From positions 1 through 64,000 of the forward strand of contig QPMI01000078.1 in the NCBI GenBank assembly GCA_004431415.1: DNA of 64,000 nucleotides, in the 5' to 3' direction. Each line of letters starts with the position of its first letter. Position 1 is the first letter of the stretch. The notes under the pieces were generated by a model, which saw only the letters and a program-made list of their open reading frames with translations, had not been told where the DNA came from and made no database searches. A program made the translations under genes and the position numbers. The stretch is from Cyanophora paradoxa CCMP329 (lineage: Eukaryota > Plantae > Glaucophyta). Shown in pieces: positions 1-64,000 of this stretch.

Positions 1-690
1 CGAAATTCAGCGCTTCGACAAGTACCAGAAGGTTTTCTTCCCGATGAAACTACGATGATCTCGTCATGAAGTGGGCGCGCGAGCGCGGCTGGATCAAGAC
101 GATGGAAGAGATCGAGAAGGAGAACCTGCTCGGCCGGCCGGCCGCTACGGGCAGACGACGAGAACCCCCAGGGGCTGCGCGCGGGCTACACCCCGACCTC
201 TCGCCCATGTCAACGCGCAGACGGCCAACATCAGCAGCGCCGTCAACAAGCCCTACGGCGCAACGACGTGGACTTCAGCCGGGCAACCGTTCGGGGCGAT
301 GCTCATGGATCAGGTCGGCACGCGCGGGCCCGCGCTGGCGACGGCGACGCCGTACGCGGACCAAACCTGCTGCCGGCCGTCGTGAATCCGGCCGTAGGAA
401 GCCGACCCTATGCGGATACCGCAACGTTAGGCTCGATTGCGGGCGCGGGCCTGGGAACCGTCGCCGGAATGGCAGGCACCGGTGAGCGCAGCCAGACCAC
501 GATTCAAACCGCCTTCCAGCTCTCGGAAGGGCACCGAGACCGCGCAGGCCACCCTCCTCCGCGAGACCAGCGCGCGCAAGCGGCAATGTACGAGCAAGCG
601 GCAAACGCCCTCCTCGCGGCGGCGGCAGCGGCGCGGCAGCGGCAGCGGCGCGCAGCGGCAGCGGCAGCGGCAGCGCAGCGGCGACGCTAA
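1..690 (+). CDS. Viral hypothetical protein, 5'-partial, frameshifted
   Basis: Overlapping ORFs 66-485, 71-385 and 268-690 join into one plausible protein (MKWARERGWIKTMEEIEKENLL...YEQAANALLAAAAAA). The stop at 688-690 overlaps the next gene's upstream motif. Confidence 0.55.
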
Positions 691-709
691 TTTCTGAAGC
701 ACGCGTAGC

Positions 710-1033
710 ATGCTGCGACGGAGGCGACGCTGGCGAGCAAATCGAGGCGCGCTGGGGCCGCTTCCTCGACCTGCTGGAGCCGGAGGCCAAGGAGCCGGGG
801 TGCGGCGCAGATCCAGTCGCTGCGCGGCATCGGGGCCACGGCGGTCATCGTTCTGTTCAGGAGGCACATCAACGCGGAGGCGGAATTGATCAAGGCGAAG
901 GACGACTCGGTTTTCGAGAGGCTGCCGCAGGAGTACGCCTCGGCCGTGCGCTCGCTCTTCTACGGCAGCGGCCCGAGCTGCGCGAGAAGCTCTGGCTTAC
1001 ATCGAGCTCTTCGTCGAGCTGACCTCGGAGTGA
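710..1033 (+). CDS. Viral hypothetical protein (~107 aa, frameshifted), resembling a small conserved NCLDV helical protein
   Basis: Reconstructed as ...ARWGRFLDLLEPE...LFRRHINAEAELIKAKDDSVFERLPQEYASAVRSLFY...LREKLW.YIELFVELTSE*. AATTTCT motif at 689-695. Confidence 0.5.
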
Positions 1034-1061
1034 AAAATATTTCTAAGGGCAGGCGTAAAGG

Positions 1062-1857
1062 ATGGACCCTCGGCGATGCTTGGCTTCGAGGCGCTGGCCG
1101 TGGACGGGCCGAACCCCGTGGGAATCCCGCAGCCCGGAAGAAGGGCCGCCCGCGAAGGAGGCAAGGAAAAGGGGAGAAGGCGCCGAAGGCCGACAGGATG
1201 GCGCTGCCGGGCGACGGGCCCGCGGTGCCGCCGACGGCGCCGAGCAAGGGCGCGGGCTTCAGCGTGCAGGAGCACATCGAAATGACGAAGAAGAAGGAGC
1301 AGAGCGTGAAAAAGGCGCTGGGAATCGACCTGCAGGAGCGGCCGCGGGACGAGGCGCAGGTGGACGTGGACGAGAAGAAGCAGGTCCTGCGACAGATCGC
1401 GCAGTACCGGCGCTCGTTCGGGGCGAGCTTACGTCCACGAAGAAGCTGAGCCTGGCCACGCCGCTGGACGAGCTGAAGGAAGAGTACGAGGAGATTCAGC
1501 GCGAGCTGAGCACGCGGGGTTCGCTGGAGGCGGCGCGCCTCTTTCTGATCGCGGGCATGCACTCGCTGGAGCACCTGAACAAGGCGTACGATCCGATCGG
1601 CCTGAAGCTCGACGGGCTCGGGCAGGCGACGCTCTCTTCGATGGACCAGGTGCAGCCGATCTTAGAGGAGCTGGTGATCAAGTACTCGCGCTACGTGACC
1701 CTGGGGCCGAGGCGCGCCTGGGATGGCCCTGGTGCAGACGGTGCTGGCGGTGCACGCGGCGAACGCGAACCCGGAGGTAATGAAGGAGGTGACGGAGGCG
1801 GCGGCCTCGACGGCGGCGGAGCCCAGGGCGGTGGGCGGCAAGTTCAACGGCCTTTGA
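1062..1857 (+). CDS. DUF5767-like conserved Nucleocytoviricota protein (frameshifted)
   Basis: SLEHLNKAYDPIGLKLDGLGQATLSSMDQVQPILEELVIKYSRYVTLGPEARLGMALV matches the family pattern LE.LN..YDP....LDG....D..FEEL..KY....PE..L. Recognised from memory, not searched. Confidence 0.7.
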
Positions 1858-1910
1858 GTGTAAACGCGTGTAATCAATTGCACCAAAAATTCACAATTTA
1901 TTCGTCCGAG

Positions 1911-2690
1911 CTACTGCATGGGGGCTGCGTACATAGACTCGGGGTTTAGGTAGGGCTCGAAATCGGCCTCGTTGTCGTAGGGCTTGAAGGCCAGCTCGGG
2001 GCGCGCCCGGCGAAGCGAAAGGCGCCGACCTTGCACTGCTGCACGGCGAGGAAGGACCACTTGAGGCCGAACTTGCCCTCGGGATGGCGTAGGCGGTGTC
2101 GATTTTAATGAGCGCCGCCACCAGGTCTCCGGTGCCGATGGTGGCGCGCTCGGTGATGAGGTAGTTGGACATGTCGACGACGGGCACGGTCTTGCGCTTG
2201 CCCGCCATCGTCTGGGTGCGGATGCGCATGTTGAGGTACTTGTAGAAGGCCTGGCCCGACTCCTTGTCGACCTTGATGCGCACGCTGGGGGTCTGCAGCA
2301 CCGAGATCTGATCCTTGGAGAGGGAGCGGCCGGGCGAGACCTTGAGCTTGGCCTGGTTCTGCTGCACGAACTCGCAGAATTTCGCGTCCAGGGCCTCCAG
2401 CAGCTTGAGGAACTCGTCCGCGGCTGGGTTCGTCTGGCCGTCGACGGCGCTGAGATCGGTGAGGTCCAGCGTGTAAAATCCGCCGTTTTCTTCCATGACG
2501 AAGGCCTTCTTCTCGTCGCTCCACGCCTTGCCTTGCTCTGTGTTGATGCACGGGTTGATCGTGACCATGGGCGGCGCGTACATCATGAGGCCCTGCAGGC
2601 CGTCGTACTTGGCCTTGATGCGGCCGGTGGCGTCGATCTCGAAGGCGAGCTTGGCGGGTCGATCTCGTTGGCGTTGCGGACGGTGGCCAT
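1911..2690 (-). CDS. Viral single-stranded DNA-binding protein (NCLDV / T7 gp2.5-like OB fold), frameshifted near both ends
   Basis: Contains YTLDL, EFLKLLEALDAKFCEFVQQN, IGTGDLVAALIKIDTAY and GKFGLKWSFLAVQ, plus an acidic-aromatic tail (YDNEADFEPY). AATAAA lies downstream at 1897-1902 on the minus strand. Confidence 0.75.
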
Positions 2691-2805
2691 GTTTGCGTTA
2701 GCTTAGAGTGTGCTTCAGCCTAGCGCTAGAAAATATTTAAGGGCGCCCCACCCGACTTCAGCTGACCTCGGGTGAGCGCTCAGGTGATTCAGGTAAAACA
2801 CGTGT

Positions 2806-3075
2806 TCAATTCACCATCAGATCCTCTACGACGGCTACACGAATCGAGCTAATCTTGAACCTGCCTACAATGCACTTCTCTCTCCACAGTACGATCTCGT
2901 TCTTGAGGGGGAGCAGTTGAATCCAATCATACTCATCGCCCTTGCGGTGCTCCGACGAAATGTCGCGAAGGAGCTTGCAGAAGTAGAACGTGTTTCGGTC
3001 GAACTCATCGTCGTATATGACGTATGCGAAGATGCCGAAGGTGAGACAGCAGGTGAAGTACGTGGGGATGCACAT
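2806..3075 (-). CDS. Viral hypothetical protein, 89 aa
   Basis: Intact ORF of non-repetitive composition with ATTTCT-like and CAGGTGA motif clusters nearby. Confidence 0.5.
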   Translation of the reverse strand: MCIPTYFTCCLTFGIFAYVIYDDEFDRNTFYFCKLLRDISSEHRKGDEYDWIQLLPLKNEIVLWREKCIVGRFKISSIRVAVVEDLMVN

Positions 3076-3337
3076 TCTTGATTTCTCTTGGCTTTGAAGT
3101 GTGAGGAGAGGGCGCGGCGGGGCTGCGGTTTTGAGGCCGTTCAGGTGAGGGTCAGGTGAGCGCTCAGCTGAGTTTCAGGTGAGGGCAACTTGAAAATTCG
3201 GCGTCATTTACGTCCGCGTCATTTACGTCAGCGTCATTTACGTCACGGAGTTGGGACTCGGCCCTGGCCCCCGGCCCAGGCCTCGCCCGTAAAAAAGGAC
3301 TTGGACTTGGCGCCATTTTCTAAAGCTCTGCTGTACC

Positions 3338-3986
3338 ATGGAGCCCGCTATCTCCCAGCTAGTCTCTCAGGGCGCCAAGCTCGACAAGGCCCTGAACATC
3401 TACCTTCAGCTGATCGAGCTGGCCTGGCCCGAGCCAATGATAGCTCAGGCCTGCAAATCGCTCCACGTGGCGTTCGATGCGCCGTTCTCAGGTGACCCGG
3501 ATCAGGTGACATCCTGGACCAAGGAGGAGATAAAGGCCGACTTCGAGGCGCTTTTCTCATTTATGAGCAAGAAGTATGCCGAAATCGAAGCAGCTAAGGC
3601 CTCAGCAGCCGAAGGCGGTGAAGCCCCAGCCGAAGGCCCTGCCGGCGACCAAGGCACCGAAGTTCAAGGCGCTGGGCCCCTTGCAGAGGGCGAAGGCCAA
3701 GGCGGACCTGCGACCGCGTAGGCCCAAGGACATAGCCAAGGAGGCAAGCGGCCACAGGCCGGACTGGCCGGCGCCGGCGCCCTACCGCTACCTCAAGCTG
3801 GACAAGAGCAACGATACCGGCTTCACCAGGAGGAGGTGGCCTGAGCCCCTCAGGTGGCTGGAGCCAAGGGAGATCAAGTCCGGAGGCGGTATCGAGCTAG
3901 CGCTAGCGCTGGGCGGCGGCGGCGGTGCAGACTTGGAGGAGCAGGCCCTGCTAGATACCATCAACTTGGGCAAGGTAGAGCTGTGA
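3338..3986 (+). CDS. Viral hypothetical protein(s): ORFs 3338-3721 and 3576-3986, either overlapping genes or one frameshifted gene
   Basis: ATTTTCTAA at 3315-3323 upstream of ATG 3338. A second TTTTCT at 3552-3557 precedes a basic Lys/Pro-rich ORF. Confidence 0.5.
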
Positions 3987-4650
3987 TATCTAGCTAGCTA
4001 GCGCTTGCTTAATTAACTCAACTGAAGTTACCTGACATTTACCTGAAGGGTTGCGGAGGTTACCGAAGGGTCGCGTCATTTACGTCAGCGTCATTTACGT
4101 CACGGAGTTTGCCGGCGACTCGGGACTCGGGCCCAACTTCTCCCGGTAAGTTCGAGACTTGGAAAAATAGGGTATCCCTATTACTTATCGTTATTATTAT
4201 TACTATTATCGTTATTCACATTGAATGAATGCTTAAATCTATAAAAGCTGTACCAGTATCGGTGGCTACTAGTACTAAGCTAGTAGTACTAAGTAGTACC
4301 AAGTAGTACTAAGTAGTACTACGTAGTACTAGCGGTACTAGTAGCTACTGGTCGTGACGAACTTACCGGGAGAAGTTGGGCCCGAGTCCCGAGTCGCCGG
4401 CAAACTCCGTGACGTAAATGACGCTGACGTAAATGACGCGACCCTTCAGGTTAATTAATTAAGCAAGCGCTAGCGCTAGCTAGCTAGATATCGATACCAC
4501 CTAGCTAGTAGCACTAGGACACTAGGACACTAGGACACCGGGGGTACCCCCGCCGAGTTCAAGTCTCGAACTTACCGGGAGAAGTTGGGCCCGAGTCCCG
4601 AGTCGCCGGCAAACTCCGTGACGTAAATGACGCGGACGTAAATGACGCAA
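3985..4650. repeat. Inverted-repeat control region with TGACGTAAATGACG arrays around an AT-rich core
   Basis: A 90-bp arm at 4065-4154 is the reverse complement of 4358-4447. A third copy lies at 4560-4649, outer arms at 3985-4016 and 4451-4492, and a partial copy at 3202-3253. Confidence 0.9.
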
Positions 4651-4716
4651 ATCCCATTGGAGCTACGTTCGCACACTCCGGACGCCTCCCACAATTTTCC
4701 AAGGTACCCAGCAAGC

Positions 4717-5004
4717 ATGGACTTCACCGATTGCGCAGGTATCAAGCAGGAGCCTGAGGACCTTCTCACCGCCGCCGCCTCGGCGCCCAAGCAGCGCCGC
4801 CGCCGCGGGCCCAAGTCCCTCTGCTCCGAGCCCGAGATCCTGGCGGCTCCGGCGCGCGGGCCGGAGACCGTGGACCTGACCCTGGAGGAGCCGGCGCGCG
4901 GCCCGCCGCGCCTTCTGATCCTTGCGGCGGCGGCGGCCGCGCTCTACTACGCCGCCCGGCGCCTGGGCCCGCAGCTCTCGGGCCTGGTCCGGAACCTTTT
5001 CTAA
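4717..5004 (+). CDS. Small viral protein with C-terminal transmembrane helix
   Basis: MDFTDCAG...LLILAAAAAALYYAARRL. AATTTTCC at 4693-4700. Confidence 0.6.
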   Translation: MDFTDCAGIKQEPEDLLTAAASAPKQRRRRGPKSLCSEPEILAAPARGPETVDLTLEEPARGPPRLLILAAAAAALYYAARRLGPQLSGLVRNLF

Positions 5005-5015
5005 GTCCCTCCTCA

Positions 5016-5356
5016 ATGGAGGCCCTGCTAGATCTCATGGCCTTTGCGCTGCCCATCTTCTTCCTGGTGGCCTCAGCCGCATGGAGCGCGAGGCGCGCCA
5101 GCCCGAGCGCGTCGAGCGCGGCCTCACCCCCGCAGAGCAGCGCAACCTCACCGAGTGGGACCTGGCGCTCATGGCCGGCCGCATGCTCGACGGCAACCGG
5201 CTCGAGCCGGGCCACCGCCTCAAGCTAGAGGACGGCGGCACGGCCCTCTGGGACGGCGAGGCCTGGAAGCACGATTCGACGGGCGAGCCGATGAAGCTGC
5301 TCGCCTCCGGCAACAAGTACTGGCGCGGCGACTCGATGGAGTTCCGGCGCCCGTGA
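5016..5356 (+). CDS. Small viral protein with N-terminal hydrophobic segment (frameshifted)
   Basis: MEALLDLMAFALPIFFLVASAAW joins EREARQPERV...WDGEAWKHD...EFRRP*. TTTTCT at 4997-5002. Confidence 0.55.
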
Positions 5357-5403
5357 TTGCTAGTGATTTTCTGGTCCCTCTTCTAACCTTCTACCAGCAA
5401 AGA

Positions 5404-5688
5404 ATGCCCGACCCTCGCCCGACCCCGCCGCAGGTGCCGAGAGCGCGGGCAGCTCGGACGAGTACTCCGAGCTCACGGATCCCGACCCCGACGAGCCCGG
5501 CGACGCCTTCGCGACGGAGAACGAGCGCTCCCTCATGCGCGTCTACGAGGCGCTGCGCGAGGCGATCTACTGGGAGGATCCCCGCCTGGGAACCCTGATG
5601 AACTTTGCAAAGTTCGCCGAGTTCATGTTCGCTATGACCGTGCCCTTCACCCGAGTCGTGCTCTGGGATAGGAACAGGAACTGGTAAA
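5404..5688 (+). CDS. Small viral hypothetical protein (frameshifted)
   Basis: Reconstructed as ...DAFATENERSLMRVYEALREAIYWEDPRLGTLMNFAKFAEFMFAMTVPFTRVVLWDRNRNW*. ATTTTCT at 5366-5372. Confidence 0.55.
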
Positions 5689-5714
5689 GGCATTGAATAC
5701 AACAGTACAGAGCC

Positions 5715-6087
5715 CTACGAGCTAGAGCTGCTATCGCCCGAGTCCAGGCGCGCCTTCTTGGCCTTGGAGCGGCGGAGGCGGGAGACGTACTGCAGGCGCA
5801 GGTTGCGCACTAGGAGCTCGCCGGCCGTGGTGCCCGGCAGCCCGGGAACCGAGTCCGTGGGCAGCAGCTGTCCCTCGCGTATCGCCTTGTACGTCTTGCG
5901 CTTGTTGAATGCAACCTTCTCCGTATCCTCCGCGACCGGGACTTCCAGCGCCAGCGTGCGCTTGGCCTTCTTGACGGAGACTGCGTTCGCACGCTCCAGC
6001 TTCACTCCGGGCTCCAGGGGGTAGGGCGACTGCGTTCGCCACCGGGTTCTCAGCGAAGGAAACACGGGGGGAAGAGCCGCCGCGCAT
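5715..6087 (-). CDS. Small basic viral protein (frameshifted near start)
   Basis: K/R-rich ORF 5715-6065. ATTTTCT on the minus strand at 6113-6119 upstream of ATG 6087. Confidence 0.55.
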
Positions 6088-6099
6088 GGTTCGCTCGCT

Positions 6100-6501
6100 T
6101 TACCTAGCCTTTAGAAAATAGTCGAGCTGGGCGCTCTGCAGGCGCGCGCCCTGGTAGGCGCCGCGCAGCTGCCACGCGAGCCAGATCGCAAGGAGCACCG
6201 CGGCGACGCCGGCGGCGATCTTGGCGTAGTGCCAGCCCTTCATCGCAAGCTCCGGCACGGCCGCAACCGCCTGCCCGACCTTCACGCCCGCGGCGCCCGT
6301 CCGATCGATTCCCGTCAGCGTGCTGCCGAGTGCGCCCGCGGCCACGTCGGCCCAGGGAAGCTTGCCGTCGTTCTTTAGGATGAGCTCGTTGTTCTTGCGC
6401 TCGATCGTCGTGCTGATCGCCGCGGCCAGGTTGAAGCTCGGCGGCGGCTGCGCGCTCTTCGGTCCGAAGACCTTGGTCAGCACGGCGTCCACCCAGCCCA
6501 T
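6100..6501 (-). CDS. Viral membrane protein, 133 aa
   Basis: MGWVDAVLTKVFG...KIAAGVAAVLLAIWLAWQLRG, with a clear TM helix. Confidence 0.65.
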   Translation of the reverse strand: MGWVDAVLTKVFGPKSAQPPPSFNLAAAISTTIERKNNELILKNDGKLPWADVAAGALGSTLTGIDRTGAAGVKVGQAVAAVPELAMKGWHYAKIAAGVAAVLLAIWLAWQLRGAYQGARLQSAQLDYFLKAR

Positions 6502-6527
6502 CTTTGACCTAGACTTCGAAAAACTAT

Positions 6528-7003
6528 CTAAATGACCAGGCCGCGCAGGTACCAGACCATCAGGAGCGAGCCGCCCAGCGCCACCAGCAGCGGCAGGTGC
6601 CCGTCCACGGCGCGCCGCATGCGGTTGTCGCACAGCTCCTGGCAGCTCAGCCGGTTGGCCTCGTCGAAGTAGGCGCTCACGGCGTAGGGGCGGCCGGCCG
6701 GCGGGTGCAGCCCCCGGCCCAGGCACGGGTAGGCCTCCGCCTGCCGCCGCGCGGCCAGCGCCGCCGTCGCCGCGTGCGCCGCCTCCCTCTGCCCGGCGCG
6801 ATCGCCACGAGGGGCAGCGCCCCACGCTCCTGCCCTTGCCCGCCCCTTGATCGTTTTCAGCGACGGCGGCGCGGGATCCGCCGCCTTCACCCTGGGCCCT
6901 CCGCCGCCGCCCCGCCCTTAGCCCTCGCCGCCTCGCCGATCTTGCTGCATCGCGAATCCGATTTGAACACGGTGCACAGCAGCTTCTCTACCGCGCTCGA
7001 CAT
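6528..7003 (-). CDS. Viral protein with Cys residues and C-terminal TM (frameshifted)
   Basis: MSSAVEKLLCTVFKSDSRC...SCQELCDNR...LPLLVALGGSLLMVWYLRGLVI*. Upstream motif at 7027-7033. Confidence 0.55.
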
Positions 7004-7034
7004 CTTCGAACGTGTAACGAGAATGAAGAAAATT

Positions 7035-7286
7035 TAAAAGGGAACGCCAACGGACTCGGAACTCGGAAAAGGGGGAGGGGAGAATGAACTTTGAAAAGTT
7101 AGCGCCCGGCGGGGCGCATGCCGGCCGCCGCCTGCGAGGCGCCGCCGGGGCGTAGAGGGACTTGGCGGCGTAGCCGAAGCCCACGCCTATGACCGCCGAG
7201 GCCGTGGGGGTGCCGCCGAGGAGCCAGGTGAGGGTCGCGGCCAGCGCTCCTAGCGAGTAGTGGGCAGGATAAGCTTCGAAGGCCAT
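7035..7286 (-). CDS. Small viral membrane protein (3' end uncertain)
   Basis: MAFEAYPAHYSLGALAATLTWLLGGTPTASAVIGVGFGYAAKSLY. Upstream motif at 7313-7321. Confidence 0.5.
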
Positions 7287-7335
7287 CGCGGGACCGAATT
7301 GAGGGAGGGTTGAGAAAAAATACCGCCTCGGGGCC

Positions 7336-9200
7336 TCAGTGGTGCAGGTGCCGGAAGCGCGCGTTGTCCTCGGCCTCCTCGCGCGCCGCCTGCTCCTCCG
7401 CCGCGTCGATCTCCGCCCGCGAGGCCTCCCGCGCCGCGGCCGACGCGTAGTCCTTGAGCACGGGCACGCGCCGGTAGCTGTAGCCGAGGCCCTTCGCCAG
7501 CCCCGCCGACTCCGCCTCGAACGCCCGCCAGCGCTCCGAGGCCTCCGCCCCGGCGATCTGGCCGGCGCGGAAGCCGGAGTCCAGCTCGGCGCGGAAGGCG
7601 ATGGTGGCCTGCAGGCGCTGGGCCCAGAGGGCCTGGCGCCGCTCCTCCGCCTCGCGCGCCTGGCGCGCCGCCAGCGCCCGCCGCTCGGCCTCCTGCTGGG
7701 CCCCGAAGCCCTGGATCGCGGTGAGGACGGCGCCGGGGCCGGGAGGGGGCTGGGGCCGTCGGCGCTCGCGGGGAGGCCGAGCTCCCGTAGCCGCTCGGGC
7801 CCGCGCCGCCGTTCGTCGGGTACCCTGCCCTTGGATCAGGAGGGGGCGGGGGAGGGGGGTACGGGAGGGAAGGCGGGGGGTACGCGGGGCCGGACCTGGC
7901 GCGGCAGCATCTCGTCGATGCGCTGCTGGCCGGGGCGCTGCTGGGGGCCGTGGCGGGGGCTGGGGCGGGAGGAAGGCCGGCGCCGAGTTGCGGGTGCGCT
8001 TGCCCTTGCCCTTGGTGTGGGGCTTGACGAGGAAGGGCCCGACGTCGGGCGCCGGGTCCTTGAACTGGGCGACGGGGATCGCGATCGCCTCCAGCGCCGG
8101 CTGGCTCTCGCCGAGGGAGAGCGGGGCCTTGGGGACGATGCCGCGGATGTAGGTCTGCCAGACGCCGCCGAGCTTGTAGGAGTAGGGGCGGCACCAGGAG
8201 CCGAAGCCGGCGAGGGTCTCGTCCAGCCGGCCGTTCTCGATGTCGGCGCCGACGGCGGCGGAGGTGTCCGGGCCCTCCGTGCGCGCGATGTACTCGACGA
8301 TGCCCGCGACGCTCGTCATCCAGCCCTCCGTCTCCGAGCCGACGAGGAAGGTGGTGGGGTCGACGACGCAGTGGGTGATGATGAAGCGGGTGAGGGGCAG
8401 GAGGCCGTCTCCTGCCAGAAGGCGAGGCGCTTCTCCCGCAGCCACACCGGCTCGAAGGCCTGGATGCAGGAGGCCTGGCGGCCACCTGCGGCGCGGGCGA
8501 CGTTAGCGCGTACGACGTCGGGACGGGCGGGGAAGGTGCGCGGCTTCGAATCCAGCGGCTCCCCGCGAAGCTGCCTGCGGCCCAGTGAGCGTGCTGCGAG
8601 CGGGAGGTGGGAGGGATTGGGCGGGCGGGCCTGCGTCCAGCGCTGAAACGTAGCTCCACTGATGCTATCCGCGATGCGCGTAGCCCGCGACTGGCTGCGG
8701 ACAAGGGAGGGCTTAGCTAGGACAAGAACGGGTGTGGGGCGCGGGGCTGGAGGCGCGGGGAGGCGAGCCGGAGCCGCCGAATCGATGCGCGGGCTTGAGA
8801 ACGAGATCTAGAAGCGTGCGCAAGTCGCCGCGAACGTCGGCTCGAGTTGCGGAAGGCGCGGCGGCCAATCTCGGCACCTGCTCAGAGACCAAATGTCAGC
8901 GGACGCGGGCGAATCGAGCGCGAGGTTGCGGGGCATGTTCTAGGTGCTAAATGCAAGGGATAGAGCGGCAAGAGAGCGAGCTGGCACCTGCGGGATGCGG
9001 CGGAGTGCTCCGGCTCGGGCGCCATCGAGCTTTCGAAGGTCCGCGGCCGGCGCGAGCGACCCTGCGCGTGGCGGCGTGAGTGCGGCGTCGAGAGAGCTTT
9101 CCAGCGCCCAAAATCTGAGGTCCGGAGCTAGCCGTGGTGCGGAGAAAGAGGTTGCGAAGTGAGGCGCACCTCCGAATCGAAAGGAGCGAGGCGGCGGCTC
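7336..9200 (-). CDS. Multi-exon hypothetical protein embedded in the viral gene array; 5' end uncertain
   Basis: Coding core FEPVWLREKRLAFWQET...TRFIITHCVVDPTT...YKLGGVWQTYIRGI and a coiled-coil C-terminus. It is interrupted by short GT/GC-AG segments with CTAAC/CTGAC/CTCAC branch sites (e.g. ~7830-7896, ~8487-8541, ~8576-8630). Confidence 0.6.
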
Positions 9201-9629
9201 TCCGGGCTGAGCGGAATGCAAGCTAGTGCCTCTGGCAAGTGCTGCAAGGAGCGCTGGGCCCGGGCGCTGCGAGATGCGCTGCCCGGGCGCTTTTTTTCGG
9301 GTTGGGGTACTGTGTTTTGAGTCGAAACACGTGGAGCAACCGCGTGAGCCCAAAACTTTCTGAGCTTAGGAGCAAAGGCGGTCGAGCGCTCGGCCGCGCA
9401 AGCTAGCTCCGGCGCGCTCTGCCTTCTCTCTACACGTGTCGCATTCACGTGCGCTCAAAACTTTCTAAGCTTCGGTCAAGCAAGGGCTAGCGCTTCCGAA
9501 GTTCTACGCGCGCGCCTCCCCGTCCGCCGGGCCGACGGTCTGCGCGTCACATCGTCCGCTGCGCCAAGAAGGAGAGATCAAGACGGTGTCAACCGGGTCT
9601 AGTTGAGCGCTTAAGGTCGGACCAAAGCC

Positions 9630-9765
9630 TGTCCCGACCCTCCCAGATCTTTAAATTAATATCTCAGAAGGTCGAGACAGCCGCTGAGCAGTCCGGATCC
9701 AGACGGACCAGAGCCTGTCCCGACCCTCCCAGATCTTTAAATTAATATCTCAGAAGGTCGAGACA
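9630..9765. repeat. Two copies of a 50-bp imperfect palindrome with AT-rich centre
   Basis: TGTCCCGACCCTCCCAGATCTTTAAATTAATATCTCAGAAGGTCGAGACA at 9630-9679 and 9716-9765. Confidence 0.9.
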
Positions 9766-9855
9766 GCAGTCCAGACGTCGACTATAGCTAGCCAACAGAC
9801 GTTGACTAGCCTAGTAGATCTAGAATTTTCCAAGCCTAGCTATAGAGAGACGACC

Positions 9856-12800
9856 ATGGCAACCGGACGCGTGTCTCTCGACGTCGACGCCTTCCTGGCC
9901 CGTATGCCCGGGCCCGGGGTACAGCAGATAGATCTGAGCGAGCAGGAGTGCAGCTTTTTCGTTCGATTCCCTCTCGTCGAAGTCCAGAAGGCCTGCAGCC
10001 CGACCCTGGGGACGGCTTTCTGCGTCTTCCACCCGCCCTGCATCACCCCAGCCACTTCTCGGGTGCCGAGGATGAGACGAGCACCGCGGCAGCCTGCGCC
10101 TTTGCAACCAAGTTCGGAGGCTTCACTTTCTCTCGCCCCTTGGATAATGGATTCAAGGCTGCCTACGTCCTACAGAGCCCGGAGGCTTGCGATCTCATGG
10201 CATGGTTCTTTGGGAGCTCGAGCGGCCTGGAGCTCGGTGTGGATGGCACGGGGGGCTACGTTCTGCGGGGGCCGGCGCCCGGGCCGCGAGCGGAGCTCCT
10301 CCCCACTCCATCCAGAAGCTCGGCGCCCGCGCTAAGCCCATCCCGGAGCCGGGCGCTCTCCTGGATTCGAGCCCAAGCCTGCCGGCCTTGGAGCGGCTCC
10401 TGGACCGCCTGCGCAAGAACAAGGCGGTGAGGGACGAGATCTGGAAGGCGGGGCAGAGCTGCGCGCGGACCTTGGCCTGCACGACGCCCGCCGCGTTCAG
10501 CACCTTGGAGTCGAGCCCGACGGGTCCATCACCCTCGTCCTGGGCGGGAGTCAGCCGGGGGCGCCGGCGGCTCGAATCTCCATCCAGGCGCACGGTATTG
10601 AAGTCGAGCTCGAGGGGAGGGGACCGGAGGGGAGTCGGGCAGCGTGGCACAGACCCGCTATGTGACCGATCCCTCGCAGCCTGTCGCCTTCGACATTGCC
10701 CTCCCCTCCCTCCTGATCGCGCTCGAGTCGACGGGCCTGGAGGCTTGCGTCAATGCAGTGGATGAACGCCACCTCTCGTGCAAGATCCTTACCTCCGCAT
10801 TCGGGGCGCTGGAGCAGAACCCGAGATCCGCTCAGCCGCAGGTCGACGTCATCTGCTCGGGACTCAACACGGGGAAGACGCAGGCGCTGATCGATGCGTA
10901 CCTGGACCCGGCCCTTGCAGGCGGCTGGCGAGTGATCCTCGTGACTTGCCGCCGGGCCTTCTCCCGCGACCTCAAGCGTCGCATTGATGCTGCGGAGTTG
11001 TCAAAGGACGCCGTGCTTTACATGGACATCAAGAAGCCACCGGAGAGCTCAAAGGGATCGCATGGCAAGTGGGGCTTCCGCCATGAGGAGTGCAGGTGCG
11101 TCGTCATCACATGGGACTCGCTGCACAAGGTGCTCGAGGACTGGGAGGGCTGGTCGACGGCGCCGCTACTGGTCGTGCTGGACGAGCTCTCCTCCCTCAC
11201 GAAGCACCTCACCTCGAGCGGCACCCTCGAGCCCACCGGCCTGCACCTAGGTATGCGGTCAGTGCCTCGAAACGCGCGCTGCGTGGGCCTATGGCGCGGC
11301 GTGATGAAGGCATCGCGCATCGTGGCGATGGACGGCTTCGTTCGGTCGGTCGATCTCGCGTACCTGGCAGAGTCGGCGCAGGAGGTCGGGGCGCGCCTGG
11401 GGCTCCTGTACAACTCGCATCGCACCTGCGACTGGAAGATGCGCGTGTCAGACAGCCCGGCGCACGTCGAGGCGGACATCATGGCGCTGTGCAGACCGGG
11501 CGCTGCGGGCGATGATCATTGCAGAGACGCCGGCCAAGGCGATCGAGATGCAGGAGAAGATTGCGAAGCAGGCGCTGGAGCAGCTCAGCCTGGGCGGCGC
11601 TCAGTACGTGACTCAGCTCGAGGCAGGGCCCGAGGACGGCAGCGGCGCACCGTTCACGATCGGGCTCATCGTTGGGCAGGCCAAGGAGAAGAGCGTGCGC
11701 TTCACGAACGACGGCCCAGTGCGCATCGTGTCGATCGATGTGTCTGAGGAGGGCGCGTACAAGGCCTGCGACGTGCTCATCGCAACTTCCGCGCTCGGGG
11801 CAGGCGTGGACTTTTCGGACGCGCACTTTGACAAGGTCTACGGCGTGTTCCAGGCAGAGCCCGCGCAGCTGGAGGCGGACGACATCGTGCAGCTGCTGTT
11901 TCGAGTCAGAAGGCTGCGCAAACGCAGCACGCCCGACGGAGAGCACCTGCTCGTCGCCGTGCGCAAGAACCGGACGCCCTCGGTTGCGGTCGGCGCGGCG
12001 GCTGCGCACTGGCGTGAGAGCGACGACGACGAGAGCTCGGACGACATGCAGCGCTACCTGGACCTGAAGGCTAGCCACCGCGGGAGCCGCCGCGCCGGCA
12101 TGCCCACTCGGCGCCTCGCAGTGGCAGCGCGCCTGCGGCTGATGTCGACCTGCGCGCTGATGAACGTGCAAGTCACGGAGGATCAAAACCCGAGCGGACC
12201 GAAGCAGGAGAAGGAGCAGCGGCTGCGCGAGATCAGGAGCGTGCTGGAGGCGGGCGCGCTGGAGCCCGTCGATCTGTGGAGCACGGTGCTGGCCTGGAGG
12301 CAGTCCCGCGAGTCTCTCGCTAAGCTGGACATCGAGAAGGTTGCTTCGCTTGCTCGCACGTCGATCGCCGCGTTCCTGGCCAAGGATCCGAGCGAGCTGA
12401 CCGAAGGAGACGTCGCCTGGATGTGGGATTCGTTCTACTCCATCCCGCTCACTGCCGTGGTCACGCTGGTGCTGAAGCATGGCGCGGACGTTGCCGAGAT
12501 CGTGCCTACTGCTGAGCGCCTCAAGGTATCGAAGGTCGTCGCGCTGTTCAAGAAACTCTTCGGCTGGCGGGGGTATGGAAAGCTCGCGGGGCGTGCTCTG
12601 TGGTCGGACGAAGCCTACGCGGCCCTGGCGTCGCCGGAGGGTCGGGAGGCGTACGCGGCTCTGCAGAGTCTGGACGAGCGCGCGCCCCGCTTCGATGCAG
12701 CGGACGGTGAGAAGAAGCGGCTCTCGCAGCAGTCTTGGCAAGTCATCAAGTACCTGCTGGAGAAGTACCTCGGAGTGAGACGCGCTTTCTCCGACGCGGA

Positions 12801-12972
12801 CGGAGGGCAAATGGGCAGCCGAAAGCGACGCTACATCACGTGGGAGGAAGACATGCTCGACGACGCAGTAGAGCGCCAGGCTAAGCAGGCAAGGGCAGGC
12901 ATGGCGCCAAGCTTCCCAGAGGTTTACAACGTTTTCTCCGACTGCTATGCTCTCATTCACAGGCGCGTGTGA
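9856..12972 (+). CDS. Herpesvirus UL9-like origin-binding SF2 helicase (frameshifts at ~10050, ~10300, ~10450-10640, ~11505)
   Basis: Motif I SGLNTGKT, Ia VILVTCRRAFSRDL, Ib VVITWDSLHKV, II VVLDELSSL, III RIVAMDG, V DVLIATSALGAGVDF and VI QLLFRVRRL. These are colinear with UL9 motifs GSGKT / VSCRRSF / VQVESLHRV / LDEVMS / IIAMDA / QSLGRVR. Confidence 0.88.
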
Positions 12973-13073
12973 TTGTCGGATGTCACAGTGTGGACTTCGC
13001 GAACGGGATGCGCGTGCCAGTGTGTAAATACGAACGTGCGAATTCAAGTGACGTCATGCATATGATCAATGAA

Positions 13074-13757
13074 TGTCTCGACCTTTTGAGATATTAATTT
13101 AAAGATCTGGGAGGGTCGGGACATTGCGAGGGCGGACGAGAGTGAGGGCATGCACTCTCTATGTGTCCCGACCTTTTCTGAACAACTCATGATTGCCGTA
13201 TCATCGATCTGCATTTACTCACTTCGTTCTCTGTCGCTTGCACATGCGCGGTGTGGGATTACTAATTAGATCTAGTCTCCCTAGCCCTCTGCGGCCGCCT
13301 TCCTGCCCCCTGCAAAGAGCAGCTCAACCAAATCCTGTGGGGTCTGATTCATTGCAGACTCGCCTTCCCCGCCTGGGCCTGAGCTACACCAAGCTACGGT
13401 GAGTCCGACCAAGAGACGTGTCCGGACCCTCCCTACTTTCTTTATAGATTATTGGAAAGGTCCGGACACTAGAGGAGGGAGGGCGTACATAAGTAGTCTG
13501 ACCAAGAGACGTGTCCCGACCCTCCCAGATCTTTAAATTAATATCTGAGAGGGTCGAGACACTAGAGGAGGGCGTACATAAGTAGTCTGACCAAGAGACG
13601 TGTCCCGACCCTCCCAGATCTTTAAATTAATATCTGAGAGGGTCGAGACACTAGAGGAGGGCGTACATAAGTAGTCTGACCAAGAGACGTGTCCCGACCC
13701 TCCCAGATCTTTAAATTAATATCTGAGAGGGTCGGGACACTAGAGGAGGGCGTACAA
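13074..13757. repeat. Same palindrome family: one inverted copy (13074-13123) and a tandem array of 89-bp units (13402-13757)
   Basis: ACCAAGAGAC recurs at 13408 (diverged unit), 13501, 13590 and 13679. Each unit holds a GTGTCCCGACCCTC...GAGGGTCGRGACAC hairpin. Confidence 0.92.
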
Positions 13758-14375
13758 CTTAAACTCGCGCAGCGCCGCCTGCTCCTCGCTGAGGTTCTCT
13801 GACTTCATTCGATCGCTGTAGGGCTCGGGCGGAGTTCCAGCCTTCACGTGCATCCAAAATAGATGTAAGCACCGCCGCATGAGCTCGATGTACCTCTCGT
13901 CCCGTCTGACGTACCACGTTTGCACGCGCAGAGGCGTGAAACAGAAAAGTTCGGCCCAGTCGCGGCCCGTTATGTCCAGCAGGCCCTGAAGTTGAGTCAT
14001 GTAATAGGTAGGAACGCTATCGTAAAGTTCGCCCTTGTAAGGGCATTTCACCTCTAAAATCCTATCATTTCCTATCAGTCCGTCGGGGCTCCCGGCGAGG
14101 AACGGCATTTCTTTGTGTTCGTGCAGTCCAGTGTGTTGAATGTCCACGTTATCGTTCAGTGCCTTGTAGATAGAGACCGCGAGGGGCTCGTAGTCGTGCC
14201 CGTAGGTTAGGGCAGGGTTGTCAAAGTTGTTTTCCTCCGCGATCCCGCTCAGCTCCGCCCAGAGGCGGGCCCTGGATTTCCACGGGTTGATGCCGCACGC
14301 GGCGGCAAAGTTCGAGGCGGTTAGCTTTTCGCGGCGCGCAGCGTGCCACGCCGCGCTCCCCTGTTGTAGGTCCAT
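13740..14375 (-). CDS. YqaJ-like viral recombinase / lambda-type exonuclease
   Basis: Motifs QGSAAWHAARREKLTASNF, GHDYEPLA, FLAGSPDGL, LEVKCPY and YYMTQLQGLL. Intact ORF starting MDLQQGS. Confidence 0.93.
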   Translation of the reverse strand: MDLQQGSAAWHAARREKLTASNFAAACGINPWKSRARLWAELSGIAEENNFDNPALTYGHDYEPLAVSIYKALNDNVDIQHTGLHEHKEMPFLAGSPDGLIGNDRILEVKCPYKGELYDSVPTYYMTQLQGLLDITGRDWAELFCFTPLRVQTWYVRRDERYIELMRRCLHLFWMHVKAGTPPEPYSDRMKSENLSEEQAALREFKLYALL

Positions 14376-14427
14376 AGCTCGTAGCCTCGCAGTAGCGTTT
14401 AGAATTTCTCGTTGTGTGCAATTGCAA

Positions 14428-15129
14428 ATGTCGGATGACGAAGATTCGAGCCCGGTCCCGCAGATGGACGAAGATTCGAGCCCCGAAGAGTTCCTGACTC
14501 GCGTTAGGGGCCTGGCCCATTGGATACGAGATAAGTTCAAGGAGGGGATGCGAAATCGGATAGGAACGTCGTCCTTTCCGCTGAGGGGCTAGCCCCTGTT
14601 GCAGCCCAGGGGCTGCGGGATACCGTGAGGCTCGCCCCCCATCCTATGATCGGAACTGGGACTTCAGCAGTGTGCTTACGTCCCTGTACGTGGCGCTGAT
14701 GTCGCCTAGAAGCCGCGTGGCCCGTCTGCCGAACGAGGCCAGATTGAAGATCATGAACTTCTTACTCGCAGGTAGAGACGGGCGCGAAGGCGATGTGATC
14801 AATGGGCTTCGAAATGAGATACAGTGGTACATGCGTACAGGCGAAGGCGGTGTCCGACAGTACGACGGCTCACGGTACACAGAGCTCGAGATTCCACGCG
14901 AGCTCGTACCCCGGAGCTGGCAAGAGCTTCCGCCCGCCCCACCCCCGCCCCCGCCTACGTATCCCCCTTTGACTCGAGGCCCCCCATCAACGAGCGCAAG
15001 CGACTGCGCGACTGGCTGCAGGACGATCGAAACCGTCTGCCGGGTGAGGCAAAGGTCGGCACTATACCCCCAGAGGAGGAGGCGTACCCCGTTTTCGAGA
15101 ACAATCGCCTGACGTGGAGGTGGACGTGA
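14428..15129 (+). CDS. Viral hypothetical protein, paralogue 1 (frameshifted)
   Basis: MSDDEDSSP...EEFLTRVRGLAHWIRDKF...SRVARLPNEARLKIMNFL...ERKRLRDWLQDDRNRLPGEAKV. Confidence 0.6.
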
Positions 15130-15167
15130 TAGGGGGTACGGGTAGATATTCTCAGCGAGCCGCGAGC

Positions 15168-15916
15168 ATGGCGCGGACACGCGAGTCCGACGTGCTGTAC
15201 AACAACGGCCCATCATCGGTGAGATCCTACAGCGGACCGTGGACTTGGACGACGCACAATCCGATCTGCACCGGCGGCGATGGGCGATGGGCCCCGATTC
15301 GGGGAGCGGATCGCCCGGGGAGAACTTTATGGAACGCGTGCTGTACCTCGTGCGCTGGATACGAGATAAGTTTAACGACGATCAAGAGTTTCCAGATCAA
15401 AACACCATCGGCGCAGCACGTTTCATGGGTATGACGATCAATCCACGCAATCATGGCAGGCGAGAACGCAGGGATCTGAACGGCGATTGGGCGGACCTAC
15501 AAGCACTGTGGATGGCCTTTGCGAACCGCAAGAGCCAGATCCTCGCTCTGCCCGCGCGGGTGCAGGAGCGTATCATTGACTTTGTGGCACCGTGGCGCTT
15601 CGAGAGCCTTGACCCGCAGACTGTGCAGCCCGCTTCCTCAGACGACTGCGAAACGCCTTCTACCACCTGGCGCTGAGCGACGGCCAGTACTTCACGCCTC
15701 AGAGAATCGATCACGGTGAATTCGGTATACCCCCGAGTGGGCAAACTTTGGCATGGTACCCCCGCCGCGGCCCTCCTCTACGGCCCCCCCTCCCCCTCAC
15801 CTGAGCAGCGTGAGTCACTCAAGCGTCAGAGGGAGGTACGCGAATGGATGGACGACACCAGTCACTGGGTACAGGGCGAGGCCGAGTTACGCAAGTTCGC
15901 TAGGCTCGGGCAGTAA
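15168..15916 (+). CDS. Viral hypothetical protein, paralogue 2 (frameshifted)
   Basis: SPGENFMERVLYLVRWIRDKF...SQILALPARVQERIIDFV...RQREVREWMDDTSHWVQGEAEL shares three motif blocks with paralogue 1. Confidence 0.6.
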
Positions 15917-16299
15917 CCGCAGGGGGTACAGCATTCAGTTAGAGTCCGAGCCTAGTTAGAGGCCGGGAGGCCCCCGGGGGGTACATTGGACGTGTTAGTC
16001 CCCCTGCCTCCCCGAATGCAATATAACAATGCAACCTCCGCAACGCGTGACTCATCAACCTCCGAGGGTTAACAATGCATTGACAGCGAAGGGGCAAGCT
16101 CGAGAGCTCGACCCTTGGCAAGAGCCCACATATATATAACCCTAGGCCTGGCAATGGGTTAATTTCCTTTCCCCGAACCCGGCTGACGCGCACAGCAAAT
16201 CGGGGATATCAGAGGCCATTTATTCAATATATGCGATTCGCGTTGCAATCGGCTGATCATGAAGATTTTAGTAGAAGAGATCATGATAGAGATCCGCGG

Positions 16300-19200
16300 G
16301 GGGCCGTTACAGACCCATGACCGGGATCCGGAGCTCGAGGAACGTCAAGAAGGTCAATGTGAAGATGCTGATCCCGAAACGCGAGAGGCTCTGCGCGAAA
16401 TATTAAAGCGATCTCATTACACGAGCTCGAGGCTATGTAGCTAACGGCGATCTTAATTTCCCATTTCGGAATTCGAATTCGGACTCTAGATCTTATCCGA
16501 TATGCCACGCCATGATGCATAGCTTAGTAGAGTGATGCAAGGGACGCACGAAAGGTGCTCCCATGGCCAAGCTCGAAGCGCTACTGAGGTAGGGAATGTA
16601 GTTTAGGTAGTATCCGGAGGCGGTCGACGCCACAGGTGTCCACGTAAAAGCCTGCGCATGCGCGCGCGTGCGCACGCAATTACATAGGCCCGTCGACTTC
16701 GTTCGCAATGGATGAATGTCGTCGAGCAAATTAGCAATATACACTAGTACTAGTAGTACTATATACATCTTGGTGTTGATATATCGATCATGGTATGTGC
16801 GCATGCGCACGTTTTTGAAGACAAACGTCGGGTATCCGTCAAGCTCGACGCGAACATTGTACTGCGTAGAATGGCGCGGTCAAGAGACTCTGAGAGCTCG
16901 AGACCTATTTACAGAAGCGATCACGAGCTTTAATTTGCTCTGAGCTCGAGATTCATGATCATGATCGAACCGGCGTATTGACTCGGAAGAGGAGCTGTCG
17001 ATGCCGGCGAGTGGTAATAGCGGACGGGGCTACAGTGCGCAGGAACAAATCAATATTAATATTAGCCATGCGACGGAATAGAGTGCTGAGTGTCAGGATG
17101 CGCACTAAATTCGAGGACTACCCGCGGCCCAGCCGCCGACTGCACGATCGACGCGCGCACGCCCCTGGCTTCCGATTTGGCACCAGCATCGTCTGCAATA
17201 AAGACTTTGATTTCGCCCCCGGCCTGACAGCGTCACAGCGTTAATTATAATTTCGACAAGCTTAAGAGGCCACACCAAGGTGAAGTTGCGATTAACATTG
17301 AACGTTTTAGTGCGCATGTGCACGCGCACGCGGCGCGCAAGCGCACCGCGAGGACCGTCCGAACGGCCTCCACGAGGGCGCCCCCAAGACTAAGGGAAAC
17401 GTTGCTCGATCCATCCTGCACGCGCACGCGCATGATCAATCGATATCGATATCGGGTGGTTCAACGGTTGAAATAGGATGATAGCATGATTCACGAAAAT
17501 CACATGTGCATTGATTTTATAATTAGAGGTATTTACATGGAGAATCTCTCCAACATCATGGCATGCATTTCAAATAGATGGGAACCACAAAGTTCGCTAG
17601 CAAGTTTTTATTTTCGATTTTGTAATTCATTCGATTAACTGTTATAAATTAACGTTGTCTGATAGACTTTGAGTTATGAGAACATTGGGAAGATCACCTG
17701 TTTAGCGTACAGCAACGGGCTTCCGATGTCGAGCGAGTAGACCGCAATGCCATTCTCCTGCATTGCGAAGCAGGAGGTTCGGTCGGGTCCAGCAGTGGAC
17801 AGAGCTAGCTATAGAGTAGAACCACTGCACGTGTACATGTCAAACACTAAAACAAAGTCACGCGCACGATGGACTTCGTTAAAGACGAAACGTTGCGCTG
17901 CGCATACGGGCAATTCAATAACTACTCATGTATGCGGTTCAAAACTCAGACAATCGTTCTGATTAAATTACCGAAAAGCTTTCCACTGATATGCTTTGGG
18001 ATTCGTCCTGCGCATGTAAAGCGGCGGATCCGAATAAGTTGAAGAATCGTAGTGCATATATGCCCGACGTCGACGGTCTTCCATATATTGCAATTGACTT
18101 TCGAATTTCGTAATGCGCCACTGTACATGTACATGTAGCTTGCAATTGTGCATATGCATATGTATATATATATATATTATGTCCATGTAGCGGCAGTTGG
18201 ATAAGGCATACGCAGCGGCGGGCGCACCAAAGCGGAGCTCGAGGCGCTTGCAGCTGGATCCGGAGTCGGGCTGCGCATCCACGCGCACGTGCACGTGCAC
18301 GTGATCATGAGTATTTCGAAAGTGGCAGACAGTGGCCGACCGGGATATATATATCGACGCGATCATGAGAGCGTCACGGCGTACTTATACGCGTACCTCG
18401 CTATCGGGGAGGGTGTCGGCGTCGGAGAGCTCGCAATCAACGGGGTAGAAGACGGGGGCGGGGTTGGAGAGGGGGTGGCGGATGGGCTGGGGCTGGGCGA
18501 CGGGCTGGGGCTGGGCGACGGGCTGGGGCTGGGCGACGGGCTGGGGGTCGGGCAGCTGCCGAGGGCGACCTGACAGAGAGTAATGATGTTGAAGTTGAAC
18601 ATTTGGCTGATCATGGTCATTCAAATCCCGGGCGGGCGCAAAATGCATGCGCGCGTGCACGTCAATTTATATAATTAGGCGGGAGCGCTTGCGGGATATA
18701 TGCATGTATAAATAGGCTCTGGCCCGTGCAAAGTTGCGGGTCGCATGCATATGAGTTATAAACAACATTAGTGTGCGCATTGGGGCCTGCGCATGCATGC
18801 CTGTTGGCCGCCAACTGCAGCTCGTATTGCCCGGCGGAGAGCGCGACGAGGCTCAGCGACGTTGCGTTGCGCCAATTTAACCTGCGCGTGCCGCAGTGCG
18901 TTATAATTAGGGCAAAAACGTCGTTAACGACCCGGCCGCCATAGGCCGGTAATCATGCATATTATTTTCGAGCTCGAGCTTGCAATTGAAATCATTGAAT
19001 TCAGGTTTCATATTATAATTAGCTACAGGGATAAAAGAGAAAACAGGCGCACCAACTACCGGGCGCTTGCGAGAAGAGCGTCACATTGGCATCTTGATCT
19101 GCATGGGGACGATTGCCAAGTTCATTCCAAATTTGTAACGAAGAGGGCCGAAGAGCTCGAGGGCAGTGATCATGAAGGGCGATCGCGAACAGTGAAAGGG

Positions 19201-20094
19201 GACACACAGGGTTTGCAAAAATTCCTTGCCGACCCATATATGCATGAATATTGCCGCATGCACTAGCATCTAGATCTAGATCTAGAGCTCTGTACGTACC
19301 CGCAATGATGAATTGCATGCTTAACGGTGGATTAGGATTCGCGTAACTGACGGAAATGTTGTACATCCCCGAGGCCGGCACAGTGATCCAGTAAAAGTAC
19401 ACATCACCAGCATACACGTCACCTTCGAGCATGCGTAAAAAACATTAAAAACTTGATCATGATCAGCTGTAGTACGTGGCCATATATATATATATATATA
19501 TATATGACGGCGCCGGCGGCTCGCGATCGAGCTCGACCGCGAGCCTCGGCCGCGGAGCGCGCACATATGTTGCACCAGGTTTGGTCAAGCGGGTCGGAAG
19601 TGTCCTCAAAGCACGACAGGGTACCATTGTAGACCTCCGCTTTATTCCTGAATTTGCCGAGGTTGCATCTGGGTGCTATGGTTGAATCGTGCTCTAAGGG
19701 GTTCTGCGCAAATAAAACGTGGTCGCGCGCGCGCCGTCAGAGTTAACATTGCGATCGATATATATACATATATAGCGGTACGCCCGCTATCGTAGTATGG
19801 TGGTGCGCGATCGCTGATCATGAATGCGTATGCGAATTCGAATATTAATGCGGATGCGACCGCGAATTCGGACTTCGGGATTTTTGGAAGCTATACACTA
19901 TAGCTAGCGCTTGCCTTGGTTACATGGCCGGCGACAGGAACGTATTTCGTGTAGTTCCCGCCGTACATGCGCGTGGTCGTGATGCACGTGCCGTCCGTAT
20001 ACGAAGCCGAATACAGCAGCTGGCTCGGGTGGCAGGCTGCGACGAATGCCATGCACATCCCGACGCCGAACAATACACGGAGCGCGTTCGACAT
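16300..20094 (-). CDS. Multi-exon secreted protein with signal peptide, CBM6-like segment and (Ser-Pro)n linker
   Basis: Signal peptide [21 protein letters not shown]; exon [19 protein letters not shown]; (SP)n at ~18400-18560; CGCAG/TGCAG acceptors; AATAAA on the minus strand near 16220. Exon structure only partly reconstructed. Confidence 0.55.
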
Positions 20095-20231
20095 TCCTCA
20101 GGGCCTGCAAAAGCACAAATGCGCCGCGGCGCATACGATGCAAAATGTTGATGCACACTGCGGCCGCAAAACCGCCGGAGCTACTAGGCCCTGAGGCTAG
20201 CACGTAGTGCCACGTACTACGGTTACAGTAC

Positions 20232-20345
20232 GGTGTAGAATCCGGTCCGCATTCCGCATTGACAGGCGGGGTACCGGGCTGCGGAGCGCTAGCGGCCGGG
20301 CTGCGGCCCGGCCCGCGGCGGCCGCCGGCCCGGCCGGGCGCCGCC
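20232..20345 (+). repeat. ~110-bp dispersed direct repeat (second copy 24953-25065)
   Basis: GGTGTAGAATCCGGTCCGCATTCCGCATTGACAGGCGGGGTACC... is near-identical at both sites. Confidence 0.85.
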
Positions 20346-20403
20346 GCGCGCGCGCCGGCCGGGCATGCGCAGGGATGGGAAAATTTTTGGGGGTCCCCCG
20401 AGG

Positions 20404-20856
20404 TAGGGCACTGGCCAGCGGCCCGGCCGAACAGCTGGCTGGCTGGTTTTGGACTTTTAGGCTGGCCCAGCCGCCCGATTTGTTGACCAGCCGGGCCAGC
20501 CTTTTTCGGCTTTATCGGGCAACCAGCCGGTCGGCGACACTGGCTGGGGGGTCGGCTCCAGACGAGGAGTGGGGCTTGAGGGGGTGGCTTGATAAGATCG
20601 ACAGCAAAGATTCTTAACTGTGCACAATAAAACAGTTACAAAAGCGTTTCCAAGACACCGATTTCATTTAAGAACGTGGGCTCTGCGCCTGGTCGGCTGG
20701 CCTAGCCGAGTCTTCGGCTCCTAGCTGGAGGCTGGTTGCCAGCTGGCCGGCCAAGTTTTGGCTGGAAGCTGGCGGCCAGCCCCGGGCCGCTGGCTGGGCT
20801 TCGGCGGCTTGCGCTGGCCCGCTGGCCGAAGGGAGGGCAGGCTGGCCAGTGCCCTA
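20404..20856. mobile_element. Non-autonomous hAT-type MITE
   Basis: 16-bp TIR TAGGGCACTGGCCAGC / GCTGGCCAGTGCCCTA; 8-bp TSD CCCCGAGG at 20396-20403 and 20857-20864; GCTGG subterminal repeats. Confidence 0.92.
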
Positions 20857-20864
20857 CCCCGAGG

Positions 20865-21068
20865 GTCCGCGGTAGAGCTTGTTTTAAAACTTGGAGCCGA
20901 CCGCGGCCGGATGGGGGATCGATTGAGTCCCGTCTCGATTATTTTTTCCTCTCGACCTCCCTCCGCGATTGGGCCGTCTCGCTACGTCCGTGGACGGCTT
21001 ATTCTGCAGTCGGCGAGCCGCGCAATTCTGATCATCGGATCATATACTGTAATTCGGGTAATATTTAA
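20865..21068 (+). pseudogene. C-terminal fragment of an APE/EEP endonuclease (L1-like)
   Basis: KTWSRP...SRLDYFFLS...NSDHRII carries the conserved RLDY and SDH motifs. Interrupted upstream by the hAT MITE. Confidence 0.65.
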
Positions 21069-21462
21069 GACCCCAAAATAATTAGTAATCCCAGGGTTTG
21101 GTCGGTTTAGTAGGCTGAAAATAATTAAGAGTTGGCCGCGCGGAGCGCTTTAGTAGCGGCCTTCAGAAGGGGGTGGGCGCGGCGCGCGCTAGGAGGTCTA
21201 GATCTAGATCTGTTGGAGCGTCCGAGAACCCCCTCGCACTACAGCTAGCTTCTCCCGCGCTGCAGCTAAGGCTGCGTTACGTACCCCCCCAGCATCTCAG
21301 GTTTAGTATACGATAAAACTTTAGTAGTCGGGCCTCAAAACTTTGGTACTATAAAGATCCAGTATACTAAATATTTCCCGACTTACAGTATATCGGCATT
21401 TTTCTCACGCTTAAAGCTCCAGGGATTTCGCGCCGCGGCCCCGGTCGCTGGCGCATGAACTG

Positions 21463-24400
21463 GGCGGGCTGATCGATCGGGAAGAGGCTCAAAACGCGCC
21501 ACGCAGAACATCGAGACTCGAGGTATACGTCAGTGCCAAAGATGGCCCGTTTTTGACTCAGACTGCACTGTCACTAGTACTGCAGTACTAAAAACTCAAG
21601 GAAACATCATAGCATCATGCGCAGCAGCGCTAATATTTGTCTGAAAAAGAACCTAAAAGGATTTCAAAAATACTACATAACTTAACACAAGCAGTAAAAT
21701 AGTAAAATCAGATCGCCGGAGGCCAACCTAGCAGGTCGACCTAGGTCCGGCGGGAATTTCGGCAGCTAGCTATGGGATTTTCGGGATTTCCGGGAATTTC
21801 GGCAGGGGATTTCCGGGAATCCGGCCGCCAGCGGCCGGGCGGCCCGGCTCGCAGAGCATCCCGCGCGTTCGCACGCGCTCTCCGGCCTCTCTACAGCCTT
21901 TCCCGCACATTCGAAATCCTGGAAAGCCCCCGCGGCCCGTCCTCTGCTCAGAAGCGGCGCCCCGCGAGCGCCAGCGTTCCGGCCCGCGCCCCGGCCCGCT
22001 CGTGTACAGCCTCGCCTTCTCGCAGGCGGGCTCTACGTAATGCATTCTCACCGTGGTGCGCTTCAGCCTCCCCCGCGCGCACTCCCCGCGCCCCGCGCGC
22101 CGTCGCCTCCTTCGCTGACAATCGCGACTCCACTCGCCCCGCTGCAGCCAGCGGCGCACGACGCGCGCCCGACCGCGCACCTCAGATATGCTCTGCGCAC
22201 TATGCGAATTCACGTCCATCGTCGCACGAGTCCTCTTCTGCGCCGCGCCCCGCTGACCGCCCCGTGCAGCCCCAGCCGCTGCCGCGCGCTGCACCGCCGT
22301 CCAGGCTGACGGTCCAGCCGATCGCAGCGGGCGTGCCCGATCGTAACTCAAGCCAGCGCAGCTCGTGAGAGCCCCGCCTTCCCGCCCCGCCCGCTCTAAA
22401 CCGCGCCCCGCTGACCGTGCAGCACGGCCTGGATTTCCGACACGCGCCGCCGCGCGACCAGCAGGTGCCGGGGCCAGCGGGCGGGCCCGGGGCGCGGCGG
22501 AGCGCAAGCGCTGCCCGCGCGTCAGGTGCGGGGCGGCGCGGCGGCGCTGGCTGCGGCGGCCTGCAGCGATCGGGGGGCCCGCAGCAGGTGCGCCGCGCGC
22601 CGGGCGGGCGGCGGGGCCGGCCCTAGGGGCGGGGCCTCGCCGGCCCTCCCTGGGGAGGGCCCCGGCGCGGGGCCGGCGGGCGGGCCCGGGGTGGGGCGGC
22701 GCTCACGCGCTGCCCGCGCGGCAGGTGCGGGGCGGCGTCGCGGTGGTGGCGGCGGCGGCCTGCGGCGATCGGGGTCCCGCAGCAGGTGCGCCGCGCGCCG
22801 GGCGGGCGGCGGGGCCGGCCCTAGGGGCGGGGCCCGGCGGGCCCTGGCCTACCTGGGGAGGGCCCCGGCGCGGGCGGCGGGCGGGTACGGGGCGGGGCGG
22901 CGCTCACGCGCTGCCCGCGCGGCAGGTGCGGGGCGGCGTCGCGGCGGTGGCGGCGGCGGCCTGCGGCGATCGGGGTCCGCAGCAGGTGCGCCGCGCGCCG
23001 GGCGAGCGGCGGGGCCGGCCCTAGGGGCGGGCCTCGCCGGCCCTCCCTGGGAGGGCCCCGGCGCGGGGCCGGCGGGCGGGCCCGGGGCGGGGCGGCGCTC
23101 ACGCGCTGCCCGCGCGGCAGGTGCGGGGCGGCGTCGCGGTGGTGGCGGCGGCGGCCGGCGGCGATCGGGGGCCCGCAGCAGGTGCGCCGCGCGCCGGGCG
23201 GGCGGCGGGGCCGGCCCTAGGGGCGGGGCCTCGCCGGCCCTCCCTGGGGAGGGCCCCGGCGCGGGGCCGGCGGGCGGGCCCGGGCGGGGCGGCGCTCACG
23301 CGCTGCCCGCGCGGCAGGTGCGAGGCGGCGTCGCGGCGGTGGCGGCGGCGGCCGGCGGCGATCGGGGGCCCGCAGCAGGTGCGCCGCGCGCCGGGCGGGC
23401 GGCGGGGCCGGCCCTAGGGGGCGGGGCCTCGCCGGCCCTCCCTGGAAGAGCCCGGCGCGGGCCGGCGGGCGGGCCCGGGGCGGGGCGGCGCTCACGCGCT
23501 GCCCGCGCGGCAGATGCGGGGCGGCGTCGCGGCGGCGGTGGCGGCGGCGGCCGGCGGCGATCGGGGGCCCGCAGCAGGTGCGCCGCGCGCCGGGCGGGCG
23601 GCGGGGCCGGCCCTAGGGGCGGGGCCCGGCGGGCCCTACCTGGGAGGGCCCGGCGCGGGGCTGGCGGGCGGGTACAGGGCGAGGCGGTGCTCACGCGCTG
23701 CCCGCGCGGCAGGTGCGGGGCGGCGTCGCGGCGGCGCTGGCGGCGGCGGCCTGCGGCGATCGGGGGCCGCAGCAGGTGCGCCGCGCGCCGGGCGGGCGGC
23801 GGGGCCGGCCCTAGGGGCGGGGCCTCGCCGGCCCTCCCTGGGAAGGGCCCCGGCGCGGGGCCGGCGGGCGGGCCCGGGGCGGGGCGGCGCTCACGCGCTG
23901 CCCGCGCGGCAGGTGCGGGGCGGCGTTGCGGCGGTGGCGGCGGCGGCCTGCGGCGATCGGGGGCCCGCAGCAGGTGCGCCGCGCGCCGGGCGGGCGGCGG
24001 GGCCGGCCCTAGGGGGCGGGCCTCGCCGGCCCTCCCTGGGGAGGGCCCCGGCGCGGGGCGGCGGGCGGGTACAGGGCGGGGCGGCGCTCACGCGCTGCCC
24101 GCGCGGCAGGTGCGGGGCGGCGTCGCGGCGGCGGTGGCGGCGGCGGCCGGCGGCGATCGGGGGCCCGCAGCAGGTGCGCCGCGCGCCGGGCGGGCGGCGG
24201 GGCCGGCCCTAGGGGCGGGGCCTCGCCGGCCCTCCCTGGGGAGGGCCCGGCGCGGGGCCGGCGGGCGGGCCCGGGGCGGGGCGGCGCTCACGCGCTGCCC
24301 GCGCGGCAGGTGCGGGGCGGCGTCGCGGCGGTGGCGGCGGCGGCCTGCGGCGATCGGGGCCCGCAGCAGGTGCGCCGCGCGCCGGGCGGGCGGCGGGGCC

Positions 24401-24897
24401 GGCCCTAGGGGCGGGGCCTCGCCGGCCCTCCCTGGGGAGGGCCCGGCGCGGGGCCGGCGGGCGGGTACAGGGCGGGGCGGCGCTCACGCGCTGCCCGCGC
24501 GGCAGGTGCGGGGCGGCGTCGCGGCGGCGGTGGCGGCGGCGGCCTGCGGCGATCGGGGGGCCCGCAGCAGGTGCGCGCCGGACCTAGGTCGACCTGCTAG
24601 CTAGCTGCCGAAATTCCCGCCGGACCTAGGTCGACCTGCTAGGTTGGCCTCCGGCGATCTGATTTTACTATTTTACTGCTTGTGTTAAGTTATGTAGTAT
24701 TTTTGAAATCCTTTTAGGTTCTTTTTCAGACAAATATTAGCGCTGCTGCGCATGATGCTATGATGTTTCCTTGAGTTTTTAGTACTGCAGTGACAGTGCA
24801 GTCTGAATCAAAAACGGGCCATCTTTGGCACTGACGTATACCTCGAGTCTCGATGTTCTGCGTGGCGCGTTTTGAGCCTCTTGAAGATCAGCCCGCC
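21463..24897. mobile_element. Long-TIR (foldback/MULE-like) non-autonomous element filled with a GC-rich satellite
   Basis: 21482-21772 is the reverse complement of 24598-24882 (~290 bp, near-identical), with outer GGCGGGCTGATC arms. No TSD found. Confidence 0.75.
22508..24576 (+). repeat. Tandem satellite, ~197-bp unit, ~10.5 copies, extremely GC-rich
   Basis: CTCACGCGCTGCCC recurs at ~22702, 22903, 23098, 23295, 23491, 23690, 23890, 24087, 24287 and 24483. Confidence 0.95.
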
Positions 24898-25316
24898 GCG
24901 GGCCCGGCCGCCGGGCCGGGCGCCGCCGCGCGCGCGACGGCCAATCCGGGGCCGGTGTAGAATCCGGTCCGCATTCCGCATTGACAGGCGGGGTACCGGG
25001 CTGCGGAGCGCTAGAGGCCGGGCTGCGGCCCGGCCCGCGGCGGCCGCCGGCCCGGCCGGGCGCCCGGCCGCCGCGCGCGCGCCGACCGGGCCGGCCGGCC
25101 GCAGGCCGGCGCCGGCCCGGCGGCCGCGGCCGCTAGCTGTAAGCCTGAAGCATACTATGATAGTACTACCGTAGACAGGTACGGATCCGGAGGGGTACCC
25201 GCCCCGCGCCCCCGCGCCCCCGATTTGAGGGGTACGGAGTAATACGCGCTGAGATCCAATGTAGCTCTGTTCACCCCCCGGCCGGCCCGCTACCGTACTA
25301 CGGTAGTACTAGCTAG

Positions 25317-25824
25317 TAGGGTTGCCGCTTACACTTACAAACGACTTACGTAAGTGACTTAACTTACACTCCACTTACACTTACGGCCCCCGAAAACCGA
25401 CTTACGGCCGTAAGTCGTAATTATAAGTCGCCCCCCAGGATACCCCCTTCGACCAGCCGCTGAGCGAAAAACGACCTAATTCGGACCCAAAACGATCTAG
25501 AAACACTGTAAAAGCGTGTTTCTCGCTTGTTCAGCAGTCCGTGCGCCTGGAATTGAGGTAGAAGCAGCCCAACAGGGGGTTATATTACAAGGGTCTGGAA
25601 GTCATCATGCTCTTGAGGGTCTTCAAGTGCTTAAACCCGGAGCCAACCTTGTTTAATGTTCAGGTTTAGATCATAACCAATCTTAACGACAGATTCCGAG
25701 GGTTTTCGCCTCGGTTCTACCCCACTTACAGCCGACTTACGGATCGACTTACACTTACACTCCACTTACACTCCCACTTACGGCGGCTCCAGCTGGCTGA
25801 CTTACGCCGGAAGTGGCAACCCTA
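25317..25824. mobile_element. Non-autonomous hAT-type MITE
   Basis: TIR TAGGGTTGCC(G/A)CTT; 8-bp TSD CTAGCTAG at 25309-25316 and 25825-25832; ACTTAC subterminal repeats. Confidence 0.9.
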
Positions 25825-27088
25825 CTAGCTAGCCTAGTAGTACTACTAGCCTAGTAGCTACTATAGTACTAGGCTAGCCTACCCTAGTAGCGCTAGCGCT
25901 AGCCTAGCTAGCGCTAGCTAGCTAGCTGGCGCATGAGCCCAACTTGCCAAGTTGGCAAGGTCATCCCCGCCGGCGCCCCGGGCCCCGCGGCCGGCCGCGC
26001 CGCGCCCCCTTGGCCATAGGGTTACCGTATGTCGGAAATGTCGGTCACCCACCTTCCGACATCGACATTGTCGAATGTCGGTTGGATGTCGGTGCGATCC
26101 GACAGAGGGGGGGTAGGGGTCCTCTCCGCCGGCAGAATGCGCCATAAATTATAAATTAAGGCTTCTGGCGCTCCAGGAAGTTATTCTAAGCATGCATGTC
26201 TAAACACTTTCCCCACGTTGGGAGACCATAGGAGCGTGCACCGGCACGACCTTGCCGCCCAACCTCGCCGCCAGCCTTGTGTAGGGGCGTGGACCGGGTC
26301 GGGGGATCGACCCGATCGACCCGACCCGCTCGCCCGGCCGACCCGACCGGGTCGACCCGGGTCGGCCCAGGGGGGGTACTTCTACCCCGCTCTGCCCCGA
26401 AAGAACATCGCAAACGTGATGAGAAACATCGAAATCGTGCTTTAATGCAGGAGATATCCGATATAGATGCAATATCTGCAATATCTAGATGCATTCTACG
26501 CTCCCGAAACGAACTTATGCTGATTCGGGGGGGTACGTATGTACCATCAACCAGACACGTCCACTGTACAGGAACATTTGCATGCATCTGAGAGACATAT
26601 AAGTATAATACACATAGTATGTGTAATATAAACGAAGATTTCAGCATTTATCAACACTTCAGAAAGGTGGAGAATGGTCCCCAAGGGTGTACCCAGGACC
26701 CTTCGGGCCGGGTCGACCCGGGTCGGGCCCGGATCGAGTCTGACCCGGGTCGAGAGGTCGGCCCGATCGACCCGCTCGCCTGGCCGACCCGACCGGGTCG
26801 ACCCGGGTCGGCGCGGCCCGGTCCGCGGTCCTAGCCTTGTGGCTCTCTCCGCCTCCTCCTTTGCAAGCTCCTCGGCTGCGGAGGGCCGGGATCAGCTGCG
26901 AGAGACCTTCGAATTGGAAGCGGCCGCGGGGCAGACCGGCAAGCTCCTCGGACGCGAGTGCAAGCCACTCTTCGAGCTGGTCCTCGTCAATATTAATTGG
27001 ATATCGATCATTGAGGGCGCGCAGCTGCAGGTTCCAGTAGCAGAAGACGATCTTCATGACCTGTGCAATTCGAGTTTAATTTGTTTAA

Positions 27089-27547
27089 CACAGCGGAACG
27101 GCGTTGTATGGCGCCCTATACGCTGAAGGAAAAAAGTCTTCTATGTAAATCGTTAACTTAAATCGTGTGTTCGCGTTACTGCAAAACTGGGCGAACTCGA
27201 CTTGAACTTTGACGTACCCCCCTTTTGGACTTGGTCGCGGCGCCGCGCGGCGCAACGAGCTCGCTGAGCATGCATCAACCAGCGCCACCATGCATAGAAG
27301 TTAAAGATCAATCATTGAACGCATCATAGACGCGTTGGCCGGCGGCTCCGATCCTACGTTTGGACGTTCTGTCTAACAGAAGTTCGAACGACTTTTTTTC
27401 CAACGGCACCCGACTTCACCCCCCCCGGTTAATTTTTCAAGTTGAATATGTTTCAAATATATATTAAGCTCTAATAGACTTGACTTGAAAAATTAAACTT
27501 GAGCGTATAGGGCGCCATACAAGTTGATACAACGCCGTTCCGCTGTG
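27089..27547. mobile_element. MITE with CAC termini and 3-bp TAA TSD (CMC/Chapaev-like or Harbinger-like), inside an intron of the hAT transposase
   Basis: TIR CACAGCGGAACGGCGTTGTAT; TAA at 27086-27088 and 27548-27550. Confidence 0.85.
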
Positions 27548-27898
27548 TAAGCACAGCAATACAAGTTTTATTCGAAATTCAGGGCCCTCACCCGCTCGTT
27601 CGTGAGGTGATTCCGAAGCTTGCTGTGGATGTAGGCCCACGTAGATCACAGACTCTGAGAGATCACAGAGGGCCCCCACAGCTTGAGTGCGGGTTTCGGA
27701 AGTCCACCTCGCGCCCTGAGGCAAGAAGTCCGCGTGCACGTGGGCCTTGAGCTGCTTCTTCCAGAAGCCCCACCACCTGGCGGGGTGTTCGTGCTCACGA
27801 GCCGGCGATAGCCGGTCGCCGAGTTGCGTTCGCCGAGGATGTGCGTTCGAGCGTGCGTCAGATTCCACCTCGCCAGCTGCAGCGGCATGCCCCACGTA

Positions 27899-30800
27899 AC
27901 AGTCCGGCGCCCGGGGAAAAAAGCTATGGTGGGGAAACTGGAAATTAGACTTTTTTCATACTATGATCAAGGGTACGACAGCACCGCTTTGCCGCCGCAG
28001 CATGCCCTTCATCGGGCCAGAGGACGACCTCGCAGCGTAGCTAGAATGCCTCGGCGAGAAGCGTATCAACTTCAGCCGCGCCAGAGTCCCGTCTGGCGGC
28101 GTCCTGAAGGCGCAGTTCGGCGAGGGAGAGAAGCTGCGCATCGCCGAGGTCGGAGATACTACGTCTGCCGCAGTGCTACTTGTATGTGCGTTCGTGCCTT
28201 GGAGACGTCGTGCGAGCGCGCCAATACCCGCGTCAGCAGGATCCCACGAGCCCAGCCTCTCGCGCTAGCTGCGCGCCTTCAACCCTACGCCTCCGGCGGC
28301 CTAGCCCCGCGCTCGATCGCGCTTACTCGCAGGTCGCGGCTCTGCACGTTAAGGCTGTTCCGGGAGACTAGCCGGCTCGCCATTGCCCGCAGCAGGCCTG
28401 CCACATTCACGTGCGCGCTTCCGTGGCTCGCTGGCTTGCCATGCAGAGCCGCGACGCCGCCGACGCCGTCCGCCGACGCCAAGCGAGTCCGTGCAGCCCC
28501 GCCCGCGCCCCCCGCCCGCGCGCCGCGCGCCCCGCCGCAGGAGGCCGCGCGGCGGCGCCGCCGGGCGCCCTGAACGCGAGGGGACGACGCCGCGACGCCG
28601 CCGACGCCGTCCGCCGACGCCAAGCGAGTCCGTGCAGCCCCGCCCGCGCCCCCGCCCGCGCGCCGCGCGCCCCGCCGCAGGAGGCCGCGCGGCGGCGCCG
28701 CCGGGCGCCCTGAACGCGAGGGGACGACGCCGTGACGCCGCCGACGCCGTCCGCCGACGCCAAGCGAGTCCGTGCAGCCCCGCCCGCGCCCCCGCCCGCG
28801 CGCCGCGCGCCCCGCCGCAGGAGGCCGCGCGGCGGCGCCGCCGGGCGCCCTGAACGCGAGGGGACGACGCCGCGACGCCGCCGACGCCGTCCGCCGACGC
28901 CAAGCGAGTCCGTGCAGTCCCGCCCGCGCCCCCGCCGCGCGCCGCGCGCCCCGCCGCAGGAGGCCGCGCGGCGGCGCCGCCGGGCGCCCTGAACGCGAGG
29001 GGACGACGCCGCGACGCCGCCGACGCCGTCCGCCGACGCCAAGCGAGTCCGTGCAGCCCCGCCCGCGCCCCCGCCCGCGCGCCGCGCGCCCCGCCGCAGG
29101 AGCCCCCCTTCGCCATTCTAACAAGATCGCGCGGCAGGGCGAGGGGGCAGCTCGCCGGTACGACGCCGTTCTGGAAGACGCCGCATGACGCGTACGCTGG
29201 AGCTGAGCGCCCCGCCCTCGTTCTGTTTTTCTCCGCCGCTTCCAGCTGTTCGAAGAGGAGCAATGTGAGAGCCTGTGGCGCCGTGCGCGGGGCGGGGGCG
29301 CGGGGCGGGGGCGCGGGGCGGGGGCGCGGCGGGGAGCCAGCGCGCACTCGGGCTCATGCTTAGGAGGGAGAAGCCTTGAAGAAGTCCGCCTCGCATCTCG
29401 CGTAAGAGTCTGCTAGACCCCTAAAAAAACGATTAGGACCCCCGGTACAGTATTTCCCGGACCGGGTCCGATTTAGGAGCTCGGTCGGCGTGCGTGCCGG
29501 GGGGCGCCCTGCAAGCGCGACCAACGCTCTCAGCTAGTTCGATAATGCCCGGATCGCAACTCGCCGCGTCCCCGGGCGAGCGGTGTGAGCTTCGGGCGGT
29601 CGGCAAGCGACTGGCACCTTCGGAGAGCCTCCGGAGCGGCGTGCCGGTCAGCAGGCGGCAGCAACGCCTCCAGAAGTGATAGTATAGCATACAAGATCGT
29701 TCTGGAATGCCGCGAGACGCTCCCCGCCTGCCGACCCGCACCGCCCCGCGGCCGCGTCGCGCAAGCCTCGTAGCGCGGGCGCCCAGCGAGCAGCGGCGGC
29801 ATCTCCCTGCCTGCAGGACACTACTGGTGCGCTGCTTTAGGTCGCGGGCAACAGTGGGTCGCACGCAACAGTGCCGCTGACGAACGCGCAGGCCGATCGG
29901 CTGTCAGGAGCCTCTCCCGATAGCTACTGCACCTGTAGCTGCCACAGGCAGCCTCTCGGGCGTCCCACCATGCGGGTTTGCGGTCCGCGAGTCCGAGCGG
30001 CCAGCAGCAGCCGAGCGGCACGTTGGATTCGTCAGCCAACCTTCCACCGGCGAGCTTTTCCGGCTTAGATAGCCCACAGCCACCGGAAACAGCGTCCCGG
30101 GCTCCTTTTACAGGCGTCCGCGCGCCTCTTCGGCTCACTGCCCCGGCGCACCTCGGACAACCGACAGCCTTGCGCCCAGGTGCGGCGCCTCCCGTCGTTC
30201 CTCGCGCAGAAAAGGATGATTGAAGGATCGCGCATGCTTAGGGCTCGTCCTGACGCTGTTTCGCACAGGTCGGCCGGCTTCGTGCGGATTGCTTGCACCG
30301 TCGAAGGCGGACGACGCACCGCGCACGCGCAACGCTCTGCAACATCTCTCCGGTCGATCCTGTTGCAGGCGAGCCGCGCCCGCTGCCGCGCTGCGCCCGA
30401 GCGCCGACCCCCGCCGCAGTTTGATGGTCGCGCGGCCGCACCCGTGCGCTCCCGCCCAATCGCTGCGCATAGCCGTGATCCTCGCCTCAGATGCTCGCGA
30501 AAAGACCGCGCGGGAGCGGGTCCTCCGCCGCTCCTTCCCCCCTCGCGGGCGGCTTCCGCCTCGGAGACGACCATCCCGTCGCCGAGCTCGCCCAGGTCCG
30601 AGGGGTCCCTAGGAGGGGGAGACCCGACTTTCGGCCGACCACGGGGGCTTATAGAGCGCTTCAATGCGAGTTTAAAAAGCATAGTCTCCGGTCCGGCAGG
30701 TCACTTTTAGAGACGACTTCCTGGCACCGTTGCCGGGCCGCTGGGCCACGGGAATCGCTGGGCCGGGTCCGCTCTCTTTCCCCGCGCACTAGTCTGCATC

Positions 30801-31376
30801 TGATCTCGAGTTCAGCAGACTAGCAGACTCTTACGTCGCGCAGCCGCCGCTAGGGCGCGTTGCGCGGCCGGGCGAGGCGCGCCTGCGGATGCGGACGCGG
30901 AGGCGCTTCCAATGAGTCTCTGCAACGCTACTCGATGCCTCATAGTCGATTGGCTGCGGCGCTGCGCCGTCGCTGCTGCCGGACAGCCGCCCGGGCGGGA
31001 CAAAGGGCAGGCACCGCGCACCTGAGACGCGCGACCCCGTTAGCTAGCTCTCCCGGCGGCGCAAGCCGGCGCGTTCTCTGCGCACCAACGCTAGCTTTCG
31101 AAAGCGCATCAGCGCGTGGATCCGGAGCTGCCTGCTCGGGCACTCCGGCCGGGCACTGCGGCACTAGCTAGCTTCACGTGGATCGCGCTCGCTGCCGCGG
31201 ACGGCACAGTTAGAGGCTTCTCTTTGTTTCCCGACAACGCGCTTAAGCCTGCTAGCATTCGAACGCAGCAAGCTAGCTACGATCCGCAAGACCCCTAGTT
31301 CGAGTCCGGCCCACCCCGGATCGGCCGGTTGTTTTAAAAGTTTACCATAGCTTTTTTTCCCCGGGCGCCGGACTGT
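27899..31376. mobile_element. Non-autonomous TIR element with TA TSD (Tc1/mariner-like)
   Basis: ~32-bp TIR ACAGTCCGGCGCCCGGGGAAAAAAGCTATGGT; TA at 27897-27898 and 31377-31378; no transposase recognised. Confidence 0.8.
28449..29102 (+). repeat. Minisatellite, 140-bp unit, ~4.7 copies
   Basis: CAAGCGAGTCCGTGCAG recurs at ~28480, 28621, 28761, 28901 and 29040. Confidence 0.93.
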
Positions 31377-31760
31377 TACGCCAGCTGCGGCAGAACTTGC
31401 ACCACCACTTCCCGCGCGACTCATTGCGAGTGAAGTGCTCCTGGCCCGGCTTCAGCCTCTCACCATCTGGCAACTCGACTGGATCGCTGATTCTGCTCAT
31501 TGCAGCGCTCGGATTGCTGCCGCTGCCGCCTTCTGCGCGACTGGCGCTGCATGCGCAGGGGCTCGAACCGGGGGTTTTGTATGGGAGCCTCCACTTCGCA
31601 CGAAGTTGCGGTCACCCACCCGAAACTGAAACTGAAACTTCGCACTTCGCACGAAGTTTTAGTGACCTGAAACTTCGGGCCGGCAACCCTAGTCCCGCCC
31701 CCGGCCCGGCCCGGCCCGGCCCATGGCTAAGTCCCGTGTGCGTGTGTGTACCACGGGCGG

Positions 31761-32002
31761 ACCTTAAGCTTGTGCAGTCGACGTCGGAAAGCCGTATACG
31801 TACAGCCGCGCCGGAGGCCAAGGGGGATCCGGAGGAGGGGGATCCGGAGGGGAGTATACGTAGGTACAAATCAGAGAAAGGGGGAGGGCGGTACAGGTGC
31901 GGGCTAGAGGAGGGTGCGGAGGAAGAGGGGGCGCAGCGCTAGCTCGCAAGCCGCCGCCGCGCCGGCCGCGTCCAGCGCCGCCAGGCACTCCTGCACCCCG
32001 CG
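31761..32002 (-). pseudogene. Duplicated last exon and 3' flank of the F-box gene family
   Basis: Near-identical to 44462-44702; encodes ECLAALDAAGAAAA.ELALRPLFLRTLL*. Confidence 0.8.
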
Positions 32003-32015
32003 GATAGTCCCAGGT

Positions 32016-32340
32016 ACTCCAAAAGTGCAGATATATCGACAGAATCAGTCGATCGACAGAATCTGTCGCCGAGTCGATCGACTGATTCTGCGCCAGAAAA
32101 TTAATCGGTCGACCGATTCTGTCGAATTTTATCGACTGACTCTGCGACAGATTCGGTCGACAAAATCAGTCGATCGACCAACTCTGTCGATCGACTGATT
32201 CTGCGCCAGAATCGGTCGACCGATTCTGTCGAATTTTATCGATATCGACAGACTCTGCATGCGACAGAATCGGTCGACAAAATCTGTCGATACTTGATAT
32301 ATTAATATATATTGATATATATCGCCAGGTTTGTCGATAA
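32016..32340. repeat. GTCGACAGAATC-type short-repeat block (related block 44275-44460), probably TE subterminal sequence
   Basis: Many direct and inverted TCGACAGAATC / GATTCTGTCGA units. Both blocks adjoin TACTCCAAAAGTGCAGATATA. Confidence 0.75.
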
Positions 32341-32670
32341 ATTGATTAATATTCTTCATATTAAGATTATTGATTTGTATATTATCTTGTAAAAATATTG
32401 AGCCAGTACTAGTGGAGGATCTCCGGGGGATCCAGCTGCAGGTCGCATGCACAGGCCTAGGTCAGCTATACTACTGTAGGCGTACTACGGTAGTTAAATT
32501 GCCGCGTAGTAAAATTGCCGAATTGGTCCGAAACCGGAATTGCCGTGGCAATAAATTGCCGAATCCAGATTTCTGTTCTATGGCGGGCTAAGCAAATACC
32601 TACCCCCGGCCCCCAAGCAATTGCCGTGTTGCTAAATTGCCGAATTCGGCCTCTCGGCAATTTACGGCAA

Positions 32671-35028
32671 CAAGATCCGTGCTCCTGCGGAGCACTAAGT
32701 ACGGCGAAGCCTCGCGGACGCCCTCGCGGCTGTCACAGTAGGCCTATAGGGCACTGGCCAGCGGCCTGGCCGATCGCGAACAGCTTTCTGGTTGGAAGCT
32801 GGCCGGCTGACGGCCAGTCCAGCTACCGCTGGCCGGCTAGAGGAATATAACTAGAGGAATATTAATGTACTGAGGAAATAAAGGGAGGCCGGAGCAGGTT
32901 GAGATTAGAGGAGATGAATTATATATAATATTGTTGAGAGGGAGGCCCGGGAGGGGCAAGGTTCTCGCGGCCAGGCGCATGCACAGAGCTTGCGAATCGC
33001 TTAAACAGAATCTTGAATGCATATAGCTATAGCATCGATGTGCGGGGCTGCGGAGCTCGAGGCGAGGGCGCGCGGAAAGATGTGCAGGTCCATGCAGGAT
33101 CGAATTTTCGGGGTCGGCTGGGTCCTCGCGGCCCGTCGCATACGCAAAGCGTGCGGAAGACTTTGCCTACATCTTAAATGCTTATGCTATCGTTCCGCGC
33201 ATGCGCCGCGGCGTGGGCGCGCGGAAAGATGTCAGGGCGCGTGCAGGATCGAATTTTGGCCGTCGGGTACCTTCCTGCGCTGTTCCGGCTCCGAAAAGCG
33301 GATTTCGGGGGTGCGCAGGCCCTGCTATGTCCATGCGCGCCAGTACGCATCGATTGCGCGCGTCGCGGGACCGGGCGGGACCGGCTAGCGCTGGATCAAA
33401 TTTTCGGCCGACTCTTCGCACTGGAGCGTCGACGGCGCTTGAAATCGAGCTTGCGGCGATGCGCTCGCCCTCGCGCGGCATTCTGTATCGTTCTGGGGCG
33501 TCCCTGGCGCGATTTCGTCGCGGGACCGGGCGGGACCGGGTCCCACCTTCTGACTCGGACTGCATTTGTCGGAGGTTAAGTACCGGAATTGATCCAGAGG
33601 GAAATTCGATTTTCGCGCGACGCCCACGGGCGAGCGGTCGTCTTAGGGGAGCCACGACGCTAAAAATGGATCTAGAGAGGTCTGTGGGGTTAGGGTAGCT
33701 GAGTCATTAGCGGCAATCGCGTCCGTGTCGAGGCAGAATTAATAATTCGTCCTCGAGGGAGTGCGACGCGGAAATTATTTAGCAGGGGGATCTTGAGTGG
33801 AAAAAAGGTTAAAAAAGGAATTTATATCGGCGGTTTTTGGGTTTGAGACAAGATCCGTGCTCCTGCGGAGCACTAAGTACGGCGAAGCCTCGCGGACGCC
33901 CTCGCGGCTGTCACAGTAGGCCTATAGGGCACTGGCCAGCGGCCTGGCCGATCGCGAACAGCTTTCTGGTTGGAAGCTGGCCGGCTGACGGCCAGTCCAG
34001 CTACCGCTGGCCGGCTAGAGGAATATAACTAGAGGAATATTAATGTACTGAGGAAATAAAGGGAGGCCGGAGCAGGTTGAGATTAGAGGAGATGAATTAT
34101 ATATAATATTGTTGAGAGGGAGGCCCGGGAGGGGCAAGGTTCTCGCGGCCAGGCGCATGCACAGAGCTTGCGAATCGCTTAAACAGAATCTTGAATGCAT
34201 ATAGCTATAGCATCGATGTGCGGGGCTGCGGAGCTCGAGGCGAGGGCGCGCGGAAAGATGTGCAGGTCCATGCAGGATCGAATTTTCGGGGTCGGCTGGG
34301 TCCTCGCGGCCCGTCGCATACGCAAAGCGTGCGGAAGACTTTGCCTACATCTTAAATGCTTATGCTATCGTTCCGCGCATGCGCCGCGGCGTGGGCGCGC
34401 GGAAAGATGTCAGGGCGCGTGCAGGATCGAATTTTGGCCGTCGGGTACCTTCCTGCGCTGTTCCGGCTCCGAAAAGCGGATTTCGGGGGTGCGCAGGCCC
34501 TGCTATGTCCATGCGCGCCAGTACGCATCGATTGCGCGCGTCGCGGGACCGGGCGGGACCGGCTAGCGCTGGATCAAATTTTCGGCCGACTCTTCGCACT
34601 GGAGCGTCGACGGCGCTTGAAATCGAGCTTGCGGCGATGCGCTCGCCCTCGCGCGGCATTCTGTATCGTTCTGGGGCGTCCCTGGCGCGATTTCGTCGCG
34701 GGACCGGGCGGGACCGGGTCCCACCTTCTGACTCGGACTGCATTTGTCGGAGGTTAAGTACCGGAATTGATCCAGAGGGAAATTCGATTTTCGCGCGACG
34801 CCCACGGGCGAGCGGTCGTCTTAGGGAGCCACGACGCTAAAAATGGATCTAGAGAGGTCTGTGGGGGTTAGGGTAGCTGAGTCATTAGCGGCAATCGCGT
34901 CCGTGTCGAGGCAGAATTAATAATTCGTCCTCGAGGGAGTGCGACGCGGAAATTATTTAGCAGGGGGGATCTTGAGTGGAAAAAAAGGTTAAAAAAGGAA
35001 TTTATATCGGCGGTTTTTGGGTTTGAGA
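32671..35028 (-). mobile_element. Head-to-tail dimer of a ~1.18-kb non-autonomous Helitron-like element
   Basis: Units 32671-33848 and 33849-35028 are near-identical. On the minus strand each starts TC and ends with the hairpin GTGCTCC-GCA-GGAGCAC followed by GGATCTTG. Inserted T|T, no TSD. Confidence 0.7.
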
Positions 35029-35102
35029 AAGAGGCTTCGCCTGAAAGAGGCTTCGCCTGATTATTTACAACGGCTAAAAAACTACGCCTACAGTATAGCC
35101 TA

Positions 35103-38100
35103 TGTTGCCAGCATAGTTTAGCTGGGGACTGGTCTCATTGGGGTACAGGTACAGACTAGGGGTACAGATCTACAGGGACTTGGGATAATAGGAATATATG
35201 CCTACTGCAACATGATACGACTTCACAAGCGCACGTCCTCGTGCGCGTTAACTAGTAAGAGAGAAAAATACAGATATACAAGACGCGGGGGTAGGCCCCG
35301 GAAACCTCCCGGTACGCAAGCCGGGGGTCCATGATACGACTTCACAAGACGAGAGGCTGGTGAAGGCGAAAATATGAAGTAAACAATGGAGGTCCCAACC
35401 TCAAGCCAGAGCGCCTATCTAGCCTACGCGCTCACCGACCGGGCGGCCTCGAAAACCTAGTGTAGCTATAGATTACCAACTATAGTGTGCAAGTCCGAGC
35501 CACTGAGCAGAGGGAACCGACTAAACTACAGCTGATCTAGCCATGGCGAGTCCAAACATGAGGAGTCGAGCCAGGGTGCGCTGCATACGTATATAAATGC
35601 AGGGATATGAATACCTATATCACTATCGCGAGAGACAGCTACTCAATGCAATGGAAAGTCGAAGGCTGAATCTATCTGGCAGCTACAACATGTCACTGTC
35701 GCACAAGTGCGCGTCCTCGTGCACTAGCCGAAAAACAAAACCGAGTCCAGAGACAACTAGCTAGTCAAGTATAAAAGTCCAACTGAAATCCGGGCTGCGC
35801 TGCATGAAGCCGGGCCAGGTCCAGAAGGAGGCGTACGGACTGCCACTCGAGGGCGAGCAAGGAGAGGCCGCCCGGGGCCAGATGTTTGCCCTCGAGGGTC
35901 GATAACGGTCAGGGGAAAAACCGGGCAAAAAACCCTGTCGTGCCGTCGCAGTCGCCGCACTGGTGCCGTCGCCGCGCCGAGGGCCAGAGGCCGGGGAGAG
36001 GGCGAAGCGAAGACGCCGGAGCCGGAGGAGGGAGAGGTGGGAGCCGGGGGAAGGAGGAGTCGAAGCCGAGGAGAGCCAAGGGGATGGATGGGCGCCCGCG
36101 CCGCATCGGAGAGCCGCGCCTCGAGGCCGACCACCGCCATCTCACATGCCGCCCGTGACAAGGCAACCCGTCAAACAAATCCATCTGAATCAAAAAGAGG
36201 ATTGTCACGGGGCGGCAAGTGAGAGGGGTGGACCGGGCTCTAGGGGCTCGCGATCGGGCGACAGGGAAGGGCTCAAGGCAGCACAGAGCATAGCGCTAGC
36301 ATCGATATCGCGTTGCAAGGCGGAGCAGCCGGCGGGCGGGGCGGCGCAGCCACTGAGCAGGGCGGGGCGGCGCTGGCGCAGCGAGGCTCGGCGGGGCAAA
36401 TCATCAGAGCTAAAGGGGCGTCCCCCTGGGAAAAACGTGGCGGAGCTAGCGGGGCGCCATCGCAACGCTCGCTGGCGAGCCCTGAGGAGGCAGTGCCGCC
36501 GCGTGGGTCTTTGGCCCCCCATTCTCAGGTATCGTCCGATAGCGCGTGGGCCACGTGGCGCGACACGGTCGGGAGCCGGCCCAAGCTTGGAGGGGCCTTA
36601 GGCGCGCCGTTCCCAAGGGCTATCTTGGAGGGGCCTTAGGCGCGCCGTTCCCAAGGGCATCCAAATCATCATCAAATATTTCCTGGAGGGGCCATCTAGG
36701 GGCGCGCCTCTTATCATCTCGAACCGGTCCCGGGACATAGTCTTAGCGTCGATTGCGAGCCCACTAGGAGGCGTGCCGCCCCCTCGACACAAGTCATGGC
36801 GCACGGGAAAGAGGGAGACGGTTGGCCTGCGCCTCGCGGTGGGCTCCGGACTCCGGGACGGTGTTGGCTCGCACAGAAGCGGCAGCGGCGGTGGGCTCGG
36901 CATCTCGCAGGGAAAGGGATGGTCAGACAAGAACAAAGTAACGAGAGAGGCCATCAAGAGAGGCTTCCCGGCAGCGGCGGGCTGATCGTAGCCGAAGGCT
37001 CCCCCTCCCCTTTCCACAGCAGAATTGCCGCGAGCCAGAGGCAAGCGTCACCGGCCGTGGGCCACCGGAGCAGAATCGGGAGGAGAAACCGAGAGGGAGA
37101 AAGAGGGTGTACGGGGCGCAATGGGCGGGAGGGGGTACAGCATTGAGGGCGAGCCGCGAAGGGGTCGACGAGGTAGAGAGGGGGTACGGTTCCGAGGCGG
37201 GGGGTACGGAGCGAGGCCAGGGGGGACAGTGCCGAGACGAAAAGGAGGGGGGTACGGTTCCGAGGGGGGTACGGCATTGAGGCCAGGGGGTATAGCGCCG
37301 AGACGAAAAGGAGGGGGGGGTAGAGGGAAGGGGAAAGAGGCCGAAGGGAAAGAGGGCAGGGGCGCCGCCCCCGCGGGCGACGTGGGCGCGGACGCTAGGC
37401 GCCCGTGGCCAGAGAACGTGCTCAGAGGAGGCCGAGCCGCGCCCGCCAGTCGAGCGGGAGCGCCGGCGCGCCATGAGGCAACGGGATGCCCGCCAGGGCA
37501 CAGGCAGCCACGCACTGAGAGTAGTCATCAAAGCGGTGCACGAGAGGCCACGACAGCTGGAAGAGGGCCAGGCAGCGCATGCAGATGGACGGTGACACTG
37601 GCGGTGCCGGGAGCTGAGGGAGGCCGACAGGCGTCGAGGTGTAGGGCGACGGGAGCTGAGGAGGGCCGGCTGGCAACGGGTACGGGGGAGCCTGCTGGGA
37701 GTACGGAGCCGACTGAAGACCCGGGCTCGAGCCCATGACCCCGGCGCCGCTGGGCGGGTAGATCTCGCTCTCGCCATCGGACTCGTAGTCGAACTGACCA
37801 GCGAAGTGCGTGGGCGCCCCCTGCGGGTTTGCGGCATACGCAGCAGCATCCTGCACCAACCGGTCGCGGAGACATGCGATGGTGGTCTCCACGATCTGCT
37901 TGATGAGGTTCGGCGTCGGGCCAGGTGGAGCGCTGGACGTTGGTGACAGGGCCGACGTTGACGGGGCCAACTCGAGCTCGTGGCGCGGGCGTTTAGACGG
38001 CGACGGGTCGAGGGTGTCTTCAGCAACGTCTGTGCGAGTCATGCAGACTGCACGTGCCGGGCCTCCCGACTCAGCGCTTGTCGGCGTAGCGCCGGCGAGG

Positions 38101-40280
38101 AGGGTGACGAGCTTCGACTTGCGCCTGATCTCCAGGTCCTCCAGCCACGCCAGGATTTGCATTAGCACACAACAACAACTACTAGGAGTTTCACATCGCT
38201 CAGCTTATCTCTCCGACTAAATAACACTGGGGACCGTCGAGTGCTGTGCTCTGTCTACGATTGGTTGCGAGGTTTTGCTTCTAAGTACCTACCTACTTAC
38301 ACAACCGGCCTAGTTATAATATCATCTATAACCAGGTCCTCCAGCCAGTCCTGGGCCTGTTGGATGAAGGACGTAGTCGCGAGGCCCGGGTCGTTCGGGA
38401 AGGCGCTCTCGGTCTTCTGTCGAAGTTCGCGCAGCTTCGGCATCACCTTGTCGACCAGCAAGTCAAAGTTAGCTCGTCTCCGGTCAGCCTCCTCCCGGTA
38501 GACCTCCCAGGTGTCGTCGTGCTCACGGGCGCGTAGGGCGATCTGGGCGTCCAGCTTCTGTATGATGAGCGTCGGTGTCACCCGTGTGCCCGAGACTTGG
38601 AGCGCCTCCACCGTCAGGTCGAACTGAAGCTTCGGCGGGATCCCGTAGTACATGGTGTCCGCCCATGCCGAAAGGTTCCGTTTGTCGTGTTCGTCGATGC
38701 GTGATCGTGCGTACTCACAGAAGTCATCGTAAGAGCGGAGAGTCGTCTTAGGCATCAAATCCCGCACCCCGATGAGCGTCGCCTCGCGTGCGTTGAGCTG
38801 CGCCTGCGCGGCGTTCTTCTGCGCCTCCGTCGCCTCGGCGTTGTTCTTGAGGGCCTCCACCACGTTGTTCTGCTCCGCGCGCGCCGCTTCGTACTTTGCG
38901 AGGGCCTTGTCGAAGTCCACCTGCTGCGCAAGGCGCGCCCGGTACTGGTCCTGCTCCTCCGCCGGAAGGACTTGTGCCAGCTCCCGCAGCATCAGTGAAC
39001 AACGGGTGCGTTCTTCAGGCGTGGTTGCGGTGCCGGCGAAGAAGGGTTTGCGGTTGACTACACCATCCAGCTGTTCCAGCGTCCGCTTGACGTTCGCGTG
39101 CGTCATCGGGTAACCGAACGAGTAGACGGTGCAGTTGTTGATCTTCACCAGCGTCGGCTCCGTCGTCGGCTGTATCTGCCGGGAGTACTGCTGGTGCTGC
39201 GGCATCACCTGCGATGTTGCAACCTCGGCGATCTGAGAGAAGTCGCAGACGCGAGCAAGATGCGGCCGCGTGTGCCGTGACGACGACGACGACATCGTAG
39301 AGTGATGCAGGATGAAGGGAAGAAAGAAGAGACGGTCGGGGATGCGACGGTGGCGCGCGGCGCGTGGAGCCGTCCGCGGGCCAGGACGGGACGATGGTCG
39401 GCGCTGGGCTGGCGAGCCTGCGACGGGCCGGGCCGAAAATTTCGGCAGAGATTACCCCTTCGACAGGCCGTGGAGTGCGCGGCGCTGAGGCGGGCGTCGT
39501 GGCAGTCTCGATCGAGGGTGAACCGCCGCGCGCCCGAGAGTTGCCACTGGTACTCCACCCCGCGAGCTCCGCGCGCGCCGTCGGCCTCCGATCACTGCAC
39601 GTGATGCGCGGGTGAGCTCCTCGTGGAGCCGCGCACGCCGCGTCGCGTCGCTACGACATCGCCGACACCACCTGGCTCTTGGCGTCGGTCGGAAGGCACG
39701 AGTGCGTGCGCGCTTTGGGCAGAACCCGAGCGCGGAGCTCTCTCTGCGCAAAAGAATCGTACGCTACGGGCGAGCCCTCGCGCAGGATCCCTGAAGCGTA
39801 GTGCCCGGGACTCGCGCTGGGAAGTCGCGACCGCGATGCGGCGAGCGACGCGCGGGCCCCCACCGTGTGTGCACGGTGTCCTTCTTGCTTGCCAGCGGCG
39901 TCCAGCGAGGCGGTTGCGCGAGCGCGACGCCTGTCCGGAAGTTGCCCCTCGTGCGCCGACCCGGCTGCACGCGATCGGCTCCGGGGCTGCAAGCTGCAAG
40001 CTGACGCTCCAATCCCTCCCGTAGTCGCTAGCTGGCAGGATGGGCCGACCGCAGGCCCGGCGCACTCCCCCCCCGCGTAGACCGCGCGGCCTCGTTGACC
40101 ACGGACTCGGCCAGAGCAGCTGAGCTAGCTACTCCAGCACGGAGTGCGCGCGGCGTCCCAAGGCGAGGGATGTTGCCAGCATAGTTTAGCTGGGGACTGG
40201 TCTCATTGGGGTACAGGTACAGACTAGGGGTACAGGTCTACAGGGACTTGGGATAATAGGAATATATGCCTACTGCAACA
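35103..40280. mobile_element. Non-autonomous LTR retroelement with 110-bp LTRs
   Basis: LTRs 35103-35212 and 40171-40280 (TGTTG...CAACA, one mismatch); 4-bp TSD CCTA; purine tract AAGGCGAGGGA at 40160-40170; no RT/IN motifs. Confidence 0.9.
37422..39295 (-). CDS. Gag-like ORF of the LTR element, split by a 184-bp insertion
   Basis: ORFs 38297-39295 and 37422-38168 become one frame when 200 bp (insert plus one 16-bp repeat) are removed. The protein has a coiled coil, a capsid-like YDDFCEYARSR...YYGIPPKLQ segment and a C-terminal CxxC...H...C. Confidence 0.5.
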
Positions 40281-42659
40281 CCTATATAGCTATATATAGG
40301 CCCTGACGGCCCATGACTAGCTATAGGCGGGCCAGAACACATGTACATCTGGCATTGGCTTTTTGCATCTATATAAATTAGTTGATCTGCAGACTGCAGG
40401 CCACCTATTTTCACATATCGTGCGGGCCGCCTAATTCATGATCTGCATGCACATCGCAAATATGATCCCTACTCTGGCCTAGCCCTGCCTAGTCCTGCAA
40501 ATATAAACCCTACCCTGGCCCCGGATGCAGCCGCACGCGCTCCAGCCCGACGCCGTCCGCTCGCGCGTGGCTTCAATTAGTCGTTCGTCCCTAGTTGCTA
40601 GGCAACAAAGGGCGAGTCAGAAGCCGGAGGATAACGGGTGAAGCGATGCGGCCCGCACCAGGTCGTTCTGCACCTCGCCGCCCTCGCTGCGCCATGCGCA
40701 TCGCGGTGAGCGAGAGCTTAAATCGAATGGAAAGAGGAAAAGGCCGGCACGCAGGCGGCTATGCACCTCGGCGAGGAGAGGAGGCAGAAGATCAGCTTGC
40801 GATCGCTCCGCGTCCGCTGATGGCGAGAGCGACGCGCTCGCTGCGCTTGGAGAGTCAATCGAAAGAAAAGAAGCGTCCGCGCCGGCGAACGACCGCACCT
40901 CGGCCCGAGCGGCCGAAAGCATGATCTCCGAGGCGCCCGGCAGCCCGCGACCGCGACCGCGAGGGCGAGGGCGAGGGCGAAGAGCTCGCTGCGCTCGGAT
41001 CGAAAGAGAAGAAATATGCGCGACAGCAAACGACCGCACCTGCGCCCGAGCGGCCGCAAGCATGAACTCCGAGGCCGATCCCAGCAGCCACGGGCCACAC
41101 GTCCGGAAAGCGGCACGCGCTGCGCTGCGCACGCCGCCGGCGTTACAACAAGATCAAAGGGCGAGCAGTGGAGACAAGAGCGAGCACCTGGCCTGCGGAA
41201 GAAGGCGCCGGGCGAACTGGGCGGTGGTGTTCTGCTCGCGGGGACCAGTCACGCCCGCTCCCTGGCCCGCCAGCGAAATGAGGGATTGAATCAAAGGAGA
41301 GGAAACGAAAAGCACCTTGCTTCGCCTCCGCAGCCGCCGCCTACGTTCCGTGCGTGCCTGTCAGCGGCAGAACGCGCACTGGCGACAGCCGCGGGAGGAA
41401 TGGACAAAAAAGGCAACAAGGAGGTCGACAGCGATGCGTTCGCGAGCGTTCGCGGCCGCAACCGGGCGCCAGCCACCCTGAAGCAACGCTCTGCGTTTGA
41501 AATCAGGCGGGCGACAGGCGGCGAGAGGCGCCAGAGGATGCAAGAGAGTACCTTCGAGCATCGTTCGCGCTGGAAGCCGACGAAGTTCGCTGCGGCGGCA
41601 GCAAGTCCGTTCGACCTGGTTTGAAAAGCGGAATCAGAGACGCGGGCAGCGCTGCGAGACCCCGGAGGAGCAAACGAACCGAGCCGCTGTGAGAGTGAAG
41701 CGCGTTCGCGCGGCAGCCTACAGTCGAGGCTGCAGCTGCTGGCAGCAAGGCACATGAAGGCGCTTCAAGGCAGCAAGTTTGGGGTACACGACTGTTGGGA
41801 AAAGCCTTATGAGGCCCACAGCGGCAGGGCCGCCGCGGCGGCCCGTGCCGCAGTACAGCTTTTCAAGGCCGCCTGAAGCGATTGCCAACGGCTCGACCTG
41901 GCCCTCGGTCCGGAGCGCCTCCCGCTGCGGCACCTTCGCGCGTGCTCGCAGCACGCAGCGCGAGGCAGCTACAAGCACGTGAGCTTGTAACCATGGGTCC
42001 AGCTCCCCCCGTAGCGTCGTACCTGCGCCGCGCCGATCCACAGCTAGATCGACCGGGCCCGCAACCCCGCGCTGGGTGACTTCGCCGTGCTGGCCGGGTT
42101 CTTTGCGTGGCTTTCAGCTCACTTACATCCGCAGTATCTCTACCAGACAGCCCCGCGGTCGAATTGGAGGGTTGAGGTGCACGCCGGCCGGCGGAGCTCT
42201 CTCGCATGTTTCGGTGCATAGCGCGTCCCTTTAAGATGCTCACGCAGTGCCTCTGACTCTGGACTGGCCGGGCGCTGCGTGAGCGCGCGGACCGACGCAA
42301 CCTCCCGATCGGCGGTCGCCTCGGGTGCGCCTGCCAAGCACAGCATTTGGCCAGCGACGCGCAAGCGCGTAGCTGACGAGGCCCAGATCGCCAGGATGGG
42401 TGAGCCGCCTCGGATCGTCGCTGTTTGGGAGACATTCTTCTACACTGCCTGGGTGAGCCGGCTGGGCCCGTTCGCGTCGCTGACGGGACGCATACGCGTC
42501 GCTGACGGGGCGCGCCGGTAACACAGGATACCGGAAGACGCCGCGTGAAGCCCATGGGCTGGGGTGCGGCGGTTGGCGACGCCGCTCGCGGGGCGGGGCG
42601 GATCCGGAGGCGCGGCAGGCGGCCGCGTGAATTCCAGGAAAGGGCGGAGGCGCTTCCTG

Positions 42660-43935
42660 CGGCGCTGCAGCTCGCGGAGGCGGGCGGTCGGCCGGAGGCG
42701 CGGCGCGTGGCGGCGCGGCTTGCCGGGCGGGGCAGAGGCGCGGCGGGCGGCCGCGCAGCTCGCCAGGCGGGCCGGGGGCGCGGCGGGCGGCGGCGCGGCT
42801 CGCGAGGCGTGACGGAGGCGCGGCAGGCGGCGGAGGCAGCTCGCCGGGCCGGTGGAGGCGCGGCGGGCGGCCGCGAGGCTCCGCCGGGCGGGGCAGAGGC
42901 GTGGCGGGCGGCCGCGCGGCTCGCCAGGCGGGCCGGGGCGCGGCGGGCGGCGGCGCGGCTCGCGAGGCGTGACGGAGGCGCGGCAGGAGGCGGAGGCAGC
43001 TCGCCGGCCGGGCGGAGGCGCGGCGGGCGGCCGCGAGGCTCCGCTGGGCGGGCGGAGGCGCGGCGGGCGGCCGCAAGGCTCCGCTGGGCGGGCGGAGGCG
43101 CAGCGGGCGGCGGCGGCGGCTCGCGGGGCGGGACGGAGGCGCGGCGGGCGGCGGCGAGGCTCGCCAGGTGGGCCGGGGCGCGGCGGGCGGCGGCGCGGCT
43201 CGCCGGGCGAGAATGTGGCGCGGCGGGCGGCGGCGGGGCTCCGCCGTGCGGCGGAGGCGCGGCGGGCGGCGGAGGCAGCTCGCCGGGCGGGCGAAGGCGT
43301 GGCGGGCTGCGGCGCGGCTCGTGGGTGGGACGGAGGCGCGGCGGGCGGCGGCGGCGGCTCGCGGACCGGGGCAGACGCTCGGCGGGCGGCCGCGCGGCTC
43401 GCCAGGCGGGCCGGGGGCGCGGCGGGCGGCGGCGCGGTTCGCCGGGCGGGGCAGAGGCGCGGCGGGCGGCCGCACGGCTCGCAAGGCGGGCCGGGGCGCG
43501 GCGGGTGGCGTCGGTGGCTCGCCAGGCGGGGCGGAGGCGCGGCTCTCCGGGCGGGGCAGAGGCGCGGCGGGCGGTCGCTAGGCTCTCCGGGCGTGGCGGA
43601 GGCGCGGAGGGCGGTTTGGGCGGCTCACGGAGCGGGGGGAAGGCGCGGCGGGCGGCGGCGCGGTTCGCCGGGCGGGGCAGAGGCGCGGCGGGCGGCCGCA
43701 CGGCTCGCAAGGCGGGCCGGGGCGCGGCGGGTGGCGTCGGTGGCTCGCCAGGCGGGGCGGAGGCGCGGCTCTCCGGGCGGGGCAGAGGCGCGGCGGGCGG
43801 TCGCTAGGCTCTCCGGGCGTGGCGGAGGCGCGGAGGGCGGTTTGGGCGGCTCACGGAGCGGGGGGGAAGGCGCGGCGGGCTGCGGCGCGGCTCGCGGGGC
43901 GGGCCGGAGGCGAGGCGGGTGGCGTCGGCGGCTTG
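42660..43935 (+). repeat. Degenerate GC-rich minisatellite with an internal ~239-bp near-perfect duplication
   Basis: Recurring GGAGGCGCGGCGGGCGGC(C/G)GCGCGGCTCGC; ~43415-43640 is repeated at ~43645-43880. Confidence 0.85.
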
Positions 43936-44603
43936 CGAGGCGGAGAACATCCGGGCGCTCACATGTGCCAGTAACCCAGTATTCTTTTAATGGCAGCTAG
44001 AGACTCATGATGATGATTATGATGATGAGCTAGAGACTCATCATGATGATTATGACTAAGACGCTACTAAATGACTCGCATCCGTCGGGAAGTGAGCTAG
44101 AGAGGCACGCGCGGACTGGACATCGGCTCTCAAAATTGATCTCGGGAGAAACCCTTTCAGGGAGTTCTTCTCCCCTGCAGCTGCGCCCGCGCGACCTGAG
44201 CTTCGAGTCAAATACTCTGCATGTACAGCTGAGAGCACTGGTATCGTCTCCGGACGCTCATAGGTTCCACTTACCGAATCAGTCGAATTTTATCGACTGA
44301 CTCTGCGACAGAATCGGTCGACAAAATCAGTCGATCGACAGAATCAGTCGATCGACTGATTCTGCGACAGAATCGGTCGACCGATTCTGTCGAATTTTAT
44401 CGACTGATTCTGTCGCAGATTCTGTCGAAGGTATTGCAATACTCCAAAAGTGCAGATATAACCTTAAGCTTGTGCAGTCGACGTCGGAAAGCCGCATACG
44501 TGCAGCCGCGCCGGAGGCCAAGGGGGATCCGGAGGAGGGGGATCCGGAGGGGAGTATACGTAGGTACAAATCAGAGAAAGGGGGAGGGCGGTACAGGTGC
44601 GGG

Positions 44604-46437
44604 CTAGAGGAGGGTGCGGAGGAAGAGGGGGCGCAGCGCTAGCTCGCCAGCAGCCGCCGCACCGGCCGCGTCCAGCGCCGCCAGGCACTCCTGCACCCCG
44701 CGCGCCCCTCAGCGATCCCACATACTGGATGAAGGGGCAAGGGGTACGGGCGCACGCGGGCGGCGCGGTATCGGAACAGGGCGCGGTCGAGGGTGCCCCG
44801 GGCCGCCCCCCCCTCCCCCTCCCCTCCCCCTCCCCCTCCCCCTCCTCCCCCTCGTGGATCTCGAGGGCGCGGAGGAGGCGCGGGAAGGCCCGCGCGGCCT
44901 CCACCAGCGCGGGGAGCCGCGGGTCCACGAACCTGGCGCCCCAGCCCGGTCCGGCGCTCAGAGGACTCGAGGGGGGGGGGGGGAGGAGGGGGGCGGGGGG
45001 GAGGGGGGGTACCTGGAGCCGCGGAAGCGGTCGGGGAGGCGCAGGACGACGCGGACCCCCTCCGGGAGGCGTTCGAGCTCCCCCGGCAGGCGGTCAAGGT
45101 CTGGCGCGGGGCGGGGCGGGCGAGGCGGGCTTGAGAGGGCTTGGGCGGGTGGGTGGGGAGGGCTGGGGCGGGAGGGGGCGGGCACCGGGGAGGGGCGGGG
45201 CGGGGCGGGGCGGGCGGGCCACTCGAGCTCGGGGCCGCTCAGGTCGACCTCGAGCTCCTCCAGTGTCGCCGCGTGCGCCCGCCTGCGTTGGCGTCGGCGC
45301 CGGCACGGCAGAGGGGGCTGAAAGGCCGGGGGGGGAGGGGGGGAGGGGCGGGGCGGATGGTGGAGCCAGCGCATGGCGGCGGGGGGCAGGCCCCCCGCCG
45401 CGGCCCGGGGGCCCCGGCCCCGCACCCGGATCGAGACCCTGCGGGACGCTCGGTGGGGGTACACCGCGAACCGGCGCCCGAGACGGCGCACCGGTTGACG
45501 CCAGCAAAGGCGGCGAGGGGCCAGGCGGCCTCGTCGGCGGGGAGGAGGCAGTCCTCGAGCAGGAGGGCGGCGGGGCGGGCGGAGGGGAGGGGCGGGGGGC
45601 GGAGGAGGGCGGCGGCGGCGGCGAGGGCGCCGGGCGCTGCGAGGTCGAAGCCGACGAGGTGGAGGCGGCGGCAGGCGACGCCGGCGTCGGCGAAGGCCCG
45701 GAGCGCGGCCTCCCCCTGGCCCCTGCAGCCCCGCCGCCTCGCGAACCGCAGGCCCTCCACCTGCGAGCGATTGAGATGGGTTCACAAAGGGAAGGGCGGG
45801 TGGGCGGGCGGGCGGGCCTCGCGGAGGGCGGGGAAGGCGCGGCGGAGGGCTTTCAGGGTGGAGGGCCCGCCTTCCACGCGGAGGGCCGCCCCCGCCCGCC
45901 CCACGGCCTCCGCCACGGCAGCAGCGGCTGCGCATGCGGGGATGAAGTGAGGCAGAGGGGAGAAGAGTGAGGGGCGGGGGGGCGGACGCGGGGCCGGCGG
46001 GAGGGCGAGGGTCTCGCCGGCGAAGGAGGTGAGGTAGATCTCGCGGAGGCCCTCGCAGGCGGCGCCGCGGGCGTCGGGCAGGCCGCCCAGCGCCTGGGCG
46101 AGCGCGGCGGGCGAGGCGGCGGCGGCGGCGGCCGGCAGCACGAGCTCCAGGCGCTCGAGGGTCGGCGGGAGGCGGCCCAGGGCCTCCCCCAGGGACGAGA
46201 ACTCGGGGCCCGAGGAGAAGAAGACCTCGACGCGCGCCGCCCGCGGCCGGTCGGCGGCGGAGGCCGCGAGGAGCGCCGCGGCGGCCTCGGCGGAGAGCGG
46301 GCCGCGGGCCCCCGGGTCGGCGCAGAGGGCGCGGCCGAGGGCAGCCGCCTCAAGAGCGGCCTCCGGGTCGGTGCGGGCGAGGGCGCGCTCCAGCGCCTGC
46401 GCGAGGGCGGCGTCCCCGCGAGGGCTGCTGCGGCCAT
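44604..46437 (-). pseudogene. 5'-truncated paralogue of the F-box gene at 48354-50656
   Basis: High identity from AALAQALERALAR onward, introns included. The F-box-encoding 5' part is absent. Confidence 0.75.
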
Positions 46438-47015
46438 GGACGCAGTCAACGACGCGCGAAGTAGCTGCTGCTAGCAAGCTAGCTACAGAAGCCTAAATCT
46501 GCCAAAATGAGATCAGATGGTGTTTCGGGCTCATCGTTGTGATGCATTTTCGCAGAGATGCACTTTAACTGAAGCTCAGCCCGAGCTGGTGCTCGCTGTG
46601 CGCGGGGGCTGGCGTGCAGCTCAGGACGCTTGCTGCCCTGACGCAGGGGCGATCCGGGATCCCGACGGGCAAATGCAGATCTGAAGTCGTCTAGATCTGC
46701 AACTGCCATGTCTAAGGTCGCATATTCTTCCGCTGCGACTACCGATGTAGCTGCTAGCGCCTCCGGATGCGCTGATCAGGAGGTACACCGTGGGGTGCGC
46801 CGGACCGCCTCGAGCGCGCCGCGATGCGTCGGGGTTGGGGTCCACCAACGCAAGCGCCTCGGGTACACTGCTCGACGCCCACGCCAACTACCAACAAACG
46901 CGCGCGCCGCCCTGCCGTCTTCAGCCCCAATCATGTCCAGAACAGCCACAAACTTTGTGCGACTCCGCTTGGCTGCGCAACTTGCGGTTGTGATCATACT
47001 CGTCTCCGTGCACAG

Positions 47016-47507
47016 GATGACTTGGAAAAGTTCGCGAATCGAATCGAACGCAGGCCGCTTCAGAGAAGCGTCTGAAGGTGCGAGGGAACGGCGCTGAAGC
47101 GGCTTTCCTCTTGCGAGACGCGCACGCACGCAGGCAGACCTGGCGGCCTCCGAGAAGCGCCTCAAGGTGCGAGGGAACGGCGCTGAAGCGGCTTTCCTCT
47201 TGCGAGACGCGCACGCACGCAGGCAGACCTGGCGGCCTCCGAGAAGCGCCTCAAGGTGCGAGGGAACGGCGCTAGCGCTGAAGTGGCTTTCCTCTTGCGA
47301 GACGCGCACGCAGGAGGGATTCAAGGCAGACCTGGCCGCATCCGAAAAGCGTGTGAAGGTGCGAGTGAACGCAGCTTTAGGGGCTTTCGTCTAGACATGG
47401 CAAGACGTGCACACAGGAGGGATTCAAAGCAGACCTAGCCGCTCTTGCGAAGCAGCTACTGAACAAGGTCGATGACACGAAAGCCGTGTTCATGGTGCGC
47501 CTGATCT
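47016..47507 (+). CDS. Coiled-coil protein segment built from tandem exon-intron units (ADLAASEKRLK repeats); 5' exons uncertain
   Basis: 33-bp exons at 47134-47166 and 47223-47255 are separated by phase-0 GTGCGAG...CAG introns, with 89-bp periodicity. Confidence 0.55.
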
Positions 47508-48353
47508 GATGCGTTCATCATTCACTGCTAAGCCCGCTCGCAGAAGGAAGTGGCGCGCTTCGATCGCAAACTGTTCCACGCTCGCGATTGCAAGTCTGAG
47601 TAGGGTTGTTGGAGGTTGAGTCAACCTGGTTCGCATGCACAATTGTTGAACTTTCGTTTTCTAATCACCCTGCTGGCAGCGCGCTTTTGCAGCACTGATC
47701 GATGGAGCAGCACTTCCTTTGCAGCACTGGCCTGCCCTCTTTGCCGGGCGCCTTGACCGCCCTCCTCTTTGTCCCTCCCCATTCCCGTGAATGGCCACGA
47801 ACCCGCCTAACCAGTAGTCCCTCTTCTCCCCCTGCCGCTACAACATTGCGGGCCTTGGCCCAACTGTGCGCGCCCCCCGCCTAGTCCCCCTCCCCCTCCA
47901 TCTCCCTCTATCTCCCCCTTCATCTTCTGCTTTGGCCTTCGGGTTAGGGTCACTCACTGCACCAGTTTGGGTTAGTTAATGGGCGTAGTATACCAGTTTG
48001 GGTTAGTTAATGGGCGTAGTATAGTTTAGAAAAACACATGTACTACGGTAGGTATACACACAAGAAAAACCAATTCCGAGATCGGTGAACCCTGTTCAAA
48101 GAGATCAGAAACTGAGAGAAATGCAGTACTTGTTAGCTTTAATTATAATGACCACTACATTATGAAATAACAACAGAGGGCTAGAGGAGGTCCTCTCCAC
48201 CCGGCCCCATAGGCTGCGCCAAGTCCTGACTGCGTGTTTATCTTCCCTGGGGGGCCCTTGCACAGTCACAGAGTCACTGAGTCGCACAGCCGTGCCAGAG
48301 AGCGGATGGGGTGGGCAGAAATCAGAGATGGGGGAGGGGGGGACGGGAGCCGG

Positions 48354-50656
48354 CTAGAGCAGGGTGCGGAGGAAGAGGGCGCGCAGCTCGCAAGCGGTCG
48401 CCGCGCCGGCCGCGGCCGCGTCCAACGCCGCCAGGCACGCCTGCGCCCCGCCCGCGCCGCCCCTCAGCGAAGCCACAGACCGAATGAAGGAGCGGAAGAA
48501 GGGGGGTACGGGCGCACGCGGGCGGCGCGGTATCGGAACAGGGCGCGGTCGAGGGTGCCGCAGGCCGCCCCCCCCTCCCCCCCCTCCCGCTCCCCCTCCC
48601 CCCCCCCCTCGGGGATCGCGAGGGCGCGGAGGAGGCGCGGGGAGGCCCGCGCGGCCTCCACCAGCGCCGGCAGCCGCGCGTCCACGAACCTGGCGCCCCG
48701 CCCCGGCCCGGCGCTCAGGGGACTCGGGGAGGGGGGGGGAGCGGGGGGGGGAATGGGGGGGTACCTGGAGCCGCGGAAGCGGGCGGGGAGGCGCAGGACG
48801 ACGCGGACCCCCTCCGGGAGGCGTTCGAGCTCCCCCGGCAGGCGATCCAGGTCTGGCGCGGGGCGGGGCGGGCGGGGCGGGCTTGAGAGGGCTTGGGCGG
48901 GTGGGTGGGGAGGGCGGGGCAGGGCGGGGGCGGGGACCGGGGAGGGGCGGGGGCGGGGCGGGGCGGGCGGGCCACGTGAGCTCGGGGCCGCTCAGGTCGA
49001 CCTCGAGCTCCCCCAGCGTCCCCGCGTGCGCCCCGCCTGCGTTTGCCTCAGCGGGGGACTACCATGGGGGTTTCGGGGGCGGGGGGGAGGAGGGGCGGAC
49101 GGTGGAGCCAGCGCATGGCGGCGAGGGGCAGGCCCCCCGCCGCGGCCCGGGGGCCCCGGCCCCGCACCCGGATCGAGACCCTGCGGGACGCTCGGCGGGG
49201 GTACACCGCGAACCGGCGCTCGAGACGGCGCACCTGTTGACGCCGGCGAAGGCGGCGAGAGGCCAGGCGGCCTCGTCGGCGGGCAGGAGGCAGTCCTCGA
49301 GAAGGAGGGCGGCGGGGCGGGCGGAGGGGAGGGGCGGGGGGCGGAGGAGGGCGGCGGCGGCGGCGAGGGCGCCGGGCGCTGCGAGGTCGAAGCCGACGAG
49401 GTGGAGGCGGCGGCAGGCGACGCCGGCGTCGGCGAAGGCCCGGAGCGCGGCCTCCCCTGGCCCCTGCAGCCCCGCCGCCTCGCGAACCGCAGGCCCTCCA
49501 CCTGCGAGCGATTGAGATGGGTTCACAAAGGGAAGGGCGGGTGGGCGGGCGGGCGGGCCTCGCGGAGGGCGGGGAAGGCGCGGCGGAGGGCTTTCAGGGT
49601 GGAGGGCCCGCCTTCCACGCGGAGGGCCGCCCCCGCCCGCCCCACGGCCCTCCGCCACGGCAGCAGCGGCTGCGCATGCGGGGATGAAGTGAGGCAGAGG
49701 GGAGAAGAGTGAGGGGCGGGGGGGGCGGACGCGGGGGCCGGCGGGGAGGGCGAGGGTCTCGCCGGCGAAGGAGGTGAGGTAGATCTCGCGGAGGCCCTCG
49801 CAGGCGGCGCCGCGGGCGTCGGGCAGGCCGCCCAGCGCCTGGGCGAGCGCGGCGGGCGAGGCGGCGGCGGCGGCGGCCGGCAGCACGAGCTCCAGGCGCT
49901 CGAGGGTCGGCGGGAGGCGGCCCAGGGCCTCCCCCAGGGACGAGAACTCGGGGCCCGAGGAGAAGAAGACCTCGACGCGCGCCGCCCGCGGCCGGTCGGC
50001 GGCGGAGGCCGCGAGGAGCGCCGCGGCGGCCTCAACGGAGAGCGGGCCGCGGTTCGCGGGGTCGGCGCAGAGGGCGCGGCCGAGGGCAGCCGCCTCAGCT
50101 GCGGCCTCCGGGTCGGAGCGGGCGAGGGCGCGCTCCAGCGCCTGCGCGAGGGCGGCGCGGGGGTCCCCCTTCGGCACGTCCGCCGCCACGCTGCGATCCC
50201 GGATCGATCGAACGTCGGCCTGGAGCTCGAGCTCGAGGGGGCGGGGCGCGCGCACGCGAACTCGAGGGGGGCGGGCCCCTCGAAGAAGGCGCGGCGCCAG
50301 GCGCGGGAGACGGTCCCCGCGCGGCGGCGGTCGTCGGAGAGGAGGAAGGAGAGCGTGTGCGCCAGCAGCTCGCTCGGAAGCGCCTCCGGCCCGCACCCGC
50401 GCTCCGGCTCGTCAAGATCGTGCTCGTCGTCGGAAACGTCTCCGGCGGCCGGCTCGGCGGCGGCGCGATGGACGGTAGTGGGGAGCGGCTGCTCCTCTGT
50501 CGGCTTCGCGGGCTTGGCCTCTGTCGGGTTCGGGATGTCCGCGCCCGGGGGCGCGGCGCCCACGCTAGCACGCGCGCCGGCCCCCGAAGCCGGCTGCGGC
50601 GCGCGGTTCCACGTGAAGGCGCATTGGTACGTCCGCGCGAGGGCCGCTGCCGCCAT
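48354..50656 (-). CDS. F-box protein with degenerate LRR-like C-terminus, multi-exon
   Basis: F-box EALPSELLAHTLSFLLSDDRRRAGTVSRAWRR; downstream LPPTLERLELVL, LREIYL, LRRLHL and LEELEVDL segments. Confidence 0.75.
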
Positions 50657-51194
50657 GGACGCAGCGATCGGGCGGCCCGCCGCCTCGCGTCAAAGGACAA
50701 TCGCTGTCGGTCGCGCCTGGCGGGCGCTGAAGTTCGGGCGTCGCCGGTGTCGTAAAAACTGACATCTCGAGCCTGCGAGGCGCAAGGCCGCGGCCCGTAT
50801 GACTCTGAGCGAGGCCGTGTGAAATCGAATTCGGGAGGGGTCGAGCCGCGACGGGGTATCGTTTCTCGACAAGGGCACCGCGAGCCTCGTCGCACCGGTG
50901 CGCGGCGAGGCGGCAGCGATCGATAAACGAGTCATTCTCAGCATTCCGCACCAGGTCTCGAGGTCACCGGCGGCCCAAGTCACCAGGTTCCGACCGAGGT
51001 TTCGGCCGAGGCTCGGCGAGGACCGGCCTCGCGGCCCCGAAAACATTCTCACGTGCAATGCCAGCATCGGTACGCACATTTGGCGTTGTCCGAGCGTACG
51101 GGGCACGATGGATCGGTTAGCGGCCACGTTCGCCTGGCGGGCGAACTCGGCCCGCGTGCTCCGGCGCCATTTCTTTGTTTTCTTTCGACTTACA

Positions 51195-51924
51195 TCAGTG
51201 CTTACGTCGCAGGCGAGCAACCCGTCGCGCTCGCGCAGCGCGCCGGGGACGCCGGCGGCCGCGGCCGCGGCCGGCGCCTCCTCGAGCTCGGCTCGTTGCG
51301 CCACCCCGCCCTCGGTCGTGAGCAGCGTGCCTTCGACTCCGGGCTCTCGCACCGGTTCGTGTCGGTTCAAATTCAAGAGCTTTTGCGAATCGTAACCCGC
51401 CCCGTCGCAGTAAAGCTTTATGGGATGGAGGTCGTCCCCCAATACAGGCGAGACGTAGACGACGCGTCGGCCGCCAGCAGCGTACCCTCGACTCCTCTGC
51501 GGGCAGCCTCACCTTCTCTGGCCGGCACCGCCCGGCCCTCCACGCCGGGCTCCGCTCGCGGTTCGCGCGATCAGATCTAGACTGCAGCTGGCCATGCACG
51601 TGGGCCGGCCAGGGGCGGAAAAATCGTTTTAATCTTCTCACAGGGACGTTCCGGATGAACGGGAGGGAGGTGCCCGTGCAGTACAGCGGCGGGGCATCTT
51701 CGCCGGCGCTGTCGGCGGCGGGCAGCGTCGCGAACGGCGGGACCGCCCCCGCCACGCCGGCGCCGAGCGCGACGACGCTCGCCACGGCCGCTACGGTGCG
51801 GTACAACCGCAGCGAGGGGGACCCTTCCTCCGCCCCCGCCACGCCGGCGGCGGCTACGGCTGCTCGAGCCCCCGCGCCCAACGTCGGCGCCGGCGTAGGT
51901 CCGCGCCTTCGCGCAGTAGTACAT
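51195..51924 (-). CDS. Possible multi-exon hypothetical gene divergent from the RdRP
   Basis: Protein-like segments PPLYCTGTSLPFIRNVP and PIKLYCDGAGYDSQKLL, with a hydrophobic stretch. Structure unresolved. Confidence 0.3.
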
Positions 51925-52061
51925 GCGCGCCGCCAGCTGACTGCGGGGCGGCGCGGGCCGGGTGATATCCAGGTCTAGAGCCCGGGAGGCGGGACCCGCA
52001 CGCGGAGTCCGTCGCCGCCGCCTCGGGGGCGTGCAGCCCCGGGGGCTCGAGCGTGCAGGCC

Positions 52062-55000
52062 ATGGCCATGGGCGGCCTGCACGGGCGGGGCGCGGGGCCC
52101 GACCCCCGCGACCTCGGCGAGCGCCTCCGGCAGGTCCAGCTGCACGCCTCGCCGGCCCCGCCCCTGGCCCCCTCGCCGGCCCGCACGGCCGCCTCCTCGC
52201 CGCCCGGCGCCGCCACCCCGGCCTCCGTCCGCCGCGCCCTCGCGTTCCCCTCCGAACAGAGGCCGGCGGCCGCTGCCACGGGGGCCGATGCGTACGGTCC
52301 GCCGCCGCGGCCCAGTCAGCCCTTCTACCCGCCCGCGCCCCCGCCGGAGCTCGCGCCCCGCGCCCCGCTCGCCCTCCCTCCGGCCCCGCGGAGCTCCAGG
52401 CCGCGGGGCCCCTCCCACCGCCCCCGCCCACAGCGCCGGCGCCTGCGCCTGCGGTCGCCGTCGCCGCCGCCCCGCGGCAGTCGGCAGCGCCGGCGGCGGA
52501 GCACGCGGTCTTCGCGCCCCGCGGGGCGGACCGCCCCGCCATCGACCCCAAGGCGCGCCAGCTCCCGGCCATTCCCGGCCCGGGGCACCCCTCAGAGAGA
52601 GCCGAGGTGACCCTGTTCTGCTCGCCCGCAGAGGCTCGGGAAGGCGGAGCTGCTGGACACGATGCACACCGTCCACCTCGACCCCCGCACCGTCCGCCCC
52701 GCCCCGCCCCGCCCCGCCCCGCCCCGCCCCGCTGCCTGTGCCTGAGCGGCGGGGACCGGGCCGGGGCGGCATGTGCAGGGCCGCGCCTTGCCCTACGAGG
52801 CGCGGGAGCAGGTGCGGTTCCGGGCCGCCTGGGAGCTCCCTCTCCTCCAGGTCCGCTCGCGCTCTCGATTCTGACGTTCTTGCTCTAGATCTCTCTGATC
52901 ATGACCGCGGGGCAGGGCCGCCTGGTGCACGTGTTGGCGCCCATCGACCTCGCGGCGGGGACGGAGGGCCGGAAGGCGAGCCGGGCGGCCTTCGAGCGGG
53001 CGCGGGACGGCGGCCTTGACGTCCCCGGCCTCGGCCGCCTCGCGTTTCTCCTCCAGACCGACGGCCAGGCGCGCCCCTTTCTTCTTTGTCCCTTTCTTTC
53101 TTGTTTGCTTCTCTCTTCTTCCTTTTCTTCTTCTTTCTGAGGGCGGGGCGGGGCGGCAGATGCACGAGAAGAACCGGTTCGAAGGGACGTTCGTGCTGGA
53201 TGAGCCGGAGGCCGGGGCGGGGGCGGGGCGGGGCCGGCGCCTGGCCCCCGAGGACGTCCTCGGCATGGTCTACTCCCTGGTGCGCTCCAGCTCCCTTCAG
53301 CTTCAGCTTTCGCTACAGCCCGCGCTCCTGCTCCCCCCTGCCTCGTGATCGCTCCGCGCCGCGGTTGACGCGCGCGGGCTGCCATGCATATGCCAGGCGG
53401 ACTTTGAGGGGGTGGAGGAGGTGAAGCGCAACGCCCGCGTCGGCTCCCTCTTCTCCAAATGCCTCCCCGTCGCCACGGTACCGTGCCCTCCCAAATTCAT
53501 TCAGCTCGGCCCCTGCAGCTCGACTCTAAACCGGCGCTGCGGAGGTTGAGGAGGGGCGGGTGCGGGTGGAGGAGGACATCAAGGCGCCGGGGAGCGGCGC
53601 GGTGATGACGGACGGCTGCGGCCTCATCTCCCCGCGCCTCTTCGACGCCGTCCGCCGCCGTGCGCGCGCGCCCGGCCCGGACCCCCAAGTCGAGCCCCGC
53701 CTCGACCCCTGCTCCGCGCGCCTCTGACGGATCGACCGACCGACCGGCCGGCCCCGCTTCGAACTCGAAGAGCTGGAGCGCTTCGGGGTCCGCGAGCACG
53801 GCAGGGGCGAGTGCCGTACCTACCTGCAGGCACGCCCGCCGCCCCGGCCCCACTCGCTATCGCTGCACGTTATCTGCCTCGCCTCAGGGCCTCATCGCCC
53901 CGTGCGCAGATCCGGCTCGGGGGCGTGAAGGGGATGGTGGTGCGGGCCGAGGGACTACCCGAGGGCGTCGACCTCGTCGTCCGCCCCTCCATGATCAAGT
54001 ACTCCCGTGCGCCCGCGCCGCAGCTTGGTCCGCCTCGCACCCCCGCCCCGCCCCTCACCGCCGGCCCTTTTGCGCAGGCTCGGTGGAGCGGACTCTGTAC
54101 GTCGTGGCCTTCGACCACGTGCCGCGCGAGGGCCGCGTCAACGGCCAGGCGATCGCCTGCCTCGAGGCCGCCGGCGTCCGCGCGCCCCCGCCACTCCCGC
54201 CTATGCCTTCGCTGATGCGCGGCACAGGTGCCGCGCCACTACTTCCTCGAGGCGCAGCGGGAGGCGGCGGACGGGGCGGCCGACGCGCTCGCCTCGCGCC
54301 GCGCGGCGGGCGAGTTCCTCCGCCGCGGCGCGGCCGGCGCCGCGGCGGAAGCGGCGGCTGGCGACCCGGCCCCACGGGAGATCGCCCTGCGCCTCCTGCG
54401 CATCCTCGAGGCGGGGTTCGACCCCTACGACCCGGCCTCCGGCAAGGGGGTCCGCACGCACGCGCGCGCGCGCGCGCGCACCTCCCCGCGCCCCTCCGAC
54501 AGCCTCGGGCAGGACCCGTACGTGCGGCGCATCCTCCTCCGGTTCATCGAGCCCTTCGTCCGCTCCCTCGAGAGGTGCCCGGCTCCCTCTAGATCTAGAG
54601 TCCTGGCCTGGCCGGCGCCTATCTGAGCGGGAGGGGCGGGTGGCAGCCGGGTGCCCCCGCGGGCCGGCGGCGCCTGCTTCTGGCTCAAAATGGTCCCCGA
54701 GTCCCTCGTCTCCCTCGTCTCCGCCGCGGGGCGCCCCAACCCCGCACCGGTACCCCGCCTCAAGCCAGGCCAGGTCCTCTTCCCTCCTTCCTTCCGCTCT
54801 AGATCTGCCCACGGCCCCACGTGCGCCACCGACCGCCGGGGGCGGCAGGTGTACGTGCGGCTGGGGGGCAAGGAGCCGCTGGTGGGCCCGCTGGCCCTCT
54901 GCCGGAACCCGATCTACGAGCGCGGCGCCGTACAGCTCGTCCACGCCGTCGACGTGCGCCCCCAGATTTAGATGGCTCTTAGACTTCTCAGCGCTTCGAT

Positions 55001-56860
55001 TTCCGAGCCTCCTGGCACTGTGCCATGCTTGTCTGTCTCTTAGATATCGATTTTCTCTCAAGCTTATCGGCGCTGCCTGTGCGGCAGGTGCCGGAGTGGA
55101 CGGCGGCGGGGCGGCACGGCAACGCCCTCGTCTGCAGCGTCCTCGGCGACGCGCCCCTCGCCTCCCTCCTCTCCGACGGCGGTCCGTCAGCCAAGCCGCT
55201 CCATATATACATAGCCCAGTTAACGCGGCGGGGGCAGACTACGACGGGGACGACGTGCTGGTGATCGACGACTCGGAGGTTGCGGGGGCCCTGCGCGCCG
55301 CCGGGCACGGCGCCCGCCCGCCCCTGCCCCCCATCGACCTCTCCCACGAGATCAAGGGTGCCCCGGTCCCGCCCCGCCCCGGCTTGGCGTAGGCCGCCCG
55401 CTGAAAAGGGTCTTTACGCGCGCGCGCAGTGGCGACAGATAAGACGCGGATGGCGCTGCGGGCTGCCAGGGGCCGCGCCGCCTTCCACCGGGCGGCCTGC
55501 GAGCTGTTCCTGGCGCACGACAAGGCCGGCGCCGGCCTCCTCGACTGGCGCCAGCGCGTGTGGGCCCGCACCAGCCCCGCCGGCGTCGCCGACGAGAAGG
55601 CCCGCGCGCGCCCCTGACGCCGCCCATTGTCGTGCACGTGGGCCGCTTGCTGATCATGAGGCGGTGCGGCAGGCGCGGGCGTGCGGGGCGCGGGCGATCG
55701 TGGCCATCAACGCCTCCAAGAGCGGCGCCTTCCTCGCTGTGCCCCGCTCCCTTGATGTGCTCACGCGGCCTTGAAGCTATAGCTACCCCCGATCGCCTCT
55801 AGATCTAGATCGAGATCTGACGTCTCGACCTCGCCCGCCCGCGCGCGCAGCCGCCCTTCGGGACCGCGTGCCCGCCCTCCGGCCTCGAGCTGGCGGCGCG
55901 GGAGCACCTCGCGCGCCTGCGCCTGCCCGCGGCCGCCGCGCAAGGCGGGGCGGCCGCGGGGCCCGGGGGCGGCTCAGGGTGGAGCTGGACGGGGACCTGA
56001 AGGAAGTCCCCGGCGCGGGGGGCTACCTCGCCTTTGCCGAGCGCCTCCGCGACCAGGCCCGCCCCGCCCCGCCCCGCCCCGCCCCGCCTCCCCGCCCGCC
56101 GGATGGATTGATTGCGGGGCCCGGCCTGACCGGGGCCGGGGCGGGGGCAGTACTCGAGGGATCTGGCCCGGCTGGTGCGCGAGGCGGAGGAGGCCGAGGA
56201 GGGGAAGGGCGAGGGGGAGGACTTCCGCGGTGCGCCTCTGGACATCTCTGGCGTCCGGGCGCGTGGCCTGAGACTTCGGGGCCCGGGGCGGCGCAGGCGT
56301 GGCGGTGCGGCGGGCGGAGGAGCGCGCGGCCTCGAAGGCGGCGGCGGCGCGGGCGCTGGCGGAGGAGTGCTGGGGCGAGTGCGTGGCGGAGGTGCGGCGG
56401 CAGCGGCCCGAGTTCGAGGGGGGGGACCTCGCGGCGCAGCCCGAGCACCCCGAGCTCCTCGGTGCGCCCCCGGCCCCGCCCCGCCCCCTTAGATGCGGCT
56501 TTCTCTCGCCCAGCCCTGGCCTGGCCTGGCCTAGGCCTGGCCTGGCCTAGGCTTGGCCCGGCTTTGCCTGCAGCTGACGCTCCCCCCTCGCGCTCGCCCT
56601 CAGCGGTGGCGGCGGCGCTGTACGTGGCGGCGTACGCGGCGGCGGAGACGGGGGACGGGGCGGCGGGCGGCGCCGGCCTCTCCCTCCCCTGGAACGTCGC
56701 CCCCCGCCAGCTCTGCGCCGCCAAGCGCGCCGCCCTCGCCCTCGCGACCGCCCCGATCGCGGGGCGGCCGCCCCGTCCCTGCGGCCGCCCTCGCCCCCGC
56801 GGCCGCGGCCCCCGCTGCCGCTGCAAGCCGGGGCAAGGCCCGCGCGAGCGCCGCCTAGGC
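52062..56860 (+). CDS. Eukaryotic RNA-dependent RNA polymerase (RNA silencing), ~20 exons
   Basis: KRNARVGSLFS, VMTDGCGLIS, QIRLGGVKGMV, VRPSMIKY, LCRNP and catalytic DYDGD (55238-55252), in canonical order. Confidence 0.92.
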
Positions 56861-58000
56861 CTTGGGATCCGGATCGGCTCCAGGCCGAGAGCCCTCGCTC
56901 GAGCTCGAGCCCGCGGCTCGGTGCCCCGCCAGAGGGCCCTCCTTTTGTCGTCTGCATGTGTACGTAGCTATATATAGAGTTTCCTTGTTTTGTCATTTTG
57001 CAGATACATTGAGTTTTTTGAAGGCTTTTCATGATCAAAGCCCATAGAACGGAGCCATGTGCATGTTTTTTGAAGATCTTTGGTCGGCCGCGGCGCCGGC
57101 GCCCGGCATACATACACACGTGCCCTGCCGCGATCGATCGCTTTCTTTAGTGATCATGATTGCTTTAGTGATGCTTTGATTTGTTTAGCGCGGAAGTGTA
57201 CATATTCTTTGATAAGGCTTACTGAGTCCTTGATGTCAGAGTTATTGATTCGGGGACAAGCCTCGAAGGGCACCCGAGCCTCAGAGACCTGCATGCCATG
57301 ATGCGCAGCTGAACAATGCATGGCCTTGCTAGTTTTAGTTTGTTCCCGGATTAAACAGGTTTCCGAAGTTCATCGAAATCATTGAATATTATACCGTAGC
57401 CTAGCTATAGTAGTCCCCCCGAGTCCTGGCCCAGTGGATTTCAGCTTTTAGTTTGGCTTTAGAGACATCGATCAGGCTTCGATCGATCATCGGATATCTT
57501 CGAAGCCCAGAGTCTAGACTGTGTGTGTATGTAGCCCTTCTGTGATAGAATTGATCGATCATGATTCATGACAGCCCCCCTGGCCCGGCGCCCGCGGCGC
57601 CGGCCGGCCGGGCCCCCGAGCTGATTAAACGTTAAAACGTTACCCAGTCTACAATTTCAACTTCAGCTTGCTGATCAAAAATTGTCACCCTACCAGGCTG
57701 AGCCTGGAGAGCCTCGAGAACAAAACACTGACAGCAGCTGCAGCCAACCAAGTCTGACGGCTAGTTAGCTATAGCTATAGCCTAGGCCACACTGCACTGA
57801 CATGTTGACACCGGAACACGCGCATTTTGACACTTAAGGAAACGTGCAAAGAAGCGCAGACAGTTGAAGAAGATCGACTTCTCACCGAGTTAAAAGAATT
57901 CGATTCGAAGCAAGAAATGAAATGCACGAGCGTTGGACGAAGGGGCCGCGAGAGCGGCGCGCGTAGCCTTGGGGAGCGAAGGAGGGAGCTCGGGCGACGA

Positions 58001-59283
58001 TCAGCCGTCCCCCGCGGCCGGGGCGGCTCCTCGTGCACCGGTGCCGCCGCCGGGGGGCGGGGTGGCGGGGCGGGAGCCGGAGGAGGGCGGCGAGTCGCCC
58101 GCTGCCTCCTGCTCCTCCTGTTGCCGCTGCCGGGCGAGCCGCTCGAGCTTCTCGATGAGCTCCTCCGCGTCGATGGGGTCCGAGCCCCGTTGCACAGCCT
58201 GCTGCCGCGACCTCCCCGCCGCCCCCGTGCTCGGTTGACCCGCCGCCGCCGCCGCTGCCGCTGCCGCGCCGCTTCCGCTAGCTCGTGCCGGCGGCGGCGC
58301 CGCTTGGGCTGGTGCCCCGGCCGCGTGGGTCGGCGGCTGGGTCGTCGACGTGGCGCCGGCGCGGGGCCGTGCCGCCTCCGCAGCGATCTCCGCCTGCAGC
58401 TCGGCCCCCGCCTCCGGGCCGCTGAGCAGCTGGCCCATCCTTGCGCGCCTCGGGCGCAGACGCCGGCGTCGGCTCACGCGCGCGCAAACGGGGACGCTCA
58501 GCCGTTGAACCGGGGCTCACAGCCTGCACGGCAGCGGCCCCGTCATTCCGAGCGGAAACAAGCCATTCGATGCGACCAAGCACCGGAAAAGAGGGCCTGG
58601 ATCGCGTGGCGCGCTGGGCAAGCGATGGGCAAGCTTGCTTGTGTTATCAATGCGCAACCGGCGTCGCGCAGCTCTTCCGAGGCTTTCTGCGCGCCTCGAA
58701 TGGTCTCCAAATCGCCTTTCCGACGCGGGCAGCCCGCCAGGCGTGCTCCAGCTAAAAGTGTCCTGAAAGCTGATCCTTTCGAATCCCGGTCCTCTGGTCG
58801 CTTCGATCGGCCTCCGACCGCCGCTGGAGCTCTTGTACACCACAGAGCCGTGCAGTTGCACTGCAGCTGTGCGCCTCTGTAGGAAGGCCGACCTACCCAA
58901 GCCAACAAGCCGACGAGGCGCGATACCCCCCTGACGGCTTGACCCGGCTTGAAACGGGCGATGAGCACACCCTCGCTCTACGAAGGCTGCGCACGCGCGT
59001 CCTAGCGTCGAAAGCGGATGGATCCAGGTGAGGCCTTCCGCGACCTGAGCCTGGCCTCGCGACGCGCCAACCTGGCGCGGCGCAGGTAGGCTCTTCAGGC
59101 CGGCGGCGGGAGCGCAGCAGCCAAGGACAAGCGATGCGGCTCCGGCGGTGCGGACGATGCGACGGGGCCGCGCGTACACCGCCTGACGCGCCGGCCGCAG
59201 TCCTCGTCCTCGCTGCTCTCGGGCGCCCTGCGCGTCCCGGTGAAGCGGGCTTCGAGCGCGGGCCCTGCCGGACGCACTCCCAT
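58001..59283 (-). CDS. Hypothetical multi-exon gene divergent from LRRC49
   Basis: Terminal exon IDAEELIEKLERLARQRQQEEQE; upstream short exons bounded by CGCAG acceptors. Start uncertain. Confidence 0.35.
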
Positions 59284-59512
59284 CGGCGGCGCCGGCTTCG
59301 CGGCGGCTCGCCCGTCCAGCGCGGCGCGTCGCCCCGGCCCGGCCCCCCGCCGCGCCGCCTCTGAGCCCCGCCCGCGCAGATGACGGCCTCAGGCGCGCCC
59401 GTAGTCAGCAAAGGTGCGGTTCCGCGGTGCCCCGCGAAGCCCGCCGGCGATCCGTGACCGGGGAGCGGCAGTGGGCGCGGCGCTGGCGCCGGGGGCGGTG
59501 ACGCGGCAGCGC

Positions 59513-62500
59513 ATGTCCACGGCCCTCGCGGCGGCGGCGGCGGCGCCGGCGCCCTTCATCATCGGGACCAGCGCGGCCCGCCGGCCCGGCCAGACCCAGG
59601 CGCGCGCGCTCTCTCCGCCCGCCGCCGCGCGCGCCCGCTGACCGCGGCGCGCAGGACGCGGTGCGCTGGGGCGAGCGGGCGGGACTCCGCGCCCGGCGGC
59701 CCGCGCGTCAGGGCACGCCTGACGGGGCGCAGGGCCTGCCGCGGGCGTCGAGCACGGTGTCGGGGCGGGCCCCGCGGGAAGGCGGGCGAGGGCGGGGCCG
59801 GGGCCGGCGAGGAGGCGACGAGCCTCGTGGAGTGCCCCGGCGCCCCCGGCGTCCTTATGGTCGTCCGGAGGCGCGCCCGATCCCGCCCCGCACGGAGGTC
59901 GGGCCCGGCCCCGGGGCGCTGACGGGGGCGGGCGGGGCGCAGCGCGGAGGAGAAGGCTCGGAACCCCGAGCGCCTGAACCTCGACCGCCGCCGCCTCACG
60001 GCCCGCCCCGGCCCCGGCCCCGCCCGCACCGCCCGCACCGCCCGCTCGGGGCCCTAGCTCAGCCTAAGCGAGCGCGGCCGCCGCAGAGCTGCCCGATCCT
60101 TAGCCGTAGCGTAGCGTATCTGAGCGCGTCTGAGCGAGCGAGCGAGTCTGAGCGGGGGCCGCGCAGAGCTGCCCGATCCTGCAGGACGAGCGCCGCCTGC
60201 GCCTCCTCAACTACCAGGCCCGCCGCCCCGCCCCCTCCCCCAGTCCTTCTCGAGCGAGCGGGCGGGCAAACGACCTCGAATCGCAGAACAACCTCATCGG
60301 GCGGATCGAGCAACTGGCCGGGCTCCCCAACCTCATCTTCCTCGACCTCTACAACAACCACATCCAGGCCCGCCGCCTTGGAGCCCCCGCCCCGCCCTCC
60401 CGCCCCCCGCTTCGCCTTAGCAGCCGTCCTCGCCTCGCCGCCTCCTCGCCGCCTCGCCCGCCCGCCCGCCCGCCCGCCCGCCGCCTCGGCCTCGGCCTTG
60501 CTAGGGCCTTGGAGCTATCTCCCTCCCCGCCTCGCCCTCTCTGCTGTGCTTTACAGCCGCCGACGCAGCGGATCGAGGGTCTGGAGGGCGTCCCCTCCCT
60601 GCGCGTCCTCATGCTCGGCAAGAACCGCATCGAGCGCATCGAGGCCCGCCGCCCTGCTCCCCCTCCTCCCTCCCTGCCTAGTTTACCTACGACGCCCTCG
60701 CCACGCTACGACGCCCTAGTTTAGCTCCCGTGACGCCCGCCGCCCTCCAATGACGCCCTGTCTACCCCCCGCGTCCATCTCCTCCTCCCCTTTTCCCCTC
60801 CCCCTCCGCCCTGCCTATCTAGCCGTAACGCCCGCCCCTGCAGGGCCTGGAGTGCCTGATGCGGCTCGACGTGCTGGACCTCCACTCCAACGCCATCAAG
60901 CGCCTCGGCCCGCCCGCCCCCGCCCTGCCTGAGGGAGGGCCTGACTCTCTCTCTGCGGGGCAGAGGGCCTGGGCCACCTCTCCGAGCTCCGCGTCCTCAA
61001 GCGCGCCTCCCCCTCCCCGCCCCGCCGTCCTTCCTCTCTGACCTCTTGTCCTTTTCCCCCACAGCCTGGCGGGGAACGCGGTGGCGGAGGTCGAGGGCCT
61101 CGGCGGCCTCGCGGCCCTCGCAGAGCTCAACCTCCGCCGCAACCAGGCCAGCCCGCCCCTCCCGCTCGTCCCGCCCCCCGCCCAGAGACTATCTCTACCT
61201 TCCTTCTGCGAGCTGACGCCGCCGCCCCGCCCCCCGCCCCCGCAGATCACGGCGGTGCGGGGCCTGGAGTCGCTGCCGGCCCTCCAGCGCCTCTTCCTCT
61301 CCAACGCGCGCCGCGCCCGCCTTCCCCGCGCGCGTCCGCCTCCTCTCAGCAGCTTCTCAGAACCGGATCGCGTCGCTGGAGGCGGTGGAGTGCGTCTTTG
61401 GCCTGCGCGCCCTCGCCGGTGAGCTCGAGGCCCCGCGACCCGTACCCCGACTTTCTTGCTTACCTTTCCTCGCGCCCCCGGGCCCCCCGCAGAGCTCGCC
61501 CTCGACGGCAACCCCGTCGTCGCCTCCTCCTCCTCCCCCTCCCCGCCCCCCGCCCCCGCCGCCGGCTCGGGCCCCGCCTCCCCCTCGCCCTCCCCGCCCC
61601 CGGGCCAGGACGGCCCCGCCCCCGCCCCCTCCAGCGCCCCCTCCTGCGCCCCCGACGACCCCTCCCAGCAGCCCCTCTACCGGTGCCGGCCCGTACCCCC
61701 CACGTCCCCCGCGACCCGTACCCCCGTTCGCCCGCCCGGCCGACGGCGCCGCCCCCGCAGCTTCCTCATTCTGGACCGCATCCGCACGCTCCGCCACCTC
61801 GACGCCACCCGGGCCCGCATACCCCTTCCCCTCCCCTCCCTCCCTCCCTCTCCCGCCGCTGACTCTGCCTCAGGTCTCTGACGAGGAGCGGCGTGCGGTA
61901 GCAGCCGGCCTCCTCGCATGGACCCAGTTCCGATCCCGCCCGGAGGCCCCCGAGCCGCCCCCGCCCTCCGACGCCTCCGCCTCCGCCTCCGCCTCTGCCT
62001 CCGCGTCGCCGCCTCCGCCCGGCGGGGCTGCCCACGCCCAGTCCCAGCAGCCGGCCTCGGCCCGGGCGCGCTCGGCCGGCCCCGCCGGCACGTCGGCGTC
62101 GACGTCGGTCGTCGGTGCTCCGAGCCAGGGCGCCTTCGAGCTGGTCGCCGGCCGCCTCGTCGTGTACGCCCCGCCCGCCCGCCCGCCGAAGCCTTCGTTC
62201 GGGCCCGTCCTCTAACCAAAGCGCAGGCGGGGCGGGGGGCCCGGGGCGCTGGAGGCGGCGCTGGAGCGCTGCGGGGGTCCTTTCGAGGCCCTCGAGCTCG
62301 CGGGGGTGCCCCTCCCCTCCGCCCTCACCCCGCCCGCCCTCCGCCGCCTCCGCCGCCCCGAGGGCCCCTCTCGCCTCCTCCTCTCCGCCAACGGCCTCGC
62401 CAGCCTGCCCCAGGCCCGCCCCGCCCGCCCCGCCCCGCCCCGCCCCGCCCCGCCTCACAAGGGGGCGCAGCTGGAGGCGCTGGCGGGGGCCTTCGGGCCG

Positions 62501-63288
62501 CGCCTGCGGGAGCTCGAGCTGCGGGAGAACGCGGCGTGCGGGCTGGCGCTCTTGCGGCCCTTCGCCGCCGCTGCCTTCCCCGCCCTCGCCGCCCTCAACG
62601 GCGCCCCGTCACCCCGCCGAGCGCGCCCGCGGCCAGCTCCTCTTCGGCGCGCCTGTACCCTGCCCCACCCCGCCCGCCCCGCCCCGGGACGCCACTGACG
62701 GGCGCGTGCGCGCGCGCGAGCGAGCGCAGGTCGCCTGCGCCGCCTCGCGGAGGGCGCCACCGCGGGGTCGGCGAGGAGGCCGGCGGGCCCTCGGCACGCC
62801 CCGAGGGCGCCGGCGCGCCCGCCGCGCCGGCCCCCGGCACCGGCCCGCACGCCGCCGCCGCCGCCGCCTGTGCGCCTCTCTCTACCCCGCCCCGAGCTGG
62901 CCCCTCCCCGCCCCGCTGCGCTGACACCGATACCGGCCGCGGGCAGTCGTGGAGGGGCGGTGGAGCACGCGGCGCGCGTCTGCGAGCGGCTGGCGCGGCT
63001 CGAGGCGGCGTGGCCGGCCGTCGTCGCCGCCCTCGTGCGACAGGGCCTGCGCGACGCGGAGGCCGCCCGCGGGGCGCGCCCGGCGCCGGTCAGCACCGCC
63101 CCCGCCGAGCTCGACTGGGCGCGCGTGTCCGTGACGGACCTCGCCGCGTTCACCGCCCGCGACCGCTGTACCCTGCCTCGCTAGCTTGCCGAGCCCCGCC
63201 CCGCCCCGCCCCGCCCGCGCGCGGCCCCGCTCCCGGCCCGCTTGTGAGCGCTGGCGGCCTAGGCCTCAGCGGGGCCTCGGAACACTGA
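59513..63288 (+). CDS. LRRC49: Leucine-rich repeat protein 49 orthologue (centriolar/tubulin polyglutamylase-associated), many short introns
   Basis: Spliced EEKARNPERLNLDRRRLTSCPILQDERRLRLLNYQNNLIGRIEQLAGLPNLIFLDLYNNHIQRIEGLEGVPSLRVLMLGKNRIERIEGLECLMRLDVLDLHSN matches LRRC49. 3' end approximate. Confidence 0.85.
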
Positions 63289-63449
63289 CAAAGTTACGAC
63301 ATACATATGCATACATCTTATACCTGTCTAGATCTTAAGTAAGTAAAGTAGGATCGCATTTACAGCATGCAAGACGGCACGCGCAGTAACTTGATAATGC
63401 ATAGAAAGTAAGCAGAGCCCCCGCCGCCCCTGCGGCAGGGGCCTAGAGT

Positions 63450-64000
63450 AAAACGGAAGAGGGGGGGGGGGGCGGAGGAGGAACGGTCACCCGGCGGCGT
63501 GCGCGGGGTGGAGCGGCTGAGCTGCTAGCCATGGGGCGCCTCGAGGCGGTAGTGGGAGAGGTAGAAGGAGGCCCCCGCGGAGCTGAAGAAGGCGGCGGCG
63601 TCGGCGGCGAGGCGCGCCGCCTCGCGCGGCGCCAGCAGCCGCCCGCAGCGCGCCGCCAGCTCCGCCCGCGCCACCGCCGCCGCCGCAGGCATGCCCCGCC
63701 GCTCCGCCCCCGCGCCGCCCGCCGCAGCGCCGCCGCCGCCTGCGCCGCCTGCGCCGCGGCGCTGGCGGCGGCGTGGCGCGGGGCGAGTTCGGCGGCGGCG
63801 AGGGCGGCGCGGGCCCGCAGCAGCTCGCCGAGCGGCTCGAGGCTCTTGTGCCGCTTGAGCCGGCGCGCCGCCGCCGCCGCGAGCCGCGAGAGCAGCGCCG
63901 CGGCGCGGGCCGCGTCGGGCGAGTGCGGCGGGGCCGCCGGCTTGCGCTCCGGGGTGGGCGGGCCGCTGGCGGGGCCGGCGGGGCGGCGATGATGTCGATG
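63450..64000 (-). CDS. 3' end of an Ala-rich host gene, partial
   Basis: Minus-strand frame AALLSRLAAAAARRLKRHKSLEPLGELLRAR...AARLAADAAAFFSS, convergent on an AT-rich spacer at 63290-63420. Confidence 0.4.

Follow-up and report, generated by a model that had tools for sequence, protein, structure and literature searches.

The first 16 kb of contig QPMI01000078.1 from the glaucophyte alga Cyanophora paradoxa CCMP329 carry a compact array of virus-like genes, which raises the question of what this element is and in what state it persists in its host. Our window is the 64,000-nucleotide stretch from the start of this contig. The best reading is that its first 16 kb are the right part of an integrated DNA virus that is present in many copies and is a relative of Nucleocytoviricota. 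An endogenous small virus of this kind had been proposed in an earlier note, and an NCLDV-type capsid gene upstream in a sister copy, together with the multi-copy family, bears the proposal out. We further consider it fairly probable that this is a nucleus-dependent provirus of a dwarf nucleocytovirus, which likely uses the host polymerase and is likely dormant under a spliced RNA antisense to its helicase gene. We observe the gene content, a copy number of about 30–60 from contig depth, an open reading frame of the helicase, a right end that is sharply defined, and 12 antisense introns (Table 1).

Table 1 Features of the element in the window
Position	Strand	Feature	Remarks
1..690	+	ORF1, C-terminal half of a conserved ~370-aa protein, no assigned function	from sister copies; directly 3' of the major capsid gene there
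698..1033	+	small protein without family match	corresponds to C-terminal part of P0046
1071..1860 (ends approximate)	+	DUF5767 protein	several single-base assembly indels
1911..2690	-	likely NCLDV-type single-strand DNA-binding protein (SSB), DUF5871/DUF2738-like	cluster feature match
2806..3075	-	small gene	differs among copies
3338..3986	+	accessory ORF without family match	TGACGT-type repeat array ahead of it at 3196-3249
3985..4650	none	non-coding block	90-nt perfect inverted repeat 4065-4154 / 4358-4447
4717..5687	+	three short ORFs without family match	
5715..8400	-	five ORFs, three with hydrophobic segments	no family match above cut-off
6476..6548	+	GT-AG intron of a second antisense RNA	faces the genes on the minus strand; in X15 and X16, absent from X2 and X4
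9630..9765	+	two 50-nt AT-centred palindromes	upstream of helicase
9677..13116 (ends approximate)	-	spliced antisense RNA	12 GT-AG introns, each 49-117 nt long, within 10409-12199
9856..12972	+	UL9-like SF2 helicase, 1,040 codons	read through six single-base assembly indels
13074..13123	-	palindrome, inverted orientation	100 nt beyond helicase stop; antisense RNA cover ends there
13420..13739	+	tandem array, 89-nt unit	three full and one degenerate palindrome; abuts nuclease stop
13740..14375	-	YqaJ / lambda-type exonuclease-recombinase	Pfam
14427..15916	+	tandem pair of short, mutually related genes	local score 55, as against at most 51 in 500 shuffles
16100..16138	none	right end	multi-copy sequence stops in CA at 16,130, then TA run, then single-copy host DNA

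Gene content and replication

We have scanned 30 ORFs against Pfam, and three matches exceed the curated cut-offs: DUF5767 (ORF 1059-1946, 36.3 bits, cut-off 26.9), Herpes_ori_bp (ORF 10602-11744, 28.9 bits, cut-off 20) and YqaJ (minus-strand ORF 13743-14588, 98.6 bits, cut-off 22). The DUF5767-like protein, the UL9-like helicase and the lambda-type exonuclease named in the earlier note are hereby confirmed. The helicase aligns to HSV UL9 (profile E 1.9e-4) and displays motifs I, Ia, II, III, V and VI of the SF2 family. Its SF2 part is the C-terminal portion of a larger protein, as is the SF2 or SF3 helicase of Mriyaviricetes, and the N-terminal ~300 aa are kept in a paralogue; motif inspection of these 300 aa found no conserved DxD/DxE, the acidic motif of AEP primases. 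The six indels of the assembled gene are missing from short-read contigs, and with N placed at those sites the frame is open throughout. That is, the helicase gene is intact, and the frameshifts examined, which the earlier note had advised correcting, are single-base assembly errors.

The SSB candidate matches Nucleocytoviricota clusters, some of them DUF5871/DUF2738, at 0.97/0.95, with a recognition value under the tool's threshold. Its sequence likely resembles these proteins, and DUF2738 is presumably an SSB family; the NCLDV-type SSB of the first reading is likely, its OB fold being a prediction. The alignment to T7 gp2.5 is in register but weak and not significant (hhalign E 0.24), and that to the Enc34 SSB gives E 0.41. 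The AF2 model (pLDDT 37) is too poor for fold assignment, and fold searches with this low-confidence model gave no match. Phage tblastn with the candidate gave none either, nor did PDB sequence searches with the candidate and the capsid under E 0.05.

As for the other genes, an assignment of ORF1 as VLTF3 was rejected, as its full-length copies show no such Pfam match. The ORFs with hydrophobic segments at 5715–8400 likely encode virion membrane or core proteins. Within the non-coding block, the spacer of the inverted repeat is AT-rich and of low complexity, and a third repeat copy lies at 4560-4648. The gene pair near the right end is covered by contigs shallower than the element core. We found no A32-like packaging ATPase by Pfam in 1-16130, no VLTF2, VLTF3, RuvC or Mriya_48 by Pfam or PHROG in the ORFs of the visible 16 kb, no gene for a polymerase or for transcription in the same region, and no Rfam match in 1-20000. 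Five HUH-like motifs occur in the six frames of the visible 16 kb, none of them in an inferred coding frame.

The palindromic repeats reported earlier are present as six 50-nt AT-centred imperfect copies and one degenerate copy. Two arms of 50 nt, inverted and 98% complementary, flank the helicase gene and also bound the antisense RNA. The herpes UL9 box does not occur in the palindromes. With help from the SSB, the helicase would bind and melt these palindromes as putative origins, and the viral DNA would be copied by the host polymerase and primase, which we propose because no polymerase is visible and the helicase is without AEP motifs. YqaJ and the SSB may support recombination, and an integrase of TG...CA type would have placed the copies in TA runs; an end in CA fits an rve integrase.

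A spliced RNA antisense to the helicase

The introns of the antisense RNA were identified in four RNA-type runs from three studies, the RNA type being inferred and not on record. All 12 are seen in X15 and X19, 11 in X17 and at least 11 in X16, while none is seen in X2 and X4 (DNA-type) or X1 (untyped). Every intron reads GT...YAG on the minus strand. The RNA runs consist of contigs, in which splice sites alone give the strand and which do not yield the start, the end or the level of the RNA. Two DNA variants at 11,432-11,506 are both present in RNA, which shows that copies of more than one class are transcribed. At 12,935 the main contig of X15 departs from the element and continues in unrelated sequence, which could be a host-promoter fusion. 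A protein encoded on the spliced RNA was considered and rejected, the longest ORF being 269 codons from stop to stop and 235 from Met.

The antisense RNA likely helps to keep the virus dormant by silencing the initiator helicase. Transcription of the minus strand by host Pol II would begin near 13,100, the spliceosome would cut the RNA at sites mostly provided by the helicase's own codons, and the product would block transcription of the sense strand or be channelled into RNAi and methylation. Suitable machinery exists in the host, which has RdRP homologues and antisense-biased small RNAs (PMC3700990), and virus-derived genes that are methylated and silent (PMC12344493).

It is also quite possible, though we do not favour it, that the virus is the same and the RNA incidental, i.e., produced by a cryptic promoter or read-through and spliced at sites of GC3-rich codons with no regulation. 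Donors often coincide with Tyr, Asp or His codons that precede Leu or a similar residue, acceptors with CTG or CTA. Over the whole helicase gene, 23 antisense donors are observed and 21.2 expected from synonymous shuffles, so most of them result from protein sequence and codon usage. The second antisense intron and the lack of a long ORF point in the same direction. On the other hand, the spliced zone holds more strong antisense donors (17 against 11.4, P 0.007), more branch points (21 against 15.0, P 0.014) and more acceptors (12 against 7.5, P 0.025) than 2,000 shuffles, where the P values are uncorrected and both zone and patterns were picked after the introns were known. In addition, the RNA is palindrome-bounded and recurs in three studies and two copy variants, and in X15 and X16 the RNA contig depth on the helicase (~800-2,900) is far above that on the SSB or nuclease gene (7-31), which is a hint only. 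Speaking against the silencing reading, sense-strand avoidance of splice sites is weak in the helicase and was not found in 15 other coding stretches.

Capsid and relatives

The earlier note suggested looking upstream for a double jelly-roll capsid. Such an NCLDV-type capsid gene is present outside the window, directly upstream of ORF1 in a sister copy, where P0035 is a gene-model fusion of a Capsid_N domain and ORF1; this link comes from the automatic gene model of another copy and not from the QPMI01000078.1 locus. Full-length P0047 scores 32.2 bits against a Pfam capsid cut-off of 24, and its alignment with NCLDV capsids runs over the whole length at 21-23% identity. The AF2 model of the capsid part is unusable (pLDDT 31). 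A search of 1.84 billion representatives gave 17 matches, namely seven family members, seven NCLDV-type capsids and three unrelated repeat proteins. In a quick tree with 39 other NCLDV-type capsids, containing no named mriyavirus or Zora reference, P0047 has a branch length of 3.49. Judged by sequence, this capsid is a long branch without close relative in the collections searched.

Scans of IMG/VR with the helicase, the SSB alignment, the capsid, the capsid alignment, the palindrome and DUF5767 gave no relative, nor did two scans of JGI metagenome contigs, including one with the capsid, by a short-exact-word search that misses distant kin; the same type of IMG/VR scan with the nuclease gave one 27% match. 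No homologue of 19 element proteins, or of the SSB and helicase profiles, appeared among 331 ORFs of 14 NCLDV contigs.

In herpesviruses, UL9, ICP8 and UL12 form an origin and recombination system. The element shares with them a homologous helicase and AT-centred palindromes, but the capsid lineage and SSB family differ: Herpesvirales have an HK97-fold capsid and an ICP8-type SSB, the element family a double-jelly-roll capsid and a DUF5871/DUF2738-like candidate. The herpes-like kit does not derive from herpesviruses, and its first reading as an unusual combination is not supported, since the same genes turn up among mriyaviruses, in SmDNAV, in mimivirus and in ASFV. Some Yaraviridae have a UL9-like SF2 helicase, and mimivirus R8 and ASFV pF1055L are further examples (PMC11253617). 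In the nucleus-dependent SmDNAV, or 'Ariadnavirales' (10.64898/2026.08.29.747986), a UL9-like helicase, a T7-like OB-fold SSB and YqaJ occur together with no DNA or RNA polymerase; unlike the element, these viruses have ~200-kb genomes with intact AEP primase, PCNA and TFIIB.

Mriyaviricetes (Yaraviridae with SF2_hel; Gamadviridae with T7-like SSB; PMC11253617) have in common with the element an NCLDV-type double-jelly-roll capsid, a UL9-like SF2 helicase with N-terminal extension, a PD-(D/E)XK nuclease, no polymerase seen and, likely, a T7-like SSB. However, the Yaraviridae SF2_hel group has intact N-terminal AEP primase motifs, which the element helicase lacks at motif level, and Mriyaviricetes have an HUH endonuclease. 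Integration genes are reported absent from mriyaviruses, whereas the element occurs as tens of integrated copies and has a defined end; DUF5767 is present in the element and has no mention in the main text of PMC11253617. Mriyaviricetes genomes are 35-45 kb without DNA polymerase, compared with 16 kb visible here.

We consider it somewhat unlikely that the element belongs to Zoravirus VC102, VC134 or VC218, or to Yaraviridae, and does not form a lineage of its own. According to 10.64898/2026.06.19.733378, these NCLDV-like PLVs are likewise small (20-45 kb), have NCLDV-related capsids and carry integrases, often of rve type in VC102 and VC218. Some Yaraviridae carry UL9-like helicases. The rve integrases of VC102 and VC218 would fit the CA end of the element. 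Yet the Mriya48, HUH and integrase genes of the Zoravirus groups are not seen in the visible part, whose inferred coding frames hold no HUH and whose helicase has no AEP motif; no close sequence relative was met, with the capsid finding none in IMG/VR or the JGI contigs, and the long capsid branch, from a quick tree with the composition given above, argues against membership as well.

For C. paradoxa itself, PLVs, giant-virus insertions and endogenous viruses with double-jelly-roll capsids have already been reported (PMC10120064, PMC12220804, PMC12344493). Six listed C. paradoxa capsids look unlike P0047 when compared by eye, unaligned, and Herpes_ori_bp occurs in none of 156 catalogued glaucophyte elements. 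We found no report of the element family or its antisense RNA in the open-access literature, where supplements and figures may already include the capsid.

Extent and copies

The element was first thought to end at 15,920, but multi-copy sequence continues to ~16,130. The junction near 16 kb is supported by single-copy short-read contigs, beginning at 16107 and 16109, in two DNA-type runs. At least ~2 kb more of the element lies upstream of the visible 16 kb. The extra copies and excess coverage that were to be looked for exist: family members lie on 11–19 scaffolds, and contig depth on the element is ~30-60x that of the flank (single contigs, X2: 2,373-4,501 vs 75.9; X4: 669-1,013 vs 19.6). 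The families comprise 12 clusters with 31 members on 11 scaffolds for the helicase, 19/21 clusters with 45 members on 19 scaffolds, in one and the same proteome, for the SSB candidate, and 13 clusters with 31 members on 12 scaffolds for ORF1; on six scaffolds such genes are paired by adjacent gene numbers. The first reading did not include the number of copies, their intact state or the spliced antisense RNA.

These data make it improbable that the 16 kb are a piece of a large giant-virus insertion that multiplied through segmental duplication, instead of an autonomous small virus. Giant-virus endogenous elements are reported for the host (PMC12344493), and only 16 kb at the right side are visible. 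But the multi-copy sequence stops sharply with single-copy DNA beyond, no polymerase or transcription gene lies in the 16 kb, and the copies form diverged subfamilies with open frames (helicase identity 46-100%, P0006-P0008 67-72% identical, three capsid types). Hardly credible is a palindrome-bounded helicase cassette (9630-13123) acting as its own mobile element inside the virus: the inverted arms and the RNA cover the same interval, but its depth is near that of the left flank (X2 2,373-2,402 vs 2,049; X4 669-838 vs 628) and so indicates no separate amplification, the same palindrome recurs in the array beside the nuclease, and there is no transposase.

Implications

The dormant, nucleus-dependent provirus that we favour touches two open questions, namely the latency of integrated protist DNA viruses and the small ancestors of giant viruses. 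Herpes simplex virus has a latency-associated transcript (LAT), and in the element an RNA that is spliced and runs antisense to an essential early gene would act in a similar way. It is a doubtful, speculative extension that the family is a separate deep lineage of integrating, reactivatable dwarf nucleocytoviruses with a palindrome-fired, multi-intron, non-coding antisense latency switch under synonymous-site selection; that such a switch might be the protist-virus counterpart of LAT is, by analogy, an equally speculative thought.

Two cautions follow for endogenous viruses: transcriptome matches to their genes may be antisense, and frameshifts of long-read assemblies can make intact proviruses seem dead. 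Overall, a culturable alga holds tens of apparently intact copies of a virus whose capsid lineage lacks a close relative among the collections searched. One defined RNA lies over the sole replication initiator, which makes latency testable in such a host.

A multi-copy family of integrated viruses

The integrated element is a multi-copy family. All helicase clusters (12/12; 31 members on 11 scaffolds) and all clusters of ORF1, a conserved protein of ~370 aa (13/13; 31 members on 12 scaffolds), come from one eukaryote proteome, as do 19 of the 21 clusters of the SSB candidate (45 members on 19 scaffolds), and the three genes are paired by adjacent gene numbers on 6 scaffolds. In two DNA-type sequencing runs, single element contigs reach ~30–60 times the flank contig depth, a rough measure (X2: 2,373–4,501 versus 75.9; X4: 669–1,013 versus 19.6). 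That is, both the extra copies and the excess coverage that the earlier note proposed to look for are present. Because contig depth and gene-model counts agree, there is no need to assume a free virus. The genes at 14.4–15.2 kb, last in the element, are likely variable cargo, since their contigs are shallower (about 8–13 fold). In addition, SSB homologues with 89% and 69% identity (P0017 and P0022) lie on 3.2–3.4-kb contigs from ENA and Logan, which places relatives beyond the one proteome.

Single-copy short-read contigs run across the junction near 16 kb, starting at 16107 and 16109 with zero mismatches, which argues against a chimeric join. Contigs were matched by 31-letter words, and the last shared base is therefore at ~16,136–16,138. 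The TA run after the element end seems to be common to other copies. The terminus suggests that insertion into TA runs would be made by an integrase of the TG...CA type.

Features of the element and its host flank
Feature	Position	Strand	Observation
ORF1, C-terminal half	1–690	+	
SSB candidate	1911–2690	-	
TGACGT-type arrays	3196–3249		
Inverted-repeat block	3985–4650		Perfect inverted repeat of 90 nt enclosing a spacer of low complexity, rich in AT, with TGACGT-type arrays; could serve as an origin or shared promoter, or mark where two termini meet
Protein gene	6103–6504		Fused to the helicase in P0004, a gene model of another copy; hints at rearranged gene order
Second antisense intron	6476–6548		
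Antisense RNA cover	9677–9723 to 13097–13116	-	Palindrome to palindrome
UL9-like SF2 helicase	9856–12972	+	
TGACGTCA	13049–13056		Perfect CRE-like palindrome between helicase stop and inverted palindrome; the antisense RNA likely has its 5' end nearby
YqaJ nuclease	13740–14375	-	
Tandem pair of related genes	14427–15916		F-box-like LP motif in each (by eye; no Pfam match)
Element terminus	16,130		CA, then TA run
Tandem duplication, host flank	32670–35032		1.19 kb, 99.6%
Uninterrupted ORF	38297–39451	-	384 codons, no family match; possibly from another mobile element
Tandem duplication, host flank	44560–50157		1.87 kb, 92%
Intron-rich host gene	53500–57000		DxDGD motif, weak RdRP Pfam match (E 0.32); likely a host RNA-dependent RNA polymerase

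Gene content and capsid

Short ORFs with a codon-like signal are packed on both strands from 1 to ~15,900. Pfam cut-offs were passed by 3 of the 30 scanned ORFs (DUF5767, Herpes_ori_bp and YqaJ), and so the DUF5767 protein, the lambda-type nuclease and the UL9-like helicase of the earlier note all stand. The SF2 motifs of the helicase align with UL9, and its family profile matched HSV UL9 in PDB (E 1.9e-4). Compared with high-depth short-read contigs, the 12 best-supported of 88 indels, up to position 2655, are single-base differences, as are six in the helicase; once N is placed at these six, the gene reads as one frame, open for 1,040 codons from 9856. Its first 300 residues are kept in a paralogue of 46–49% identity, and motif comparison with this paralogue found no conserved AEP acidic motif in them. 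The claimed OB-fold SSB stood in part. The candidate resembles Nucleocytoviricota clusters with DUF5871/DUF2738 (0.97 and 0.95, a recognition value flagged below the tool threshold), DUF2738 being the T7-like SSB, but structure prediction, fold searches and profile alignments did not recover the OB fold.

A search with ORF1 led to P0035, a gene model joining a Capsid_N domain to ORF1, and the capsid gene thus lies immediately upstream of ORF1 in that sister copy. The upstream capsid that the earlier note proposed to look for is NCLDV-type and adjoins ORF1, but was seen in this sister copy and not at the window locus. The full form, P0047 (456 aa), is above the Pfam cut-off and aligns over its whole length with NCLDV capsids. 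Among 1.84 billion representatives, 17 matches were obtained: 7 family members, 7 NCLDV-type capsids (25–29%) and 3 unrelated. No close relatives were found in IMG/VR or JGI contigs. In a quick tree of 42 rows, built without a mriyavirus reference, three family capsids form one branch of length 3.49 with no reliable sister.

Spliced antisense RNA over the helicase

Splice joints across the helicase occur in four runs guessed as RNA (3 studies), and are absent from X2, X4 and the untyped X1. They define 12 introns of 49–117 nt; read on the minus strand, every one is GT...YAG, and most have a branch-point-like motif; X15 and X19 have all 12, X17 has 11, and 11 of the 12 are shown in X16. In X19, little of the cover is unspliced (at the last intron, 91.6 versus 978). 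No ORF longer than 235 codons from Met is present in the spliced RNA. Outside the covered interval, cover falls to 0 and 0 in X19, and to 28 and 42 versus about 250–280 in X17. This hints that the RNA ends at the palindromes; contigs break at repeats too. The RNA contains each of the two DNA variants near 11,500, which indicates that several copies are transcribed, but the main X15 contig departs from the element at 12,935, which speaks against this. Across the helicase gene as a whole, the number of antisense donors agrees with synonymous shuffles (23 observed versus 21.2). In the spliced zone, counts of donors, branch points and acceptors modestly exceed expectation (post hoc), an excess that 15 other coding stretches do not show.

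The AT-centred imperfect palindrome of 50 nt is present in 6 copies and 1 degenerate copy, flanking both helicase and nuclease. These palindromes could be promoter or 3'-end signals instead of origins.

Discussion

Overall, the endogenous small virus with NCLDV-type genes is real, with its multiple copies and the NCLDV-type capsid of a sister copy. The herpes-like kit is less surprising than the earlier note held: its replication genes are at home in Nucleocytoviricota (PMC11253617; 10.64898/2026.08.29.747986), and the idea of an unusual combination is not supported. NCLDV-like groups that are small and integrate have been described (10.64898/2026.06.19.733378). For endogenous viruses of Cyanophora paradoxa, 366 capsid matches (PMC10120064) and 156 elements, none of them with Herpes_ori_bp (PMC12220804), are reported. 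The element works in like manner to mriyaviruses; membership is unproven because HUH, VLTF and ATPase were not seen in the visible 16 kb and the AEP motif test failed in the helicase.

As for its way of life, we propose that a host polymerase would copy the element DNA in the nucleus, that helicase and SSB would open origins at palindromes, and that YqaJ would drive recombination. Latency would be imposed by antisense interference or RNAi; for Cyanophora paradoxa, the likely host, homologues of RdRP are reported together with small RNAs that show an antisense bias (PMC3700990), as is methylation of virus-derived genes (PMC12344493). What makes this family worth follow-up is its divergent capsid, its spliced antisense RNA and the presence of tens of copies that are apparently intact.
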